Source of the DNA: Rebecca billardiae RCC1528
Lineage: Eukaryota > Protista > Haptophyta
Assembly (NCBI GenBank): GCA_965240325.2
Contig: OZ251233.1
Span: forward strand, 1,054,001-1,118,000
Direction: 5' to 3'
DNA: 64,000 nt
The notes beneath the pieces were generated by a model. The model saw only the letters and a program-made list of their open reading frames with translations, did not search any database and had not been told where the DNA came from. Each line of letters begins with the position of its first letter. Positions within the stretch are counted from its first letter, which is position 1. This document shows positions 1 to 64,000 of the stretch, piece by piece. A program made the position numbers and the translations under genes.

Positions 1-216
1 CCCGACCGCGACGAGCGGCGCGACGCCGAGCAGCCGGCACAGCGTCGCGACGTACAGCGGCTGCAGCACGAACTGCGAGACCGCCGGCAGCAGCGGCGCG
101 GCGAGCGGCACCTGGCGGAAATTGCGCACCTTGGTCGCGCAGCCGACGGCGAAGGAGATGAAGATGTTGACGAAGACGATGATCGTCTGCTCGGCCCACG
201 CGGGCACCGACACCAT
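1..216 (-). CDS. SLC10 / bile acid:sodium symporter family membrane protein, N-terminal part (runs off window start)
   Basis: Manual translation from ATG at 216 gives MVSVPAWAEQTIIVFVNIFISFAVGCATKVRNFRQVPLAAPLLPAVSQFVLQPLYVATLCRLLGVAPLVAVG. It has hydrophobic helices and the SBF-like G...F...QFVLxPL...AVG pattern. It is absent from the ORF track because it is truncated. Confidence 0.7.
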   Translation of the reverse strand, partial: MVSVPAWAEQTIIVFVNIFISFAVGCATKVRNFRQVPLAAPLLPAVSQFVLQPLYVATLCRLLGVAPLVAVG

Positions 217-408
217 CGGCCGCGGCGGCGGCCGCCGCGGCGGCGGGGCGCGGCGCGGGGTGCGTGTGGGCAGGCCCGCCCGAGGCGCCCCCCCCCCCCA
301 AAAGATGGGCCTGCTTGACGCGTCACAATCTTCTGCTCGTCACGAGCTACCCGCGCGGGTGCAAACTTGCACAGCACGCGGTATTTTGGCGTCGCCGCAA
401 CCGCCAGC

Positions 409-1533
409 ATGGCGACGGCCCCGGGCGACGACGAGGAGCTCACGGTGCTGGCGCGCGAGGCGGAGCAGGCGCTCGTGCTCGTGCGGCACACGCGGACGGG
501 CGAGACCGAGTGGCGCTTCGCCGCGCCGCCCGACCCGGCGCCGCGCGCCGCGCGCCGCGCGAAGGCGGGCGGCGGCGGCGCGAAGCGCGGCGGCGGCGCC
601 GCCGCTGCGGAGCCGGCGCGCGCCGCCGGCGCCGAGGCGGTCGCGGCGCTCGAGCTGATGCGGCGCATGTGGCACGCGAGCGGGCGCCCCACCACGTGGT
701 GGTACTGGCTCGCCGACGAGTCGCAGGCCGCGATCGGCGCGCAGCTCGCCGCGCGCGACTATGCGATCGTCGACGACTTTGTCGGCGGCGCGCTGTGCGC
801 GCAGCTGCGCGCGGAGCTGCGCGGCGTGCGCGCGGCGGGGCTGATGCGCGCGGGCGCGCTGGCGGGCGGGCGGGCGGGCTCGAGCAAGACGTACGAGCTC
901 GCGCCCGTCCGCGGCGACGAGGTCGGCTGGTTCTCCGGCGACGAGGCGTCGCTGTTCGACGCGCTGCCGCAGTACCTCAAGCGCGTCGACACGCTCGTGG
1001 GCGAGCTGCGCGACAACGCGCTGTGCGCCGACGTGGCGGGCGTGCGCGCGCGCTCGCGCGCGATGCTCACGTGCTACCCCGGCGGCGGCGCGCACTACGT
1101 GCGCCACTGCGACAACGCGTGCGACTCCGGCGCGGGCGAGCGGTGCAACGGCCGCCGGCTCACGGCGATCCTGTACCTCAACGACGGCTGGACGGCGGCC
1201 GACGGCGGCGAGCTGCGCATCTACCCGCGCGGCGACGCGCACGGCGAGGCGCCGCGCGCGGTGGTCGAGCCGCTCGCCGACCGGCTGCTCCTCTTCTTCG
1301 CCGACCACCGCTGCCCGCACGAGGTCATGCCCGCGCGCGCCGAGCGGTACGCGATCACGACGTGGTTCTTTGACGGCGACGAGCACGCGCGCGCGCGCGC
1401 GGGCGGGATGGCGGCCGACGAGGTGTCGGCCGAGGAGGCGCGGGCGATCGAGCGCGAGATCGCGCGGTTCGAGGCGAGGTACGGCGCGAAGGCCAAGATC
1501 GTCGCGGCGAGCGCGCCCGGCGGCGGCGAGTGA
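409..1533 (+). CDS. EGLN/PHD-like 2-oxoglutarate Fe(II) prolyl 4-hydroxylase
   Basis: Motifs CYPGGGAHYVRHCDN (HxD), GRRLTAILYLN, DGGELRIY, EPLADRLLLF, CPHEV (distal His) and RYAITTW (2OG-binding Arg). First ATG is at 409; the ORF-track start at 367 is TTG. Confidence 0.9.
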   Translation: MATAPGDDEELTVLAREAEQALVLVRHTRTGETEWRFAAPPDPAPRAARRAKAGGGGAKRGGGAAAAEPARAAGAEAVAALELMRRMWHASGRPTTWWYWLADESQAAIGAQLAARDYAIVDDFVGGALCAQLRAELRGVRAAGLMRAGALAGGRAGSSKTYELAPVRGDEVGWFSGDEASLFDALPQYLKRVDTLVGELRDNALCADVAGVRARSRAMLTCYPGGGAHYVRHCDNACDSGAGERCNGRRLTAILYLNDGWTAADGGELRIYPRGDAHGEAPRAVVEPLADRLLLFFADHRCPHEVMPARAERYAITTWFFDGDEHARARAGGMAADEVSAEEARAIEREIARFEARYGAKAKIVAASAPGGGE

Positions 1534-4360
1534 GTGCGGCGTCGTCGTCGTCCGATCGGAGCCTGCGGCGCGACTCTGGCGATGTTCGGATGTGCGCCAG
1601 CATAGAATCGTAGTCGTGTCATCTCGTGATCGGCAGCGCTTCGCGTCGATGATGATTGACAGATGATGATGTACTGTAGTTATTATTACAGCACTGTGCG
1701 GAGCGGAGCACTCCTCAGGACTAGTACTCTAATAATGCGAGTCAGCAGACGACGAGTGTCACAGTGTCGAGTGTCTGTTCTAGGACGACTTTCGGCTCCA
1801 GCTGACAGCTCCGCGCCGCGGTCCGTGGGGCCTGGGGGGCCGGTTCGGTATCAGCTGCTAGGCCTGCATCGTGCACATCGGCATCACTACGGACTATACA
1901 TATTATTGATATATATATATATAATTATGATGACTATCTATAGCTTATAACAATTATTCACCATCAGCAGCCTGCTGATGACGTCGAAATCAGGCCAGGG
2001 CTCGTTAGCCAGCACGTGGCGGACTGAGGCACGCTCAACATACCGTTGAGTCCCCCACACTAGGTCTAGTAGTGTCTGACGAGGACGACAGAGGCGGCAG
2101 CGTCGCAGGCCCGACGAAGCTCGTCGCAGTGACGACATCAGCAGCCGCGGGGCCCGCCGCCCAATTCCCCCCGCAGCCGCCCACGCGAGCTTATCCATGA
2201 GGCCGAGCATGGCACCGCAGCTGTCACCGCGGCCGTTCCTGCGCGCACCGAATGGCCCTCAGCCGAACCTGCCGCGCCGGCCAGAACCTGCCGCTACTGG
2301 TAGCGGCACGGTCTGTCGGTCTGCCGTCCAAACCGAGTGCCAGGACCAGTGTCCACCCAGTCTCGGGCTTCAGTAGCCCTCGCACGAGTCACGGCTGACG
2401 GCTCACGTCTCGCGCCACAGGGTGGCCCAGGACTGACCATCCCGCTCAGGCAGCATCGAGCATAGCGCACGTCTCAGCTGATGGCATCCTGAACTGCTGA
2501 CATGGTCTTGTCCTTCCCCGTTCAATCGGCGTGACGACGGGCGGTGCCTGAGGATGCGCGCGGCGTACTCCGGCAGCAGTGACGAGTGGCACCGCGCGTG
2601 TCGAACCGACGAGCTGGCGGCATCGGTTGGATGGTGATGATCGGATGACGAAGGGCAGACGCCTTCCCCGCGCGCCGCTGACCGCTCCGGATGCCGTCTC
2701 CGTCGCCTTCTAAATAATCAAATGCCGTCTTCCGCGGCCTTCAAAGGGCGCTGCCGGGGCGCAAAGGCAAACGCGCAAGGGCGCGGCCGGAGACGTCGGG
2801 ATGCCGAGAGCGCGTGACGAAGCGCCGGCGGCGTAGCGCGAGGCAACGCGGCGATGTGGCGCCTGGGCCGCGCGAGGCAGGCTGGTTCGCGGCGCAGCGT
2901 GCCCGGCGCCTCGGCAAACGGTCGCTCACCGTTGACTTTGTCACTCTGACGATGCCGGTGGTGCCGGCGCGCGCGCGCGCGCACGCACCTCGCGCCCGCG
3001 CGCTCGCCGGTCACGCTTGGCTGGGCGCGCGAGCAGGGCTCGCGCCTCGCGCTCGCATGCGCGCCGGCTACGCCGGGTTGTGAGCGCAAGCGCGCGCCAC
3101 GGGGAGCGCGGCGCGCGCGACGATCGCGCGTCGGCTCACGGTCTGCCCGTCCGGGTTTGGAAGGTGCCGCGGTCTGGAGACTCGCCGACGAAACCTGATG
3201 TGCCCTCGGCTGCCGTCGTTCCGCTCGGCGCGCGCAGCCCATCCGGGGTGGACCTCGACGGCCAGGGTGTGGAGCGCTGGGTTGGGCGCGGACCCACCGA
3301 CCTCTGCGCGCAGTGCGCGGCGCGTCTGCACGATTGCCGTCCCTGCGCGGGGGCGTGGACGTTGCGAGCTGCATGCGCCAGTTACGCGCGGCGAGGGCGG
3401 CGTGGGCGGAGGGATGCCGGCCGGCGGGAGCTATTCATGGGCCGTCTCGGTCCGCCAGAACATGATGAGCAGCCGTTGGCAGACCTTTGGTCGTAACTGG
3501 ACTGCTCAAGCGTGCGCACCGGCTGCCCACTGCCCACTGCGCACCCCGTCCCCTGCGGCCCGCGAGCAGGTCAGCACTCACTCAGCCCAACGCTGCGGGT
3601 GCGCACCACCGCCCCCGAAGAGGCTCGCCCCAGGGGTCCCCTCGATGTGCTCGGAGTGCTCTCTCTCGCGGTAACTCCTAGCGCGTGGCACGCGCCTCGA
3701 CTGGTTGAGAGGCGCAGTGCGCGAGCCGGCGCGACCTTGCCGATGTCCGGATGCCGTGATCGACGCGCGGACACGCTGTGACGCTGACACCGTGCGACGC
3801 GCAGATGCCGCACCGCCGGGCTGCGTGGTTGTCGGCGCGGTAGGATGTGCGCTGGCGCGACCGTGGGCCGCACGTGGTGCCGCCGCCGCGCGCGCGGCCC
3901 GCGTCCCGTGCCCGCGCCCGCTCGCGCGTGGTGCCGCGCGCGGGACCCTACTGCGGCGTGGTGCCGCCCGGCGGGCGCCCGGTGGCGGTGCGGGCGGCGC
4001 GCGCCAGCCCGCGCGTGGTGCCTACCGCCCGGTGCGGCCCGCCCGCCGCCCCGGCGGCCCACACGTCTGCCCCGGCTCGATGGCCCGTGCTCGCTGCGCG
4101 CGGTGCCACGCGCGCCCGGCGGCTCGCGCGTCGTGTTGGAGGGTGGCCCGCTCGGCCCGGCGGCTCACGCGTGTCGCAGTGCCCCGGCCCCCCGGCGTAT
4201 CGCTCGCGGTGCCGGCGGCTGGGCTGGCGGGCACCGCGCAACTGGTGCGGCGCGGCGCGGCGCGGCGCGCGATCCGGCGTAGCTGGCGCGGCGCGCGCGC
4301 GCGATCGCGCGCGCGATCCGGCGTAGCTGGGGCGCGGCGCTGCGCGCGCGCCCCGCGAAC

Positions 4361-4386
4361 AAAAAATAAGTCACAGCACAACAAAA
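4361..4386 (-). terminator. Pol III terminator T-runs downstream of the tRNA
   Basis: T4 (4383-4386) and T6 (4361-4366) on the minus strand lie 30-55 nt after the tRNA 3' end, in otherwise extremely GC-rich DNA. Confidence 0.65.
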
Positions 4387-4414
4387 GTCACAGCACAATC
4401 AAGGGCGAGCGCAT

Positions 4415-4487
4415 AACGCCGAGAGGGATTCGAACCCCCAATCTTCCACTCCGGGGGCGGACGCCTTGTCCATTAGGCCACCGGCGC
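4415..4487 (-). tRNA. tRNA-Arg(CCG), with atypical C33 and U73
   Basis: Minus strand reads GCGCCGG TG GCCT AATGGACA AGGC G TCCGC CCCCGGA GTGGA AGATT GGGGG TTCGAAT CCCTC TCGGCGT T. All four stems pair, with an A box (TGGCCTAATGG) and a B box (GGTTCGAATCC). Confidence 0.9.
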
Positions 4488-7400
4488 CTTCCACACCAAC
4501 GCACGAGCAAGCAGACAAAGACACAATCCGATGCTGGTCGGCAGGTGGACAAAGAGGCGGGCGAGGCGCGCGCGCGCTCGGCGGCGGCGGCCGGCGGCGC
4601 GGCATCGGTCACCAGTCAGCGGGGCGTCGGCTCGGTCACACCTCCCAACGGGCGGAGCGCGCTGGCGTGGCGGGGGCGCGCCTCGTCCATAGGCCACCGG
4701 CGCCTTCCACACCAACGCACGAGCAAGCAGACAAAGACACAATCCGATGCTGGTCGGCAGGTGGACAAAGAGGCGGGCGAGGCGCGCGCGCGCTCGGCGG
4801 CGGCGGCCGGCGGCGCGGCATCGGTCACCAGTCAGCGGGGCGTCGGCTCGCTCGCACCTGTAGCTCACGGGCGGGCGCTGGCGTGGCGGGGGCGCGCCTC
4901 GTCCATAGGCCACCGGCGCCTTACCACCACAACGCACGAGCAAGCAGACAAAGACACAATCCGATGCTGGTCGGCAGGTGGACAAAGAGGCGGGCGAGGC
5001 GCGCGCGCGCTCGGCGGCGGCGGCCGGCGGCGCGGCATCGGTCACCAGTCAGCGGGGCGTCGGCTCGGTCACACCTCCCAACGGGCGGAGCGCGCTGGCG
5101 TGGCGGGGGCGCGCCTCGTCCATAGGCCACCGGCGCCTTCCACCACAACGCACGAGCAAGCAGACAAAGACACAATCCGATGCTGGTCGGCAGGTGGACA
5201 AAGAGGCGGGCGAGGCGCGCGCGCGCTCGGCGGCGGCGGCCGGCGGCGCGGCATCGGTCACCAGTCAGCGGGGCGTCGGCTCGGTCACACCTCCCAACGG
5301 GCGGAGCGCGCTGGCGTGGCGGGGGCGCGCCTCGTCCATAGGCCACCGGCGCCTTCCACACCAACGCACGAGCAAGCAGACAAAGACACAATCCGATGCT
5401 GGTCGGCAGGTGGACAAAGAGGCGGGCGAGGCGCGCGCGCGCTCGGCGGCGGCGGCCGGCGGCGCGGCATCGGTCACCAGTCAGCGGGGCGTCGGCTCGG
5501 TCACACCTCCCAACGGGCGGAGCGCGCTGGCGTGGCGGGGGCGCGCCTCGTCCATAGGCCACCGGCGCCTTCCACACCAACGCACGAGCAAGCAGACAAA
5601 GACACAATCCGATGCTGGTCGGCAGGTGGACAAAGAGGCGGGCGAGGCGCGCGCGCGCTCGGCGGCGGCGGCCGGCGGCGCGGCATCGGTCACCAGTCAG
5701 CGGGGCGTCGGCTCGGTCACACCTCCCAACGGGCGGAGCGCGCTGGCGTGGCGGGGGCGCGCCTCGTCCATAGGCCACCGGCGCCTTCCACACCAACGCA
5801 CGAGCAAGCAGACAAAGACACAATCCGATGCTGGTCGGCAGGTGGACAAAGAGGCGGGCGAGGCGCGCGCGCGCTCGGCGGCGGCGGCCGGCGGCGCGGC
5901 ATCGGTCACCAGTCAGCGGGGCGTCGGCTCGGTCACACCTCCCAACGGGCGGAGCGCGCTGGCGTGGCGGGGGCGCGCCTCGTCCATAGGCCACCGGCGC
6001 CTTCCACACCAACGCACGAGCAAGCAGACAAAGACACAATCCGATGCTGGTCGGCAGGTGGACAAAGAGGCGGGCGAGGCGCGCGCGCGCTCGGCGGCGG
6101 CGGCCGGCGGCGCGGCATCGGTCACCAGTCAGCGGGGCGTCGGCTCGGTCACACCTCCCAACGGGCGGAGCGCGCTGGCGTGGCGGGGGCGCGCCTCGTC
6201 CATAGGCCACCGGCGCCTTCCACACCAACGCACGAGCAAGCAGACAAAGACACAATCCGATGCTGGTCGGCAGGTGGACAAAGAGGCGGGCGAGGCGCGC
6301 GCGCGCTCGGCGGCGGCGGCCGGCGGCGCGGCATCGGTCACCAGTCAGCGGGGCGTCGGCTCGGTCACACCTCCCAACGGGCGGAGCGCGCTGGCGTGGC
6401 GGGGGCGCGCCTCGTCCATAGGCCACCGGCGCCTTCCACACCAACGCACGAGCAAGCAGACAAAGACACAATCCGATGCTGGTCGGCAGGTGGACAAAGA
6501 GGCGGGCGAGGCGCGCGCGCGCTCGGCGGCGGCGGCCGGCGGCGCGGCATCGGTCACCAGTCAGCGGGGCGTCGGCTCGGTCACACCTCCCAACGGGCGG
6601 AGCGCGCTGGCGTGGCGGGGGCGCGCCTCGTCCATAGGCCACCGGCGCCTTCCACACCAACGCACGAGCAAGCAGACAAAGACACAATCCGATGCTGGTC
6701 GGCAGGTGGACAAAGAGGCGGGCGAGGCGCGCGCGCGCTCGGCGGCGGCGGCCGGCGGCGCGGCATCGGTCACCAGTCAGCGGGGCGTCGGCTCGGTCAC
6801 ACCTCCCAACGGGCGGAGCGCGCTGGCGTGGCGGGGGCGCGCCTCGTCCATAGGCCACCGGCGCCTTCCACCACCAACGCACGAGCAAGCAGACAAAGAC
6901 ACAATCCGATGCTGGTCGGCAGGTGGACAAAGAGGCGGGCGAGGCGCGCGCGCGCTCGGCGGCGGCGGCCGGCGGCGCGGCATCGGTCACCAGTCAGCGG
7001 GGCGTCGGCTCGGTCACACCTCCCAACGGGCGGAGCGCGCTGGCGTGGCGGGGGCGCGCCTCGTCCATAGGCCACCGGCGCCTTCCACACCAACGCACGA
7101 GCAAGCAGACAAAGACACAATCCGATGCTGGTCGGCAGGTGGACAAAGAGGCGGGCGAGGCGCGCGCGCGCTCGGCGGCGGCGGCCGGCGGCGCGGCATC
7201 GGTCACCAGTCAGCGGGGCGTCGGCTCGGTCACACCTCCCAACGGGCGGAGCGCGCTGGCGTGGCGGGGGCGCGCCTCGTCCATAGGCCACCGGCGCCTT
7301 CCACACCAACGCACGAGCAAGCAGACAAAGACACAATCCGATGCTGGTCGGCAGGTGGACAAAGAGGCGGGCGAGGCGCGCGCGCGCTCGGCGGCGGCGG

Positions 7401-10400
7401 CCGGCGGCGCGGCATCGGTCACCAGTCAGCGGGGCGTCGGCTCGGTCACACCTCCCAACGGGCGGAGCGCGCTGGCGTGGCGGGGGCGCGCCTCGTCCAT
7501 AGGCCACCGGCGCCTTCCACACCAACGCACGAGCAAGCAGACAAAGACACAATCCGATGCTGGTCGGCAGGTGGACAAAGAGGCGGGCGAGGCGCGCGCG
7601 CGCTCGGCGGCGGCGGCCGGCGGCGCGGCATCGGTCACCAGTCAGCGGGGCGTCGGCTCGGTCACACCTCCCAACGGGCGGAGCGCGCTGGCGTGGCGGG
7701 GGCGCGCCTCGTCCATAGGCCACCGGCGCCTTCCACACCAACGCACGAGCAAGCAGACAAAGACACAATCCGATGCTGGTCGGCAGGTGGACAAAGAGGC
7801 GGGCGAGGCGCGCGCGCGCTCGGCGGCGGCGGCCGGCGGCGCGGCATCGGTCACCAGTCAGCGGGGCGTCGGCTCGGTCACACCTCCCAACGGGCGGAGC
7901 GCGCTGGCGTGGCGGGGGCGCGCCTCGTCCATAGGCCACCGGCGCCTTCCACACCAACGCACGAGCAAGCAGACAAAGACACAATCCGATGCTGGTCGGC
8001 AGGTGGACAAAGAGGCGGGCGAGGCGCGCGCGCGCTCGGCGGCGGCGGCCGGCGGCGCGGCATCGGTCACCAGTCAGCGGGGCGTCGGCTCGCTCGCACC
8101 TGTAGCTCACGGGCGGGCGCTGGCGTGGCGGGGGCGCGCCTCGTCCATAGGCCACCGGCGCCTTACCACCACAACGCACGAGCAAGCAGACAAAGACACA
8201 ATCCGATGCTGGTCGGCAGGTGGACAAAGAGGCGGGCGAGGCGCGCGCGCGCTCGGCGGCGGCGGCCGGCGGCGCGGCATCGGTCACCAGTCAGCGGGGC
8301 GTCGGCTCGGTCACACCTCCCAACGGGCGGAGCGCGCTGGCGTGGCGGGGGCGCGCCTCGTCCATAGGCCACCGGCGCCTTCCACCACAACGCACGAGCA
8401 AGCAGACAAAGACACAATCCGATGCTGGTCGGCAGGTGGACAAAGAGGCGGGCGAGGCGCGCGCGCGCTCGGCGGCGGCGGCCGGCGGCGCGGCATCGGT
8501 CACCAGTCAGCGGGGCGTCGGCTCGGTCACACCTCCCAACGGGCGGAGCGCGCTGGCGTGGCGGGGGCGCGCCTCGTCCATAGGCCACCGGCGCCTTCCA
8601 CACCAACGCACGAGCAAGCAGACAAAGACACAATCCGATGCTGGTCGGCAGGTGGACAAAGAGGCGGGCGAGGCGCGCGCGCGCTCGGCGGCGGCGGCCG
8701 GCGGCGCGGCATCGGTCACCAGTCAGCGGGGCGTCGGCTCGGTCACACCTCCCAACGGGCGGAGCGCGCTGGCGTGGCGGGGGCGCGCCTCGTCCATAGG
8801 CCACCGGCGCCTTCCACACCAACGCACGAGCAAGCAGACAAAGACACAATCCGATGCTGGTCGGCAGGTGGACAAAGAGGCGGGCGAGGCGCGCGCGCGC
8901 TCGGCGGCGGCGGCCGGCGGCGCGGCATCGGTCACCAGTCAGCGGGGCGTCGGCTCGGTCACACCTCCCAACGGGCGGAGCGCGCTGGCGTGGCGGGGGC
9001 GCGCCTCGTCCATAGGCCACCGGCGCCTTCCACACCAACGCACGAGCAAGCAGACAAAGACACAATCCGATGCTGGTCGGCAGGTGGACAAAGAGGCGGG
9101 CGAGGCGCGCGCGCGCTCGGCGGCGGCGGCCGGCGGCGCGGCATCGGTCACCAGTCAGCGGGGCGTCGGCTCGGTCACACCTCCCAACGGGCGGAGCGCG
9201 CTGGCGTGGCGGGGGCGCGCCTCGTCCATAGGCCACCGGCGCCTTCCACACCAACGCACGAGCAAGCAGACAAAGACACAATCCGATGCTGGTCGGCAGG
9301 TGGACAAAGAGGCGGGCGAGGCGCGCGCGCGCTCGGCGGCGGCGGCCGGCGGCGCGGCATCGGTCACCAGTCAGCGGGGCGTCGGCTCGGTCACACCTCC
9401 CAACGGGCGGAGCGCGCTGGCGTGGCGGGGGCGCGCCTCGTCCATAGGCCACCGGCGCCTTCCACACCAACGCACGAGCAAGCAGACAAAGACACAATCC
9501 GATGCTGGTCGGCAGGTGGACAAAGAGGCGGGCGAGGCGCGCGCGCGCTCGGCGGCGGCGGCCGGCGGCGCGGCATCGGTCACCAGTCAGCGGGGCGTCG
9601 GCTCGCTCGCACCTGTAGCTCACGGGCGGGCGCTGGCGTGGCGGGGGCGCGCCTCGTCCATAGGCCACCGGCGCCTTACCACCACAACGCACGAGCAAGC
9701 AGACAAAGACACAATCCGATGCTGGTCGGCAGGTGGACAAAGAGGCGGGCGAGGCGCGCGCGCGCTCGGCGGCGGCGGCCGGCGGCGCGGCATCGGTCAC
9801 CAGTCAGCGGGGCGTCGGCTCGCTCGCACCTGTAGCTCACGGGCGGGCGCTGGCGTGGCGGGGGGCGCGCCTCGTCCATAGGCCACCGGCGCCTTACCAC
9901 CACAACGCACGAGCAAGCAGACAAAGACACAATCCGATGCTGGTCGGCAGGTGGACAAAGAGGCGGGCGAGGCGCGCGCGCGCTCGGCGGCGGCGGCCGG
10001 CGGCGCGGCATCGGTCACCAGTCAGCGGGGCGTCGGCTCGGTCACACCTCCCAACGGGCGGAGCGCGCTGGCGTGGCGGGGGCGCGCCTCGTCCATAGGC
10101 CACCGGCGCCTTCCACCACAACGCACGAGCAAGCAGACAAAGACACAATCCGATGCTGGTCGGCAGGTGGACAAAGAGGCGGGCGAGGCGCGCGCGCGCT
10201 CGGCGGCGGCGGCCGGCGGCGCGGCATCGGTCACCAGTCAGCGGGGCGTCGGCTCGCTCGCACCTGTAGCTCACGGGCGGGCGCTGGCGTGGCGGGGGGC
10301 GCGCCTCGTCCATAGGCCACCGGCGCCTTACCACCACAACGCACGAGCAAGCAGACAAAGACACAATCCGATGCTGGTCGGCAGGTGGACAAAGAGGCGG

Positions 10401-12385
10401 GCGAGGCGCGCGCGCGCTCGGCGGCGGCGGCCGGCGGCGCGGCATCGGTCACCAGTCAGCGGGGCGTCGGCTCGGTCACACCTCCCAACGGGCGGAGCGC
10501 GCTGGCGTGGCGGGGGCGCGCCTCGTCCATAGGCCACCGGCGCCTTCCACCACAACGCACGAGCAAGCAGACAAAGACACAATCCGATGCTGGTCGGCAG
10601 GTGGACAAAGAGGCGGGCGAGGCGCGCGCGCGCTCGGCGGCGGCGGCCGGCGGCGCGGCATCGGTCACCAGTCAGCGGGGCGTCGGCTCGCTCGCACCTG
10701 TAGCTCACGGGCGGGCGCTGGCGTGGCGGGGGGCGCGCCTCGTCCATAGGCCACCGGCGCCTTACCACCACAACGCACGAGCAAGCAGACAAAGACACAA
10801 TCCGATGCTGGTCGGCAGGTGGACAAAGAGGCGGGCGAGGCGCGCGCGCGCTCGGCGGCGGCGGCCGGCGGCGCGGCATCGGTCACCAGTCAGCGGGGCG
10901 TCGGCTCGCTCACACCTGCCAACGGGCGGAGCGCGCGGGCGGGCGGGGGGCGCGCCTCGTCCATAGGCCACCGGCGCCTTACCACCACAACGCACGAGCA
11001 AGCAGACAAAGACACAATCCGATGCCGGTCGGCAGGTGGACGAAGAGGTGGGCGAGGCGCGCGCGCGCTCGGCGGCGGCGGCCGGCGGCGCGGCATCAGT
11101 CACCAGTCAGCGGGGCGTCGGCTCGGTCTCACCTGCCAACGGGCGGAGCGCGTGGGCGGGCGGGGGGCGCGCCTCGTCCATAGGCCACCGGCGCCTTCCA
11201 CACCAACGCTCGAGCAAGCAGACAAAGACACAATCCGATGCTGGTCGGCAGGTGGACAAAGAGGCGGGCGAGGCGCGCGCGCGCTCGGCGGCGGCGGCCG
11301 GCGGCGCGGCATCGGTCACCAGTCAGCGGGGCGTCGGCTCGGTCACACCTCCCAACGGGCGGAGCGCGCTGGCGTGGCGGGGGCGCGCCTCGTCCATAGG
11401 CCACCGGCGCCTTCCACACCAACGCACGAGCAAGCAGACAAAGACACAATCCGATGCTGGTCGGCAGGTGGACAAAGAGGCGGGCGAGGCGCGCGCGCGC
11501 TCGGCGGCGGCGGCCGGCGGCGCGGCATCAGTCACCAGTCAGCGGGGCGTCGGCTCGGTCTCACCTGCCAACGGGCGGAGCGCGTGGGCGGGCGGGGGGC
11601 GCGCCTCGTCCATAGGCCACCGGCGCCTTCCACACCAACGCTCGAGCAAGCAGACAAAGACACAATCCGATGCTGGTCGGCAGGTGGACAAAGAGGCGGG
11701 CGAGGCGCGCGCGCGCTCGGCGGCGGCGGCCGGCGGCGCGGCATCGGTCACCAGTCAGCGGGGCGTCGGCTCGCTCGCACCTGTAGCTCACGGGCGGGCG
11801 CTGGCGTGGCGGGGGGCGCGCCTCGTCCATAGGCCACCGGCGCCTTACCACCACAACGCACGAGCAAGCAGACAAAGACACAATCCGATGCCGGTCGGCA
11901 GGTGGACAAAGAGGCGGGCGAGGCGCGCGCGCGCTCGGCGGCGGCGGCCGGCGGCGCGGCATCGGTCACCAGTCAGCGGGGCGTCGGCTCGGTCACACCT
12001 CCCAACGGGCGGAGCGCGCTGGCGTGGCGGGGGCGCGCCTCGTCCATAGGCCACCGGCGCCTTCCACACCAACGCACGAGCAAGCAGACAAAGACACAAT
12101 CCGATGCTGGTCGGCAGGTGGACAAAGAGGCGGGCGAGGCGCGCGCGCGCTCGGCGGCGGCGGCCGGCGGCGCGGCATCGGTCACCAGTCAGCGGGGCGT
12201 CGGCTCGGTCTCACCTGCCAACGGGCGGAGTTCGCGGGCGGGCGGGGGGCGCGCCTCGTCCATAGGCCACCGGCGCCTTACCACCACAACGCACGAGCAA
12301 GCAGACAAAGACACAATCCGATGCCGGTCGGCAGGTGGACAAAGAGGCGGGCGAGGCGCGCGCGCGCTCGGCGGCGGCGGCCGGC
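4462..12385. repeat. 216-217 bp tandem satellite, about 36.6 units, each containing a degenerate tRNA-Arg 5' half plus the tRNA 5' flank
   Basis: The marker ccataggccaccggcgc recurs 36 times at about 216-bp spacing (4688, 4904, 5120 ... 12260). The first unit overlaps the 5' end of the intact tRNA. Confidence 0.97.
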
Positions 12386-12746
12386 CAACGCGTTCGCTCG
12401 GACGCTTGCTGCCGCCCTCCTAGCCGCGTGCGCGTGACGGCAGCCCAAGTGGGCGCGGCGTGGCCGCCCATCAGCTGGGACCGTTGTCGACGCAAGGCGG
12501 CTGAGCCAGTGCTGCCCGCGGGCCTGACGCGCAGTGGCAGAGAGGCCTTCATTGGCGGAGCAACTCCGCGGGCAGCGTGTGGTCGGCAGCGCGCGGCTGC
12601 AACGGGCGCAGGAATGCGCCCTCAGCGCCTGCCAACGCAGATGCGGAGGGATTCAGCAGCGCTCACCTGACATGATCGATCACCCGGTTCATATAGAGCT
12701 CACCGCGTGCATGTATGTACGCGTGCGCACGCGCTTTAAATGAGCT

Positions 12747-14245
12747 TGTTAGAGCAGGACAGATATACGATTGCACTCAATACAGCACGTGTGGGCTGCA
12801 GTCCGCCTGGATCGACCCCGCTGAGACGACGGCGCTCCATCCGTGAGCGCCGCCACCGATCACATGTCAATGCGTCGCAACCAACGGGCGCGCGCTGAAA
12901 CCGATCACTCCGGGGCCAACCTTCCGAGACTCCACTGAGCTTCTGGCTCTGGTTGTCCGGACCGTTCTGCAGCGCCCTCAATGGCTGTGAGCTTGTCCGT
13001 GCGGGTAGATGAGCGTGTACAATCAGCTCGTAGTGCATCAGTGCCAGAATACTCTGACACTCCTCCTCACTGAGCACAGCGAGATGCAGTTAGTGTGCGC
13101 GTACGCGTGCGCGCGGTGTTGTTGCGCGCGATGATGCCGGCGTACATGTCTGTGACCATGTCGACTGTTGTCCCAACCAGTTTGGTCCGTCGAGGTGTTG
13201 ACGGCGGTATCTCCGACTCGGGTTTATCAACCCGTCTCCGTCGGCCACACCGTCAGGACTCCCTCGGAGCCCGAGCACAACTGGGCTGTTGCCTCCACGA
13301 GGCATGCGCCCGACAGTTCATGTGGCAGTGCACGTTGGCCTTACCGTGCCACCTGTCTGCTCCTCCTCGATGTCGATCGTCACGAAGGCGTCGACTCTCT
13401 GCACTCGTTGCAGGTATACGGATCGAACCGACAGCGATCACTGCGCGTGAAGACGATTGTCGTGGTACAGCATGAGCATCTGCATCTATGCGGCGTTACT
13501 TGTCACCGGGAATGCACAGCATGAACGCGGAGATGGACGAGCGGTGCGCGATGGCGATCCTCGTGAACGAGACCACCGTCGCCTAGTGAGGGTGTAGATC
13601 ACGCCTCATCTCCGCCTTGCAGGTTGTCGTCCGACTCGTCGGGTGAGAGCTGCATAACTGGAGTAACTTGACTGGGCTCTCTCAGTCAAGACTCCTCCTG
13701 TGTCGAGGACGCTAACTCCTCGGCGCGAGACAACGAAGTGGATGTCGGCAAGAAGAAAGAAGATCGTCACCTCCTCCTCGATGGCTGCCCTCGTCAGGCC
13801 AGTCTCCTTTGCCTTCTCTCCTTGCACGATCGCAGGCGAGCGCGGGAAGCGCTCGCCATCGTGCAGACTTGTGTAAGGCGAGCTCAGCGAGATCGAGCCA
13901 GGGAACGAGCGCGTCGTGACCGCCGCCGATACCATGTTAGAGCAGGACAGATACGATTGCACTCGATACAGCACGTGTGGGCTGCAGTCCGCCTGGATCG
14001 ACCCCGCTGAGACGACGGCACTCCATCCGTGAGCGCCGCCACCGATCACATGTCAATGCGTCGCAACCAACGGGCGCGCGCTGAAACCGATCACTCCGGG
14101 GCCAACCTTCCGAGACTCCACTGAGCTTTGGGCTCTGGTTGTCCGGACCGTTCTGCAGCGCCCTCAATGGCTGTGAGCTTGTCCGTGCGGGTAGATGAGC
14201 GTGTACAATCAGCTCGTAGTGCATCAGTGCCAGAATACTCTGACA
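12747..14245 (-). mobile_element. Non-autonomous LTR retrotransposon (TRIM-like, copia-type signals)
   Basis: Near-identical LTRs at 12747-13059 and 13935-14245, both TG...CA. 5-bp TSD GAGCT at 12742-12746 and 14246-14250. On the minus strand, PBS TGGTATC abuts the 5' LTR and PPT TGAGGAGGAG abuts the 3' LTR. Confidence 0.92.
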
Positions 14246-15528
14246 GAGCTACGCCGCCACACTGCACTGCACGACCTTCCGGTCTATCTGCGGCGGCCGC
14301 GTCGCACTTGGCAACTCGCTGCGCGAGCCGGGCGCCGGAGGGTGGCTGCCGCACCCACGACACGCGGATGCTGAGACGGTGGCCGCCATTGTGATTGGGA
14401 CCCGCCGCAGCCGCGCCCAGGTGCCTACTCGGGCGCCACTGGCACCGCGCGCACCTGCAATTGCATGCTGTAGGCCCTGGCGTGTCAGCTCGTGCTGCTC
14501 GGGCTCACTTGAGCTACAGTGTACGACTACATGGCACACATGATCTTTGGTCGTGACTATGCGGCATGCGCTCGACGGCCGGCTCTGGGCAAGCCCGGGC
14601 GTAGCGCTACTATACCAGGAGCATATACAGCCGAAGCCGCGTCTGAGCGGAGCGAGCCGCTTACAAGGTAGCAGTCGGTTGAGTGAGCTGCTGTAACTAT
14701 ACTATACCGAGCAGCGCACTATTAATACTCAGCTATACATATTCTACTAGTACTAATCCATGCTTGCAACTCCAAGCCCGGCCCTGGCCACGTGCATAAG
14801 AGCGCGCCTCTGGCTGACTAACTACAGGTGGATACGGGTGATTCAGTGAGTATAGTGATCTGGACAGTGGCCGACCCAACTCACGCCGAGGCCTCCCTGG
14901 GAGCATTGGGGTTGAAGGGGCGCCAGGGACGGACTTCAGGGGGTCCCTGGAGTTCCGCCGCAGCGCGCTTTCTGCGCTGCGGGAGTGCGGGCCCGTCTCC
15001 GCGCGTGGCGGCCGCTGTGCAATTAGCCCCTGGCACTGGCTGAGGCATGGGAATCGAGCTCAGAGACGCGCGCGCGGAGGAAAAGCGTGTGCAGCGGCTC
15101 GGACGGTTGCTCTGGGACCTACTCCCACGCCAGCGCAACCGCGCTTTGCCTCGGAGTCCGCCGCCCTTCCTGAGTCCGCGCACGCGTCTTGCGGCTTGAA
15201 ACGCTGGCGTTCGCCCCGTTGTGCGCAGGACTCACGAAACAAGGCGAAGGCGGCGAGAAGCGCGACCTGGCGCGTGCGCAGAGGACGTCTCACGACCAGG
15301 TGAGTTCAGCGAACATCGTGCGCCGTCGTGGCGACCCGCCAGTGGGCGCTCGTGCTCGTTCGCCCACGAGCCCTCGCCACGAGGCCCGCCGCCCGCTGAG
15401 ACCTGAGTGTCCAGATAGCCCCTGTGTCCAGTTTCAAGTTAGCCCGTATCCACCTGTACAGCGGCAACTGCTGACGACGACGACGAGATCGCGGGGCTGA
15501 CCAGATCCGATCTCTGCTGTAGTCGTTC

Positions 15529-18500
15529 TCAGATCATCGCCACGCCGACGTCCGAAGACTCTGACGTGCTGGGCGGCATGCGGCTGCCACGACCTGCCGT
15601 CAGGATTCGCGCGGCCACTGCTCCGCCGACAGCCAGGACGGCGAGCATGCTTGCGCCAACAAGCAGGCGCATGCCGACGCCAGAGGCGAAGCCAGTCTCC
15701 GAGCGCCGGCCGCCACTCGATGCACCACTGACGGCATGTGGTGCAGCCTCGCCATCTGCCGCAATCAGTGAGGCGGCTGCCTCGAGCACGCGCACGTGCG
15801 CGCTGGCCAGCTCGTTGCGCGAGTGCGCGCGCAGCAGCCGCAGCTCGTACTCGCCAGGCTCGCCGGGCGCCTCGGCGAGGGTGACGTCTCCGCGCAGGTT
15901 GCTCGGCCCCAGCCGCCACCAGTTCGTCCAGCCATCGTTCCAGCCGTGCGCGACGGGCCCCGCTCGGAAGAGCGCCACCCAGTCGCCCTCGCGCGCGCCG
16001 CGTCGCCAAAGTCGTACGAGAACGTCGCGCCCGCAGCGCCCGCGCGGAGCGAGGCCGGGCCGCTGATCGACGGGGGGACGCCACCCTCGAGCACCGGTGA
16101 CGGCGGCGGCGAGAGCGGCGCACCGCCCGCCGGCGGCGCCTCGCCGCCATCGCCCACGCGCAACGGCAGCCGGCTGAGCTCGGTGTAGTCGTCGCAGCAG
16201 AAGAGCACGAGCGCAAACGCGCCGGGCCGGTCGCCCGACCACAGGCTGAAATAGCCGCGCGTGTGCACCAGCTGCATGTGCCACGAGGTGGGCCACGCGG
16301 AGCCCTCGCGGAAGAGGCCGACCCAGTCGCCAGGCTGGGGCCCACGCGCGCCGTAGTCGTAGTCGACGCGCACCCACGAGCGCACGCGGAACGGACCGGC
16401 GCCGATCGAGACGTGCGCGGGCGTCGCGGCGCGCACGCGCACGGGCGCGCTGGCGAGCTCGGTGCGCGAGTGCGCGCGCAGCAGCCGCAGCTCGTACTCG
16501 CCAGGCTCGCCGGGCGCCTCGGCGAGGGTCACGTCCCCGCGCAGGTTGCTCGGCCCCAGCCGCCACCAGTTCGTCCAGCCATCGTTCCAGCCGTGCGCGA
16601 TGGGCCCCGCTCGGAAGAGCGCCACCCAGTCGCCCTCGCGCCGCGCCGCGTCGCCAAAGTCGTACGAGAACGTCGCGCCCGCAGCGCCCGCGCGGAGCGA
16701 GGCCGGGGCGCTGATCGACGGGGGCTCGCCCTCGAGCGCGGGAGGCGGCGGCGGCGGCGGCGAGAGGTGCGCGTCGGTCTTCTCGCCATCGCCCACGCGC
16801 AACGGCAGCCGGCTGAGCTCGGTGTAGTCGTCGCAGCAGAAGAGCACGAGCGCAAACGCGCCGGGCCGGTCGCCCGACCACAGGCTGAAATAGCCGCGCG
16901 TGTGCACCAGCTGCATGTGCCACGAGGTGGGCCACGCGGAGCCCTCGCGGAAGAGGCCGACCCAGTCGCCAGGCTGGGGCGCACGCGCGCCGTAGTCGTA
17001 GTCGACGCGCACCCACGAGCGCACTGGGAACGGCCCAGCACCGTCGAGTTCAACGTGTGCGCGTGCGGGCGGTACGGGCGGTGCCAGAGGCGGCGAGAGC
17101 GGCGCGGGCGAGGCGGGCGGGGGCGGCGGCGCGAGCTCCATCGCGGCGCGCACGCGCACGTGCGCGCTGGCGAGCTCGACGCGCGAGTGCGCGCGCAGCA
17201 GCCGCAGCTCGTACTCGCCAGGCTCGCCGGGCGCCTCGGCGAGGGTCACGTCCCCGCGCAGGTTGCTCGGCCCCAGCCGCCACCAGTTCGTCCAGCCATC
17301 GTTCCAGCCGTGCGCGACGGGCCCCGCTCGGAAGAGCGCCACCCAGTCGCCCTCGCGCCGCGCCGCGTCGCCAAAGTCGTACGAGAACGTCGCACCCGCA
17401 GCGCCCGCGCGGAGCGAGGCCGGGGCGCTGATCGACGGGGGCTCGCCCTCGAGCGCGGGTGGCGGCGGCGGCGGCGGCGAGAGGTGCGCGTCGGCCTTCT
17501 CGCCATCGCCCACGCGCAACGGCAGCCGGCTGAGCTCGGTGTAGTCGTCGCAGCAGAAGAGCACGAGCGCAAACGCGCCGGGCCGGTCGCCCGACCACAG
17601 GCTGAAATAGCCGCGCGTGTGCACCAGCTGCATGTGCCACGAGGTGGGCCACGCGGAGCCCTCGCGGAAGAGGCCGACCCAGTCGCCAGGCTGGGGCGCA
17701 CGCGCGCCGTAGTCGTAGTTGACGCGCACCCACGAGCGCACGGGGAACGGCCCAGCGCCGTCGAGTTCAACGCGTGCGCGTGCGGGCGGTGCGGGCGGCG
17801 CCAGAGGCGGCGAGAGCGGCGCGGGCGAGGCGGGCGGGGGCGGCGGCGCGAGCTCCGTCGCGGCGCGCACGCGCACGGGCGCGCTGGCGAGCTCGCCGCG
17901 CGAGTGCGCGCGCAGCAGCCGCAGCTCGTACTCGCCAGGCTCACCGGGCGCCTCGGCGAGGGTCACGTCCCCGCGCAGGTTGCTCGGCCCCAGCCGCCAC
18001 CAGTTCGTCCAGCCATCGTTCCAGCCGTGCGCGACGGGCCCCGCTCGGAAGAGCGCCACCCAGTCGCCCTCGCGCCGCGCCGCGTCGCCAAAGTCGTACG
18101 AGAACGTCGCGCCCGCAGCGCCCGCGCGGAGCGAGGCCGGGCCGCTGATCGACGGGGGCTCGCCCTCGAGCGCGGGTGGCGGCGGCGGCGGCGGCGAGAG
18201 GTGCGCGTCGGTCTCCTCGTCATCGCCCACGCGCAACGGCAGCCGGCTGAGCTCGGTGTAGTCGTCGCAGCAGAAGAGCACGAGCGCAAACGCGCCGGGC
18301 CGGTCGCCCGACCACAGGCTGAAATAGCCGCGCGTGTGCACCAGCTGCATGTGCCACGAGGTGGGCCACGCGGAGCCCTCGCGGAAGAGGCCGACCCAGT
18401 CGCCAGGCTGGGGCGCACGCGCGCCGTAGTCGTAGTCGACGCGCACCCACGAGCGCACGCGGAACGGACCGGCGCCGATCGAGACGTGCGCGTGCGCGGA

Positions 18501-20322
18501 TGCGTGTGCGGGAGGTGGCGCGGGCGGCAAAGGAGGCACACGCGCCGAGGGCGGCTCGGCCGCCACGTGGAAGGGCGCCGACGCCGCGAGGACGGTGAAC
18601 CCTCCGCAGCATAGCAGTGCAGCCGTGTACGTCCCCGCCGACAGGTGGCGCCCGCTATACTGCACTTCGCCCGAGCGCCGTGTGCCAAGCCGTCGGCGTG
18701 TTCCGGGCACGACGCGTGCGGCGGCGTCCGCCGCGTCGGCCGCCGCGCCGCCGCCGCCGCCATCACCGCCGCCCACGAGCAGCGCGACCGCGTTGTCCTG
18801 CGCGTCGAGGAAGCGGTCCGTTGTGAAGGCGACGCGCACCCCATGCGGCGTCGCGGCGTCCACCGAGGACACCACCTCGAGGGTTGCCGAGAAGGGAGAC
18901 GCGATTGCGCCGGGCGCGTCCGGCCGGCGCGCGTACGTTGCCCACGGACCGTCGGCGCGGTCCGTCGCGAGCGCGCTGGCGTTGCACGCGCCAAAGAGGG
19001 CGCAGCGAGAGGACCACCAGTGCGCGGAAGCGAACGCGGCGCCGCGCGCCTCGGCGAGCTCCAGGCACGCGTCGAGCGCGCGCACGCCCTCCACCGCCGC
19101 AAGCGGCTCGGCCGCGCACCGGCCGCCGCCCACCAGAGCCCAGCGCGCGCGCACGGCGGGTGGGTTGTGCAGCGTGGGCCGCAGCACCGCCGCCTGCGCG
19201 TGCATGCGCGCCGCCTGGCCTCGCGTGAAGTGCGTCGTGCAGGACAAGTCGGACGTGTAGCTCATGACTGCGGCGCGGCGCGCGCGGCACGGGCCGCGTC
19301 AGCGCGTGCCTCCGTGCGACGTGCGTGCGCGTGTGCAGCTCCTCGGGGCGCGGGGGCGCGCGCCCTCAGCCGCCGCGCGGCGCACGCCGTGACGTGAGCG
19401 CGCGCGCGCGCGCACTGTTGCGGAGATCGTCGAGGCCCGGCATGCCGGGGCACGAGTCGATCTGATCCTGCTCCATGCAGCTCGAGGCGTGCTGCGCCGG
19501 GTTCGACGCCGGCGTGTCCTCCACAAAGTCGTTCGGCTCGGTGCACCCGCCTTCAAACGTATGCGGGAGGCCGAACGTGTGTCCAAGCTCGTGCGCCAGG
19601 ACCGTGCCGGTGACCGAGTTGTAGCTCGCAGCATGTTCGTTGAACATGCCGGCGTTCAGGTAGACGTTCACGCAGTGCTGCTGCGCCGCCATCGGGCCGC
19701 TCGCGAACCCCGCCGCATCCGTGATCTCGCCGCACACGTATGCGTTCACGTACACGGCGGGGTCCCAGCCGTACTTCGCCCCTGTCGCGCACATCTCATC
19801 CCAGTGCATGGTGTCGTACGAGCAGCGGGCGAAGCCGCCGTAGATGCTCACGTCGCGCTCGAATGCGATTGCCGCGAGCTCGACGCGGAAGCCCGTCTCC
19901 GGCCGCGGCGACGCGGCCGGAGCCGAGCGCGAGTGCGCGCCCAGCAGGCGATCCTGCGCGCCCGCGAGCAGCTCGTTCGCGTACTCCACCATCGTCTCGG
20001 CGGCGGCGCGCGCGCGCTTGGGATCAGCGTCCGAGGTCATGAAGTGCAGCACGAGCGGGATCACCACCACCTCCGCGTCGAGCAGCTCAGCGGCGGACGC
20101 GCTCGCCTTCTCGAGAGCGCGCGGCCGCGCGCTGTCGCGCCTCGCCTGTGCGTGCGCCAGGCGATCAACCTCGGCCGCCGTCAACGAGGGCTGATGGGTG
20201 GCGAGCAGATCCGGGAGGTTCAGCTCGCCGCGCTCGATCCGATGTGCCCAGCCCGACTCCGCCGCGGCGGGCGCCACCGCCGCGACGAGCAGGGCCAGCC
20301 AGCCGAGCACGGGACTGGGCAT
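15529..20322 (-). CDS. Signal-peptide M43 (pappalysin/ulilysin-like) metzincin with a Cys-rich PAN/apple-like segment, four tandem two-domain beta-sandwich repeats and a C-terminal TM helix; intron 19268-19415; 1-nt frameshift near 15994
   Basis: Signal peptide MPSPVLGWLALLVAAVAPAAA and zinc motif HELGHTFGLPH. Splicing GT(19415)..AG(19268) restores DDLRNIMSY..C...FTRGQAARM (M43 Met-turn region). Repeats carry DWVGLF/DWVALF. Correcting one missing C joins the frame ending LLVGASMLAVLAVGGAVAA...stop at 15529. Confidence 0.85.
15790..18490 (-). repeat. Intragenic tandem repeats (about 717 bp, four copies, linker-length variants)
   Basis: Near-identical blocks recur, e.g. VRSWVRVDYDYG codons at about 16380, 17020, 17735 and 18455. 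Confidence 0.9.
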
Positions 20323-20799
20323 GGCTACGGCGGTGATGAGGCGGGCGCCTCCGGGTTGATCGGTGAGTCGGCTGGGCGCGATCAATCATTTAATCCCTGT
20401 TCTATTTCAATTCCAGCTGTTCGTTAATTAATTCGTCAGCGGACACAGCTCGAGATCAGGAGACCTGCGCCGTCCTACCTGTGTCGTTAAATCATAGAAT
20501 GAGTCCGGGGCTCTGCAGAACTCCGTATCCGTACGCATCACATGATTTCATACTGCCCATGAAAAACGGTATATTGCTTGCACGAGGCGCCGCCGCCGGT
20601 GTCAGATTGTATTATTTATAAAAAAACCCTTGGTCAGATCTCGAGATGACGATGATCGAACGATACATAGTTAGGTTGCAGGTTAGGTTTGTACATCCAA
20701 AGGACCATCAAATACCTTGATGGTCCTTTGGTACAAGTAGTTAGTGGAAGCTGTCATACTGTTGCAAGCAGTTGTGATGAAGAACTCGTCGCATAACTA

Positions 20800-20913
20800 C
20801 AGTTTACTAAGTTCTTACGTGCACCGGCTCGGCTCAAGGTGTTTGTTGACTCTGTTGAGTAGCGTCAATCACGCCTTAACCAAGTGTGCACGTTAAAACA
20901 TAGTAGTAAACTG
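20800..20913. mobile_element. Tc1/mariner-like MITE (114 bp), TA-flanked
   Basis: TA|CAGTTTACTA...ACGTGCAC ... GTGCACGT...TAGTAAACTG|TA, with an imperfect TIR of about 25 bp. The same end recurs at 27561-27598, 34459-34495 and 59351-59403. Confidence 0.7.
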
Positions 20914-22303
20914 TAGTCGTGATGTTGTTGTTTCATGCGAGCTCATCATCGTATCAATAATATGACGCATTTGACGCATCATGCGATGAGCTCAGGTTTC
21001 TTTTACTATTATACTTGTACCAGCTGGGCGAAGCTTCGCTCAGAGACAGAAGCAGACTACTCGTACACCAATACATGCGCCTCGCCGTCGCCGCCCGCGC
21101 TCGGGCCGCGCCGCCGCGTGGGCGGGCGGCGGCGGTGCATCGTTTAATTCGTTACACTCAGTATGCGCTCTTAGCCACCTTGCCCTGCCGCGCTCGCAGT
21201 GCTGCGGCAGTGCAGTCACAGTGCAGCGCCCACGCCTGCGTTCGAGCAGCATCACGCGTAGACCTAAGAGTTACTAAGACCAGGGGGGCGTAGTAGATAA
21301 CGTCCTTGAGCGCCCCAGCTTGCACGGCGGCTTTATTGTCTCTGCTGATACGGTCGTCGTTCTTTTTAAATTCCCCTTTATAACGGGCTCCGGGTGATCA
21401 GACTGGCGGCCGAAGCCTCCAGCCCTAGGACCCTGGCCAGCCCCAAACCAACCACCATCCTCACCCAACCTCAAACCACTGACCGAGACACCAAGTGCTC
21501 TCAAACGGCCGCCCAGCGGGTACTTTCTCTCCACGGCACCTCTGCACTTGCAGTGGGTGTGCGACGAGGCCGGTCCGAGCGCTCGGTGGTGAGAACTTCA
21601 GCCGGGATGGAACTTCATCCCACATTCCCCAGTAGCGAAGCGCCGCCCCATCTCGGCGTCAACGGTGAGTCATCGGGCGTGTCGACGTTGCGTGTGAGTC
21701 GGATGTCGCCGTGGCACAGTGATGTCGCGTACGCCTCAACCTGAACCACCGGTTACCATCACTACCGCGCCGCGCGCGCTGCATATCGACGCGCGAATAA
21801 TCGACGACAATCAGCAGTAGCAGACGACTCTGATGATGATGATTTACGACGACATCGTATACTACTCGCTCGTAGTGCGCAGTATCGTATATCGGCGGTA
21901 GTCGCCTCGTCTTACAATCGGGCGGCGCGCCACATGCTGACGATGATGATTATATATTAGCAGCAGCAGTAGCTAGACAATAACTGCGCTAGCTAAGCTA
22001 TATATATACACTAATAACACTTATAAGTTATATACCACTGGCCTAGCTGCTAGTTACAGGCGGATGACACTGATGATGACGATCCGATCATCCGATCGAT
22101 CGATATCGATCAGCATCGTCATATGCTGCGCTGGATATCTCATCATGGATATCTCATCATCATCATCGCGATCGATATATCGTCATCAGCATACATATAT
22201 ATCATCATCGCCGCCAAATCATTCGTCACGCGCGTCGTCTCGGGACGCGCGCGGCCGCGGGACGGTGTCGCGCCTGCTGCTCCGTGCTCAGTCATTCACC
22301 GAA

Positions 22304-23297
22304 TCACCGGCCGTCGGCTGCTGCGCCGCCGCCGCCCGCCGCAGCCGAGGGCGGCGGCTCGGCGCGCGTTGCGCTCGCGTCGACGAGCGCGCGCAGCCGC
22401 GACGCCGGGTCGGCGAGCAGCGCGCCCGGCGCCCCGTCCTCCACGAGCGCGCCGCCGTCGAGCGCGAGCACCCGATCGTACTGGTGGACGTGTGCAAGCC
22501 GGTGGCACACGGCCAGGAGCGTGCACGGGAGCGCGCGCAGCGCGCGCTCGAGGGCGGCCTCGGCGTCGGCGTCGAGCGGCGCGCTCGCCTCGTCGACGAT
22601 GGCGAGGAGGCAGCTCGGGTGCGCGAGCATCCGCGCGGCCGCGAGCAGCGCCGCCTCGCCCGCCGAGAGGGCCACGCCCCCGTCGGCGTCTGCGCCCGCG
22701 GCGCCGCGCGCGCCCAGCCTAGAGTCCAGGCCTCGTGGCCACCGGCGCACCGTCTGGCCGAGGCCGGCCGCGTCGAGCGCCGCCCAGAGGCGGGCGTCGT
22801 CGTCGGCGTGCTCGGCGGCGGCGGGCGTGCCGTGCAGCGTCAGGTTCTGCCGCACCGTGCCGGCCAGCAGCACCGGCTCCTGCGGCAGCACGGCAACGTG
22901 TGCGCGCAGCGCGGCGGCCGGCAGCGCGCGCGCGTCGAGGCCGCCCAGGCAGACCGCGCCGGCGCTCGCAGGGTACAGACCGAGGAGCACCTTCCAGACG
23001 GTGGACTTGCCCGCGCCCGAGCGGCCGACGAGCGCGACGTGCTCGCCCGCGCGCGCCGAGAAGCTCAGCGAGCGCAGCGACGCCGCGCCGCCGCCGCCGT
23101 CGGCCGTCGCGGCGGCGGCGGCGGCGGCGGCTGCTCCGGCGGCGGCGCCGCGCCCGAGCGACGCCGCGTCGTGCGCAGGCGCGCGCCAGGGCGCGTATGC
23201 CGCGCACACGCCGTCGAACTCGACGTCGACGCCGCGGCCGGGGTGCGCGGCGAGCGCTGCCCACGCGGCGGCGGCGGCGGCGGCGGCGAGGGCCTCG

Positions 23298-23330
<33 letters not shown>

Positions 23331-24433
23331 CGCTTGCGCGCGCGCGCCGCCGCCTCGCCGCCGCCGCCGCCGCCGCCGCCGAGCGCGGCAAGCTCGCACA
23401 CGCGCTCGACGCTGACAAAGTCGGTCTCGAGCTGCGCGAGCGAGCGGATGAGCCACCAGAGCGCGCCGGGCAGCTGCTCGAGGTACGAGAGCGCAAGGCC
23501 GAGCGACGCGGCGGCGGACGCGGCGGAGGCGGACGAGGCGCGCGCGCGCTCGCGCACGGCGAGCGCGGCGAGCGCGGCCGCGGGCGCGGCCGCGAGAATC
23601 TCCATGGAAGCGCATACCCACTGGTTGGCGTGCCAATAGGTGAGGTAGGCGGACGCGTTGGCCTCGAGGTGCGCGCGCAGCGCGGCGGCGCGCGCGGGCC
23701 CGCACCGCGCCGCGCGCAGCACCGCCGCGCCCGCCACGTCCTCGCCGAGCGCGGACGTGAGCGGCGCGCGCGCACCCGCCTCTAGCCTGCGCAGCTCGCG
23801 CGCCGACGCGCGGTAGAGCGCGGTCGCGCGCGCGTACGCGGGCGCGAGCGCGGGCAGGAGTAGGAGCGCGGCGGGCGCGCCGCCGCCCACGGCCGCGAGC
23901 ACGGACGCGAGCGTGAGCGCGCGCGTGAGCACGTCCGCCGCCGTCGGCGCCACCGTCTCGTCGACGAGCGACGCGTCCTTGGCGAAGCGCTGCAGCAGCG
24001 CGCCGCGCGGCGTGCCGTCGAAAAAGGCGGCGGGCGCGGCGCGCACGCCCGCCGCCATCGACGCGTGCAGCGCGCGCGCCGAGGCGCACGCGCAGCGCAC
24101 GAGGAGCGCGCCGCGCGCGCCGAGCAGCGCGCACGCCAGCGCGCCCAGCGCCGCGTACCCGCCCACGTACGACAGCCCGCCCAGCGCGTGCTCGGCGCGC
24201 GCGGCCGCGGCGGGCGGCAGCGGCGCGCGCGCGCCGGCCGCGAGCGGATCTGCCGCCGGGTGGGCAGCCCACACCGCCAGCCACCAGTTGGTGCACAGCT
24301 GCAGCGCGGCGGCGGCGAGGAAGGCGCACGCCAGGCACGCGCCCGCGCCCGCGCCGCCGAACGCGCGGCCGTACACGCGCAGGTGCGCGCGCGAGATCCC
24401 GCCCGTGCGGCCGCGCTCGCGCAGGCCGCCGCG

Positions 24434-24528
<95 letters not shown>

Positions 24529-26534
24529 CCGGATCATCGGACTCGCCCTCGTCGCTCCCGGACTCGGGCGATTCGTGCGGCGGCGGCGCGGCGACGGCGG
24601 CGGCGTCGGCGTCGGCGGCGGGCGGCGCGGGCGCCGCGTCGGACGCGGGCGCCGCCGCGGGCGCCGCCACCACCTCCGCCGCCACCTCCGAGCCGCCGCC
24701 GCCGCCGCCGCCAAGACGCACGTGCGTCGCGCGCGCGCCCGCCGCGCGCGCCGCGCCAAGCAGCAACGCCGGCTCGTGCGTCGCGACGACGACGAGCCGG
24801 CCCTCCGCGAGCACGAGGCGTTCGCACACGCAGCGCCGCGCCACGTGCGCCGCCGTGCGCGCGTCGAGCCCCGCCAGCGGCTCGTCCAGCAGCACGGCGC
24901 GTGCGTGCGAATAGGCCGCGCGTGCCAGCCCCACCCTCGCGCGCTGCCCGCCCGAGAGCCGAGCGCCGCCGTCGCCCGCGCGCGTGCGCTCGCGCCGCGG
25001 CAGATCGGCGAGGTCGGGCGCGAGGCCGCACGCCTCGACGACGGCCCAGAAGCGCGGCGCGTCCCACGCCTCGCCCGCCAGCACGTTCGCCCGCACCGAC
25101 GCGTCGCGTACCCACGGCGCTTGCGGGCATAGCGCGACGGAGGACGCTGCGGCGGAGGCGCGGCGCGCGCCGCGCGCGGGCGGCAGGTCGCCTGCGAGGG
25201 CGGCGAGGGCGGTCGAGTGGCCCGAGCCCACGCCGCCGGAGAGCACGTAGAGCGCACCGCCGCCGCTGCTGCTGCTGCTGCTGCCGTTGCCACTGCCGAC
25301 GCCGCCACCGCCGCCTGCTGCCGGCGCTTGCGGCTGCGGCTGCGGCTGCGGCTGCGGCCGCGGCGGCTGCGCTTCGCACACGAGCGAGAGATCGGCGAAG
25401 ACGGGCGGCGCGCCCTCCGCCCAGCGCAGCTGCGCGTGCCGCAGCTCGAGCCGCGGCGGCCCCGCACCGCCGCCTTCGCCCCAGCCGCCGCCGTCCGCGT
25501 CCGCGTCGCCGCCGTCCAAAAAACGCTCGAGCCGACCAACTGACACAGAGCTGTCCGCCGCGGCGCGCAGCAGGTTCGGCAGCAGCCGCAGCGGCGTGCC
25601 GAGGAGGTTGAACCACGCGAGCGAGGCGAACGCGCGCGCCGCGTCGAGCGGCGCGCGCCCGCCGCCGCCATCCCCGCCGCCGCCGCCGCCGCCGTGGAGG
25701 ACCGCGTAGGAAGCGAACGACGCCACCGCCGTGCCGACGGGCGTGGCGGCTGCGAGTACAGACGCTGCGGTGGCGAGGAGCTGCGAGCGGCGCAGCGCGC
25801 GGAGCTCGGCCTCGCGCAGCGCGTCGACGCGCTGCGCCACGCGCGCGCCCGCCGCCGGCGTCGCGAGCAGCCACTGCGCCGCGCCGAGCCACTCCGCGAC
25901 GGCGGCGACGCGCGCGTCGCGCGCGGCCGCGAGCGCGCGCGCCGCGCGGCGCGCGGCGCGCGCGAGCGCCGCGCTCGCGCAGACGGAGGTGAGGACGACG
26001 GCGACGCCGGGCAGCGCGGCGGCGCCGAGCAGCGTGGCCAGCGCCGCGCCGCACGCGCCCGCCTGCGCCGCGCCGCCCCACGTGCCCCACTGCAGCAGCC
26101 CCATGAGGTTCGATTCCGAAATCCGAGGGGCGTCGATGAGAAGCAACGACGTGAGGTGGCCGGCCGAGCGCGCGGCGCGCGCGGGCGCGGGCAGCACGAG
26201 CACGCGCGCGTGCACGGCGGCGGTGAGCGCGATCCGCGTGCGCGCGCCGATGCGCACGCCCGCCATCCACTGGTGGTACCGCAGCACCGTCGACGCGAGC
26301 GGGCAGCCCACCAGCGCGAGCGCGAGCCACGCGGCGCGGCGCGCGGCCGCCGCCTCCGCCGCCGCGTCCGCCGACCGCGCCGACTGCAGATAGGTCAGGA
26401 GCGGGTGCATCGCCAGCGGCGCGCCGAGCGAGAGCGCGGTCGCGCCGAGGACCAGCGCGCCCTGCCACGCGAGCGCCCCGCCCTCCGTCGCGAGCAGCGC
26501 GCGCGCGACCACGCCGCGCGCCGGCCGGCCGTGC

Positions 26535-26568
<34 letters not shown>

Positions 26569-27502
26569 CGGCGGCGCGCGCGCGCGCGGCCGCCACGGTG
26601 CGCTCGAGCTCGAGCGCCTCGTCAAAGGCGGCGACGATGCGCGGCACGGGCGCGCCGAGCTGCTCGCGCACCGGCGGCAGGTCGCTCCGCCGCAGCGCCC
26701 GCGTCCGCCCCAGCCGCAGCAGCGGCAGCACGCCGCAGAAGCAGACGCCGCCGAGCGCGGAGCCAAGCCTCCGCGCGCGCGACGCGGCGTGTCGCGGCGG
26801 CGCGCCGTCGGCGTCGGGCTCGCCGCCGCCGCCGGCGGCGACGGCGGCGGCGGCGTCGTCGTTCGACGCCGCGGCATCGGCGAGCGCAAGCGCGCCGTAC
26901 CGCGCGCGCCGCCGCCGCCTCGCGCGCGCGCGCGCGGCGGCGCACTCGGCGGCACCGCACGCGCGCGCGCCGACCGCGCACGCCGCGGCGAGCGCGAGCG
27001 CGCGCGCGCCGAGCTCGAGCGCCGAGAGCGCGCGCGCGCCGCGCGGGCGCGGCGCGAGGCCGAGCGCGAGGCGCACCGCGTCCGCCAGGCACAGCGCCGC
27101 GAGCCACGCGCGCAGCGCGCCGCGCTCGGCCGCGAGCGTCGGCTCGGCGGGCGCGCGGCCGGTGAGCGGCGACGCCGCCGCCGCGGCGACGCCGCGCGGT
27201 GCGACGTGGCGCAGGTGCGCGGTGGCGAGCGCGAGGAGCTCGAAGAGCGCGCCCGGCGCGTACATCGCCGCGGCGAGCGACGAGCCCGCCGGCGAGCGCA
27301 GCGCGGCGTACGCGGAGACGAGCGCGCGCGGCGCGGCGAGCGCGAGCGCCGCGCCGCACCACGCGGGCAGCGCGTCGGTGCGCCGCCGGTGGTGCATGGC
27401 GAGGCCGGCGCTCGCGCCGACGAAGAGCGCGTGGAACACGCACGCGACGAGCTCGACCTCGAGCTCGCGGCTCAGCGCCTCGTCGCCGCGCGGCGGCGCC
27501 AT
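22304..27502 (-). CDS. ABCC/MRP-type full ABC transporter (TMD0-like, TMD1-NBD1-TMD2-NBD2)
   Basis: NBD1: GGVGSGHST, CPQAPW...SVRANVL, LSGGQRARVGLARA, LLDEPL. NBD2: GRSGAGKST, PQEPVL, LSAGE, IVDEA, CHRL. ABCC TMD2 motif FFDGTPRGALLQRFAKD. Likely ATG at 27502 (MAPPRGD). Confidence 0.9.
24436..24527. repeat. (GCC)n trinucleotide run encoding about 30 Gly in the NBD1-TMD2 linker
   Basis: Uninterrupted gccgcc run within the ABC ORF. Confidence 0.9.
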
Positions 27503-27788
27503 GGGGGTTGTTGTTCGCGCAACTTGCAACTCTCCCTCGGGCCGGCCGCCGGCCGGCCGACCAAGTGTGCACGTTACAGTAAAACATAGTAAACTGTACA
27601 ATGACGATATTGATACAGTAGGCTGACTACTGTCCTGTGTATCATGTACAGGTCGATGAGGGCCGCAAGAATGAGACGGATCAGGGGCGTTCCCCGCGCG
27701 GGTCATGCGCCAATAAAAACTCACGCGCGAAAACAAAGCGCGGAAAATGAAAACGCGCTTGGCGCCGAAGGCGCGCTGGCGTCGATGG

Positions 27789-28690
27789 GCGCTTGGCGCG
27801 CGCGCGGCGCGGCGCGCTGCGGCCGTCGAGTTGCCATGCGAAGGCGGCGCGTTGCGTGCGTGGCATCGGAACGCTGCCGTGCTCCGCACTGCGCCCCGCA
27901 GCTCGCTCCTCGTCGACTTTGCTGCGCCTACGATCAGCGCGCACGCGAGCGTCGCCTCGGAATGAGCAGCCCGCGCCGGCCTCAGCCGTGAGCACCCGCC
28001 TGGCGCGCGATGCGATCAACTCGGGGCACGCGCTGTGGCTGAGCGAGGAAACATGTGCCTGCGCGCAAGCCGCGCCGCCTTGAGACATCGATCGTGCGCG
28101 TTGATGCAGCTTCAGACGGCTGTCGACGAATGCCCATCAGCCTGCACGAGCCTTGCATGCAGTGGAGATGAAACAACAGACCGTGAGCGCCCTGAAGCGA
28201 TGAATAGGAGTCTTCGGGTTGCGTGTGCGCGCAGTGACTCGTGTACATCCATGCATCGCCTGCGCGCGTGGCTGCCGTCATGCCTTGCTTAAGTAGTTGC
28301 TCTGATAAGGAGTCCTTTCAAGGACACCGCGACAATGCGCAAGGGCAAGAAGAATAGTTGCGTGCAAGGTGCGTGCCCTGCTCACGATCGGTGTCTCAAG
28401 GCGGCGCGGCTTGCGCGCAGGCACATACTTCCTCGCCCAGCCGCAGCTCGTGCCCCGAGTTGATCGCATCGCGCGCCAGGCGGGCGCTCACGGCTGAGGC
28501 CGGCGCGGGCTGCTCATTCCGAGGCGACGCTGGCGTGCGCGCTGATCGTAGGCGCAGCAAAGTCGACGAGGAGCGAGCTGCGGGGCGCAGTGCGGAGCAC
28601 GGCAGCGTTCAGATGCCACGCACGCAACGCGCCGCCTTCGCATGGCAACTCGACGGCCGCAGCGCGCCGCGCCGCGCGCGCGCCAAGCGC
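27789..28690. repeat. Long inverted repeat (arms about 27789-28096 and 28383-28690; spacer about 285 bp)
   Basis: The arms are reverse complements with few mismatches, and the same peptide (MRSTAAFRCHARNAPPSHGNST) appears on opposite strands in the ORF track. Confidence 0.9.
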
Positions 28691-29100
28691 TGGTGCGCCG
28701 CAGTCCGGGTTGGCGGCCGCCACTGCCGCAGCGCCAGTCCGGAAGGCAAAGCCCCCGCAGCGGGGGCTTTGCTTTTCAGGAGCGTGTGGCAGGATCCCGG
28801 GAACGCCCTTGCAGGGCCATTAGAAGGCGGCGCCGCCCGGGCCCAGACTCCGTTCACACCGCCGCTGAGCGACCCACTAATCTCGTCGATGTCCGCGGTG
28901 TGGGCGTGGCCCGCCGGCGCGGTGTCGGGCCGGAACTTGGGCGGGCCGTGCGGGTCGTGGCAGCCCGCACGAGCGGCGTCAGCCAGACCTGTGCATGCCC
29001 AACAGCTGAGCCAACGAGGCCAGCGCGCAGCATGCACCTAGCTCAAACGCGAGCCGAGCCCCGCCCGCTCCAGCTGCTCCGCCGCGCACCGGGCGCCCGC

Positions 29101-29473
29101 TCAGCGGTCAAAGCCGCACACCTCGGTCGCGTAGTCTGCGTCGAGGCCCATGTCCGCCGCCGCCTGCTTCATCGCGTCGGGGACGGGCCCGAGGAACTTG
29201 AAGTGGCCCGGTTGCGCGATCTTGCGCAGGTCGCCGATGTGCGGCCCGGCCGTGTACTGGAGGTGGTACCCGAGCGCGCTCGCGTCCGCAAACTCGTCCT
29301 TCACGTACAGCACACGCGCCGAGCGGTCGACGTGCACGCGCACAGCCTCGGCGCCGGGCTCGTTCTTCTCCATCTCGGCGGTGACGCCGCGGTAGATGTC
29401 GACGAGGGTGTCCAGCTGACCCGGTCCCGAGTGTCCAGTTGTAGAAGACGGTCACGTGCGCGCTGTTCGACAT
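29101..29473 (-). pseudogene. Small ABM/dimeric alpha-beta barrel-like protein gene with a +1 frameshift near 29425 (pseudogene or consensus error)
   Basis: Removing one base gives MSNSAHVTVFYNWTLGPGQLDTLVDIYRGVTAEMEKNEPGAEAVRVHVD...LYVKDEFADASALGYHL...FGDR-like C-terminus (CGFDR), about 123 aa. The PG...EPG...E.F.D..AL..HL pattern fits ABM-like proteins. Confidence 0.6.
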
Positions 29474-30147
29474 CGCGACAGGGGGACCTACTACTGCGTC
29501 AATCACGCGTGCGTCAATCACGCCTACTACTGCGTCAATCACGCCGTCAATCACGACAGCGCGAGCGCGTTGCGTGATTGACGCAGTAGTAGGTGTCCAG
29601 CTGACCCGGACGGGGTCGCCGTCCCCAGCCGCTCCGACGCGCTCTTGGGGTCCGCGCGGGCCCTCAGCACCCTAAGAACCCATCCTACTCGTGGACGGCG
29701 CCGGCCTCGCCGCGTTGAATGTTGCAACAGATTGTGATTCGAGCCCCGTGCACTGGCCGCGGCACTCGCATGACAGGTCCAGCGGCGCCCTGTGGGCAAG
29801 CGAGCCAAGAGGCGCAGCGAGGCCGGAGCGGCTGCAGTACAGGCCGAGCGCAAGCGCCGAGTCGCAGCCGCGGGCGCGCCGCGCCGCTGGCGCCGGGCTC
29901 GCCCGGGGAAGAAGGCGCCGCTGCAGCGCTCCTTCTGCCATCACGCGATCCGCCGGCAGGAAGACCTGACTTGCGCCCAGTTTTGACAAAAACGATGAAT
30001 ATAGGCCCATGAATATATTCAACTCCGCGCGCTCTTGGGTAAACCTGACAGTTATAGTGGGGCGGCCCTTTACGGCGATGCCGAGACTACCGACCGGCCG
30101 GCGAGCTTCGACCGCCAATCGTTATCAAAATTCCGGTCGTTCCGCGC

Positions 30148-30339
30148 CACCCGGAGCCCGTTCTAAAGGGGAATTTAAAATAGGAAATAGATTTGCGCGG
30201 AATCCAGCGCCAATCATGCGATTCTCGCCTGCCTGATCATGAAGCTGTAAGCTACGTACATGTGCGTCTCTTATTCTTATTAGTAAACTATAGAAGTAGC
30301 TCACAGTTTTAAATTCCCCTTTATAACGGGCTCCGGGTG
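30148..30339. repeat. Inverted pair of a 33-bp transposon-end-like sequence (third copy at 21363-21396)
   Basis: cacccggagcccgttctaaaggggaatttaaaa (to 30180) versus ttttaaattcccctttataacgggctccgggtg (from 30307). The same sequence occurs at 21363. Confidence 0.7.
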
Positions 30340-32988
30340 ACAGTGCCGGATTGGAATTTTCCGTGACGCTTCGGACGGTCCGCAGCTCGAGTCAGCGAAT
30401 CCGGTCTCGGCCGGACAGTGGAACTCGGGTGGAAGCCGCGACTTCGCGGCGGACGGAGCCTCAAACGAGCGGTGCCTCGGCTCGCGGCGCGATCTACTCG
30501 GCGAAGACCGACGAGGCTGCTCGCGGGCCCGACTATGCGTCGACGCGGGCTGGGGTCGTCTTCCGCGTGGCGCTGGGCAAGTTCCTCGCCGCCCTGACGG
30601 GTGCTCTCCTTTCGCCCTCACGGCGCGCGCGGTGCGTTTCGCGAGCTTCTTGCATGCGCCGCCCGCGGTTGCGCCCGAGCCTGATGCTTCAGTCGACACG
30701 GCAGGTGGCTCGCGCAGGGTGGGATTGTGTGCGGGTGCCGCTGGCGGTGCGTCTCACCCTCCTGAAATTGTGTGGGAGGCTGTGACATTGCACGCGTACA
30801 CCCCGCCACGCCCGCGGCCCGCCCGCGCAAACGCCGCGCCGCGCAGTTGTCTTTGACCTCGAGCGAACCTGAGGCGTGGAGGCGACCGACGGCGGGGTGC
30901 GACTTGCCCACCGACCCGAGCCGCATCACCCAGCGCAGCCTCGCCCGCGACGACGCTTCGCCTGGCTGCCACTGCTCAGCCGCATGCAAGGCGGGCTGGG
31001 CGACGTCTTTGCCGAGCGCGGCTGCAGCGCAGCACGCGAGAGGCTGGAGCGCCATGACGCGGATGGCGGAGCGGGCTTTGGGCTGGCTGGCATGAGCCGC
31101 CAGGCTGTACCGTCCGCGCAGATCGCGCTCGGCCCGGCCGCAGCCCTCCTGAGCGCGCGCCTCAGAGCTGAGACTGATCACGGACAGGGCGCACAGCACT
31201 ACTGCAGTGGCTGTGTCGAGCAGCTGCGTGTGCTCGAGGCGCGGCGCTCGCACGGGCCACGCGGGCGCAGCGGGTGCGCGCAGCTGGCGCACGCAGTGCC
31301 ACGTCCTGCCGCGCCAGTTTGGCGGCCGTCCGCCCCCCCGAGCTCGAGTTCTGCGCGCTTTGCGACGGCGCGGCCGGCCGCGCCCATCTTCATGCTTGGG
31401 CACGCCAGCATGGCCGCCGCCGGGCCTGCTGCGCGCGCCGAAGCTGGAGGGCGGAGGAGGGCGCTGGGCTGCTCCTACGGCGTGCTGCAGCCCGGGCAGG
31501 CTTTTCCGCGGCGCGGCGAGGCCGTCGCGCCTGCTCGCCGCCGTCGAGTCGCCCGTGCTGAGTGACCGTCGGCCGCATGTGCTCGGCGGCACCGCAGGCA
31601 GGCGTCCCATACCAGTGTGCTCGAGCCGCTGCGCGCACCCAAGGCGAGCTGCTCGAGCGGGCTAGGTGGGCCCACGGAGTGCGCGCAGCTGGCGCACGCA
31701 GCCCCGCGTCATGGGGTGTCGGTTTGACGGTCGCCAGCCCCCGTGGGCTCGAGCTCTGTGCGCTTCACCACGGAGGTGCCGACGGCGCCCCGCGGCGCGC
31801 AACGGCGTGGCAGCATGGCCGCCGCCGGCGCCGCCGCACATGCCGCCGCTTACGGGCAGTCGAGAGCTTGGGGCAGCACCTACGGCATGCTGCAGCTCGG
31901 GCGGGCTCTGCCAGCCTGCTGTGGCGTGATCGCGCATTTTCCAGACCGTCGACTCGCCCGCGCTGCATATTTGTTTGCTGCGCGTGCTCGACGGCGCCGC
32001 TGCTGCCGCTACGGCCGCGCGTTGCTGCGTCGCGAGCGAGCCCGATGCGAGCTGAACGGCGGTGTGCTCATCGCTGCTGGCGCAGATGGGCGCGTCATGG
32101 TGGCCACGCACGATGCTGAGTGCTCGCGCGTGCCAGACGAGGCGCGTGCTCGCGCTGTGGCTCAATGTCCGGCAGTGCGCGTGGCAGGCCGCAGCTGCTC
32201 GACAACAGAACCAGCGGGCAGTGATCGGGCTGCGCACGCGCAGCTGATGGCGGCGAACGAGCGAGCCCGCACCGCCGCGCAAGGGCTGGGCGACTGGCGC
32301 CGAGGTGGCGCGCACGTCGTCCGCTGCCGTTGGCATCGCGGCGGACGCTTCAAGCTCGTTCGGCCGGCGTGTTTTCTCCGACGCCCACCTGCGAGCGCTG
32401 CCGGCACCGTGCTCGGGCGTCAGTATCGGTGGGCTCGAGCACGCGTGGTGAGGCGCTCGGGGCGGTCGACGGCCATGATCGGGCAGCGCACGGTGGGCGC
32501 AGGCCACGCGCACGCCAGCGCCCCGCGTGGCGTGGCTTCACGGGGCGCAGCCACCAGGAGACTGTGCTGCGACGAGCTCGGGCGCGCTCGGGCGCCGCTG
32601 CTCTGCATTTTCCCGAAAAATCGGTTTTCGTGCCCTCGACCGGCGGCATGCCGCCGGGGTGGCCGCAGCTGCGCTCGGAGCAGCGCGCACGGGCACCGCC
32701 GTGTGCGCCCGCCCGCTTTCGCCGCCGCCGAGCTCGAGCACAGCGCTGCGCGGGGCTGCGTAATGCCAACGGCGCATGATTTTTTGCCCGCGCCGAGCGC
32801 GCGTCGGCGCGCGCAGCGCGCTCAGGTGTGGCCTGCTACCAAGGTCTGTGCCACGATTCGACGCGCCTATGGTGCGCCGAATTTAGGCGCACCGCTTCAG
32901 AATTGTCCGATGATTCGACTAGTGGTGCGGACAACTTAAAACGTCACCCTGAGCAGTTTTCCTGCACTGTGCTATACTGCAGCTACTA

Positions 32989-33095
<107 letters not shown>

Positions 33096-34805
33096 ATGGA
33101 TTGATTGATTGATAAAGCCAAAGACACGGGCACGAGGGCGCAGCTCTGCTCCTGATTCGTCTGTCGTGAACAGACGTCGTGGTACTGGTCGAAGCTTGAG
33201 CATGCAGTGGTGGACGTGGTGTGAGCACGTTGACGGTCGGTCGCCAGCAGCCGCAGGCTTAATGTTGGTGTTGTCGTCGACGTCGTCGTCAGGCCCGGCA
33301 GGAAGTAGGTACCCAAGTCAAAGACGGGTGAGCAGGTTGGTGTCGTCAAGGGTGTCGCCTACTTGATCAGCAGCTGGTGTCGATGATGATGCGGTAGCTT
33401 ATAATAATAAGTTAGGAGCAGTAGTTCAAGTTGGTCTCGACGCTGTGGTACTGTACTGATAATGTCAACAAGGCTGCGCCTCTCCAGCCCCAATCTGAAC
33501 GGCCAAGGTGCCTAGGCGGCCTGACGCAGCGCTCGCGCAGCTGGAGCTTAATTAGGCAAAGCGCCAAGCGGCCGGGGAGCTTGCCGGTCGTCCAGCGTCC
33601 GTCGTCGGTCAAACGCTGAGTCGCATAGCAGGCGGAGAGGCCGTACTGTACGCAGTGACAGCACTGCTAGTTACAGTAGCTTATAGCTTATGTTAGTAGT
33701 AGCTCTCGACGTACATTATCAGTCATAGTACAAGTAATAAAAGTATCATCTCGTTGAGTCCGGCATAATAATGATGAAAAGCACTAGTGCTGGGATTCAA
33801 TCTGAGTATGGGACTACGAGTACGAGCCGTAGCTAGAGTCAGCCAGCCAGACTGTGAGTGTGAGGGGACAGTCCGGAGTGACGCTGATTGAGAGTGAGAG
33901 TCAGAAGCGCCGCAGTACGACTACGTACAGTTATACTGCCCGCTACTACATGTAACATGAGCTGCTCAACTCACTATGCACTCACAGTCGCCCCGGTGAC
34001 TCAGTCGGGGCGGTAGCTTCAGCCTTATGGTGCGGCCCCTGCTCGTCATCGATCTGTGTCAGTGTCTCACGTGAGCACTTTCGTTCTTATGACCTCCGAC
34101 GACTCGAAGCTAGTCGTCGTACTTCCTCAACTGATAACAGTCGGGCGTACGCGTTCTCAGTTATTACATGCAGCAGTAGCGCATATTATTGAATGAACAT
34201 ATTTTCGCGGACGGATCTATCTCTCTGGCGCTCTCTCTCACTCGGCCGATGAATGCGCATAATAATAAATAATAATAATATCAGCCGTTATGATGCGGAC
34301 GACCGTAGTAATATTTATAATTAGCTGCTGAGTAGTGCGCTGGCTGTAATAATAAATATTCAGCATGAGCAGTCGTCCGCCTCTTACACTGGCCTCTGAT
34401 GATCGATCTATAGTCAACAAGTAAGACGACTAACAGCAGTGCGTATTACATCCTGCGTTACAGTTTACTATGTTTTAACGTGCACACTTGGTTAAACAGT
34501 AACATTGAAGTCACTCGCATCATCAGACTGAGATGACATCACGCGACCGTGATGCGTCCCGAGGCCGTCGGACCAGAGGCTTCCGAGACCCAGCGCCAAT
34601 ATATAATCACATATATATATATATATTATGAATTTATGTCAACTACTAGCTGCTACTTGATGATGACTGTAGTCTGTGCCGTAGCAGGCCAGCACATGCT
34701 GCACATGCATCGCGTGCAGCAGCCCGCGCCAGTCGCGGTTCGGGCGCCGCCGCTGGCAGAGCGTCAGCATGGGTTTCGTCAGAGACTTCCTATATAGTTC
34801 ATAGT

Positions 34806-35882
34806 TCATTGGAAGCCGTCACGGCGGCACCCTGGCCGCCTCAGCAGTGGCGCCGTCCGCGCCGCGGCCAGCGCTTGCGAGAGCGAGCTGCCGTGCCACC
34901 CATCGCCAGCAGCGGCAGACGCGGCAGCAGGGCCTGCGCTCGAGCAGGAGGAGCTGCTGCTGCTCAGCCGGGGAACGGCCGTGCTCGCGATGCTGCTCGC
35001 GGGCGATCCCGACTCGGCACAGAGGTCGACGGCGAACTCGTGCTTCACCCAGATCGCCGGTGGCTTCGGCGCCGCAGCCGCCGAGGCGACCCTGCTTCTC
35101 GACGGCGACGCCTCGTCACCGCGCCGGCCGTTGCGCGGGTTCACGGCGGCGACGATGACGCTGATGCTCGTCCTGTGCGCGCGGCCGGAGCTGCTGCTGC
35201 GCGCGGGGGCGCTGCCGTCGGACGTTGACCCGCGCGCGCGCCCGAAGATGCCGCCGACGGCGTGGAGCGCGCTCGAGAGCGATGGGCGTGCCGAGCGCGG
35301 CGGAGCGTGCGGCGGCGCGCACGGTGCGGCGCTCGCGTCGGCGGTGACATCCACCGGGGTGGCGGGGGTCGGCGGAACGGGCGCATGCACGCGCTGCGGG
35401 GTCGGCGGAGTGGGCGCATGCACGCGCGCCTCCCGCGCGAGCAGCGCGAGCGCGTCGTCGGGGCTGGTCTGGGCCCACTTCGTGCGCTGCACGAGGTGCG
35501 CAAACGCCCGGTACTCGTCGGGTCCGACCAACATCGCCGAGCAGTCGAGCAGCGTGCACCACGCCTCGAGCTCCGCGCGGCACAGCTCGGCCGGGTGCAG
35601 GTTGGCCGCTTCGGCGTCGAGCGGGAGCATGTTGTCGTAGCAGAGGTCGTTGGCGAACTTCTCGGCGAGGACGACGCACGCGGCGAAGTGAAGCGGCGCA
35701 TCCGCCGCAAGGCGCTGCGCCGCATCGCCCGCGAGCAGCTGGCCAAAGTACGCGGTCGCGAGCACGATCGACTCGGCATCGATGCACGCGACCCAGCGCG
35801 TGTTGGGCGGCGGGCCGTGCTCGGGGGCGATCGCGGCGAGCAGCCTGCGCGCGCGCTTGAGCAGCACGTCGGGCGGCGTCAT
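34806..35882 (-). CDS. PHO80/cyclin-P/U-like cyclin-box protein, array copy 1
   Basis: ESIVLATAYF...FAACVVLAEKFANDLCYDN...PAELCRAELEAWCTLLD...VGPDEY matches the Pho80-type pattern A.KF.DD..Y.N...EL...ELE. It has an S/P-rich tail. First ATG is at 35882. Confidence 0.7.
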   Translation of the reverse strand: MTPPDVLLKRARRLLAAIAPEHGPPPNTRWVACIDAESIVLATAYFGQLLAGDAAQRLAADAPLHFAACVVLAEKFANDLCYDNMLPLDAEAANLHPAELCRAELEAWCTLLDCSAMLVGPDEYRAFAHLVQRTKWAQTSPDDALALLAREARVHAPTPPTPQRVHAPVPPTPATPVDVTADASAAPCAPPHAPPRSARPSLSSALHAVGGIFGRARGSTSDGSAPARSSSSGRAHRTSISVIVAAVNPRNGRRGDEASPSRSRVASAAAAPKPPAIWVKHEFAVDLCAESGSPASSIASTAVPRLSSSSSSCSSAGPAAASAAAGDGWHGSSLSQALAAARTAPLLRRPGCRRDGFQ

Positions 35883-36554
35883 GGAGTGGTTGGCGTTGTC
35901 GTGACCGACGTCGCTTGGCCCTCCAGCCGCTCGCAAACTTCGCGTGTTCACCAAGGCCCGGTGGATTCACGTGCGTCGGTCAACTTCGTCCCCGATGCGA
36001 ATTTGCTAATTAAGTCCTACTACTAGTACACGCGTAAATCATATCTAGAATGAGTACCCGCTGTCAAGTAATTTCGAGGCCTGAGATGCCTTTGAATCCC
36101 TGTGATTCTTCATGACAATAATTCAGAGAGGTCGCCAGGTCGGTGCGCTATGTTTTCACGTGAGCGTACTCCTCTGAGCATTCATTGACGATCCAGCACG
36201 AACCGAGAATCACCGGCCGCGTGATTCTCGGTTCGTGCCGATTTAAACTGCGAGCGAACACGCTCGTCGCCGCCCCATCGCCGTCCGCCCCATCGGCCAC
36301 CATCGTCGTCACCGCGGTGTCTCGCGAGTCGCAACGCGTCGGTATCAGTCTGAGTCGCATTCTTCTGCATGATACAATTAGCCAGAGCGTCTTGCCGTGT
36401 CACACGGTTGTCAGCGACGGCCGCCGGTCGCGCGACGGCGCGAGGTGCCGCGCAGCCGATCACACAACAGTATGCATCGCGCGCCGAGCCGGCGAGCCCG
36501 CGTCGCGGCTCGGGCGCCGCCGCGTCGAAGCATGATCATGGGCTTCATCGTCCT

Positions 36555-37630
36555 TCATTGGAGGCCGTCACGGCGGCACCCTGGCCGCCTCGGCAGTGGC
36601 GCCGTCCGCGCCGCGGCCAGCGCTTGCGAGAGCGAGCTGCCGTGCCACCCATCGCCAGCAGCGGCAGACGCGGCAGCAGGGCCTGCGCTCGAGCAGGAGG
36701 AGCTGCTGCTGCTCAGCCGGGGAACGGCCGTGCTCGCGATGCTGCTCGCGGGCGATCCCGACTCGGCACAGAGGTCGACGGCGAACTCGTGCTTCACCCA
36801 GATCGCCGGTGGCTTCGGCGCCGCAGCCGCCGAGGCGACCCTGCTTCTCGCGGCGACGCCTCATCACCGCGCCGGCCGTTGCGCGGGTTCACGGCGGCGA
36901 CGATGACGCTGATGCTCGTCCTGTGCGCGCGGCCGGAGCTGCTGCTGCGCGCGGGGGCGCTGCCGTCGGACGTTGACCCGCGCGCGCGCCCAAAGATGCC
37001 GCCGACGGCGTGGAGCGCGCTCGAGAGCGATGGGCGTGCCGAGCGTGGCGGAGCGTGCGGCGGCGCGCACGGTGCGGCGCTCGCCTCGGCGGCGACATCC
37101 ACCGGGGTGGCGGGGGTCGGCGGAACGGGCGCATGCACGCGCTGCGGGATCGGCGAAACGGGCGAATGCACACGCGCCTCCCGCGCGAGCAGCGCGAGCG
37201 CGTCGTCGGGGCTCATCCTCCGCCACTTCGTGCGCTGCACGAGGTGCGCAAACGCCCGGTACTCGTCGTGCCCGACCAACACCGCCGAGCAGTCGAGCAG
37301 CGTGCACCACGCCTCGAGCTCCGCGCGGCACAGCTCGGCCGGGTGCAGGTTGGCCGCTTCGGCGACGAGCGAGAGCATGTTGTCGTAGCAGAGGTCGTTG
37401 GCGAACTTCTCGGCGAGGACGACGCACGCGGCGAAGTGAAGCGGCGCATCCGCCGCAAGGCGCTGCGCCGCATCGCCCGCGAGCAGCTGGCCAAAGTACG
37501 CGGTCGCGAGCACGATCGACTCGGCATCGATGCACGCGACCCAGCGCGTGTTGGGCGGCGGGCCGTGCTCGGGGGCGATCGCGGCGAGCAGCCTGCGCGC
37601 GCGCTTGAGCAGCACGTCGGGCGGCGTCAT
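36555..37630 (-). pseudogene. Cyclin-P-like copy 2, 1-nt deletion after 36850 shifts the C-terminal tail
   Basis: ctgcttctcg|cggcg here versus ctgcttctcgacggcg in the other copies. The cyclin box is intact, so this may be an assembly error. Confidence 0.6.
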
Positions 37631-38325
37631 GGAGTGGTTGGCGTTGTCGTGACCGACGTCGCTTGGCCCTCCAGCCGCTCGCAAACTTCGCGTGTTCACC
37701 AAGGCCCGGTGGATTCACGTGCGTCGGTCAACTTCGTCCCCGATGCGAATTTGCTAATTAAGTCCTACTACTAGTACACGCGTAAATCATATCTAGAATG
37801 AGTACCCGCTGTCAAGTAATTTCGAGGCCTGAGATGCCTTTGAATCCCTGTGATTCTTCATGACAATAATTCAGAGAGGTCGCCAGGTCGGTACGATCGG
37901 TAGTATTATTATACTGCGCTATGTTTTCACGTGAGCGTACTCCTCTGAGCATTCATTGACGATCCAGCACGAACCGAGAATCACCGGCCGCGTGATTCTC
38001 GGTTCGTGCCGATTTAAACTGCGAGCGAACACGCTCGTCGCCGCCCCATCGCCGTCCGCCCCATCGGCCACCATCGTCGTCACCGCGGTGTCTCGCGAGT
38101 CGCAACGCGTCGGTATCAGTCTGAGTCGCATTCTTCTGCATGATACAATTAGCCAGAGCGTCTTGCCGTGTCACACGGTTGTCAGCGACGGCCGCCGGTC
38201 GCGCGACGGCGCGAGGTGCCGCGCAGCCGATCACACAACAGTATGCATCGCGCGCCGAGCCGGCGAGCCCGCGTCGCGGCTCGGGCGCCGCCGCGTCGAA
38301 GCATGATCATGGGCTTCATCGTCCT

Positions 38326-39402
38326 TCATTGGAGGCCGTCACGGCGGCACCCTGGCCGCCTCGGCAGTGGCGCCGTCCGCGCCGCGGCCAGCGCTTGCGA
38401 GAGCGAGCTGCCGTGCCACCCATCGCCAGCAGCGGCAGACGCGGCAGCAGGGCCTGCGCTCGAGCAGGAGGAGCTGCTGCTGCTCAGCCGGGGAACGGCC
38501 GTGCTCGCGATGCTGCTCGCGGGCGATCCCGACTCGGCACAGAGGTCGACGGCGAACTCGTGCTTCACCCAGATCGCCGGTGGCTTCGGCGCCGCAGCCG
38601 CCGAGGCGACCCTGCTTCTCGACGGCGACGCCTCATCACCGCGCCGGCCGTTGCGCGGGTTCACGGCGGCGACGATGACGCTGATGCTCGTCCTGTGCGC
38701 GCGGCCGGAGCTGCTGCTGCGCGCGGGGGCGCTGCCGTCGGACGTTGACCCGCGCGCGCGCCCAAAGATGCCGCCGACGGCGTGGAGCGCGCTCGAGAGC
38801 GATGGGCGTGCCGAGCGTGGCGGAGCGTGCGGCGGCGCGCACGGTGCGGCGCTCGCCTCGGCGGCGACATCCACCGGGGTGGCGGGGGTCGGCGGAACGG
38901 GCGCATGCACGCGCTGCGGGATCGGCGAAACGGGCGAATGCACACGCGCCTCCCGCGCGAGCAGCGCGAGCGCGTCGTCGGGGCTCATCCTCCGCCACTT
39001 CGTGCGCTGCACGAGGTGCGCAAACGCCCGGTACTCGTCGTGCCCGACCAACACCGCCGAGCAGTCGAGCAGCGTGCACCACGCCTCGAGCTCCGCGCGG
39101 CACAGCTCGGCCGGGTGCAGGTTGGCCGCTTCGGCGACGAGCGGGAGCATGTTGTCGTAGCAGAGGTCGTTGGCGAACTTCTCGGCGAGGACGACGCACG
39201 CGGCGAAGTGAAGCGGCGCATCCGCCGCAAGGCGCTGCGCCGCATCGCCCGCGAGCAGCTGGCCAAAGTACGCGGTCGCGAGCACGATCGACTCGGCATC
39301 GATGCACGCGACCCAGCGCGTGTTGGGCGGCGGGCCGTGCTCGGGGGCGATCGCGGCGAGCAGCCTGCGCGCGCGCTTGAGCAGCACGTCGGGCGGCGTC
39401 AT
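38326..39402 (-). CDS. Cyclin-P-like copy 3
   Basis: Intact ORF, near-identical to copies 1, 2, 4 and 5. Confidence 0.7.
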   Translation of the reverse strand: MTPPDVLLKRARRLLAAIAPEHGPPPNTRWVACIDAESIVLATAYFGQLLAGDAAQRLAADAPLHFAACVVLAEKFANDLCYDNMLPLVAEAANLHPAELCRAELEAWCTLLDCSAVLVGHDEYRAFAHLVQRTKWRRMSPDDALALLAREARVHSPVSPIPQRVHAPVPPTPATPVDVAAEASAAPCAPPHAPPRSARPSLSSALHAVGGIFGRARGSTSDGSAPARSSSSGRAHRTSISVIVAAVNPRNGRRGDEASPSRSRVASAAAAPKPPAIWVKHEFAVDLCAESGSPASSIASTAVPRLSSSSSSCSSAGPAAASAAAGDGWHGSSLSQALAAARTAPLPRRPGCRRDGLQ

Positions 39403-40097
39403 GGAGTGGTTGGCGTTGTCGTGACCGACGTCGCTTGGCCCTCCAGCCGCTCGCAAACTTCGCGTGTTCACCAAGGCCCGGTGGATTCACGTGCGTCGGT
39501 CAACTTCGTCCCCGATGCGAATTTGCTAATTAAGTCCTACTACTAGTACACGCGTAAATCATATCTAGAATGAGTACCCGCTGTCAAGTAATTTCGAGGC
39601 CTGAGATGCCTTTGAATCCCTGTGATTCTTCATGACAATAATTCAGAGAGGTCGCCAGGTCGGTACGATCGGTAGTATTATTATACTGCGCTATGTTTTC
39701 ACGTGAGCGTACTCCTCTGAGCATTCATTGACGATCCAGCACGAACCGAGAATCACCGGCCGCGTGATTCTCGGTTCGTGCCGATTTAAACTGCGAGCGA
39801 ACACGCTCGTCGCCGCCCCATCGCCGTCCGCCCCATCGGCCACCATCGTCGTCACCGCGGTGTCTCGCGAGTCGCAACGCGTCGGTATCAGTCTGAGTCG
39901 CATTCTTCTGCATGATACAATTAGCCAGAGCGTCTTGCCGTGTCACACGGTTGTCAGCGACGGCCGCCGGTCGCGCGACGGCGCGAGGTGCCGCGCAGCC
40001 GATCACACAACAGTATGCATCGCGCGCCGAGCCGGCGAGCCCGCGTCGCGGCTCGGGCGCCGCCGCGTCGAAGCATGATCATGGGCTTCATCGTCCT

Positions 40098-41174
40098 TCA
40101 TTGGAGGCCGTCACGGCGGCACCCTGGCCGCCTCGGCAGTGGCGCCGTCCGCGCCGCGGCCAGCGCTTGCGAGAGCGAGCTGCCGTGCCACCCATCGCCA
40201 GCAGCGGCAGACGCGGCAGCAGGGCCTGCGCTCGAGCAGGAGGAGCTGCTGCTGCTCAGCCGGGGAACGGCCGTGCTCGCGATGCTGCTCGCGGGCGATC
40301 CCGACTCGGCACAGAGGTCGACGGCGAACTCGTGCTTCACCCAGATCGCCGGTGGCTTCGGCGCCGCAGCCGCCGAGGCGACCCTGCTTCTCGACGGCGA
40401 CGCCTCATCACCGCGCCGGCCGTTGCGCGGGTTCACGGCGGCGACGATGACGCTGATGCTCGTCCTGTGCGCGCGGCCGGAGCTGCTGCTGCGCGCGGGG
40501 GCGCTGCCGTCGGACGTTGACCCGCGCGCGCGCCCAAAGATGCCGCCGACGGCGTGGAGCGCGCTCGAGAGCGATGGGCGTGCCGAGCGTGGCGGAGCGT
40601 GCGGCGGCGCGCACGGTGCGGCGCTCGCCTCGGCGGCGACATCCACCGGGGTGGCGGGGGTCGGCGGAACGGGCGCATGCACGCGCTGCGGGATCGGCGA
40701 AACGGGCGAATGCACACGCGCCTCCCGCGCGAGCAGCGCGAGCGCGTCGTCGGGGCTCATCCTCCGCCACTTCGTGCGCTGCACGAGGTGCGCAAACGCC
40801 CGGTACTCGTCGTGCCCGACCAACACCGCCGAGCAGTCGAGCAGCGTGCACCACGCCTCGAGCTCCGCGCGGCACAGCTCGGCCGGGTGCAGGTTGGCCG
40901 CTTCGGCGACGAGCGGGAGCATGTTGTCGTAGCAGAGGTCGTTGGCGAACTTCTCGGCGAGGACGACGCACGCGGCGAAGTGAAGCGGCGCATCCGCCGC
41001 AAGGCGCTGCGCCGCATCGCCCGCGAGCAGCTGGCCAAAGTACGCGGTCGCGAGCACGATCGACTCGGCATCGATGCACGCGACCCAGCGCGTGTTGGGC
41101 GGCGGGCCGTGCTCGGGGGCGATCGCGGCGAGCAGCCTGCGCGCGCGCTTGAGCAGCACGTCGGGCGGCGTCAT
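40098..41174 (-). CDS. Cyclin-P-like copy 4
   Basis: Translation identical to copy 3, located 1772 bp away. Confidence 0.7.
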   Translation of the reverse strand: MTPPDVLLKRARRLLAAIAPEHGPPPNTRWVACIDAESIVLATAYFGQLLAGDAAQRLAADAPLHFAACVVLAEKFANDLCYDNMLPLVAEAANLHPAELCRAELEAWCTLLDCSAVLVGHDEYRAFAHLVQRTKWRRMSPDDALALLAREARVHSPVSPIPQRVHAPVPPTPATPVDVAAEASAAPCAPPHAPPRSARPSLSSALHAVGGIFGRARGSTSDGSAPARSSSSGRAHRTSISVIVAAVNPRNGRRGDEASPSRSRVASAAAAPKPPAIWVKHEFAVDLCAESGSPASSIASTAVPRLSSSSSSCSSAGPAAASAAAGDGWHGSSLSQALAAARTAPLPRRPGCRRDGLQ

Positions 41175-41845
41175 GGAGTGGTTGGCGTTGTCGTGACCGA
41201 CGTCGCTTGGCCCTCCAGCCGCTCGCAAACTTCGCGTGTTCACCAAGGCCCGGTGGATTCACGTGCGTCGGTCAACTTCGTCCCCGATGCGAATTTGCTA
41301 ATTAAGTCCTACTACTAGTACACGCGTAAATCATATCTAGAATGAGTACCCGCTGTCAAGTAATTTCGAGGCCTGAGATGCCTTTGAATCCCTGTGATTC
41401 TTCATGACAATAATTCAGAGAGGTCGCCGGTCGGTGCGCTATGTTTTCACGTGAGCGTACTCCTCTGAGCATTCATTGACGATCCAGCACGAACCGAGAA
41501 TCACCGGCCGCGTGATTCTCGGTTCGTGCCGATTTAAACTGCGAGCGAACACGCTCGTCGCCGCCCCATCGCCGTCCGCCCCATCGGCCACCATCGTCGT
41601 CACCGCGGTGTCTCGCGAGTCGCAACGCGTCGGTATCAGTCTGAGTCGCATTCTTCTGCATGATACAATTAGCCAGAGCGTCTTGCCGTGTCACACGGTT
41701 GTCAGCGACGGCCGCCGGTCGCGCGACGGCGCGAGGTGCCGCGCAGCCGATCACACAACAGTATGCATCGCGCGCCGAGCCGGCGAGCCCGCGTCGCGGC
41801 TCGGGCGCCGCCGCGTCGAAGCATGATCATGGGCTTCATCGTCCT

Positions 41846-42922
41846 TCATTGGAGGCCGTCACGGCGGCACCCTGGCCGCCTCGGCAGTGGCGCCGTCCGC
41901 GCCGCGGCCAGCGCTTGCGAGAGCGAGCTGCCGTGCCACCCATCGCCAGCAGCGGCAGACGCGGCAGCAGGGCCTGCGCTCGAGCAGGAGGAGCTGCTGC
42001 TGCTCAGCCGGGGAACGGCCGTGCTCGCGATGCTGCTCGCGGGCGATCCCGACTCGGCACAGAGGTCGACGGCGAACTCGTGCTTCACCCAGATCGCCGG
42101 TGGCTTCGGCGCCGCAGCCGCCGAGGCGACCCTGCTTCTCGACGGCGACGCCTCATCACCGCGCCGGCCGTTGCGCGGGTTCACGGCGGCGACGATGACG
42201 CTGATGCTCGTCCTGTGCGCGCGGCCGGAGCTGCTGCTGCGCGCGGGGGCGCTGCCGTCGGACGTTGACCCGCGCGCGCGCCCAAAGATGCCGCCGACGG
42301 CGTGGAGCGCGCTCGAGAGCGATGGGCGTGCCGAGCGTGGCGGAGCGTGCGGCGGCGCGCACGGTGCGGCGCTCGCCTCGGCGGCGACATCCACCGGGGT
42401 GGCGGGGGTCGGCGGAACGGGCGCATGCACGCGCTGCGGGATCGGCGAAACGGGCGAATGCACACGCGCCTCCCGCGCGAGCAGCGCGAGCGCGTCGTCG
42501 GGGCTCATCCTCCGCCACTTCGTGCGCTGCACGAGGTGCGCAAACGCCCGGTACTCGTCGTGCCCGACCAACACCGCCGAGCAGTCGAGCAGCGTGCACC
42601 ACGCCTCGAGCTCCGCGCGGCACAGCTCGGCCGGGTGCAGGTTGGCCGCCTCGGCGACGAGCGGGAGCATGTTGTCGTAGCAGAGATCGTTGGCGAACTT
42701 CTCGGCGAGGACGACGCACGCGGCGAAGTGAAGCGGCGCATCCGCCGCAAGGCGCTGCGCCGCATCGCCCGCGAGCAGCCGGCCAAAGTACGCGGTCGCG
42801 AGCACGATCGACTCGGCGTCGACGCACGCGACCCAGCGCGTGTCGGGCGGCGGGCCGTGCTCGGGGGCGATCGCGGCGAGCAGCCTGCGCGCGCGCTTGA
42901 GCAGCACGTCTGGCGGCGTCAT
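41846..42922 (-). CDS. Cyclin-P-like copy 5 (different upstream region)
   Basis: Intact ORF with a few N-terminal substitutions (PPDTRW, CVDAE, FGRLL). The 5' flank diverges beyond about 42955. Confidence 0.7.
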   Translation of the reverse strand: MTPPDVLLKRARRLLAAIAPEHGPPPDTRWVACVDAESIVLATAYFGRLLAGDAAQRLAADAPLHFAACVVLAEKFANDLCYDNMLPLVAEAANLHPAELCRAELEAWCTLLDCSAVLVGHDEYRAFAHLVQRTKWRRMSPDDALALLAREARVHSPVSPIPQRVHAPVPPTPATPVDVAAEASAAPCAPPHAPPRSARPSLSSALHAVGGIFGRARGSTSDGSAPARSSSSGRAHRTSISVIVAAVNPRNGRRGDEASPSRSRVASAAAAPKPPAIWVKHEFAVDLCAESGSPASSIASTAVPRLSSSSSSCSSAGPAAASAAAGDGWHGSSLSQALAAARTAPLPRRPGCRRDGLQ

Positions 42923-43512
42923 GGAGTGGTTGGCGTTGTCGCGACCGACGTCGGTTGGTGTTGGCAAACTTTACTCACTGTCATTGACGTCAACTTCATC
43001 TCCTCAATATCTGGACGAGCGATGTTGCGATTCTCGGTGAATCATGACCTCAGTTTTGAGCTACTACTACGTACAAGTATTCCCGAAGATGTTCAGCCTG
43101 TGAGATTGGTGAGATGACTCTTTTGTATCGGTGAGTCGGGAATTTGGAGAACCTCATGAATGGCCGAGGCGGCAAGTGGATGTGGCCAATATGTGGCCAA
43201 TGAATACTGCATACTCATCGCGATGACGATCCATATTCATCACTCCCGCCAAGCCGTTGGATCTCGCCATTCTCGGCCGGTGAGGTTTGCGCCGCCGTTA
43301 GCCTTGCCAGTGGCAGTCCTCGTGAGCGAACACACAATCATCATCATGCCGCCGCCGCCCCATCGGCCTTCATCCAAGTCACCGCGGTGTTTCCGTCTCG
43401 CGAGCGCGTCGGTATCCGTCTAAGTCGCATTCTTCTGAATGACACAGTCATAAGCCAGAGCGTCTTGCCGTGTCACACAGTGTCAATATGACGGCTGGTC
43501 GCGCGAGGTGGA

Positions 43513-44673
43513 TCACCACGGACTCACGGAGGCAGAGAGGCGGGCTCCAGGTAGGGTTCTTCGCGGAGGCGTCGTCGCGCGCACAGATGTCCTCGCCGTG
43601 GTGAGCGCGCGCGTGACAGCAGAGGGTGGTGGAATGCGAGCATGATGCCCGTCGACGCCGTGCCGGCCGTCAGCGCCAGCAGCGGAGGCGCACCCGGGGA
43701 GGCCTTCTTCTCCGCGGCTGAGGGCGGCGGCGCCGCTGCTGCTGCCGCTGCCGGGGCGGAAGGCTGAACTCGCGATGCCTGCGGATGACGACTGCGCGCG
43801 AAGGTCCTTGGCGCACGGGTGCGTCGCCCAGCGGGGTGACTGTGCTACGGCCGGCACGCCGTCCCTGCCGCTCCACCGCGCCGCTGCGCGGCGCTGGCCG
43901 TTGATGATGACGCTGATGTTCATAACACGCCGTCTCGTGCTGCACAGGTTGCTGCGGTCGGCATGCGACACGCGCGCGCGGCCGAAAATGCCGCGGACGG
44001 CGTGAAGCGCGCCCGAGAGTGGCCAAAGCAGCGAGCTCGGGGGTGCTTCGGCGGTTCGTGGCAGCGCGTGCGGTGCGGCACTCGCCCCCACAACGACATC
44101 CGCACGTGTGGTGCTGGGCGTTGGCGGCACGGCGGCAGGAGGATGAGCGACTGGCGCGTGCACGCGCGCCTCCCGCGCGAGCAGCGCGAGCGCGTCGTCG
44201 GGGCTAGTCTGTGCCCAAGCCGTGTGCTGGACGAGGTGCGCGAACGCCTGGTACTCGTCGGGTCCGACCAACACCGCCGAGCAGTCGAGCAGCGTGCACC
44301 ACGCCTCGAGCTCCGCGCGGCACAGCTCGGCCGGGTGCAGGTTGGCCGCCTCGGCGATGAGCGGGAGCATGTTGTCGTAGCAGAGGTCGTTGGCGAACTT
44401 CTCGGCGAGGACGACGCACGCGGCGAAGTGAAGCGGCGCATCCGCCGCAAGGCGCTGCGCCGCATCGCCCGCGAGCAGGCGGCCGAGGTACGCGGTCGCG
44501 AGCACGAGCGACTCGACGCCGACGCACGGGACCCAGCGCGTGTCGGGCGGCGGGCTGTGCTCGGGGGCGATCGCGGCGAGCAGCTTGCGCATGCGCGCGT
44601 GCATCGGTTGCCGCGGCGCCCCGCCGTGCGCGTCCGTGCGCCCGACGTCCGGGACGGCAGCGGCAGGTGACAT
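43513..44673 (-). CDS. Cyclin-P-like copy 6 (diverged paralogue)
   Basis: The cyclin box is nearly identical to the other copies, while the N-terminus and C-terminal tail have diverged. Confidence 0.7.
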   Translation of the reverse strand: MSPAAAVPDVGRTDAHGGAPRQPMHARMRKLLAAIAPEHSPPPDTRWVPCVGVESLVLATAYLGRLLAGDAAQRLAADAPLHFAACVVLAEKFANDLCYDNMLPLIAEAANLHPAELCRAELEAWCTLLDCSAVLVGPDEYQAFAHLVQHTAWAQTSPDDALALLAREARVHAPVAHPPAAVPPTPSTTRADVVVGASAAPHALPRTAEAPPSSLLWPLSGALHAVRGIFGRARVSHADRSNLCSTRRRVMNISVIINGQRRAAARWSGRDGVPAVAQSPRWATHPCAKDLRAQSSSAGIASSAFRPGSGSSSGAAALSRGEEGLPGCASAAGADGRHGVDGHHARIPPPSAVTRALTTARTSVRATTPPRRTLPGARLSASVSPW

Positions 44674-45008
44674 CGAATCCCGCCGGGCGGCGGGCGGCGG
44701 GCTGCGCGATGTGGAGAGGGGCTCGTCGTCGACTCAAGCGACGAGGTTTTTCATCTCGGTCGCAGGTCCCCGCCGCTGCGGACCGCAAAGGTGCCCGAGA
44801 GGGGCGAGGAATCTGTTGATTAATATAGCTCCCACTTTACTTCGTACGGCTTCAGGGCCGATGGGCGGTGACAGTTGGCGAGCGGGCGTCCTCGAATCAT
44901 TGTATACATATTCATCAAGATTCCCACATTACTCACCCCTTCAAGTGGTCCAACGGCCCCCCGCCCTGTCGCCCCCAATCCAACATGGCCGGCCACCCGT
45001 GCTTCGGT

Positions 45009-45092
45009 CTCGCGGCGACGTACCTCGGCCGCCTGTTCGCGGGCGATGCGGCGCAGCGCCTCGCGGCGGATGCACCGCTTCACTTCGCCTGT
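45009..45092 (+). pseudogene. Inverted relic fragment of the cyclin-like gene
   Basis: Encodes LAATYLGRLFAGDAAQRLAADAPLHFAC on the opposite strand, with no flanking homology. Confidence 0.75.
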
Positions 45093-46024
45093 AGCCGCAT
45101 AGGCTATGGCGGGCAAGAACAGCTTGAGTGATTCCGGAGAGTGTCCCGCGCGGTTGTCACCTGGCTGCCTGCCCCGGCGGCTGCAACTCGCGACGGCGGC
45201 GCGCCGAACCGTAGTATTGCTCGACTGGGTCTGCACACCGGGCGTCGCCTGCAACTGTTCACGACCGTCCGCCAGTCCTACAGTCCGAGGCTCAGTAGGC
45301 GCGCGCGCGCTTGATGGCGTGCCCTGCGCAGTCACGGTCACCAACTCACCTCAGGCTGCGCCTGCCCCGCCAGCGTCCGCAGGCGGGCGCAGCACCGGAC
45401 TGTCAACGCAGCTGCCTTACAGTAGTGCCTTGATGACAACCAGCTGTCTTGACAGCTGCAAGCACCCATCGTCTGACTTCTGAGCTAAATGCTGGCCAAA
45501 CCGCGCTGTTTATCAACGCTGAAGGTAGTCCTCAAGCTGCCGCCGGCGTGCAGCGGCGGCTGCAACTCACTTAGGCGCCCTGTCGTCAGGCTCAATGGCA
45601 TGTGTCGTGCCCGAGCGGCCGTGCGCAGCGACGACTGCATCGACGCGCGCCTCTCCGTGCGCCTCGCCGATGGGCCTTGTAGAACCGCGGTGGCGGTGCG
45701 GTGCCGCGGTGCCGCGCCGCGCGCGCGCGCCTGCGGCACGCCACCGGATGATATATATATAGTTGATATTCGTTACTGTAGTCAGTCGCTGAACGGCCAA
45801 CTCGTCCCATCGTCGTCGGGTCTGCCGGCCCTGGCAAGCTTCTCCGTCGCGTCCTAGACGCGCTGTGTTCGACCAGCCCCACCGTACAACCGGGACAAGG
45901 CCGCCAGGCCCCCGCAGTTTCATCAAAACGTCATCGCGCCGTTCCACGGCCGGCTGCCGTCCGTCATGGAGGACGGTCGCAGGCTATAGCGCTGGCGCGA
46001 GCAGCGCAGCCCGCTGCACGCCCG

Positions 46025-49000
46025 ATGGCGCCCACGCCGCAGCAGGTCGGCGCCGGCGCGGGCTTCGGCATAGATCGCGCGCGCGCGCCCGCCGCACCGA
46101 GCCGCGCCGCCCCGCTCGCGCCCTCCTCGCCCGGCGCGCGCGGCTCGGCCGGCTCGGCCGACGAGTCGAGCGGGTCGCCGCCCGGCTCGCACGCGCCCGC
46201 GAGCGTGCCGGCGCGCTGGGTGCGCTCACCGGCGTCGGCGCACGTCGCGTCGGCGCGGAGAACCCGGCGCAACACCGCGCCCGGCGAGGAGGCGCCGCGG
46301 CTCGGCGGCTCGGCGATGGCGTGGGCGCACCGCCGCCTCTCGTTCGGGCGCGAGCCCGGCTCGCCGCCGCGCGGCGCGGCGCCGCCGCGCGGCGCGGAGC
46401 TCGCGCGCGGCGGCGAGGAGGAGGCGAGCGAGCCGTCGACGCCGACCACGCCCATGCCCATGCGCGAGCTCGCGCGCAAGCTGCACGCGACGGGCGTCGA
46501 CCTGCGCTCGGTCGCGAAGCTCCGGCTCGGCATCCGCCGGCTGACGGCGGCGGACATGGCGGGCATCGAGGCGGTGCTCGCGTCGAACGGCGGCGTGCGC
46601 GTGCTCGACCTGCACGGGAACGAGCTCGTGGACGACGGCGTCATCGCGCTGTGCGCCGCGCTGCGCGGCTCGCGCTCCGCCGTCGCCACGCTCCGGCTGG
46701 GCGCGAACGGCGTCGGCGACCGCGGCTGCACGGCGCTTGGTCGCCTGCTGCACCGCAACACGACGCTGCGGACGCTCGAGGCGGGCGCGAACGGGATCGG
46801 CGAGCGCGGCGCGATGGAGCTCGGCGCCGCGCTCGAGTCGAGCTGCGCGCTCACCTCGCTCGACCTCTCGGCGAACCGCGTGCGCGACGCCGGCGCCGCC
46901 GCGCTCGCGCGCGCGCTGCTGCTCAACAGCTCACTGCGCCGGCTGCGGCTCGGCGCCAACGGCGTGACGGACGTGGGCGCACTCGAGCTCGGCGCCGCGC
47001 TGGGCGGCGGCGGGAACAGCAGCCTCGAGACGCTCGACCTGCGCGCGAACCTGATCGAGGACGCCGGCTGCGCCGCGCTCGCCGACGCGCTGCGCGACCC
47101 GGGCTGCGCGCTCACCAAGCTCGAGCTCTCGGCCAATTGCATCGGCGACGCCGGCTGCGAGGCGATGGCGGCAGCGCTCGGCGAGTCGCGCCGGCTGCGG
47201 CGGCTCGGGCTCGGCGCGAACGGCAGCGCGACGCGGGGCGGCGAGTTCTGGCTGCGCCTCGCGCTCTTCCGCGCGGCCGACGCGCTCGAGGCGCTCTCGC
47301 TCCCGCTCGCCGGACCCGTCGACGCCGCCGTGCTCGAGCTGTACCGCACGGCCGCGCCGACGCCGCCGACGCCGACGCCGCCGCCTCTTGAGACGACGCC
47401 GACGCCCGCCTCGCAGCCGCCGCCGCACGCCGCCGCAAACGCCGCCGCGGACGGCGCCGACGGCGCCGCCGCCGAGCCGCGCGCGGTCGTGGACAAGGCG
47501 CTCCTCGGCCGCGAGGCGCAGCTCTGGGCCGAGGGCGTCGGCGCGCTCGGCGACGAGCGGCAGCAAGAGGCCGCGGCGCGGCTGCTGGCTTACTCGGCCG
47601 CGCGCGCGCCGCGGCACTGCGTGCGCTTCGCCGTCGAGGTGGCCATCGCCTCGCGCGCGCTCGCGCGGCGCACGCGGATGGCGGACGCGGACGCGTCAGA
47701 GTCGCACGACGTCGCTTCGAGACTCGTGCAGCTCGCGCTCGGCGGCGTGCTCGCCGCGACCCGCCCCGAGCTCGACCCGAGCGTGCGCGACACGTGGCGC
47801 GCGTTCGAGCGCGCAGTCGAGGTACGCGGCGCGCGCGTCTGCGCGCGCGCGCGCCCTGAGCCGCGCCAGCGGCCTGGAGCGCGTGAGGCTCGTCGTGACC
47901 GGCCGCGCGCGCCGCCGTGCCCCGCCCCCGTGTGTATTGTTTAAATATTATTTGTGTTTTCGGTACGCGCGCGCAGGGCTCGTGCACTGTGGCGCTTGCG
48001 CTGCCTGCGGTGCAACAGGCGCATGAGCGGCTACTGACGGGCTCGCTCGGCGAGGCCGCGCGCTGGGCGGGCCGGTGCGCGCGCTCCGAGCGGCCGCGCG
48101 CGGCCGACGCGTGCGTCCTCCTCATCCTCTGCGTCGCCCAGCTCGTCACGCAGCCGCTCGCGTTCGTGGCTCTCGCAGTGTGGCCGGACGCGCGGCCGCG
48201 GCTCGAGCGCGCCCTTGGCCGGCGCGCGTACCTCGAGAGGATCGGCGCCCTCGCGCGCTGGCTCACGGGCGAGGAGCCGAGCGGTCTGCCGGAGGGCCAC
48301 GCGCTGTGGGTCGCCGACCCGATCGTGCGCATCGGCGCGGACGTGCTCGCGTCGATCGGGCTGGTGCTCGTGTGCGTGCGGTTGCCGCAGCCGCCCGCGG
48401 CGCACGGCTCAGTGTGGGGAGCGCTTGACGCGGCCGCGCGCGCGCTCTGGCGCGCCGACGCGCTCGGCGGCGGCACTGCCGAGGGGGCCGAGGGCGCGCC
48501 CTCGCCCGCTGCGGACGTCCTTCTGACGCTGCTCGCTCTCGGCACCGCCGTGGGCTCCCTCTGCGTCGAGCTCGAGGAGCTGGTTAGAGACGGGCTGTTT
48601 CGCCAGCCGGCGCGCGCCGTGCGAGGTTACTTGGTGGACGAGTTCAACTGGTTTGATTCCGTCGGGATCGGGCTCGCCGTGAGCGCGCTGCTGGTGCGGC
48701 TGGCCGCGCTGGGCGCGCGCGAGGACGCGGGCGGAAGCGCCGACGACTGGTCGGCGTGGGCGGCGGCGGCGGCGGAGGAGGAGGAGGAGGGCGGGGAGCC
48801 CCGCCTGGCGTCGGTGTCGCGCGCACTCCTCTCCGCCGCCGTGTTGCTACTGACCCTCCGCCCGATGCGCGCCCTCTACCTCACAAACGCCCTCGGCCCG
48901 CTGCTGCTGATGGTGTTCCGGATGGTGCAAGACGTGCTGCGGCTCTGCGCGCTCGCGCTGCCCATGGTCGCCGCGTTCGGCTGCGCGCTGCACGTGCTCT

Positions 49001-51024
49001 TCAAGGGGCTGCCCGGCTCGCGCGGCGCGGCGGGCGCGCCGGCATACGCGTGCGCGGACGTGGATGAGCGCGCGCTCGCCGAGGGTGACTACCGCGCCTC
49101 CGTGCCCGGCGCGATGACCGGCCTCGCCGAGATGTTCGTCGGCGCGAAGGAGGCGCCGTGGGTGTGCATGCGCACGAGTCAGGCCGGCGCGCTCGCGTGG
49201 TGGCTGCAGGCGGGGTACGCGCTGCTGATGACGGTGCTGCTCCTCAACGTCCTCATCGCGGCGATGGCCAAGAGTGCGCCGCGACCGCCGACCCGCCGCA
49301 ACCGCCGACCCGCCGCGACCGCCTTGCCCGCCGCGACCGCCGCACCCACCAGGGGAGAGAGGGAGTTAGGGTTAGGGGTTAGGGTTGGGCGAGGCACCGC
49401 GGCCCCTGGGCTAGCGCAGCGGCGCCTATCCGGTCCAGGGGAGAGCGGAACGCGCAGCACCCGCGGCCGTGCGCCCGCCCCGCGCCAGGCCGGCCACGCC
49501 GCCCAAGCGCGATCCGACGCCGACGGCGCGCGCCCGCCCCGTGGCCCACGCCCCGCCCTGCGCCGCGCGCGCTCGGCGTCGCCAGCGTTCGAGCTCATCC
49601 ACGAGTCCCTCGACATGAACGCGATCTACGTGCGCGCCAAGCTCATCCAGGCGAGCACAAGGCTCCCGGTCGCGCCGCCGCCGCTCAATCTCATCTCGCT
49701 GCCGTGCCGCGCCGCGCTCGCGCTCGCGCGCGGCACGCCCGCCGCGCCGCGCCGGCTGGCGGCCGCGGCCGTCGGCGCGTGGCGAGCCGCGCGGCGGCCC
49801 GCGCGGCGCTCAGCGCCGTCGGCGGGCGCGCACGTCACGCCGGATTCGTCCGTCGAGCCCTCGCAGCTGCCCTCGCTCCAGCCCTCCTCGCGCGCGACGC
49901 CTCGAGCTGCGCGCGGCGGCGCGCCGGGCGACGCGGCCGGCGCGGCCGCGGCGGGCGACGCGGCGGCCGCGCCCGCCGCGCCCGCCGAGCGGACTCCGGT
50001 CGTGGCGATCGACGCGGCGTCCATGTCCACGCGCGTGCCGCCGGGCACGCGGCTCACCGCGCTCGCGTTGCCGATCGGCGGCGGCGCGCGCGCGCTCTCT
50101 GACACGCCGCCGCCCGGCTGGGAGGCGCGCGAGGCCGGCGCGCCGCGCGCCGAGCATCCGGGATGGGCGGCGGCGGCGCCGCGCGGCCCGACCCGTGATG
50201 ATGAGCGCGCGTGGTCGGATGAGGAGCCCTCAGAGCCGCCGAGCTCGGCGCCTGGCCTCGAGCTGTCCGAGCCGCCCGGCTCGCGCGCGAGCCCCGCCGC
50301 CGCGCGCCGCGCCGCCACCGCCGCGCTCAAGCCCGCCGACGCGGCCGCGAGCGCAATCGGCGCGTGGCGGCGCGCGGCGCGCGAGCGCGAGGCCCTGGCG
50401 CGCGCGGTGCTCGGCTTTGTGGCGGCACACCTGGCCGACGCGGACGTGGGCGAGCGCTGGCGCAAGACGACGTCGAGGCGCGTGCTCGAGCTGCGCGGCA
50501 CGCTCGAGGCGCTGCGGCATGAGGTCGCCGGCCTCGCGCGCGCAACGCAGCTCGCAGCGCGCGCCGAGCCGCGCCGGCCGGGCGCTCCGGCGGCGGGCGG
50601 CGCCGAGCTCGAGCGCGCGGATGAGGGCGAGTCGGACGCGGCGCGGCGCGCGCGCGCGCTCGCGCCGCTCGGTGGCGGTGCCGCCGACGCGCCGAGCGCG
50701 CGCCGAGCGCGGCGCTCCAGCCGCAGCGCGCAGCTGGGCGCGCGCGCGCTCGGCGCGCGCGCGCTGCGCCTCTCCGCGGGCGCGGCGGTGCCGGCCGACG
50801 CCGAGCTGGACGACGAGCTCGGCGCCGCGCGGCCGCTGGGAGAGCGCCGGCTCCGACGGCAGTCGACGGGCGGCGCGAGCAGCGCCGCGAGCCACTCGAG
50901 CGACGACGAGCGCGGCGGTGGGCGTGGCGCCGCCGCCGGATCGCCGCTGGTGTCGTCCGCGGCCGCCTTCCCGCGCGCGCAGACCTTCGCCTCGGGCGAC
51001 TTCCGCGCGCTGCGCCGCTGGTAG
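46025..51024 (+). CDS. Ribonuclease-inhibitor-type LRR domain fused to a TRP-like cation channel; introns 47822-47976 and 49274-49585
   Basis: About eight 28-aa LxxLxLxxNxIGDxGxxxL repeats. A phase-0 GT..AG intron joins AVE|GSCTVALALPAVQQ (pre-S1-like). The channel region has YLVDEFNWFD (S2-S3) and LRPMRALYLTNALGPLLLMVFRMVQDV (S4-S5). The second splice gives LLNVLIAAMAKTFELIHES...YVRAKLI (S6/TRP helix). Confidence 0.8.
49366..49389 (+). repeat. Interstitial telomere-like (TTAGGG)n remnant inside an intron
   Basis: ttaggg ttagggg ttaggg ttggg. Confidence 0.6.
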
Positions 51025-51738
51025 TCGTGACTACGACATATATACGACCGCGCGTGAATTTATTGTGATATGACGACGATGATGACGAGTAGCAGTACTG
51101 TACAGTAGTCTGCCTCCGGGCGGAAATAAGCGCGGTAGTACGTCACGCAACGCGTGACTATATTGCCGATCAGCATGCTGATGCCACTATTATTAGTATT
51201 ACTGCTATGTCATGGTATAGTAGACGTAGTCGTCCTGGCAGACGACGCGTATAACCCGTCCCGACACTCCCGACCGGCAGGCGGCCCCGGGGCCCGCGGT
51301 AACCCGCGCTGCTCATCAATGCGACACGATTCAAATTTTATAGCAGCTGCGCGCTGCTGCGCTACGACTATACGTACGCGTTAACCACTACTCGGCTGTC
51401 ACTCATGTCTCATCCGTCATCGGCACTCACCGGGACCCAGCCCGGCGGCCTGCTGCCAGCCCGGTCCCGGACGCGAGTGATATTCGGAGACTTGTCCTGC
51501 CGCCACCAATATGGCATCATGCATCATCGTCATCGTCGTCATATAGCTTACATCATCAAGCAGCTGATGACCCGCCAGGAATAAGTCTGAGCGCATCATC
51601 AGCATCATCGATCCTGCGATAGCTATGTGAGCAGATGAGTATCTGACGACGCGTCTGGTCTGATGAGTCTCGCCACTCTCGCGCGGGACTGGCGACACTC
51701 ACCACGCCTCGCCGTCGATCACGCGATGATGAGGACGC

Positions 51739-53877
51739 TCAGCACTCGGCGAACAGGAGGTGCGCCTTGTCGAAGTGAGCGTGACGACTGCCGCGCCGTC
51801 GGGTGGCGAGGCCGGCGCCACGATCGTCGTCCGCGCCGCCGCCGCCGAGAAAGTCGCCGACGTCAGCGAGGGTGGTAGCGCGCGGCTCGCGCAGGCGGCG
51901 CAGCTGCGCCTCGTCGAAGACGCGGCAGCGCCGCGCCTCGGCGGACGGCACCAGCTGCGCCGCGCGAGCGTCCCACACGTCGCGGCTCACGAGCACCGCC
52001 GCGTGCGAGAGCACAATCTCGTGCGCACCCCGCGAGATCGCGATCTCGCGCGCGCCCGGCTCGAGCGCGGGTGCGCGCGCGCTGCCGGCGCGTGGGTCGA
52101 TGGCGTCGGGGCCGGCGCGCGCGCCGCGCGCCGCCGCGTCGAGCCCGCCCTCGGCGTTGCCGCGCAGCACGTTCGCGCGCACCTCGACGTACCCGTCGTG
52201 CTGCACGAGCAGCCCGGGCCCGCCGTTCGCCTCGAGCGCGCTCGCCTGCAGCGTGAGCGCGCCGTGCTCGATCACTGCGACGCCCGCGTGCGCATTGCCG
52301 CGCACTGCCGAGCGTGCCAGCACCTTGGTGGGCGCGGTGACGAGCGCGCGCTGCGCGCCGGGCGCGCTGTGCGCGAGCTCGAGCGGCATCCCGCCGCCCG
52401 GCGGCCTCGCGCGCAAGTTCGCGTCGCGCACCACCAGCCCCATCTGCCCGTTGGCCGTGAGCTCCGAGCGCGTGACGATCGCGCAGCACGGTCCGACCAG
52501 CTTTGCGCCCGCGCGCGCGTTCGCGAAGAGGACGCAACGGTCGAGCGAGGCGTACGCGTGCTCGTGCACGCTGAGGCCGCAGTGCGCCGCGCGCGCGAGC
52601 GCGCAGTGCGTGAGCGCCACCTCGGCGTGCTGCTTCACCGTCACCGCCGACGCGTGCTCCGCGCCGCGGAAGCAGCACGCGCGCGCCGACACGCAGCCGT
52701 GCCCGACCGCGCAGAGCGGCGCGCGGCGCAGGTCGACGTCGTCGAGCTCGAGGCGTGCGCCGTTGCCGACGCCGCCCTTCACGACGACGGCGAACGGCGC
52801 CGCCGCGTACGCCGCGCCCACCGGCACGCCGCCCGCCCACGCCGCCGCGCCCGCCGCCGGCGCGTACTCGAGCGCAAGGTTGACGAACCGCGCTCGGCAG
52901 TTGCGCCGCACGATGATTGGGTGCGCGAGGAGAAGCACGGGCGGCGCGGGCGCCGGGAGGCCGAGGATGCGCAGCGTGAGCGCGGGGTCCTCGAGCAGCA
53001 GCGGCGCGTCGGCGCTCGCCTGGTGCACGCAGCCCCCCGCCAGCTCCACCGTCACCTGCGAGCGCCGGCCCGCGTCTGCCGCGCGCGCGCCGTCGGCCGC
53101 GGCCGCCTCACGGCTCGCGCGCACGTGCGCCAGCGCGTGCGCAAGCGTCGCGAAGCGGCGCGGGCCGAGCGCCTCGCCCGGCGCGACGACGCGCAGCGTG
53201 ACGCTCGGCTCGTCCTCCGACCAAAGCTCGTGTAGCCGTCGCCCGCTCGCGGCGAAGTGCGCCGCGCGGAGCATCGCCGCGGGCGTCGGCCTGAAGTCGT
53301 GCCAACGGTCGCAGTGCGCGTCGGCCGAGGCCTTGCGGAGGACCTGCGCGCGCCACGGCGCCGAGCTCGCAAAGGGCTCCGGCAGCGGGGAGGCACACGG
53401 AGGCTCCACGCCGACTGCCTCGGCCCACCAGCCCATCGGCCGCCACGGCCGCCGCTCGAAGTAGGCGCGCCACAGCCCGTCGTCGCGCAGCAGCCGCTGC
53501 AGCGAACGGCTGACGGCGCGCAGCGCGACGAAGGCCCCGGGCTCGTCCACGGCAAGCGCGATGCGCGCGATGAGCTCCTCCGGGAGGCCCAAGAGCGTGA
53601 CCTCCGAGCTCGCCAGCACCGTCGCCGGCCCAGCGACCGGTGAGCGCATGAGGCGGGGCGAGGGCCAAAATGCAACGCGCGGGGGTGAGCGCAACACCGA
53701 CCGACCGCCCTTGTTGCGCAAGCGGTTGGGTTGGGTCGGGCGGGCGCCGTCTTGGACGGCTGCGTTCGAGGCGCTCTCGTCGCCGAAACCGGCGGCCGCC
53801 GGACTGCGCAGAATTCCTGGCGGCGGCGGCGGCGGGTGCTCCGCCATCAAACCTTCGGCTGCTTCGCAAAAGTTCAT
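51739..53877 (-). CDS. F-box protein with right-handed parallel beta-helix (FBXO10/11-like architecture)
   Basis: F-box LLGLPEELIARIA...LRAVSRSLQRLLRDDGLWRAYF, followed by PbH1-like repeats (ANARAGAKL, ANGQMGLVV, GNAHAGVAV, ANGGPGLLV, GNAEGGL). The start is uncertain (ATGs at 53955, 53877, 53847). Confidence 0.82.
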   Translation of the reverse strand: MNFCEAAEGLMAEHPPPPPPGILRSPAAAGFGDESASNAAVQDGARPTQPNRLRNKGGRSVLRSPPRVAFWPSPRLMRSPVAGPATVLASSEVTLLGLPEELIARIALAVDEPGAFVALRAVSRSLQRLLRDDGLWRAYFERRPWRPMGWWAEAVGVEPPCASPLPEPFASSAPWRAQVLRKASADAHCDRWHDFRPTPAAMLRAAHFAASGRRLHELWSEDEPSVTLRVVAPGEALGPRRFATLAHALAHVRASREAAAADGARAADAGRRSQVTVELAGGCVHQASADAPLLLEDPALTLRILGLPAPAPPVLLLAHPIIVRRNCRARFVNLALEYAPAAGAAAWAGGVPVGAAYAAAPFAVVVKGGVGNGARLELDDVDLRRAPLCAVGHGCVSARACCFRGAEHASAVTVKQHAEVALTHCALARAAHCGLSVHEHAYASLDRCVLFANARAGAKLVGPCCAIVTRSELTANGQMGLVVRDANLRARPPGGGMPLELAHSAPGAQRALVTAPTKVLARSAVRGNAHAGVAVIEHGALTLQASALEANGGPGLLVQHDGYVEVRANVLRGNAEGGLDAAARGARAGPDAIDPRAGSARAPALEPGAREIAISRGAHEIVLSHAAVLVSRDVWDARAAQLVPSAEARRCRVFDEAQLRRLREPRATTLADVGDFLGGGGADDDRGAGLATRRRGSRHAHFDKAHLLFAEC

Positions 53878-55420
53878 GCTCGGAAGTCCCACAGCGGGAC
53901 TTCTCCGGGCCTGCGGTACTCGCCAGTGAAAACCTCCCGCGCCCCTCGAGATCATACGGAGTTGGCGGCGAGATCGCGCTCTTGCGGCGGGCGGCGGGCG
54001 GGAGCGCGCGCCGTCGCTCGCTCGCGCGCTCGCTGCCCGCAGCGCGCGCGTCAGGTCGTCGCGAGCGCTTGCGCACCGGCACTAGGGCGCGTGCCACCTG
54101 CGCACGCCGCTGCTTCGCGCCTGCGCGCTCTGCTCCGCCGCTGCGGCGCTTGCGAGCGCTCGCCGTGTCCTGCGCTGGTTCCGGGCCGCGTCGAAAGCCT
54201 GGTTGTGCGGCCAGCCAAGTGTGGCGTTTGCGGCTTGGCGCGCGAGCGCGCGACGCAGCGGATGGCGCGTGCGAGCCGCCCGGCCAGCTACACTCGCCTC
54301 GTGCGCCGCGTGCCGACCGCGAGACCCAGATTCGACGCCGAGCGCTGCTCGGTCACGGTGAGACGGGTCGGCGCTCCGCATCGCAGAGCCGCGCGTGGTC
54401 GCGCAGAAGAGGCCGCGCGTGGCCGGCGCGGCCGCTGTGTGCCGTGGTCTAGACTTCAATCGCGTCCTCAGTTGCTTGCCTTGCCCAAGCGGTCACGCCG
54501 CACTCACGAGTGGGCGACTTGACCTGACTCTGCGTGCCGGGCCGTATCTCGTGCCGCCAGCAGTGGGCTCGAACAAATCCATCCTACTCCATTGGTAGAC
54601 GGCTTCAAGAACTCGATGGTTATGGTCTGGTAGCGCGCTGATGACACGTGCACGATCTCCGTGAGCGCAGCTCTTCCACGCAAGGGCTTATGTGGCTACG
54701 ATCGGTGACGGCGTGACCTCGAGACACCTTCCGGAATCCACCTCACGTGTCACGCGCTGTGTACGGGCAGAAGATGAGTGACCGCTTGGGCGAGGCAAGC
54801 GTTCTCACCTACTGCGGACGCGATTGAAGTCTAGACCACGGCACACAGCGGCCGCGCCGGCCACGCGCGGCCTCTTCTGCGCGACCACGCGCGGCTCTGC
54901 GATGCGGAGCGCCGACCCGTCTCACCGTGACCGAGCAGCGCTCGGCGTCGAATCTGGGTCTCGCGGTCGGCACGCGGCGCACGAGGCGAGTGACGCTGGC
55001 TGGACGGCTCGCACGCGCCATCCGCTGCGTCGCGCGCTCGCGCGCCAAGCCGCAAACGCCACACTTGGCTGGCCGCACAACCAGGCTTTCGACGCGGCCC
55101 GGAACCAGCGCAGGACACGGCGAGCGCTCGCAAGCGCCGCAGCGGCGGAGCAGAGCGCGCAGGCGCGAAGCAGCGGCGTGCGCAGGTGGCACGCGCCCTA
55201 GCGCCGGTGCGCAAGCGCTCGCGACGACCTGACGCGCGCGCTGCGGGCAGCGAGCGCGCGAGCGAGCGACGGCGCGCGCTCCCGCCCGCCGCCCGCCGCA
55301 AGAGCGCGATCTCGCCGCCAACTCCGTACAGATCTCGAGGGGCGCGGCCCGCGCGGGAGGTTTTCACTGGCGAGTACCGCAGGCCCGGAGAAGTCCCGCT
55401 GTGGGACTTCCGAGCATGAA
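53873..55420. repeat. Long inverted repeat (arms about 53873-54496 and 54778-55420; spacer about 280 bp) covering the F-box gene 5' region
   Basis: The arms are highly similar reverse complements, and identical shadow ORFs appear on both strands (e.g. MKSRPRHTAAAP at 54082- and 54824+). Confidence 0.92.
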
Positions 55421-55789
55421 AGTGATGAGTCTCACCGACACCAGCCCGCGCGGCTGGTCGTCGCCGTCAGTCGGGAGGAGCGGCGCACGCGTCATCGGCC
55501 GGCAACTTGTGATAGATCTGCTGTGTAAAGTCATCTAGTTACCATAAAGCGGCAGTACTGCCCAGTACGATCTGAGCGGCCCCATGCGGCCCCGCTCGCA
55601 GCCGCCGCCCACCTAACCGTCTGACAAAGTCGCCAGGCATTCAGCTAGGCGCGCTGGCAACCCGGAGCGTCGTCGTCGCAGCGGCCGTGGGCGGGGCGCG
55701 CGCGCGCGCGGCAGCAGCTCGACTCCAGCGCAGCAGCTGGCGTGCGCGCGCCGCTGCCCCCGCCCGTCCCCACCGTCGGCCCCGCCCTA

Positions 55790-57059
55790 CTACTTCTTCG
55801 CCTCGAACGGCACGCCGAGCTCCAGCAGCTTCTTGAACGCCTTGGCAAAGTCCTTGAAGAACAATTTCTCGTCGGCGGCGTATTTCTCGACCCACGGCTT
55901 GAACTTGGGGTCCCAGATGAGGGCGAGGTCGGAGGGCAGCATCATCAGCTCGCCGGTGGGGTCCTCGTACTGCATCGGCCCCTTCCAGGGCTTCCCCTCG
56001 TGCGTCTTCTTCGGCGTCCACGTGTTCTCCAGCATCTCGCGGTAGTACTCGCTCGAGAGCGTCGTCTCGGCGCGTGTCCACGGGCCCCTGCGGGCGGCAG
56101 AGCAGAGGAGTGCGCGCGCGCGCAGAGTCGGGCAAGTCGCGGTCGCACGCGGGAGCGGGCGAGCGCGCGCGCGCGGCGCGGGTGTGTGCGTGCGCGCGTG
56201 CGGGGGCGGGCGAGGCGCGAGGGCGGTGAGGCGATGGCCGCCCGCCGACGCGGTCCGGCGCCGGCCGGCGCCGCGCCGCCGGCGCGCGCGGGGTGCGCGC
56301 GCACGCGCGCACGCACCAGTAGCCGGAGCGGTCCGTGTGGCAGCGGCCGAGCGCGTGCGCACCGCTGAGCGCGACGATCTCCTGGTCGTTGAAGCCCATG
56401 CGGTAGAAGATGTCCCGGATGTGCTGCGCCGTCGCGCCCTTGCCGTGGTCCCCCGCGTCCGCGCCGGGCAACCGGCCGTCCGGCGTGAAGCGCTTGTCCT
56501 CGGCCGGCGCCATCGGCTTCGGCGCGTCCGTGCGGCCCGGGCGGAAGCCGACGTTGGGGCCGCCGCACGCCTCGACGGCGATGACGCCCGCGTACACGTA
56601 CAGGTCCGCGTAGCTCACGTTCGGGTGCTTGCGCTTGATCGGCTCGAGCAGCGCGCGCGCGTGGTGAAGCCCAGCGTTGCCGCCATGCTCCGACTCGGGC
56701 TTGAAGCGCATCGTCGCGCCGTCCGAGCCGCCCGTCCCCGTCTTCACGTCGTACGTGCCGGCGCAGTGCCACGCGAGACGCACCATCATCGGCGCCACCG
56801 CGCCGCCGCCGCCATTCGACGCGCCGTCCACCGAAGGGTTTGGCGCGGAGTCGGAGTCCATCAGCTCCATCAGGTCGTCGCGCAGTTTGTACCAGTTCAC
56901 CTCGCCCTTCGCGGCCTTGCACGCGCTCGGCGTGGAGGCGGCGAGCGCGGCGGCCGAGACCGTCGTGCCCGCCGCCGCGGCCGCCGCCACGCGCGGCGAC
57001 GCCGCCACGCGGCGCGCGAACGACGATGCGACACGCCCGAGGGTGAAGACGCGGAACAT
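55790..57059 (-). CDS. Class I heme peroxidase, cytochrome c peroxidase type, probably mitochondrial; intron 56088-56316
   Basis: Distal [24 protein letters not shown], proximal [11 protein letters not shown]. Splicing gives SGYWGPWT (CcP radical Trp), followed by LMMLPSD and [12 protein letters not shown]. The presequence is R/S/A-rich and free of acidic residues. Confidence 0.92.
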
Positions 57060-57352
57060 CGTGTGCGCGATGAGCCGGCCGCGAACACGTACTTACTTGA
57101 CTGATGAGAGGGGGTCGAGATACATACGACGAAGGCGAGATTTCAGACTGCTCCCGAGTTCAGACTTCAGACTTCCGAGACTCGTGGCTGCCCAGCGCCC
57201 TGGCAGCCGTCCAGCGTGAGACATTCACACCAAGGAAGTCTCAACGTACAGTCGTAGACTGGCACCGGCCTGTAGTCATAGACTGCCGGCGGCCCCGACT
57301 CCCAGGCGAAGCCTCCGACTGCGCGGAACGGCAGCTGATGCCCAGTCACTAC

Positions 57353-59005
57353 TCACTGCACGCGCTGGCACTTGGCCGCACGCTCGTCCGCAAAATCGAC
57401 GGCAAGCGTCTCCATCAGCTCCCACGCCTCAGCCGGGTCGTCGCGCTTGAACGCCGACCACTGCTCCTGCTTCACGATCGCCCTGATCTGCTCCTTCGCC
57501 AGCTTGCGCACGCGCTCCACGACACGCGCGCACCCGCCCGCCGCCTTGGCGTGCCGCAGCAGGTCGAGGCAGTTGTCCACGTCCAGCCCGGCGAGCAGCA
57601 CGTCCTCGCACCGCTGCACGACGCCGAGCAGCACGTCGCCCTCCGCACGAGCGCGCGTGCCCTCCGAGCCTGCAGCAGGCGGCGGCTGCAGCTTGCTCGC
57701 CAGCCGCAGCAGATTCAGCACCACCGACGGCTCGGTCGGCAGCGGCGCCACGCCCGCCGAGTGCAGCTGGCGCAGCAGCGCCTCGTGCGCCGCCGAGCTG
57801 AAGTCCGGGTCGGCGTCCACCTCGCGCTGACTGCCCTCAGACAGACTGCCGCACAGCTGGCGCGCGTAGTACTGCGAGTGCTGCGCGAGCAGCAGCCGGC
57901 TCGCGCCCAGCTCGGTGCCGTCCGCGCACCGCAGCACCACGTCGTGCTGCCGCGAGGGCGCGCCCACCGAGTCGCCCAGCGCACCTGGCCGCAGCGATCT
58001 GCGCACGCAGATCGCCAAGGCCGGCGCCATCCCGGCGCTCGTGCCGCTGCTCGGATCGGCCACCGAGGGCGTGCAGCTTGAAGCATCACGCGCGCTGAGC
58101 TGGCTCGCCTCTGGCCCCGCACTGTGCGCGCGGATTGCCGAGGCGGGCGCCATTCCAACGCTCGGGTCGCTGCTGCGCTCGGCCAACGTCGAGCCAGGTG
58201 AGGACCACTGAAGCCTCGCGCTGCAAGCCCCTGTTGGCTGACCCCAGCAGCGTCACGAGCGCAGGGATGGCTCCGGCCTCGGCGATCGGTGCGCGCAGCG
58301 TGTCGACACGGCAGAGCCAGCTGAGCGCGACGGCAGCCTGGCGCTGAACGCCCTCTTCGCCGACCGCAGCAGCGGCACGAGCGCAGGGATGGCGCCCGCC
58401 TCGGCGGTCGGTGTGCGCAGCGCGTCCGTACGGCAGAGCCAGCTGAGCGCGACGGCAGCCTGGCGCTGAACGCCCTCGTTCGCCGACCGCAGTAGCGGCA
58501 CGAGCGCCGGGATGGCGCCAGCCTCGGCCATCGGCGGGCGCAGCGCGTCGCTTCGGCCGAGAGCGCTCAGAGCAGCTGCAGCCTCGTGCTGCACGCGCTC
58601 CTGGTCGGACCCCAGCAGCAGCACGAGCGGCGGAACGGCCCCGGCGTCCGCGAGCGCACTGCGCACGTCCAGATGGACACCGAGGCCAGTCACGGCACGC
58701 GCCGCAGCGGCCTGCACGCCGGCGTTGCGATCGGGCGCGAGGAGCTGCACCAGCTCCGGCAGAGCCTGCGAGCCAATGATCACTCCCGCGTCAACATCCT
58801 CCTCGCCATACTCGGCGCCAAACGGCTCGAGCGCGACGATCAGAGCCTGTGCTCCCGCCGTCTCGGGGCGCATGGCGTTGACCAGGTTGGTGATCGCCTC
58901 CTGCCCGACCGACGCGCAGGCCCGCTCGATGGCCATCGCTCTGCCGCGGTGGCGGAAGGTCTTGTGGCGGCCGCGCGCAGCCTCCGGTCGTTGGACGAGG
59001 GTCGT
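57353..59005 (-). pseudogene. ARM-repeat + BTB (ARIA/ABAP1-like architecture) gene disrupted by a frameshift (near 58355) and an internal inversion (about 57982-58200)
   Basis: ARM repeats (AEAGAIPALVPLLRS) lie on the minus strand at 58200-58760, and the BTB/BACK-like region (HDVVLRCADG...SRLLLAQHSQYY...LDVDNCLDLL) at 57353-57950. The intervening ARM repeats are encoded on the plus strand. Confidence 0.75.
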
Positions 59006-59725
59006 TTAAAATCCGGGCCCCTTTTAAAATCTCAGTCTCTCAAATCAATTCGGTCGCGCACTGCGCCAAGCATGTGGCGCCGCCGATCGGCAGGGTACTG
59101 TCCGTCTGTCGGCCGGGTACAGGTGTTTGGCGCGGCTGCACTCTCGAGGTGGCTGGGATACAACATCCAGGTGCAGCACCCTCCCCGTGTGGTGTCAGAG
59201 CGCGCTCTCGAGCGCGTGCCTCCGAGCGCGGGGCGGCCGCTTGCTGCAATGGCCGCCTCGTCCTCGATGACGGATGAGGTGCGGCAACGCGCCCCTCACC
59301 TGCCTGCGCCGGTCTGTTTTGTGGCGGTGTCTTTTGTGCAGTGTTGGATGGCGTCAATCACGCCTTAACCAAGTGTGCACGTTAAAACATCTAGTAAACT
59401 GTATCTCGCCTGCCTGAGCTGTGTGCGTCTCTTATTCTTATAGTAAACTACGTATATATTCGTCGTCACTCGTCAGTTATTTGCTGTCGTATATTGCCAC
59501 CACATGCAATCGCTGTGGCACCGGCGGCTCAGTCGCTCTTCCCGTTCAGCCCGGAACAAAATCCCAACCTCGAGTATACATCATCGTCGGTGCCATATCT
59601 ATGATAGGCGCCTGCTACTTGGAGACCTCTGAGTTGGAGACCTGTCACCTGTGCTTCGCTCTTCATAGAGTCATGCAGGAGGACACAGTGACTGGCTAGA
59701 CCGACACACACACATACATACATAC

Positions 59726-61602
59726 ATGACCGCGTTCCGCGGTCCTTTTCCGTAGAACGAACGTAGTTCGGGGCCCGCGGTGGCGGTGCACCCTCCGTCG
59801 CAGTCGTCCCGTACGTAACTAGACTCCATCCAGCGGCGCGCCGCCCAGCGCCGCGCCGGCGCCGCCGCCGGCCCGGCCGGCCGGCCGGGCGCGGGCGCGT
59901 CGGCGGCTGGCGTGCGCCGAGTGTGGATGTCGGTCGTCGGCCGAGCTGCCCTCATCACAGACGGCCCTTACCTGACCCCCTGCGCGTGCGCGACGGCCGA
60001 CAGGCGGATGCGACTCGGCGTGATCGACGCACGAGCGCGACTCTTGCACGCCAGGCCACCGGCGGAGCTGACTGACAGCCAGGGAGCCGACGGCGCGGGA
60101 CCGCGGATTCGATCGACTTCGTTCGGGCCTGCCGCTGACCGTCGTCGCCGCGACGCCAGCAGCGCAGGAGTAGATGATCTGCAGGTCAGTAGGGTTCGAC
60201 CTGCGCGCCTGCGCGACGGCCAACAGGCGGGCGCGAGGCGTGAGCGACGCATGAGCGCGACTCTACGTGCACACCAGGCCCACGCGGCCGAGCTGACTGA
60301 CCGAGCCAGGGAGCACGGTGCGAGCAGCCATGCAGCACCGGTGCTTGCGCGCGCCGCGCGTGCACGGGGTGACACACCTCGGTCAGGCTCGGCACGCGTC
60401 GCAGAGGCACGGCCAGTCTCTGGGCACGCCAGGCGCCCAGGCCACGCGGAGCTGACAGCCACGGGGAGCTGACGGCGCGGGGCCGCGGCCAGTTCGACTT
60501 GCGCCTGCTCTGAAGAAGAGTTCTGGGAGACCCTGGCGGAGAGGCATGGCAAGGGGGGCGTGTGGTGATGTCGGAGACTCAGAGATCGATCAGTCCGGCA
60601 TCATGCGCCGCTGCCCCCGAGCTTGCGAGAGCCCGAACAGGCCGCGGCCAGTTCGACTTGCGCCTGCTCTGAAGAAGAGTTCTGGGAGACCCTGGCGGAG
60701 AGGCATGGCAAGGGGGGCGTGTGGTGATGTCGGAGACTCAGAGATCGATCAGTCCGGCATCATGCGCCGCTGCCCCCGAGCTTGCGAGAGCCCGAACACA
60801 GGGCGGCGGCTGCGGCGGCGCGGCTCGCGGCCGCGCGGCCGGCCGCGCAGGCATCGACAGGGCGCGGCAGGGGCGTGCGGAGTGACTAGTGAGCGGGCAC
60901 GAACGCGATGTCGACGGCCGTCGGGACCCGCCGCAGACGCGCGCTCCAGGCGCCACTCGGCACTCGCCACGCGCACCTGCCCATCGAGCGCCCCCTTGGA
61001 CCGTTGACGAGAGTCGTCGCGGCTCGCTCGCCACCCCCGAAGAAAACCTGCACACGTCCTTGGGCAGGTTTTGAGCTCGCCAGCTCGGTAAGTCGTCAGT
61101 GACTATGGAATGGGCTGGCAACGAATAGCTGCGCGGGTATTTTCAATAAGGCTTGCGGGTTTTAGACTCTAGATACCAACCGCCGCGAAGCCAAGTTCGT
61201 ATTCATCAAGGCGGAGGCAAACTACGGATGCGTGGATACGAAGCGCTGTAAATGTTCTCCAGCGTGAATACGACCCCGTGATGAAGATTTTGCCGCTAAC
61301 GATGTGTAAAAATAGCCTCAAAGAAGCTGACGCTTGTATTGGACTTGTAACCGTCCTACTGAGTCACACTCACGCCCGGCCGTCCATCCACGATTGATTA
61401 GGGGAATAGTGTGGGCGCAGATTTTTCTCCGTAATGCATGTGTAGAGAGGGTCTCAAAAATCGAAACTCGGTCTCCGCCAGCCCTAAAAATCGCCCCCCG
61501 TCCCTTTTTTCTTGATCAAAGATCTTTTTGAAACGTGGTTCGGGCCCGCTGCGGGCGCTGGTGCGGGCTCCACGCTGCGCGCTCCGCCTGCACCGCGGGC
61601 CA
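59726..61602 (-). mobile_element. Non-autonomous Helitron2/Helentron-like element, copy A
   Basis: Terminal IR CACCGCGGGCC (61591-61601) pairs with subterminal GGCCCGCGGTG (59772-59782). A terminal hairpin GACCGCG-ttc-CGCGGTC lies at 59728-59744. Both ends are shared with copy B, and the element is flanked by CA/TA microsatellites. Confidence 0.65.
60481..60798. repeat. 159-bp tandem duplication inside element A
   Basis: ggccgcggccagttcgacttg...gagcccgaaca occurs twice (60481 and 60640). Confidence 0.9.
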
Positions 61603-61605
61603 TAA

Positions 61606-61735
<130 letters not shown>

Positions 61736-61851
61736 TACAACAAGCAGGCCCTCAGTGATAGTTCGGTACTGTACTGTAGTACATGACGATACATTATAAT
61801 TACAATACCGACAAATAATGCGATCCAACAGCAAATGGCCGGACAATATAT

Positions 61852-63144
61852 ATGACCGCGTTCCGCGGTCCTTTTCTGCATAGAATCAACGCAGTTGGGG
61901 GCCCGCGGTGGCCGTGCAATCGCGGCTCTCCGCCGTAGTGGCAGTTCGCCAGTTGAAGTCGGTTCTGAGATGACTGAAGCTATATTAGTCCGACCGTCGC
62001 CCTGCCTGCGCGACCGCGAGACTCATTCACACTTCACACAATCACAGCAGCGGACCTGAGACCGCACCCGGCACCGGTCGTCAAATCGGACGTCCGTCTG
62101 ACAACTAGCTGCCAAATGTCCAACTGGCTGATCAGCTCGGATCCGACCCGTCCGCGATCGTGCCATCGGCATCGGAATTACTACTAGTAGCTGCCAAACT
62201 GTTACTGTGTCCAACTCTGGCTGATCAGCTCGGATCCGACCCGTCCGCGATCGTGCCGAGTGAGTCGTGCCGCGGAGCTCGGAGTACTGAAGGAGTCGGG
62301 TGTGACAGCAGGGTGCTTTAGCGCTGCGGCCCGTGCCAGCCAACGACCAGACGTACTCTGGCCACTTGACCCGTTGCACGGGTGAGTGACCGTACGCCCT
62401 GCCTAGTGCCTACCGCGCGCGCCGCGCGACCGGCGACTCGGGGTGATGGAGAGCGGATGGCGACAGCAGCAGCAGTCCTCATGAAGACGATGAAACTGGC
62501 GGCACGGGTGCACGAGGTGGCAGGCGAAAGCGCGCCGACGAGACCGCATTTGACACACCTGAGCCGCACGCGCGTGCCGTCACGCCGAGCGGCGAGCGCT
62601 GCAAACGCGCAACCGTACCGCGCGCGCCACGACGGCGCGGCACTAGCTGATGCAGGCCGTACTGCCGGCACTGCTTCTGCGATCATGCGCCACGGTCGCA
62701 GCTGACTGCGTGAGCAGCAAGCGGGAGGCGGGTCCGGAGGCACGTGCAGGCGCCGTCCCGCATATCCGCCGCATCGCCCATCGTGCCGGGGCACGTCACC
62801 TCCGACGATCCGGATGTGGCCCAGTCCGGACGTCACGCGATCCGGGAAGACGAGTACGATTCGCTCGTAACGAACCGTTACACTAATGTCACGTCCAGCT
62901 GACGTCCAGATCGCACTTTACTTAAGGGAATCAGCTGGGCGCGGTTTTTTTTGGCCTGATAGACCTCTCAATGCGATCTCAAAAACTCGAAACTCGGTCT
63001 CCGCCAGCCCTAAAAATCGCCCCCCGTCCCTTTTTTTCCGCCGCCCCCCGTCCCTTTTTTCTTGATCAAAGATCTTTTTGAAACGTGGTTCGGGCCCGCT
63101 GGTGCGGGCTCCACGCTGCGCGCTCCGCCCTGCACCGCGGGCCA
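61852..63144 (-). mobile_element. Non-autonomous Helitron2/Helentron-like element, copy B
   Basis: Hairpin at 61854-61870, subterminal IR at 61900-61910 and terminal IR at 63133-63143. About 150 bp of the right end matches 61452-61602, while the interior shows no evident similarity to copy A. Confidence 0.65.
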
Positions 63145-63377
63145 CGATAGTGTCAGCCGGCGTCGGACGTATATTGATATTGCGATACTGTACGTAGTAG
63201 CGGTAGCTAGTACAGTTTATTTACTCAGTTTATACTGGCACGCAGTCAGGCTCAGGGCCCCGCTGGGCGCGGCCCAAAGCGTCTTTCAAAGCGGTATATC
63301 GTTTAGTTTGACCGGGTCAGACTTTGGCGCAGCTGCAGCCCTCTCAGGCGGCAAGCTGGGAAGCCGTCCGACCAGCC

Positions 63378-64000
63378 TCAACCGGCCGTCGCGGCGGCGC
63401 GAGCGCTGGCACTGGCAGTGCCCCCGACACTGCCCTCGCCGCCGGCTCGGGCACGTCTCAGATCGATGCCGGTGAGCTCGGCGTGCGCATCCAGCTGCCG
63501 CTCGAAGAGCTCCTGGATGCGCGCGTAGATGGCGAGGTCGGCCGCCAGGTGCGCGCGCACCGCCGTCGAGTTGGCCGCGCGCGCGCGTAGCTCGGCGGCG
63601 CGCCCGGCCCAGCGCTCCGAGCCGTGCGTGACACGCTGGCCGGCGGCGCCGGTCGGCGCGCTGACGAACTCGTCGAAGCCGAGCGCCTCGCGGAACAGCG
63701 CCATCGACTCGCCCCACCGCTCCGTCAGGCCAAGCACGGCGAACATGCTCGGCAGCTCCTCCAGCAGCGCGCCGAGCGCCGAGCGGCCGGCGGCCGTGTC
63801 GGCGCGGTCGAGCCCTCTGAGCGCGCGCTGCAGCGTGAGCCACTTGCCGAGGTCGTGGCACGTGTGCGTGCGCTTGCACAGCGCGGCCTTCTGGAACGCG
63901 TACCACGGCCGCTCGACGGGCGGCACGCCGTGCTGTGCCAGCAGCCGCGCGAACGCCGGCATCGAGGGCACGAGCAGCTGACGAAACAGGAAGTTGCCCC
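63378..64000 (-). CDS. Sulfotransferase-family protein, C-terminal part (start beyond window)
   Basis: The frame is open to the window edge (GNFLFRQLLVPSM...). FAVLGLTERWGESMALF and ADLAIYARIQELFERQL fit the C-terminal motifs of Golgi-type sulfotransferases. Confidence 0.6.
   Translation of the reverse strand, partial: GNFLFRQLLVPSMPAFARLLAQHGVPPVERPWYAFQKAALCKRTHTCHDLGKWLTLQRALRGLDRADTAAGRSALGALLEELPSMFAVLGLTERWGESMALFREALGFDEFVSAPTGAAGQRVTHGSERWAGRAAELRARAANSTAVRAHLAADLAIYARIQELFERQLDAHAELTGIDLRRARAGGEGSVGGTASASARAAATAG

What the first reader, a model, noticed from the sequence alone, without database searches (positions are those of the whole stretch)
46025..51024. LRR-TRP channel chimera: an NLR/RI-type LRR sensor fused to a TRP-like pore
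Seen: two canonical introns join an RI-like LRR solenoid, a TRPC/TRPM-like helical linker, a 6-TM channel with LLNVLIAAM S6 and a C-terminal coiled coil into one protein. Established: characterised TRP channels carry ankyrin or MHR N-termini, whereas LRR-channel fusions are known for LRRC8, which has a different pore. Inference: a candidate ligand- or pathogen-gated cation channel, receptor and executor in one chain, in a microalga.
Basis: partly seen in the sequence, partly recalled or inferred. Interest (0 to 1): 0.7.

Follow-up and report, generated by a model that had tools for sequence, protein, structure and literature searches.

The report
TRP-like channel with LRR N-terminus
This is one real three-exon algal gene for a TRP-type cation channel whose usual ankyrin or melastatin cytosolic head is replaced by a ribonuclease-inhibitor-type leucine-rich-repeat horseshoe. 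The architecture recurs in related algae, and no paper in the library searched describes it.

Summary
Window 46025-51024 (+) holds one gene of three exons: 46025-47821, 47977-49273 and 49586-51024, about 1510 codons.

- **Exon 1:** nine RI/NLR-type LRR units, then the first half of a TRPM/TRPC-like linker helical domain.
- **Exon 2:** the rest of that linker and a six-helix TRP transmembrane domain. The family profile matches TRPC4 at 1.9e-38 and a TRPM2 chanzyme at 2.7e-37.
- **Exon 3:** a TRP helix, a PPPLNL motif and a conserved C-terminal helix.

No RNA run was listed. Both splice junctions are instead fixed at residue resolution by collinear homologues. These are one uninterrupted ORF on a 13-kb contig, a Pavlova sp. 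transcript-derived protein, and three further single-ORF proteins with LRR_6 plus Ion_trans. LRR-bearing relatives fall in one supported group; ankyrin-bearing TRPs lie outside it.

The S2/S3 Ca2+-site residues of TRPM/TRPC (E, E, N, D) are kept. The TRP-box tryptophan is not.

The LRR has no signal peptide or preceding membrane segment, so it is cytosolic. Pathogen or ligand gating is untested. First-stage notes of this scan (unchecked) list at least six other LRR-TRP loci on other DNA of the same genome.

I rate it a new variant of a known kind.

The parts
46025..47821 (+). Exon 1 (599 codons): start ATG, low-complexity N-terminus, LRR domain, Pro/Ala-rich spacer and the first half of the linker helical domain.
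   Evidence: ORF. Third-position GC rises from 0.52 to 0.94 at 46025. The donor GT follows at 47822.
46460..47275 (+). RI/NLR-type LRR horseshoe, nine beta-alpha units (about residues 146-417). It is cytosolic.
   Evidence: Pfam LRR_6 3.2e-20. Ribonuclease inhibitor 7.8e-29. AlphaFold2 gives nine strand-helix units with pLDDT above 90. Foldseek: NLRP9 7.9e-14 and RI 8e-13.
47276..47491 (+). Pro/Ala-rich spacer predicted to be disordered (about residues 418-489).
   Evidence: pLDDT below 50 in the model. GCC-type triplet repeat at 47351-47474. The region is variable among homologues.
47495..47821 (+). First half of the TRPM-MHR4 / TRPC-LHD-like linker helical domain (five helices, residues 491-598). 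It lies in the same exon as the LRR.
   Evidence: Helices with pLDDT 73-94. BLASTP to P0070 310-403 (3e-10) and to P0002 90-342 (7e-13). The family profile aligns this block to nvTRPM2 from residue 617 onward.
47822..47976 (+). Intron 1 (155 nt, GT..AG) with an AT-rich patch near its 3' end. It contains the stop that ends ORF 46025-47944.
   Evidence: Sequence. Third-position GC 0.67. The homologues are continuous across the junction.
47977..49273 (+). Exon 2 (432 codons plus the first base of a split codon): second half of the linker, pre-S1 and S1-S6.
   Evidence: BLASTP of residues 1-432 to P0070 437-820 gives 1e-50. Ion_trans 1.1e-8. AlphaFold2 pLDDT 86.9. Foldseek finds TRPC3-6.
48319..49269 (+). 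Transmembrane domain S1-S6 (exon 2 residues 115-431), including the pore helix and filter at about 49102-49149 and S6 at 49189-49269.
   Evidence: Helix pattern from DSSP on the model. Alignment to TRPC4 and nvTRPM2. Conservation of G307, F, Y414, N424, L426, I427 and A428.
48568..48657 (+). Codons of the putative S2/S3 cation (Ca2+) site. Exon 2 residues E198, E201, N224 and D227 correspond to protein residues 797, 800, 823 and 826.
   Evidence: They align to nvTRPM2 E893, Q896, N918 and D921. The role of those residues is described in PMC5976436. Conservation in the family is 36/40, 32/40 (E or Q), 41/43 and 39/43.
49274..49585 (+). Intron 2 (312 nt, GT..AG, in frame and without a stop). It holds a 17-nt tandem repeat and a TTAGGG-like run.
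   Evidence: Sequence. No homologue has the 104 extra residues between S6 and the TRP helix. Third-position GC is about 0.70 in its centre. Repeats.
49586..51024 (+). Exon 3 (the last two bases of the split Thr codon, 478 codons and the stop at 51022-51024).
   Evidence: ORF. Third-position GC is at least 0.85 up to the stop and then falls.
49588..49707 (+). TRP helix and the conserved PPPLNL motif that follows it. Ala stands at the position of the TRP-box tryptophan.
   Evidence: BLASTP to P0070 822-869 gives 7e-14 at 58% identity. The profile aligns the region to nvTRPM2 1064-1136. Position counting is and PMC9242649.
50371..50565 (+). Conserved C-terminal helix (family motif FV..H..DA..ERWR) followed by about four heptads. 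It is a possible equivalent of the rib and pole helices.
   Evidence: BLASTP to P0070 903-953 gives 3e-5. Alignment A4. The match to TRPC4 700-796 is weak, E 0.87. The heptad score is reached by 7% of shuffles.

Best explanation
Window 46025-51024 (+) is one intact three-exon gene for a protein of about 1510 residues. The protein belongs to a protist (pavlovophyte-type) lineage of group-I, TRPC/TRPM-like TRP channels.

**Shown here**
- The N-terminal cytosolic domain, which in animal TRPs is an ankyrin-repeat or melastatin-homology domain, is a nine-unit ribonuclease-inhibitor-type LRR horseshoe.
- A disordered spacer joins the LRR to a linker helical domain like TRPM MHR4 or the TRPC LHD. That linker is split by intron 1.
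- A pre-S1 region, S1-S6, a TRP helix and a conserved C-terminal helix follow.
- The four S2/S3 side chains that bind Ca2+ in TRPM2/4/5/8 and a cation in TRPC4/5 are present and conserved.

**Inferred**
- The protein assembles as a tetramer and conducts cations.
- Its gating is activated or tuned by cytosolic Ca2+ at the S2/S3 site.
- The LRR ring hangs below the pore in the cytosol and acts as a binding platform for a partner or ligand. Occupancy or movement is passed to the gate through the linker domain and the TRP helix, as ankyrin and MHR domains do in other TRPs.
- What the LRR binds is unknown.
For: **Gene model**
- Canonical GT..AG introns and the third-position GC pattern.
- Exon-by-exon collinearity with P0002, an uninterrupted ORF at L004:6001-8757: exon 1 residues 331-598 align to 90-342, exon 2 residues 1-432 to 344-703, and exon 3 residues 1-29 to 705-733.
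- The same collinearity holds with P0070, a protein derived from the Pavlova sp. CCMP459 MMETSP transcriptome.

**Fusion is a family trait**
- P0010, P0012 and P0019 carry LRR_6 (about 1e-16 to 1e-19) and Ion_trans in single ORFs on contigs L002, L001 and L003.
- Diacronema lutheri KAG8457333.1 (P0066) has LRR_6 at 3.5e-6 plus Ion_trans.
- All LRR-bearing proteins fall in one group with SH-aLRT support 99, and the ankyrin-bearing TRPs lie outside it.

**TRP identity**
- Profile matches to TRPC4, TRPM2 and CrTRP1 range from 1e-38 to 1e-33.
- The linker block encoded by the exon 1 tail aligns to nvTRPM2 from residue 617 onward.
- The AlphaFold2 and Foldseek results agree.

**Ca2+ site:**

**Cytosolic LRR:** there is no hydrophobic segment before the LRR (translation) and the fold is RI/NLR-type.
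Against: - No RNA run of this organism was listed, so splicing rests on homology and composition.
- No function was measured.
- Only about 7 of the 12 group-I TRP fingerprint residues are kept. The TRP-box Trp and the pre-S1 Trp are lost, so coupling between the gate and the TRP helix may differ.
- The fifth, indirect Ca2+-site residue (nvTRPM2 E1110) is Ala here.
- The LRR is degenerate in several relatives (P0070, P0002, P0006). That argues against a strictly conserved ligand.
- I did not search or fold the joined protein, so nothing is known about how the domains pack together.
Confidence: 0.65

Rival explanations
1. Sensor and executor in one chain. The cytosolic LRR recognises a pathogen- or virus-derived molecule or another specific ligand, and binding opens the TRP pore directly. 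The result is a Ca2+ or cation influx that triggers defence or death. In logic this resembles NLR resistosome channels, but without an NTPase.
For: - The LRR is of the RI/NLR subtype. The best structural matches include the LRRs of NLRP9, NLRP3 and NOD2.
- The LRR part is far more variable between relatives than the channel part.
- Scan notes report several paralogues in this genome (unchecked). That pattern is compatible with diversifying receptors.
Against: - There is no NACHT or NB-ARC domain or other switch domain.
- RI-type LRRs are equally typical of housekeeping and axonemal proteins.
- No selection analysis on the LRR surface was possible, and no ligand is known.
- The degenerate LRRs in some relatives look like decay rather than diversification.
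Confidence: 0.15
2. Tether or gating-spring model. The LRR anchors the channel to a cytoskeletal, flagellar or haptonemal structure. The channel would then be a mechanosensor, or a channel localised to flagella, as the NOMPC ankyrin spring tethers that channel to microtubules.
For: - Many of the best LRR matches are axonemal proteins: DRC5, RSP15, LRRC34 and doublet-microtubule LRR proteins.
- The named relatives come from flagellated pavlovophytes.
- Algal TRPs in flagella are reported in the literature (PMC11085791).
Against: - Those matches reflect the generic RI-type repeat, not specific orthology.
- A 70-residue disordered spacer lies between the LRR and the linker. That makes a poor force-transmitting element.
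- There are no localisation data.
Confidence: 0.12
3. Two separate adjacent genes, an LRR protein and a TRP channel, read as one by mistake. A variant of this rival is a decaying pseudogene.
For: - ORF 46025-47944 ends at a stop inside the proposed intron, and an AT-rich patch lies there.
- No RNA evidence was available.
Against: - The last 110 residues of the LRR exon encode the first half of the TRP linker domain. That half is contiguous with the second half in single-ORF and transcript-derived homologues, with no residue missing at the junction.
- Only 155 nt separate the two coding blocks.
- All three exons are open and have third-position GC above 0.92.
Confidence: 0.04

Closest known systems
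TRPC4/TRPC5 (and TRPC3/6), animal canonical TRP channels
   Same: - They give the best profile match (1.9e-38) and the best structural matches.
- The match covers the linker helical domain, pre-S1, S1-S6 and the LLNMLIA-type S6.
- The E/E-N-D cation site in S2/S3 is shared, and so is a proline-rich PPP-type motif after the TRP helix.
- The C-terminal helix resembles the TRPC4 rib/pole region only weakly (E 0.87).
   Different: - The N-terminus is an LRR, not four ankyrin repeats.
- There is no EWKFAR TRP box; Ala stands at the Trp position.
- Only about 7 of the 12 fingerprint residues are kept.
- Identity in the structural alignments is about 15%.
TRPM2 (Nematostella nvTRPM2, choanoflagellate TRPM2 chanzyme) and TRPM4/5
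   Same: - Profile matches are 2.7e-37 and 7e-32.
- With the longer profile, the match extends into the MHR4-like block encoded by the exon 1 tail.
- The Ca2+-site residues E893, Q896, N918 and D921 correspond to E, E, N and D here.
   Different: - There are no MHR1-3 domains and no NUDT9-H domain.
- The fifth Ca2+-site residue, E1110, is Ala here.
- The TRP-box Trp is absent.
Chlamydomonas reinhardtii TRP1 (CrTRP1, PDB 6pw4)
   Same: - It is an algal group-I-like TRP, matched at 2.2e-33.
- It too keeps only 7 of the 12 fingerprint residues and lacks the TRP-box Trp (PMC9242649).
   Different: - In the searches run here, exon 1's LRR matched no part of the CrTRP1 chain; its N-terminal domain was not examined further.
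- It comes from a different lineage (green alga).
Diacronema lutheri KAG8457333.1 (P0066) and Pavlova sp. CCMP459 MMETSP protein (P0070)
   Same: - They have the same order of parts: LRR or LRR remnant, linker, TRP transmembrane domain, TRP helix with PPPLNL, and the ERWR helix.
- Identity to the window protein in the channel region is 32% (P0070) and 39% (P0066).
   Different: - They are paralogue-level or more distant relatives, with weaker or degenerate LRRs.
- They are annotated only as 'hypothetical protein' or 'Ion transport domain-containing protein'.
LRRC8/VRAC (the known fusion of LRR and channel)
   Same: A cytosolic LRR horseshoe is covalently attached to a pore-forming membrane domain. 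The regulatory logic may be analogous.
   Different: From established knowledge of LRRC8, not tested here:
- The LRRC8 pore is a pannexin-like 4-TM domain that forms hexamers.
- Its LRR is C-terminal and of a different repeat class.
- It conducts anions and osmolytes.

No sequence relation was seen here: no hit appeared.
NOMPC/TRPN
   Same: It is a TRP channel whose very large N-terminal solenoid repeat domain is the sensing element.
   Different: Its solenoid consists of 29 ankyrin repeats, not LRRs, and is joined directly to the linker. Here a disordered spacer intervenes.

Membership tests
TRP channel superfamily, group I (TRPC/TRPM/TRPV/TRPA/TRPN-like) | Six-helix Ion_trans membrane domain with an S1-S4 bundle, a pore helix and S6 | tested here: met
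   - Pfam Ion_trans 1.1e-8.
- AlphaFold2 pLDDT 86.9 with the expected helices.
- Foldseek finds TRPC3-6, TRPV6 and nvTRPM2.
TRP channel superfamily, group I (TRPC/TRPM/TRPV/TRPA/TRPN-like) | Significant sequence-profile similarity to solved TRP channels rather than to Kv, Nav or Cav channels | tested here: met
   - The 60 best of 209 profile matches to solved structures are all TRP channels: TRPC4 1.9e-38, TRPM2 chanzyme 2.7e-37, CrTRP1 2.2e-33.
TRP channel superfamily, group I (TRPC/TRPM/TRPV/TRPA/TRPN-like) | Pre-S1 and linker helical region before S1, and a TRP-domain helix after S6 | tested here: met
   - The profile aligns the linker to nvTRPM2 residues 617-720 and the helix after S6 to 1064-1136.
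- The match to TRPC4 starts at residue 285.
TRP channel superfamily, group I (TRPC/TRPM/TRPV/TRPA/TRPN-like) | TRP-box tryptophan (rTRPV1 W697, mTRPC5 W639), 21 residues after the S6 Asn | tested here: not met
   - Counting 21 residues from N424 gives Ala. The relatives have Ala, Ser or Thr there.
- CrTRP1 (Phe) and TRPY (Tyr) also lack the Trp (PMC9242649).
TRP channel superfamily, group I (TRPC/TRPM/TRPV/TRPA/TRPN-like) | [quoted passage not shown] | tested here: inconclusive
   - About 7 of 12 residues are kept: G307, the S5 Phe, Y414, N424, L426, I427 and A428.
- The pre-S1 Trp is Leu, the Phe is Ile, the S1 Tyr is Ser, the pore-helix aromatic is uncertain, and the TRP-helix Trp is Ala.
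- CrTRP1 also has 7, and TRPY has 8.
TRP channel superfamily, group I (TRPC/TRPM/TRPV/TRPA/TRPN-like) | Tetrameric assembly and cation conduction | not testable with these tools
   This needs expression with electrophysiology, or a solved structure.
TRPC subfamily | N-terminal ankyrin repeats and the EWKFAR TRP box | tested here: not met
   - Exon 1 has no Ank hit; only LRR families were found.
- The TRP helix reads ..NAIYVRAKL...
TRPM subfamily | N-terminal melastatin homology regions 1-3 | tested here: not met
   - Exon 1 matches only LRR families and LRR structures.
- Only the MHR4-like end of the linker is shared.
TRPM / TRPC Ca2+ (cation) site in the S1-S4 domain | Glu and Gln/Glu in S2, and Asn and Asp in S3 (nvTRPM2 E893, Q896, N918, D921) | tested here: met
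   - E198, E201, N224 and D227 of exon 2 occupy these columns.
- The roles of the residues are given in PMC5976436.
- Binding itself was not tested.
Ribonuclease-inhibitor-type (LRR_6, RI/NLR class) leucine-rich repeats | Tandem beta-strand/alpha-helix units of 28-29 residues forming a horseshoe | tested here: met
   - LRR_6 3.2e-20 and RI 7.8e-29.
- Nine strand-helix units spaced 28-30 residues apart, pLDDT above 90.
- Foldseek finds NLRP9 and RI at 1e-13 to 1e-12.
NLR (NACHT or NB-ARC plus LRR) immune receptors | Central STAND NTPase domain | tested here: not met
   No NACHT or NB-ARC hit was found in any exon at E up to 1.
LRRC8/VRAC | Pannexin-like four-helix pore domain with a C-terminal LRR | tested here: not met
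   The pore here is TRP-type and the LRR is N-terminal. No pannexin or LRRC8 hit appeared.

The most novel reading that the evidence does not exclude
The LRR-TRP proteins may be a lineage-specific, multi-copy family of cytosolic receptor-channels. In each paralogue the LRR would recognise a different intracellular ligand, for example a viral or bacterial product or a metabolite. Binding would open the attached TRP pore directly. That would be a one-polypeptide sensing and Ca2+-signalling device without a nucleotide-binding switch.
Probability: 0.15. Interest if true: 0.85.

Novelty: new variant of a known kind. Interest (0 to 1): 0.58.

Why it matters
Group-I TRP channels solved so far couple their pore to ankyrin or melastatin-homology cytosolic domains. 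This gene shows that a whole clade of algal TRPs has exchanged that head for an RI/NLR-type LRR. The clade kept the linker, the S2/S3 Ca2+ site and the S6 gate.

That gives a natural experiment on how different cytosolic solenoids drive one gating machine. It also adds a class of candidate Ca2+-entry channels in haptophyte-type algae, whose sensory channels are almost uncharacterised.

If the LRR turns out to bind specific ligands, the family would be a compact receptor-channel. That would interest work on protist immunity and on engineered sensors.

For annotation, these genes are easily split at intron 1 or labelled only as 'Ion transport domain-containing protein'.

Tried and rejected
- **RNA evidence:** The look-up of sequencing runs (kind rna) on 46025-51024 listed no run, so read laying could not be used.
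- **Word-index protein search:** the second ORF (region 21-452) found nothing, and P0012 found only itself. Low-complexity words probably swamped the candidate list. The exhaustive HMMER search was what found the family.
- **Metagenome scan:** the scan with exon 2 returned only two distant ankyrin-bearing TRP contigs, L005 and L006. It returned no spliced transcript of this gene.
- **ESM Atlas:** the look-up of P0012 gave no usable hit.
- **C-terminal profile:** the profile of the C-terminal region (A4) against solved structures gave nothing significant. The best E-values were 0.2-0.5, to coiled-coil proteins and TRPC6. The heptad test was weak.
- **Exon 3 families:** Pfam found no family in exon 3.
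- **YVC1_C:** precomputed YVC1_C hits are on record for relatives but were not reproduced for the window's exons.
- **Literature:** four searches for LRR-bearing TRP channels found no paper describing them. That library lacks most subscription journals, so this is not proof of absence.
- **Opposite strand and neighbours:** I rejected the opposite-strand ORFs 45964-47496 and 47112-48545 as Ala/Arg/Pro-rich artefacts of 80% GC. I found no functional link to the neighbouring genes.

Full report
**What is in the sequence.** The region is extremely GC-rich eukaryotic DNA, with 0.73-0.84 GC in the coding blocks. Two long + strand ORFs, 46025-47944 and 47917-51024, overlap by a few bases in different frames. 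A GT at 47822-47823 directly follows a codon boundary. An AG at 47975-47976 directly precedes the frame of the second ORF. Together they define a 155-nt intron. A second GT (49274) to AG (49585) pair defines a 312-nt intron. It lies in frame and carries no stop, which is why the second ORF reads through it.

Third-position GC supports this model. It is 0.92-0.97 in the three exons, 0.67 in intron 1, and falls to about 0.70 in the centre of intron 2. It rises from 0.52 to 0.94 at the ATG at 46025 and falls after the stop at 51022-51024. The model is therefore exon 1 at 46025-47821, exon 2 at 47977-49273 and exon 3 at 49586-51024, about 1510 codons in all. I never built, searched or folded the joined protein.

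**Domain content, exon by exon.**
- **Exon 1, LRR.** It matches Pfam LRR_6 at 3.2e-20 and porcine and human ribonuclease inhibitor at 8e-29 to 9e-27, followed by NLRP and NOD2 LRRs and axonemal LRR proteins. An AlphaFold2 model of residues 130-599 shows nine strand-helix units with pLDDT above 90. Foldseek returns NLRP9, NLRP3 and ribonuclease inhibitor at 1e-13 to 1e-12.
- **Exon 1, after the LRR.** The model then shows a disordered Pro/Ala-rich spacer (residues 415-489) and five helices (491-598, pLDDT 73-94).
- **Exon 1, topology.** No hydrophobic segment or signal peptide precedes the LRR. The LRR is therefore cytosolic, like all TRP N-termini.
- **Exon 2.** It matches Ion_trans at 1.1e-8. 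As a single sequence it matches nvTRPM2 (3.5e-4) and Chlamydomonas TRP1 (1e-2). Its model, built with a 46-row alignment, has pLDDT 86.9 and pTM 0.79. Its best structural matches are TRPC3, TRPC4, TRPC5 and TRPC6, then TRPV6 and nvTRPM2.
- **Exon 3.** It has no Pfam hit.

**Is it one gene?** No RNA run was listed for this stretch, so I used comparative evidence. An exhaustive HMMER search of 1.84 billion representatives with exon 2 found 64 relatives. The best had E = 2e-41, and no hit exceeded 53% identity over its matched stretch.

- **P0002.** This 918-residue relative is encoded by one uninterrupted ORF, L004:6001-8757, on a 13-kb contig beside PsbP- and Brix-domain genes. Exon 1 residues 331-598 align to P0002 90-342. 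Exon 2 residues 1-432 align to 344-703. Exon 3 residues 1-29 align to 705-733.
- **Junction 1.** The window reads ..FERAVE | GSCTVALALPAVQQAH.. and P0002 reads ..LERAVAGECKHLIALPAVQAAH.., with no gap.
- **Junction 2.** The window reads ..AAMAK, then a split Thr codon, then FELIHESLD... The Pavlova protein P0070 reads ..AAMAKTFDLIYESLD...
- **P0070.** It comes from the MMETSP transcriptome of Pavlova sp. CCMP459 and is collinear with all three exons: 310-403, 437-820 and 822-869.
- **The tail of exon 1.** The last 110 residues of the LRR exon are not a free C-terminus. In the family alignment they form a conserved block (F.VE.A..C...A...R ... QLA..G.L) that runs straight into the block encoded by exon 2. 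A profile of that alignment matches nvTRPM2 from residue 617, inside the MHR4/linker region, through S5, and then S6 and the TRP helix (7e-32).

The reading as two separate genes is therefore very unlikely.

**The fusion is a family trait.** Three relatives carry strong LRR_6 hits together with Ion_trans: P0010 (1.8e-16), P0012 (2.9e-19) and P0019 (4.2e-19). Each is a single ORF on its own contig. Diacronema lutheri KAG8457333.1 (P0066) passes the LRR_6 cut-off when its N-terminus is scanned alone (3.5e-6). P0070, P0006 and P0022 keep only sub-threshold LRR traces. The more distant hits carry ankyrin repeats (P0021, P0031, P0043, P0047, P0053, P0059, P0061).

On a quick maximum-likelihood tree of the channel region, all proteins with an LRR or an LRR trace fall in one group of 21 rows with SH-aLRT support 99. 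No ankyrin-bearing protein is in that group. This is a short tree search with several long branches, so a single origin of the LRR head is likely but not proven.

The contigs differ in GC (0.53-0.69), so several organisms are involved. Named members are pavlovophyte haptophytes. First-stage notes of this scan list at least six further LRR-TRP loci on other pieces of the same genome. I could not check them.

**What kind of TRP.**
- **Closest solved channels.** A 46-sequence profile of the linker plus transmembrane region matches TRPC4 (1.9e-38), TRPC5, a TRPM2 chanzyme (2.7e-37), CrTRP1 (2.2e-33), and TRPC3/6 and TRPM4/5. It is thus about equally close to TRPC and TRPM and belongs to neither.
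- **Fingerprint.** Against the twelve-residue group-I fingerprint of Cabezas-Bratesco et al. (PMC9242649), the window protein keeps about seven residues. These are the S4-S5 Gly, the S5 Phe, the S6 Tyr and N-x-L-I-A of the gate. It loses the pre-S1 Trp, two S1 aromatics and the TRP-box Trp, which is Ala here. CrTRP1 also scores seven.
- **Ca2+ site.** The four side chains that bind Ca2+ in nvTRPM2 are E893, Q896, N918 and D921 (PMC5976436). A related site is present in TRPC4/5 (PMC7431192). These correspond to E198, E201, N224 and D227 of exon 2. In the family they are conserved in 36/40, 32/40 (E or Q), 41/43 and 39/43 sequences.
- **Other motifs.** A pore-helix Glu, the filter Gly and a pore-loop Cys are also conserved. 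After the TRP helix comes a PPPLNL motif shared with nvTRPM2 (APPLVLL).
- **C-terminus.** Further on, a conserved helix (FV..H..DA..ERWR) is shared by the family. It resembles the TRPC4 700-796 rib/pole region only weakly (E 0.87). The heptad signal behind it is weak, and 7% of shuffles reach it. The coiled coil remains plausible, not shown.

**How it most likely works.**
- **Shown:** the architecture, the TRP fold, the cytosolic RI-type LRR and the conserved S2/S3 acidic site.
- **Inferred:** a tetrameric cation channel whose opening depends on, or is tuned by, cytosolic Ca2+. The N-terminal LRR, hanging below the membrane on a flexible spacer, binds a partner or ligand and biases the gate through the linker domain and the TRP helix.
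- **Rivals:** I give these about 0.15, 0.12 and 0.04.
- **For and against the receptor idea:** it gains a little from the greater variability of the LRR relative to the channel, and from the reported paralogue number. It loses from the lack of any NTPase switch and from the LRR decay seen in some relatives.

**Novelty.** The architecture already sits in public databases as unnamed or generically named proteins. I found no paper describing TRP channels with LRR N-termini. Reviews and surveys of algal and diatom TRPs do not mention them. I rate it a new variant of a known kind, real, and of moderate to good interest.

**Limits.**
- There are no RNA reads for this organism.
- The joined protein was neither searched nor folded.
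- The tree is a quick search.
- The organism of several relatives is unknown.
- The literature library lacks most subscription journals.

Noticed in passing
window 49366-49377 (within about 49355-49390, inside intron 2): A short telomere-like run lies inside intron 2: TTAGGGTTAGGG flanked by near-copies. It is the only such match in the window; 0.01 are expected by chance. A 17-nt tandem repeat (4.1 copies) lies just upstream at 49277-49347.
   Followed up: partly
window about 35200-43200: About five tandem copies of a 1.75-1.77-kb unit. The same ORF set and the same 33-nt and 24-nt internal repeats recur at spacings of 1748-1772 nt. The ORFs have no Pfam family.
   Followed up: partly
window 44422-44507 and 45004-45089: An 86-nt piece of the upstream minus-strand gene (43513-44673) is repeated in inverted orientation, 91% complementary. 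The copy lies in the intergenic region between that gene and the LRR-TRP gene.
   Followed up: partly
window 51739-53955 (-): The downstream convergent gene encodes a 738-residue protein with sub-threshold F-box-like (1.3e-4) and right-handed beta-helix (1.4e-5) hits. No link to the channel is evident.
   Followed up: partly
window 47925-47965: An AT-rich patch of about 40 nt lies near the 3' end of intron 1, in otherwise roughly 80% GC DNA. It may be a branch-point or polypyrimidine region. It contains the TAA that ends the first ORF.
   Followed up: no
L004:3158-5883: The contig carrying the single-ORF relative P0002 also encodes a HAD-hydrolase/PsbP-domain protein and a Brix-domain protein, all as uninterrupted ORFs. 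That suggests an intron-poor photosynthetic eukaryote.
   Followed up: no
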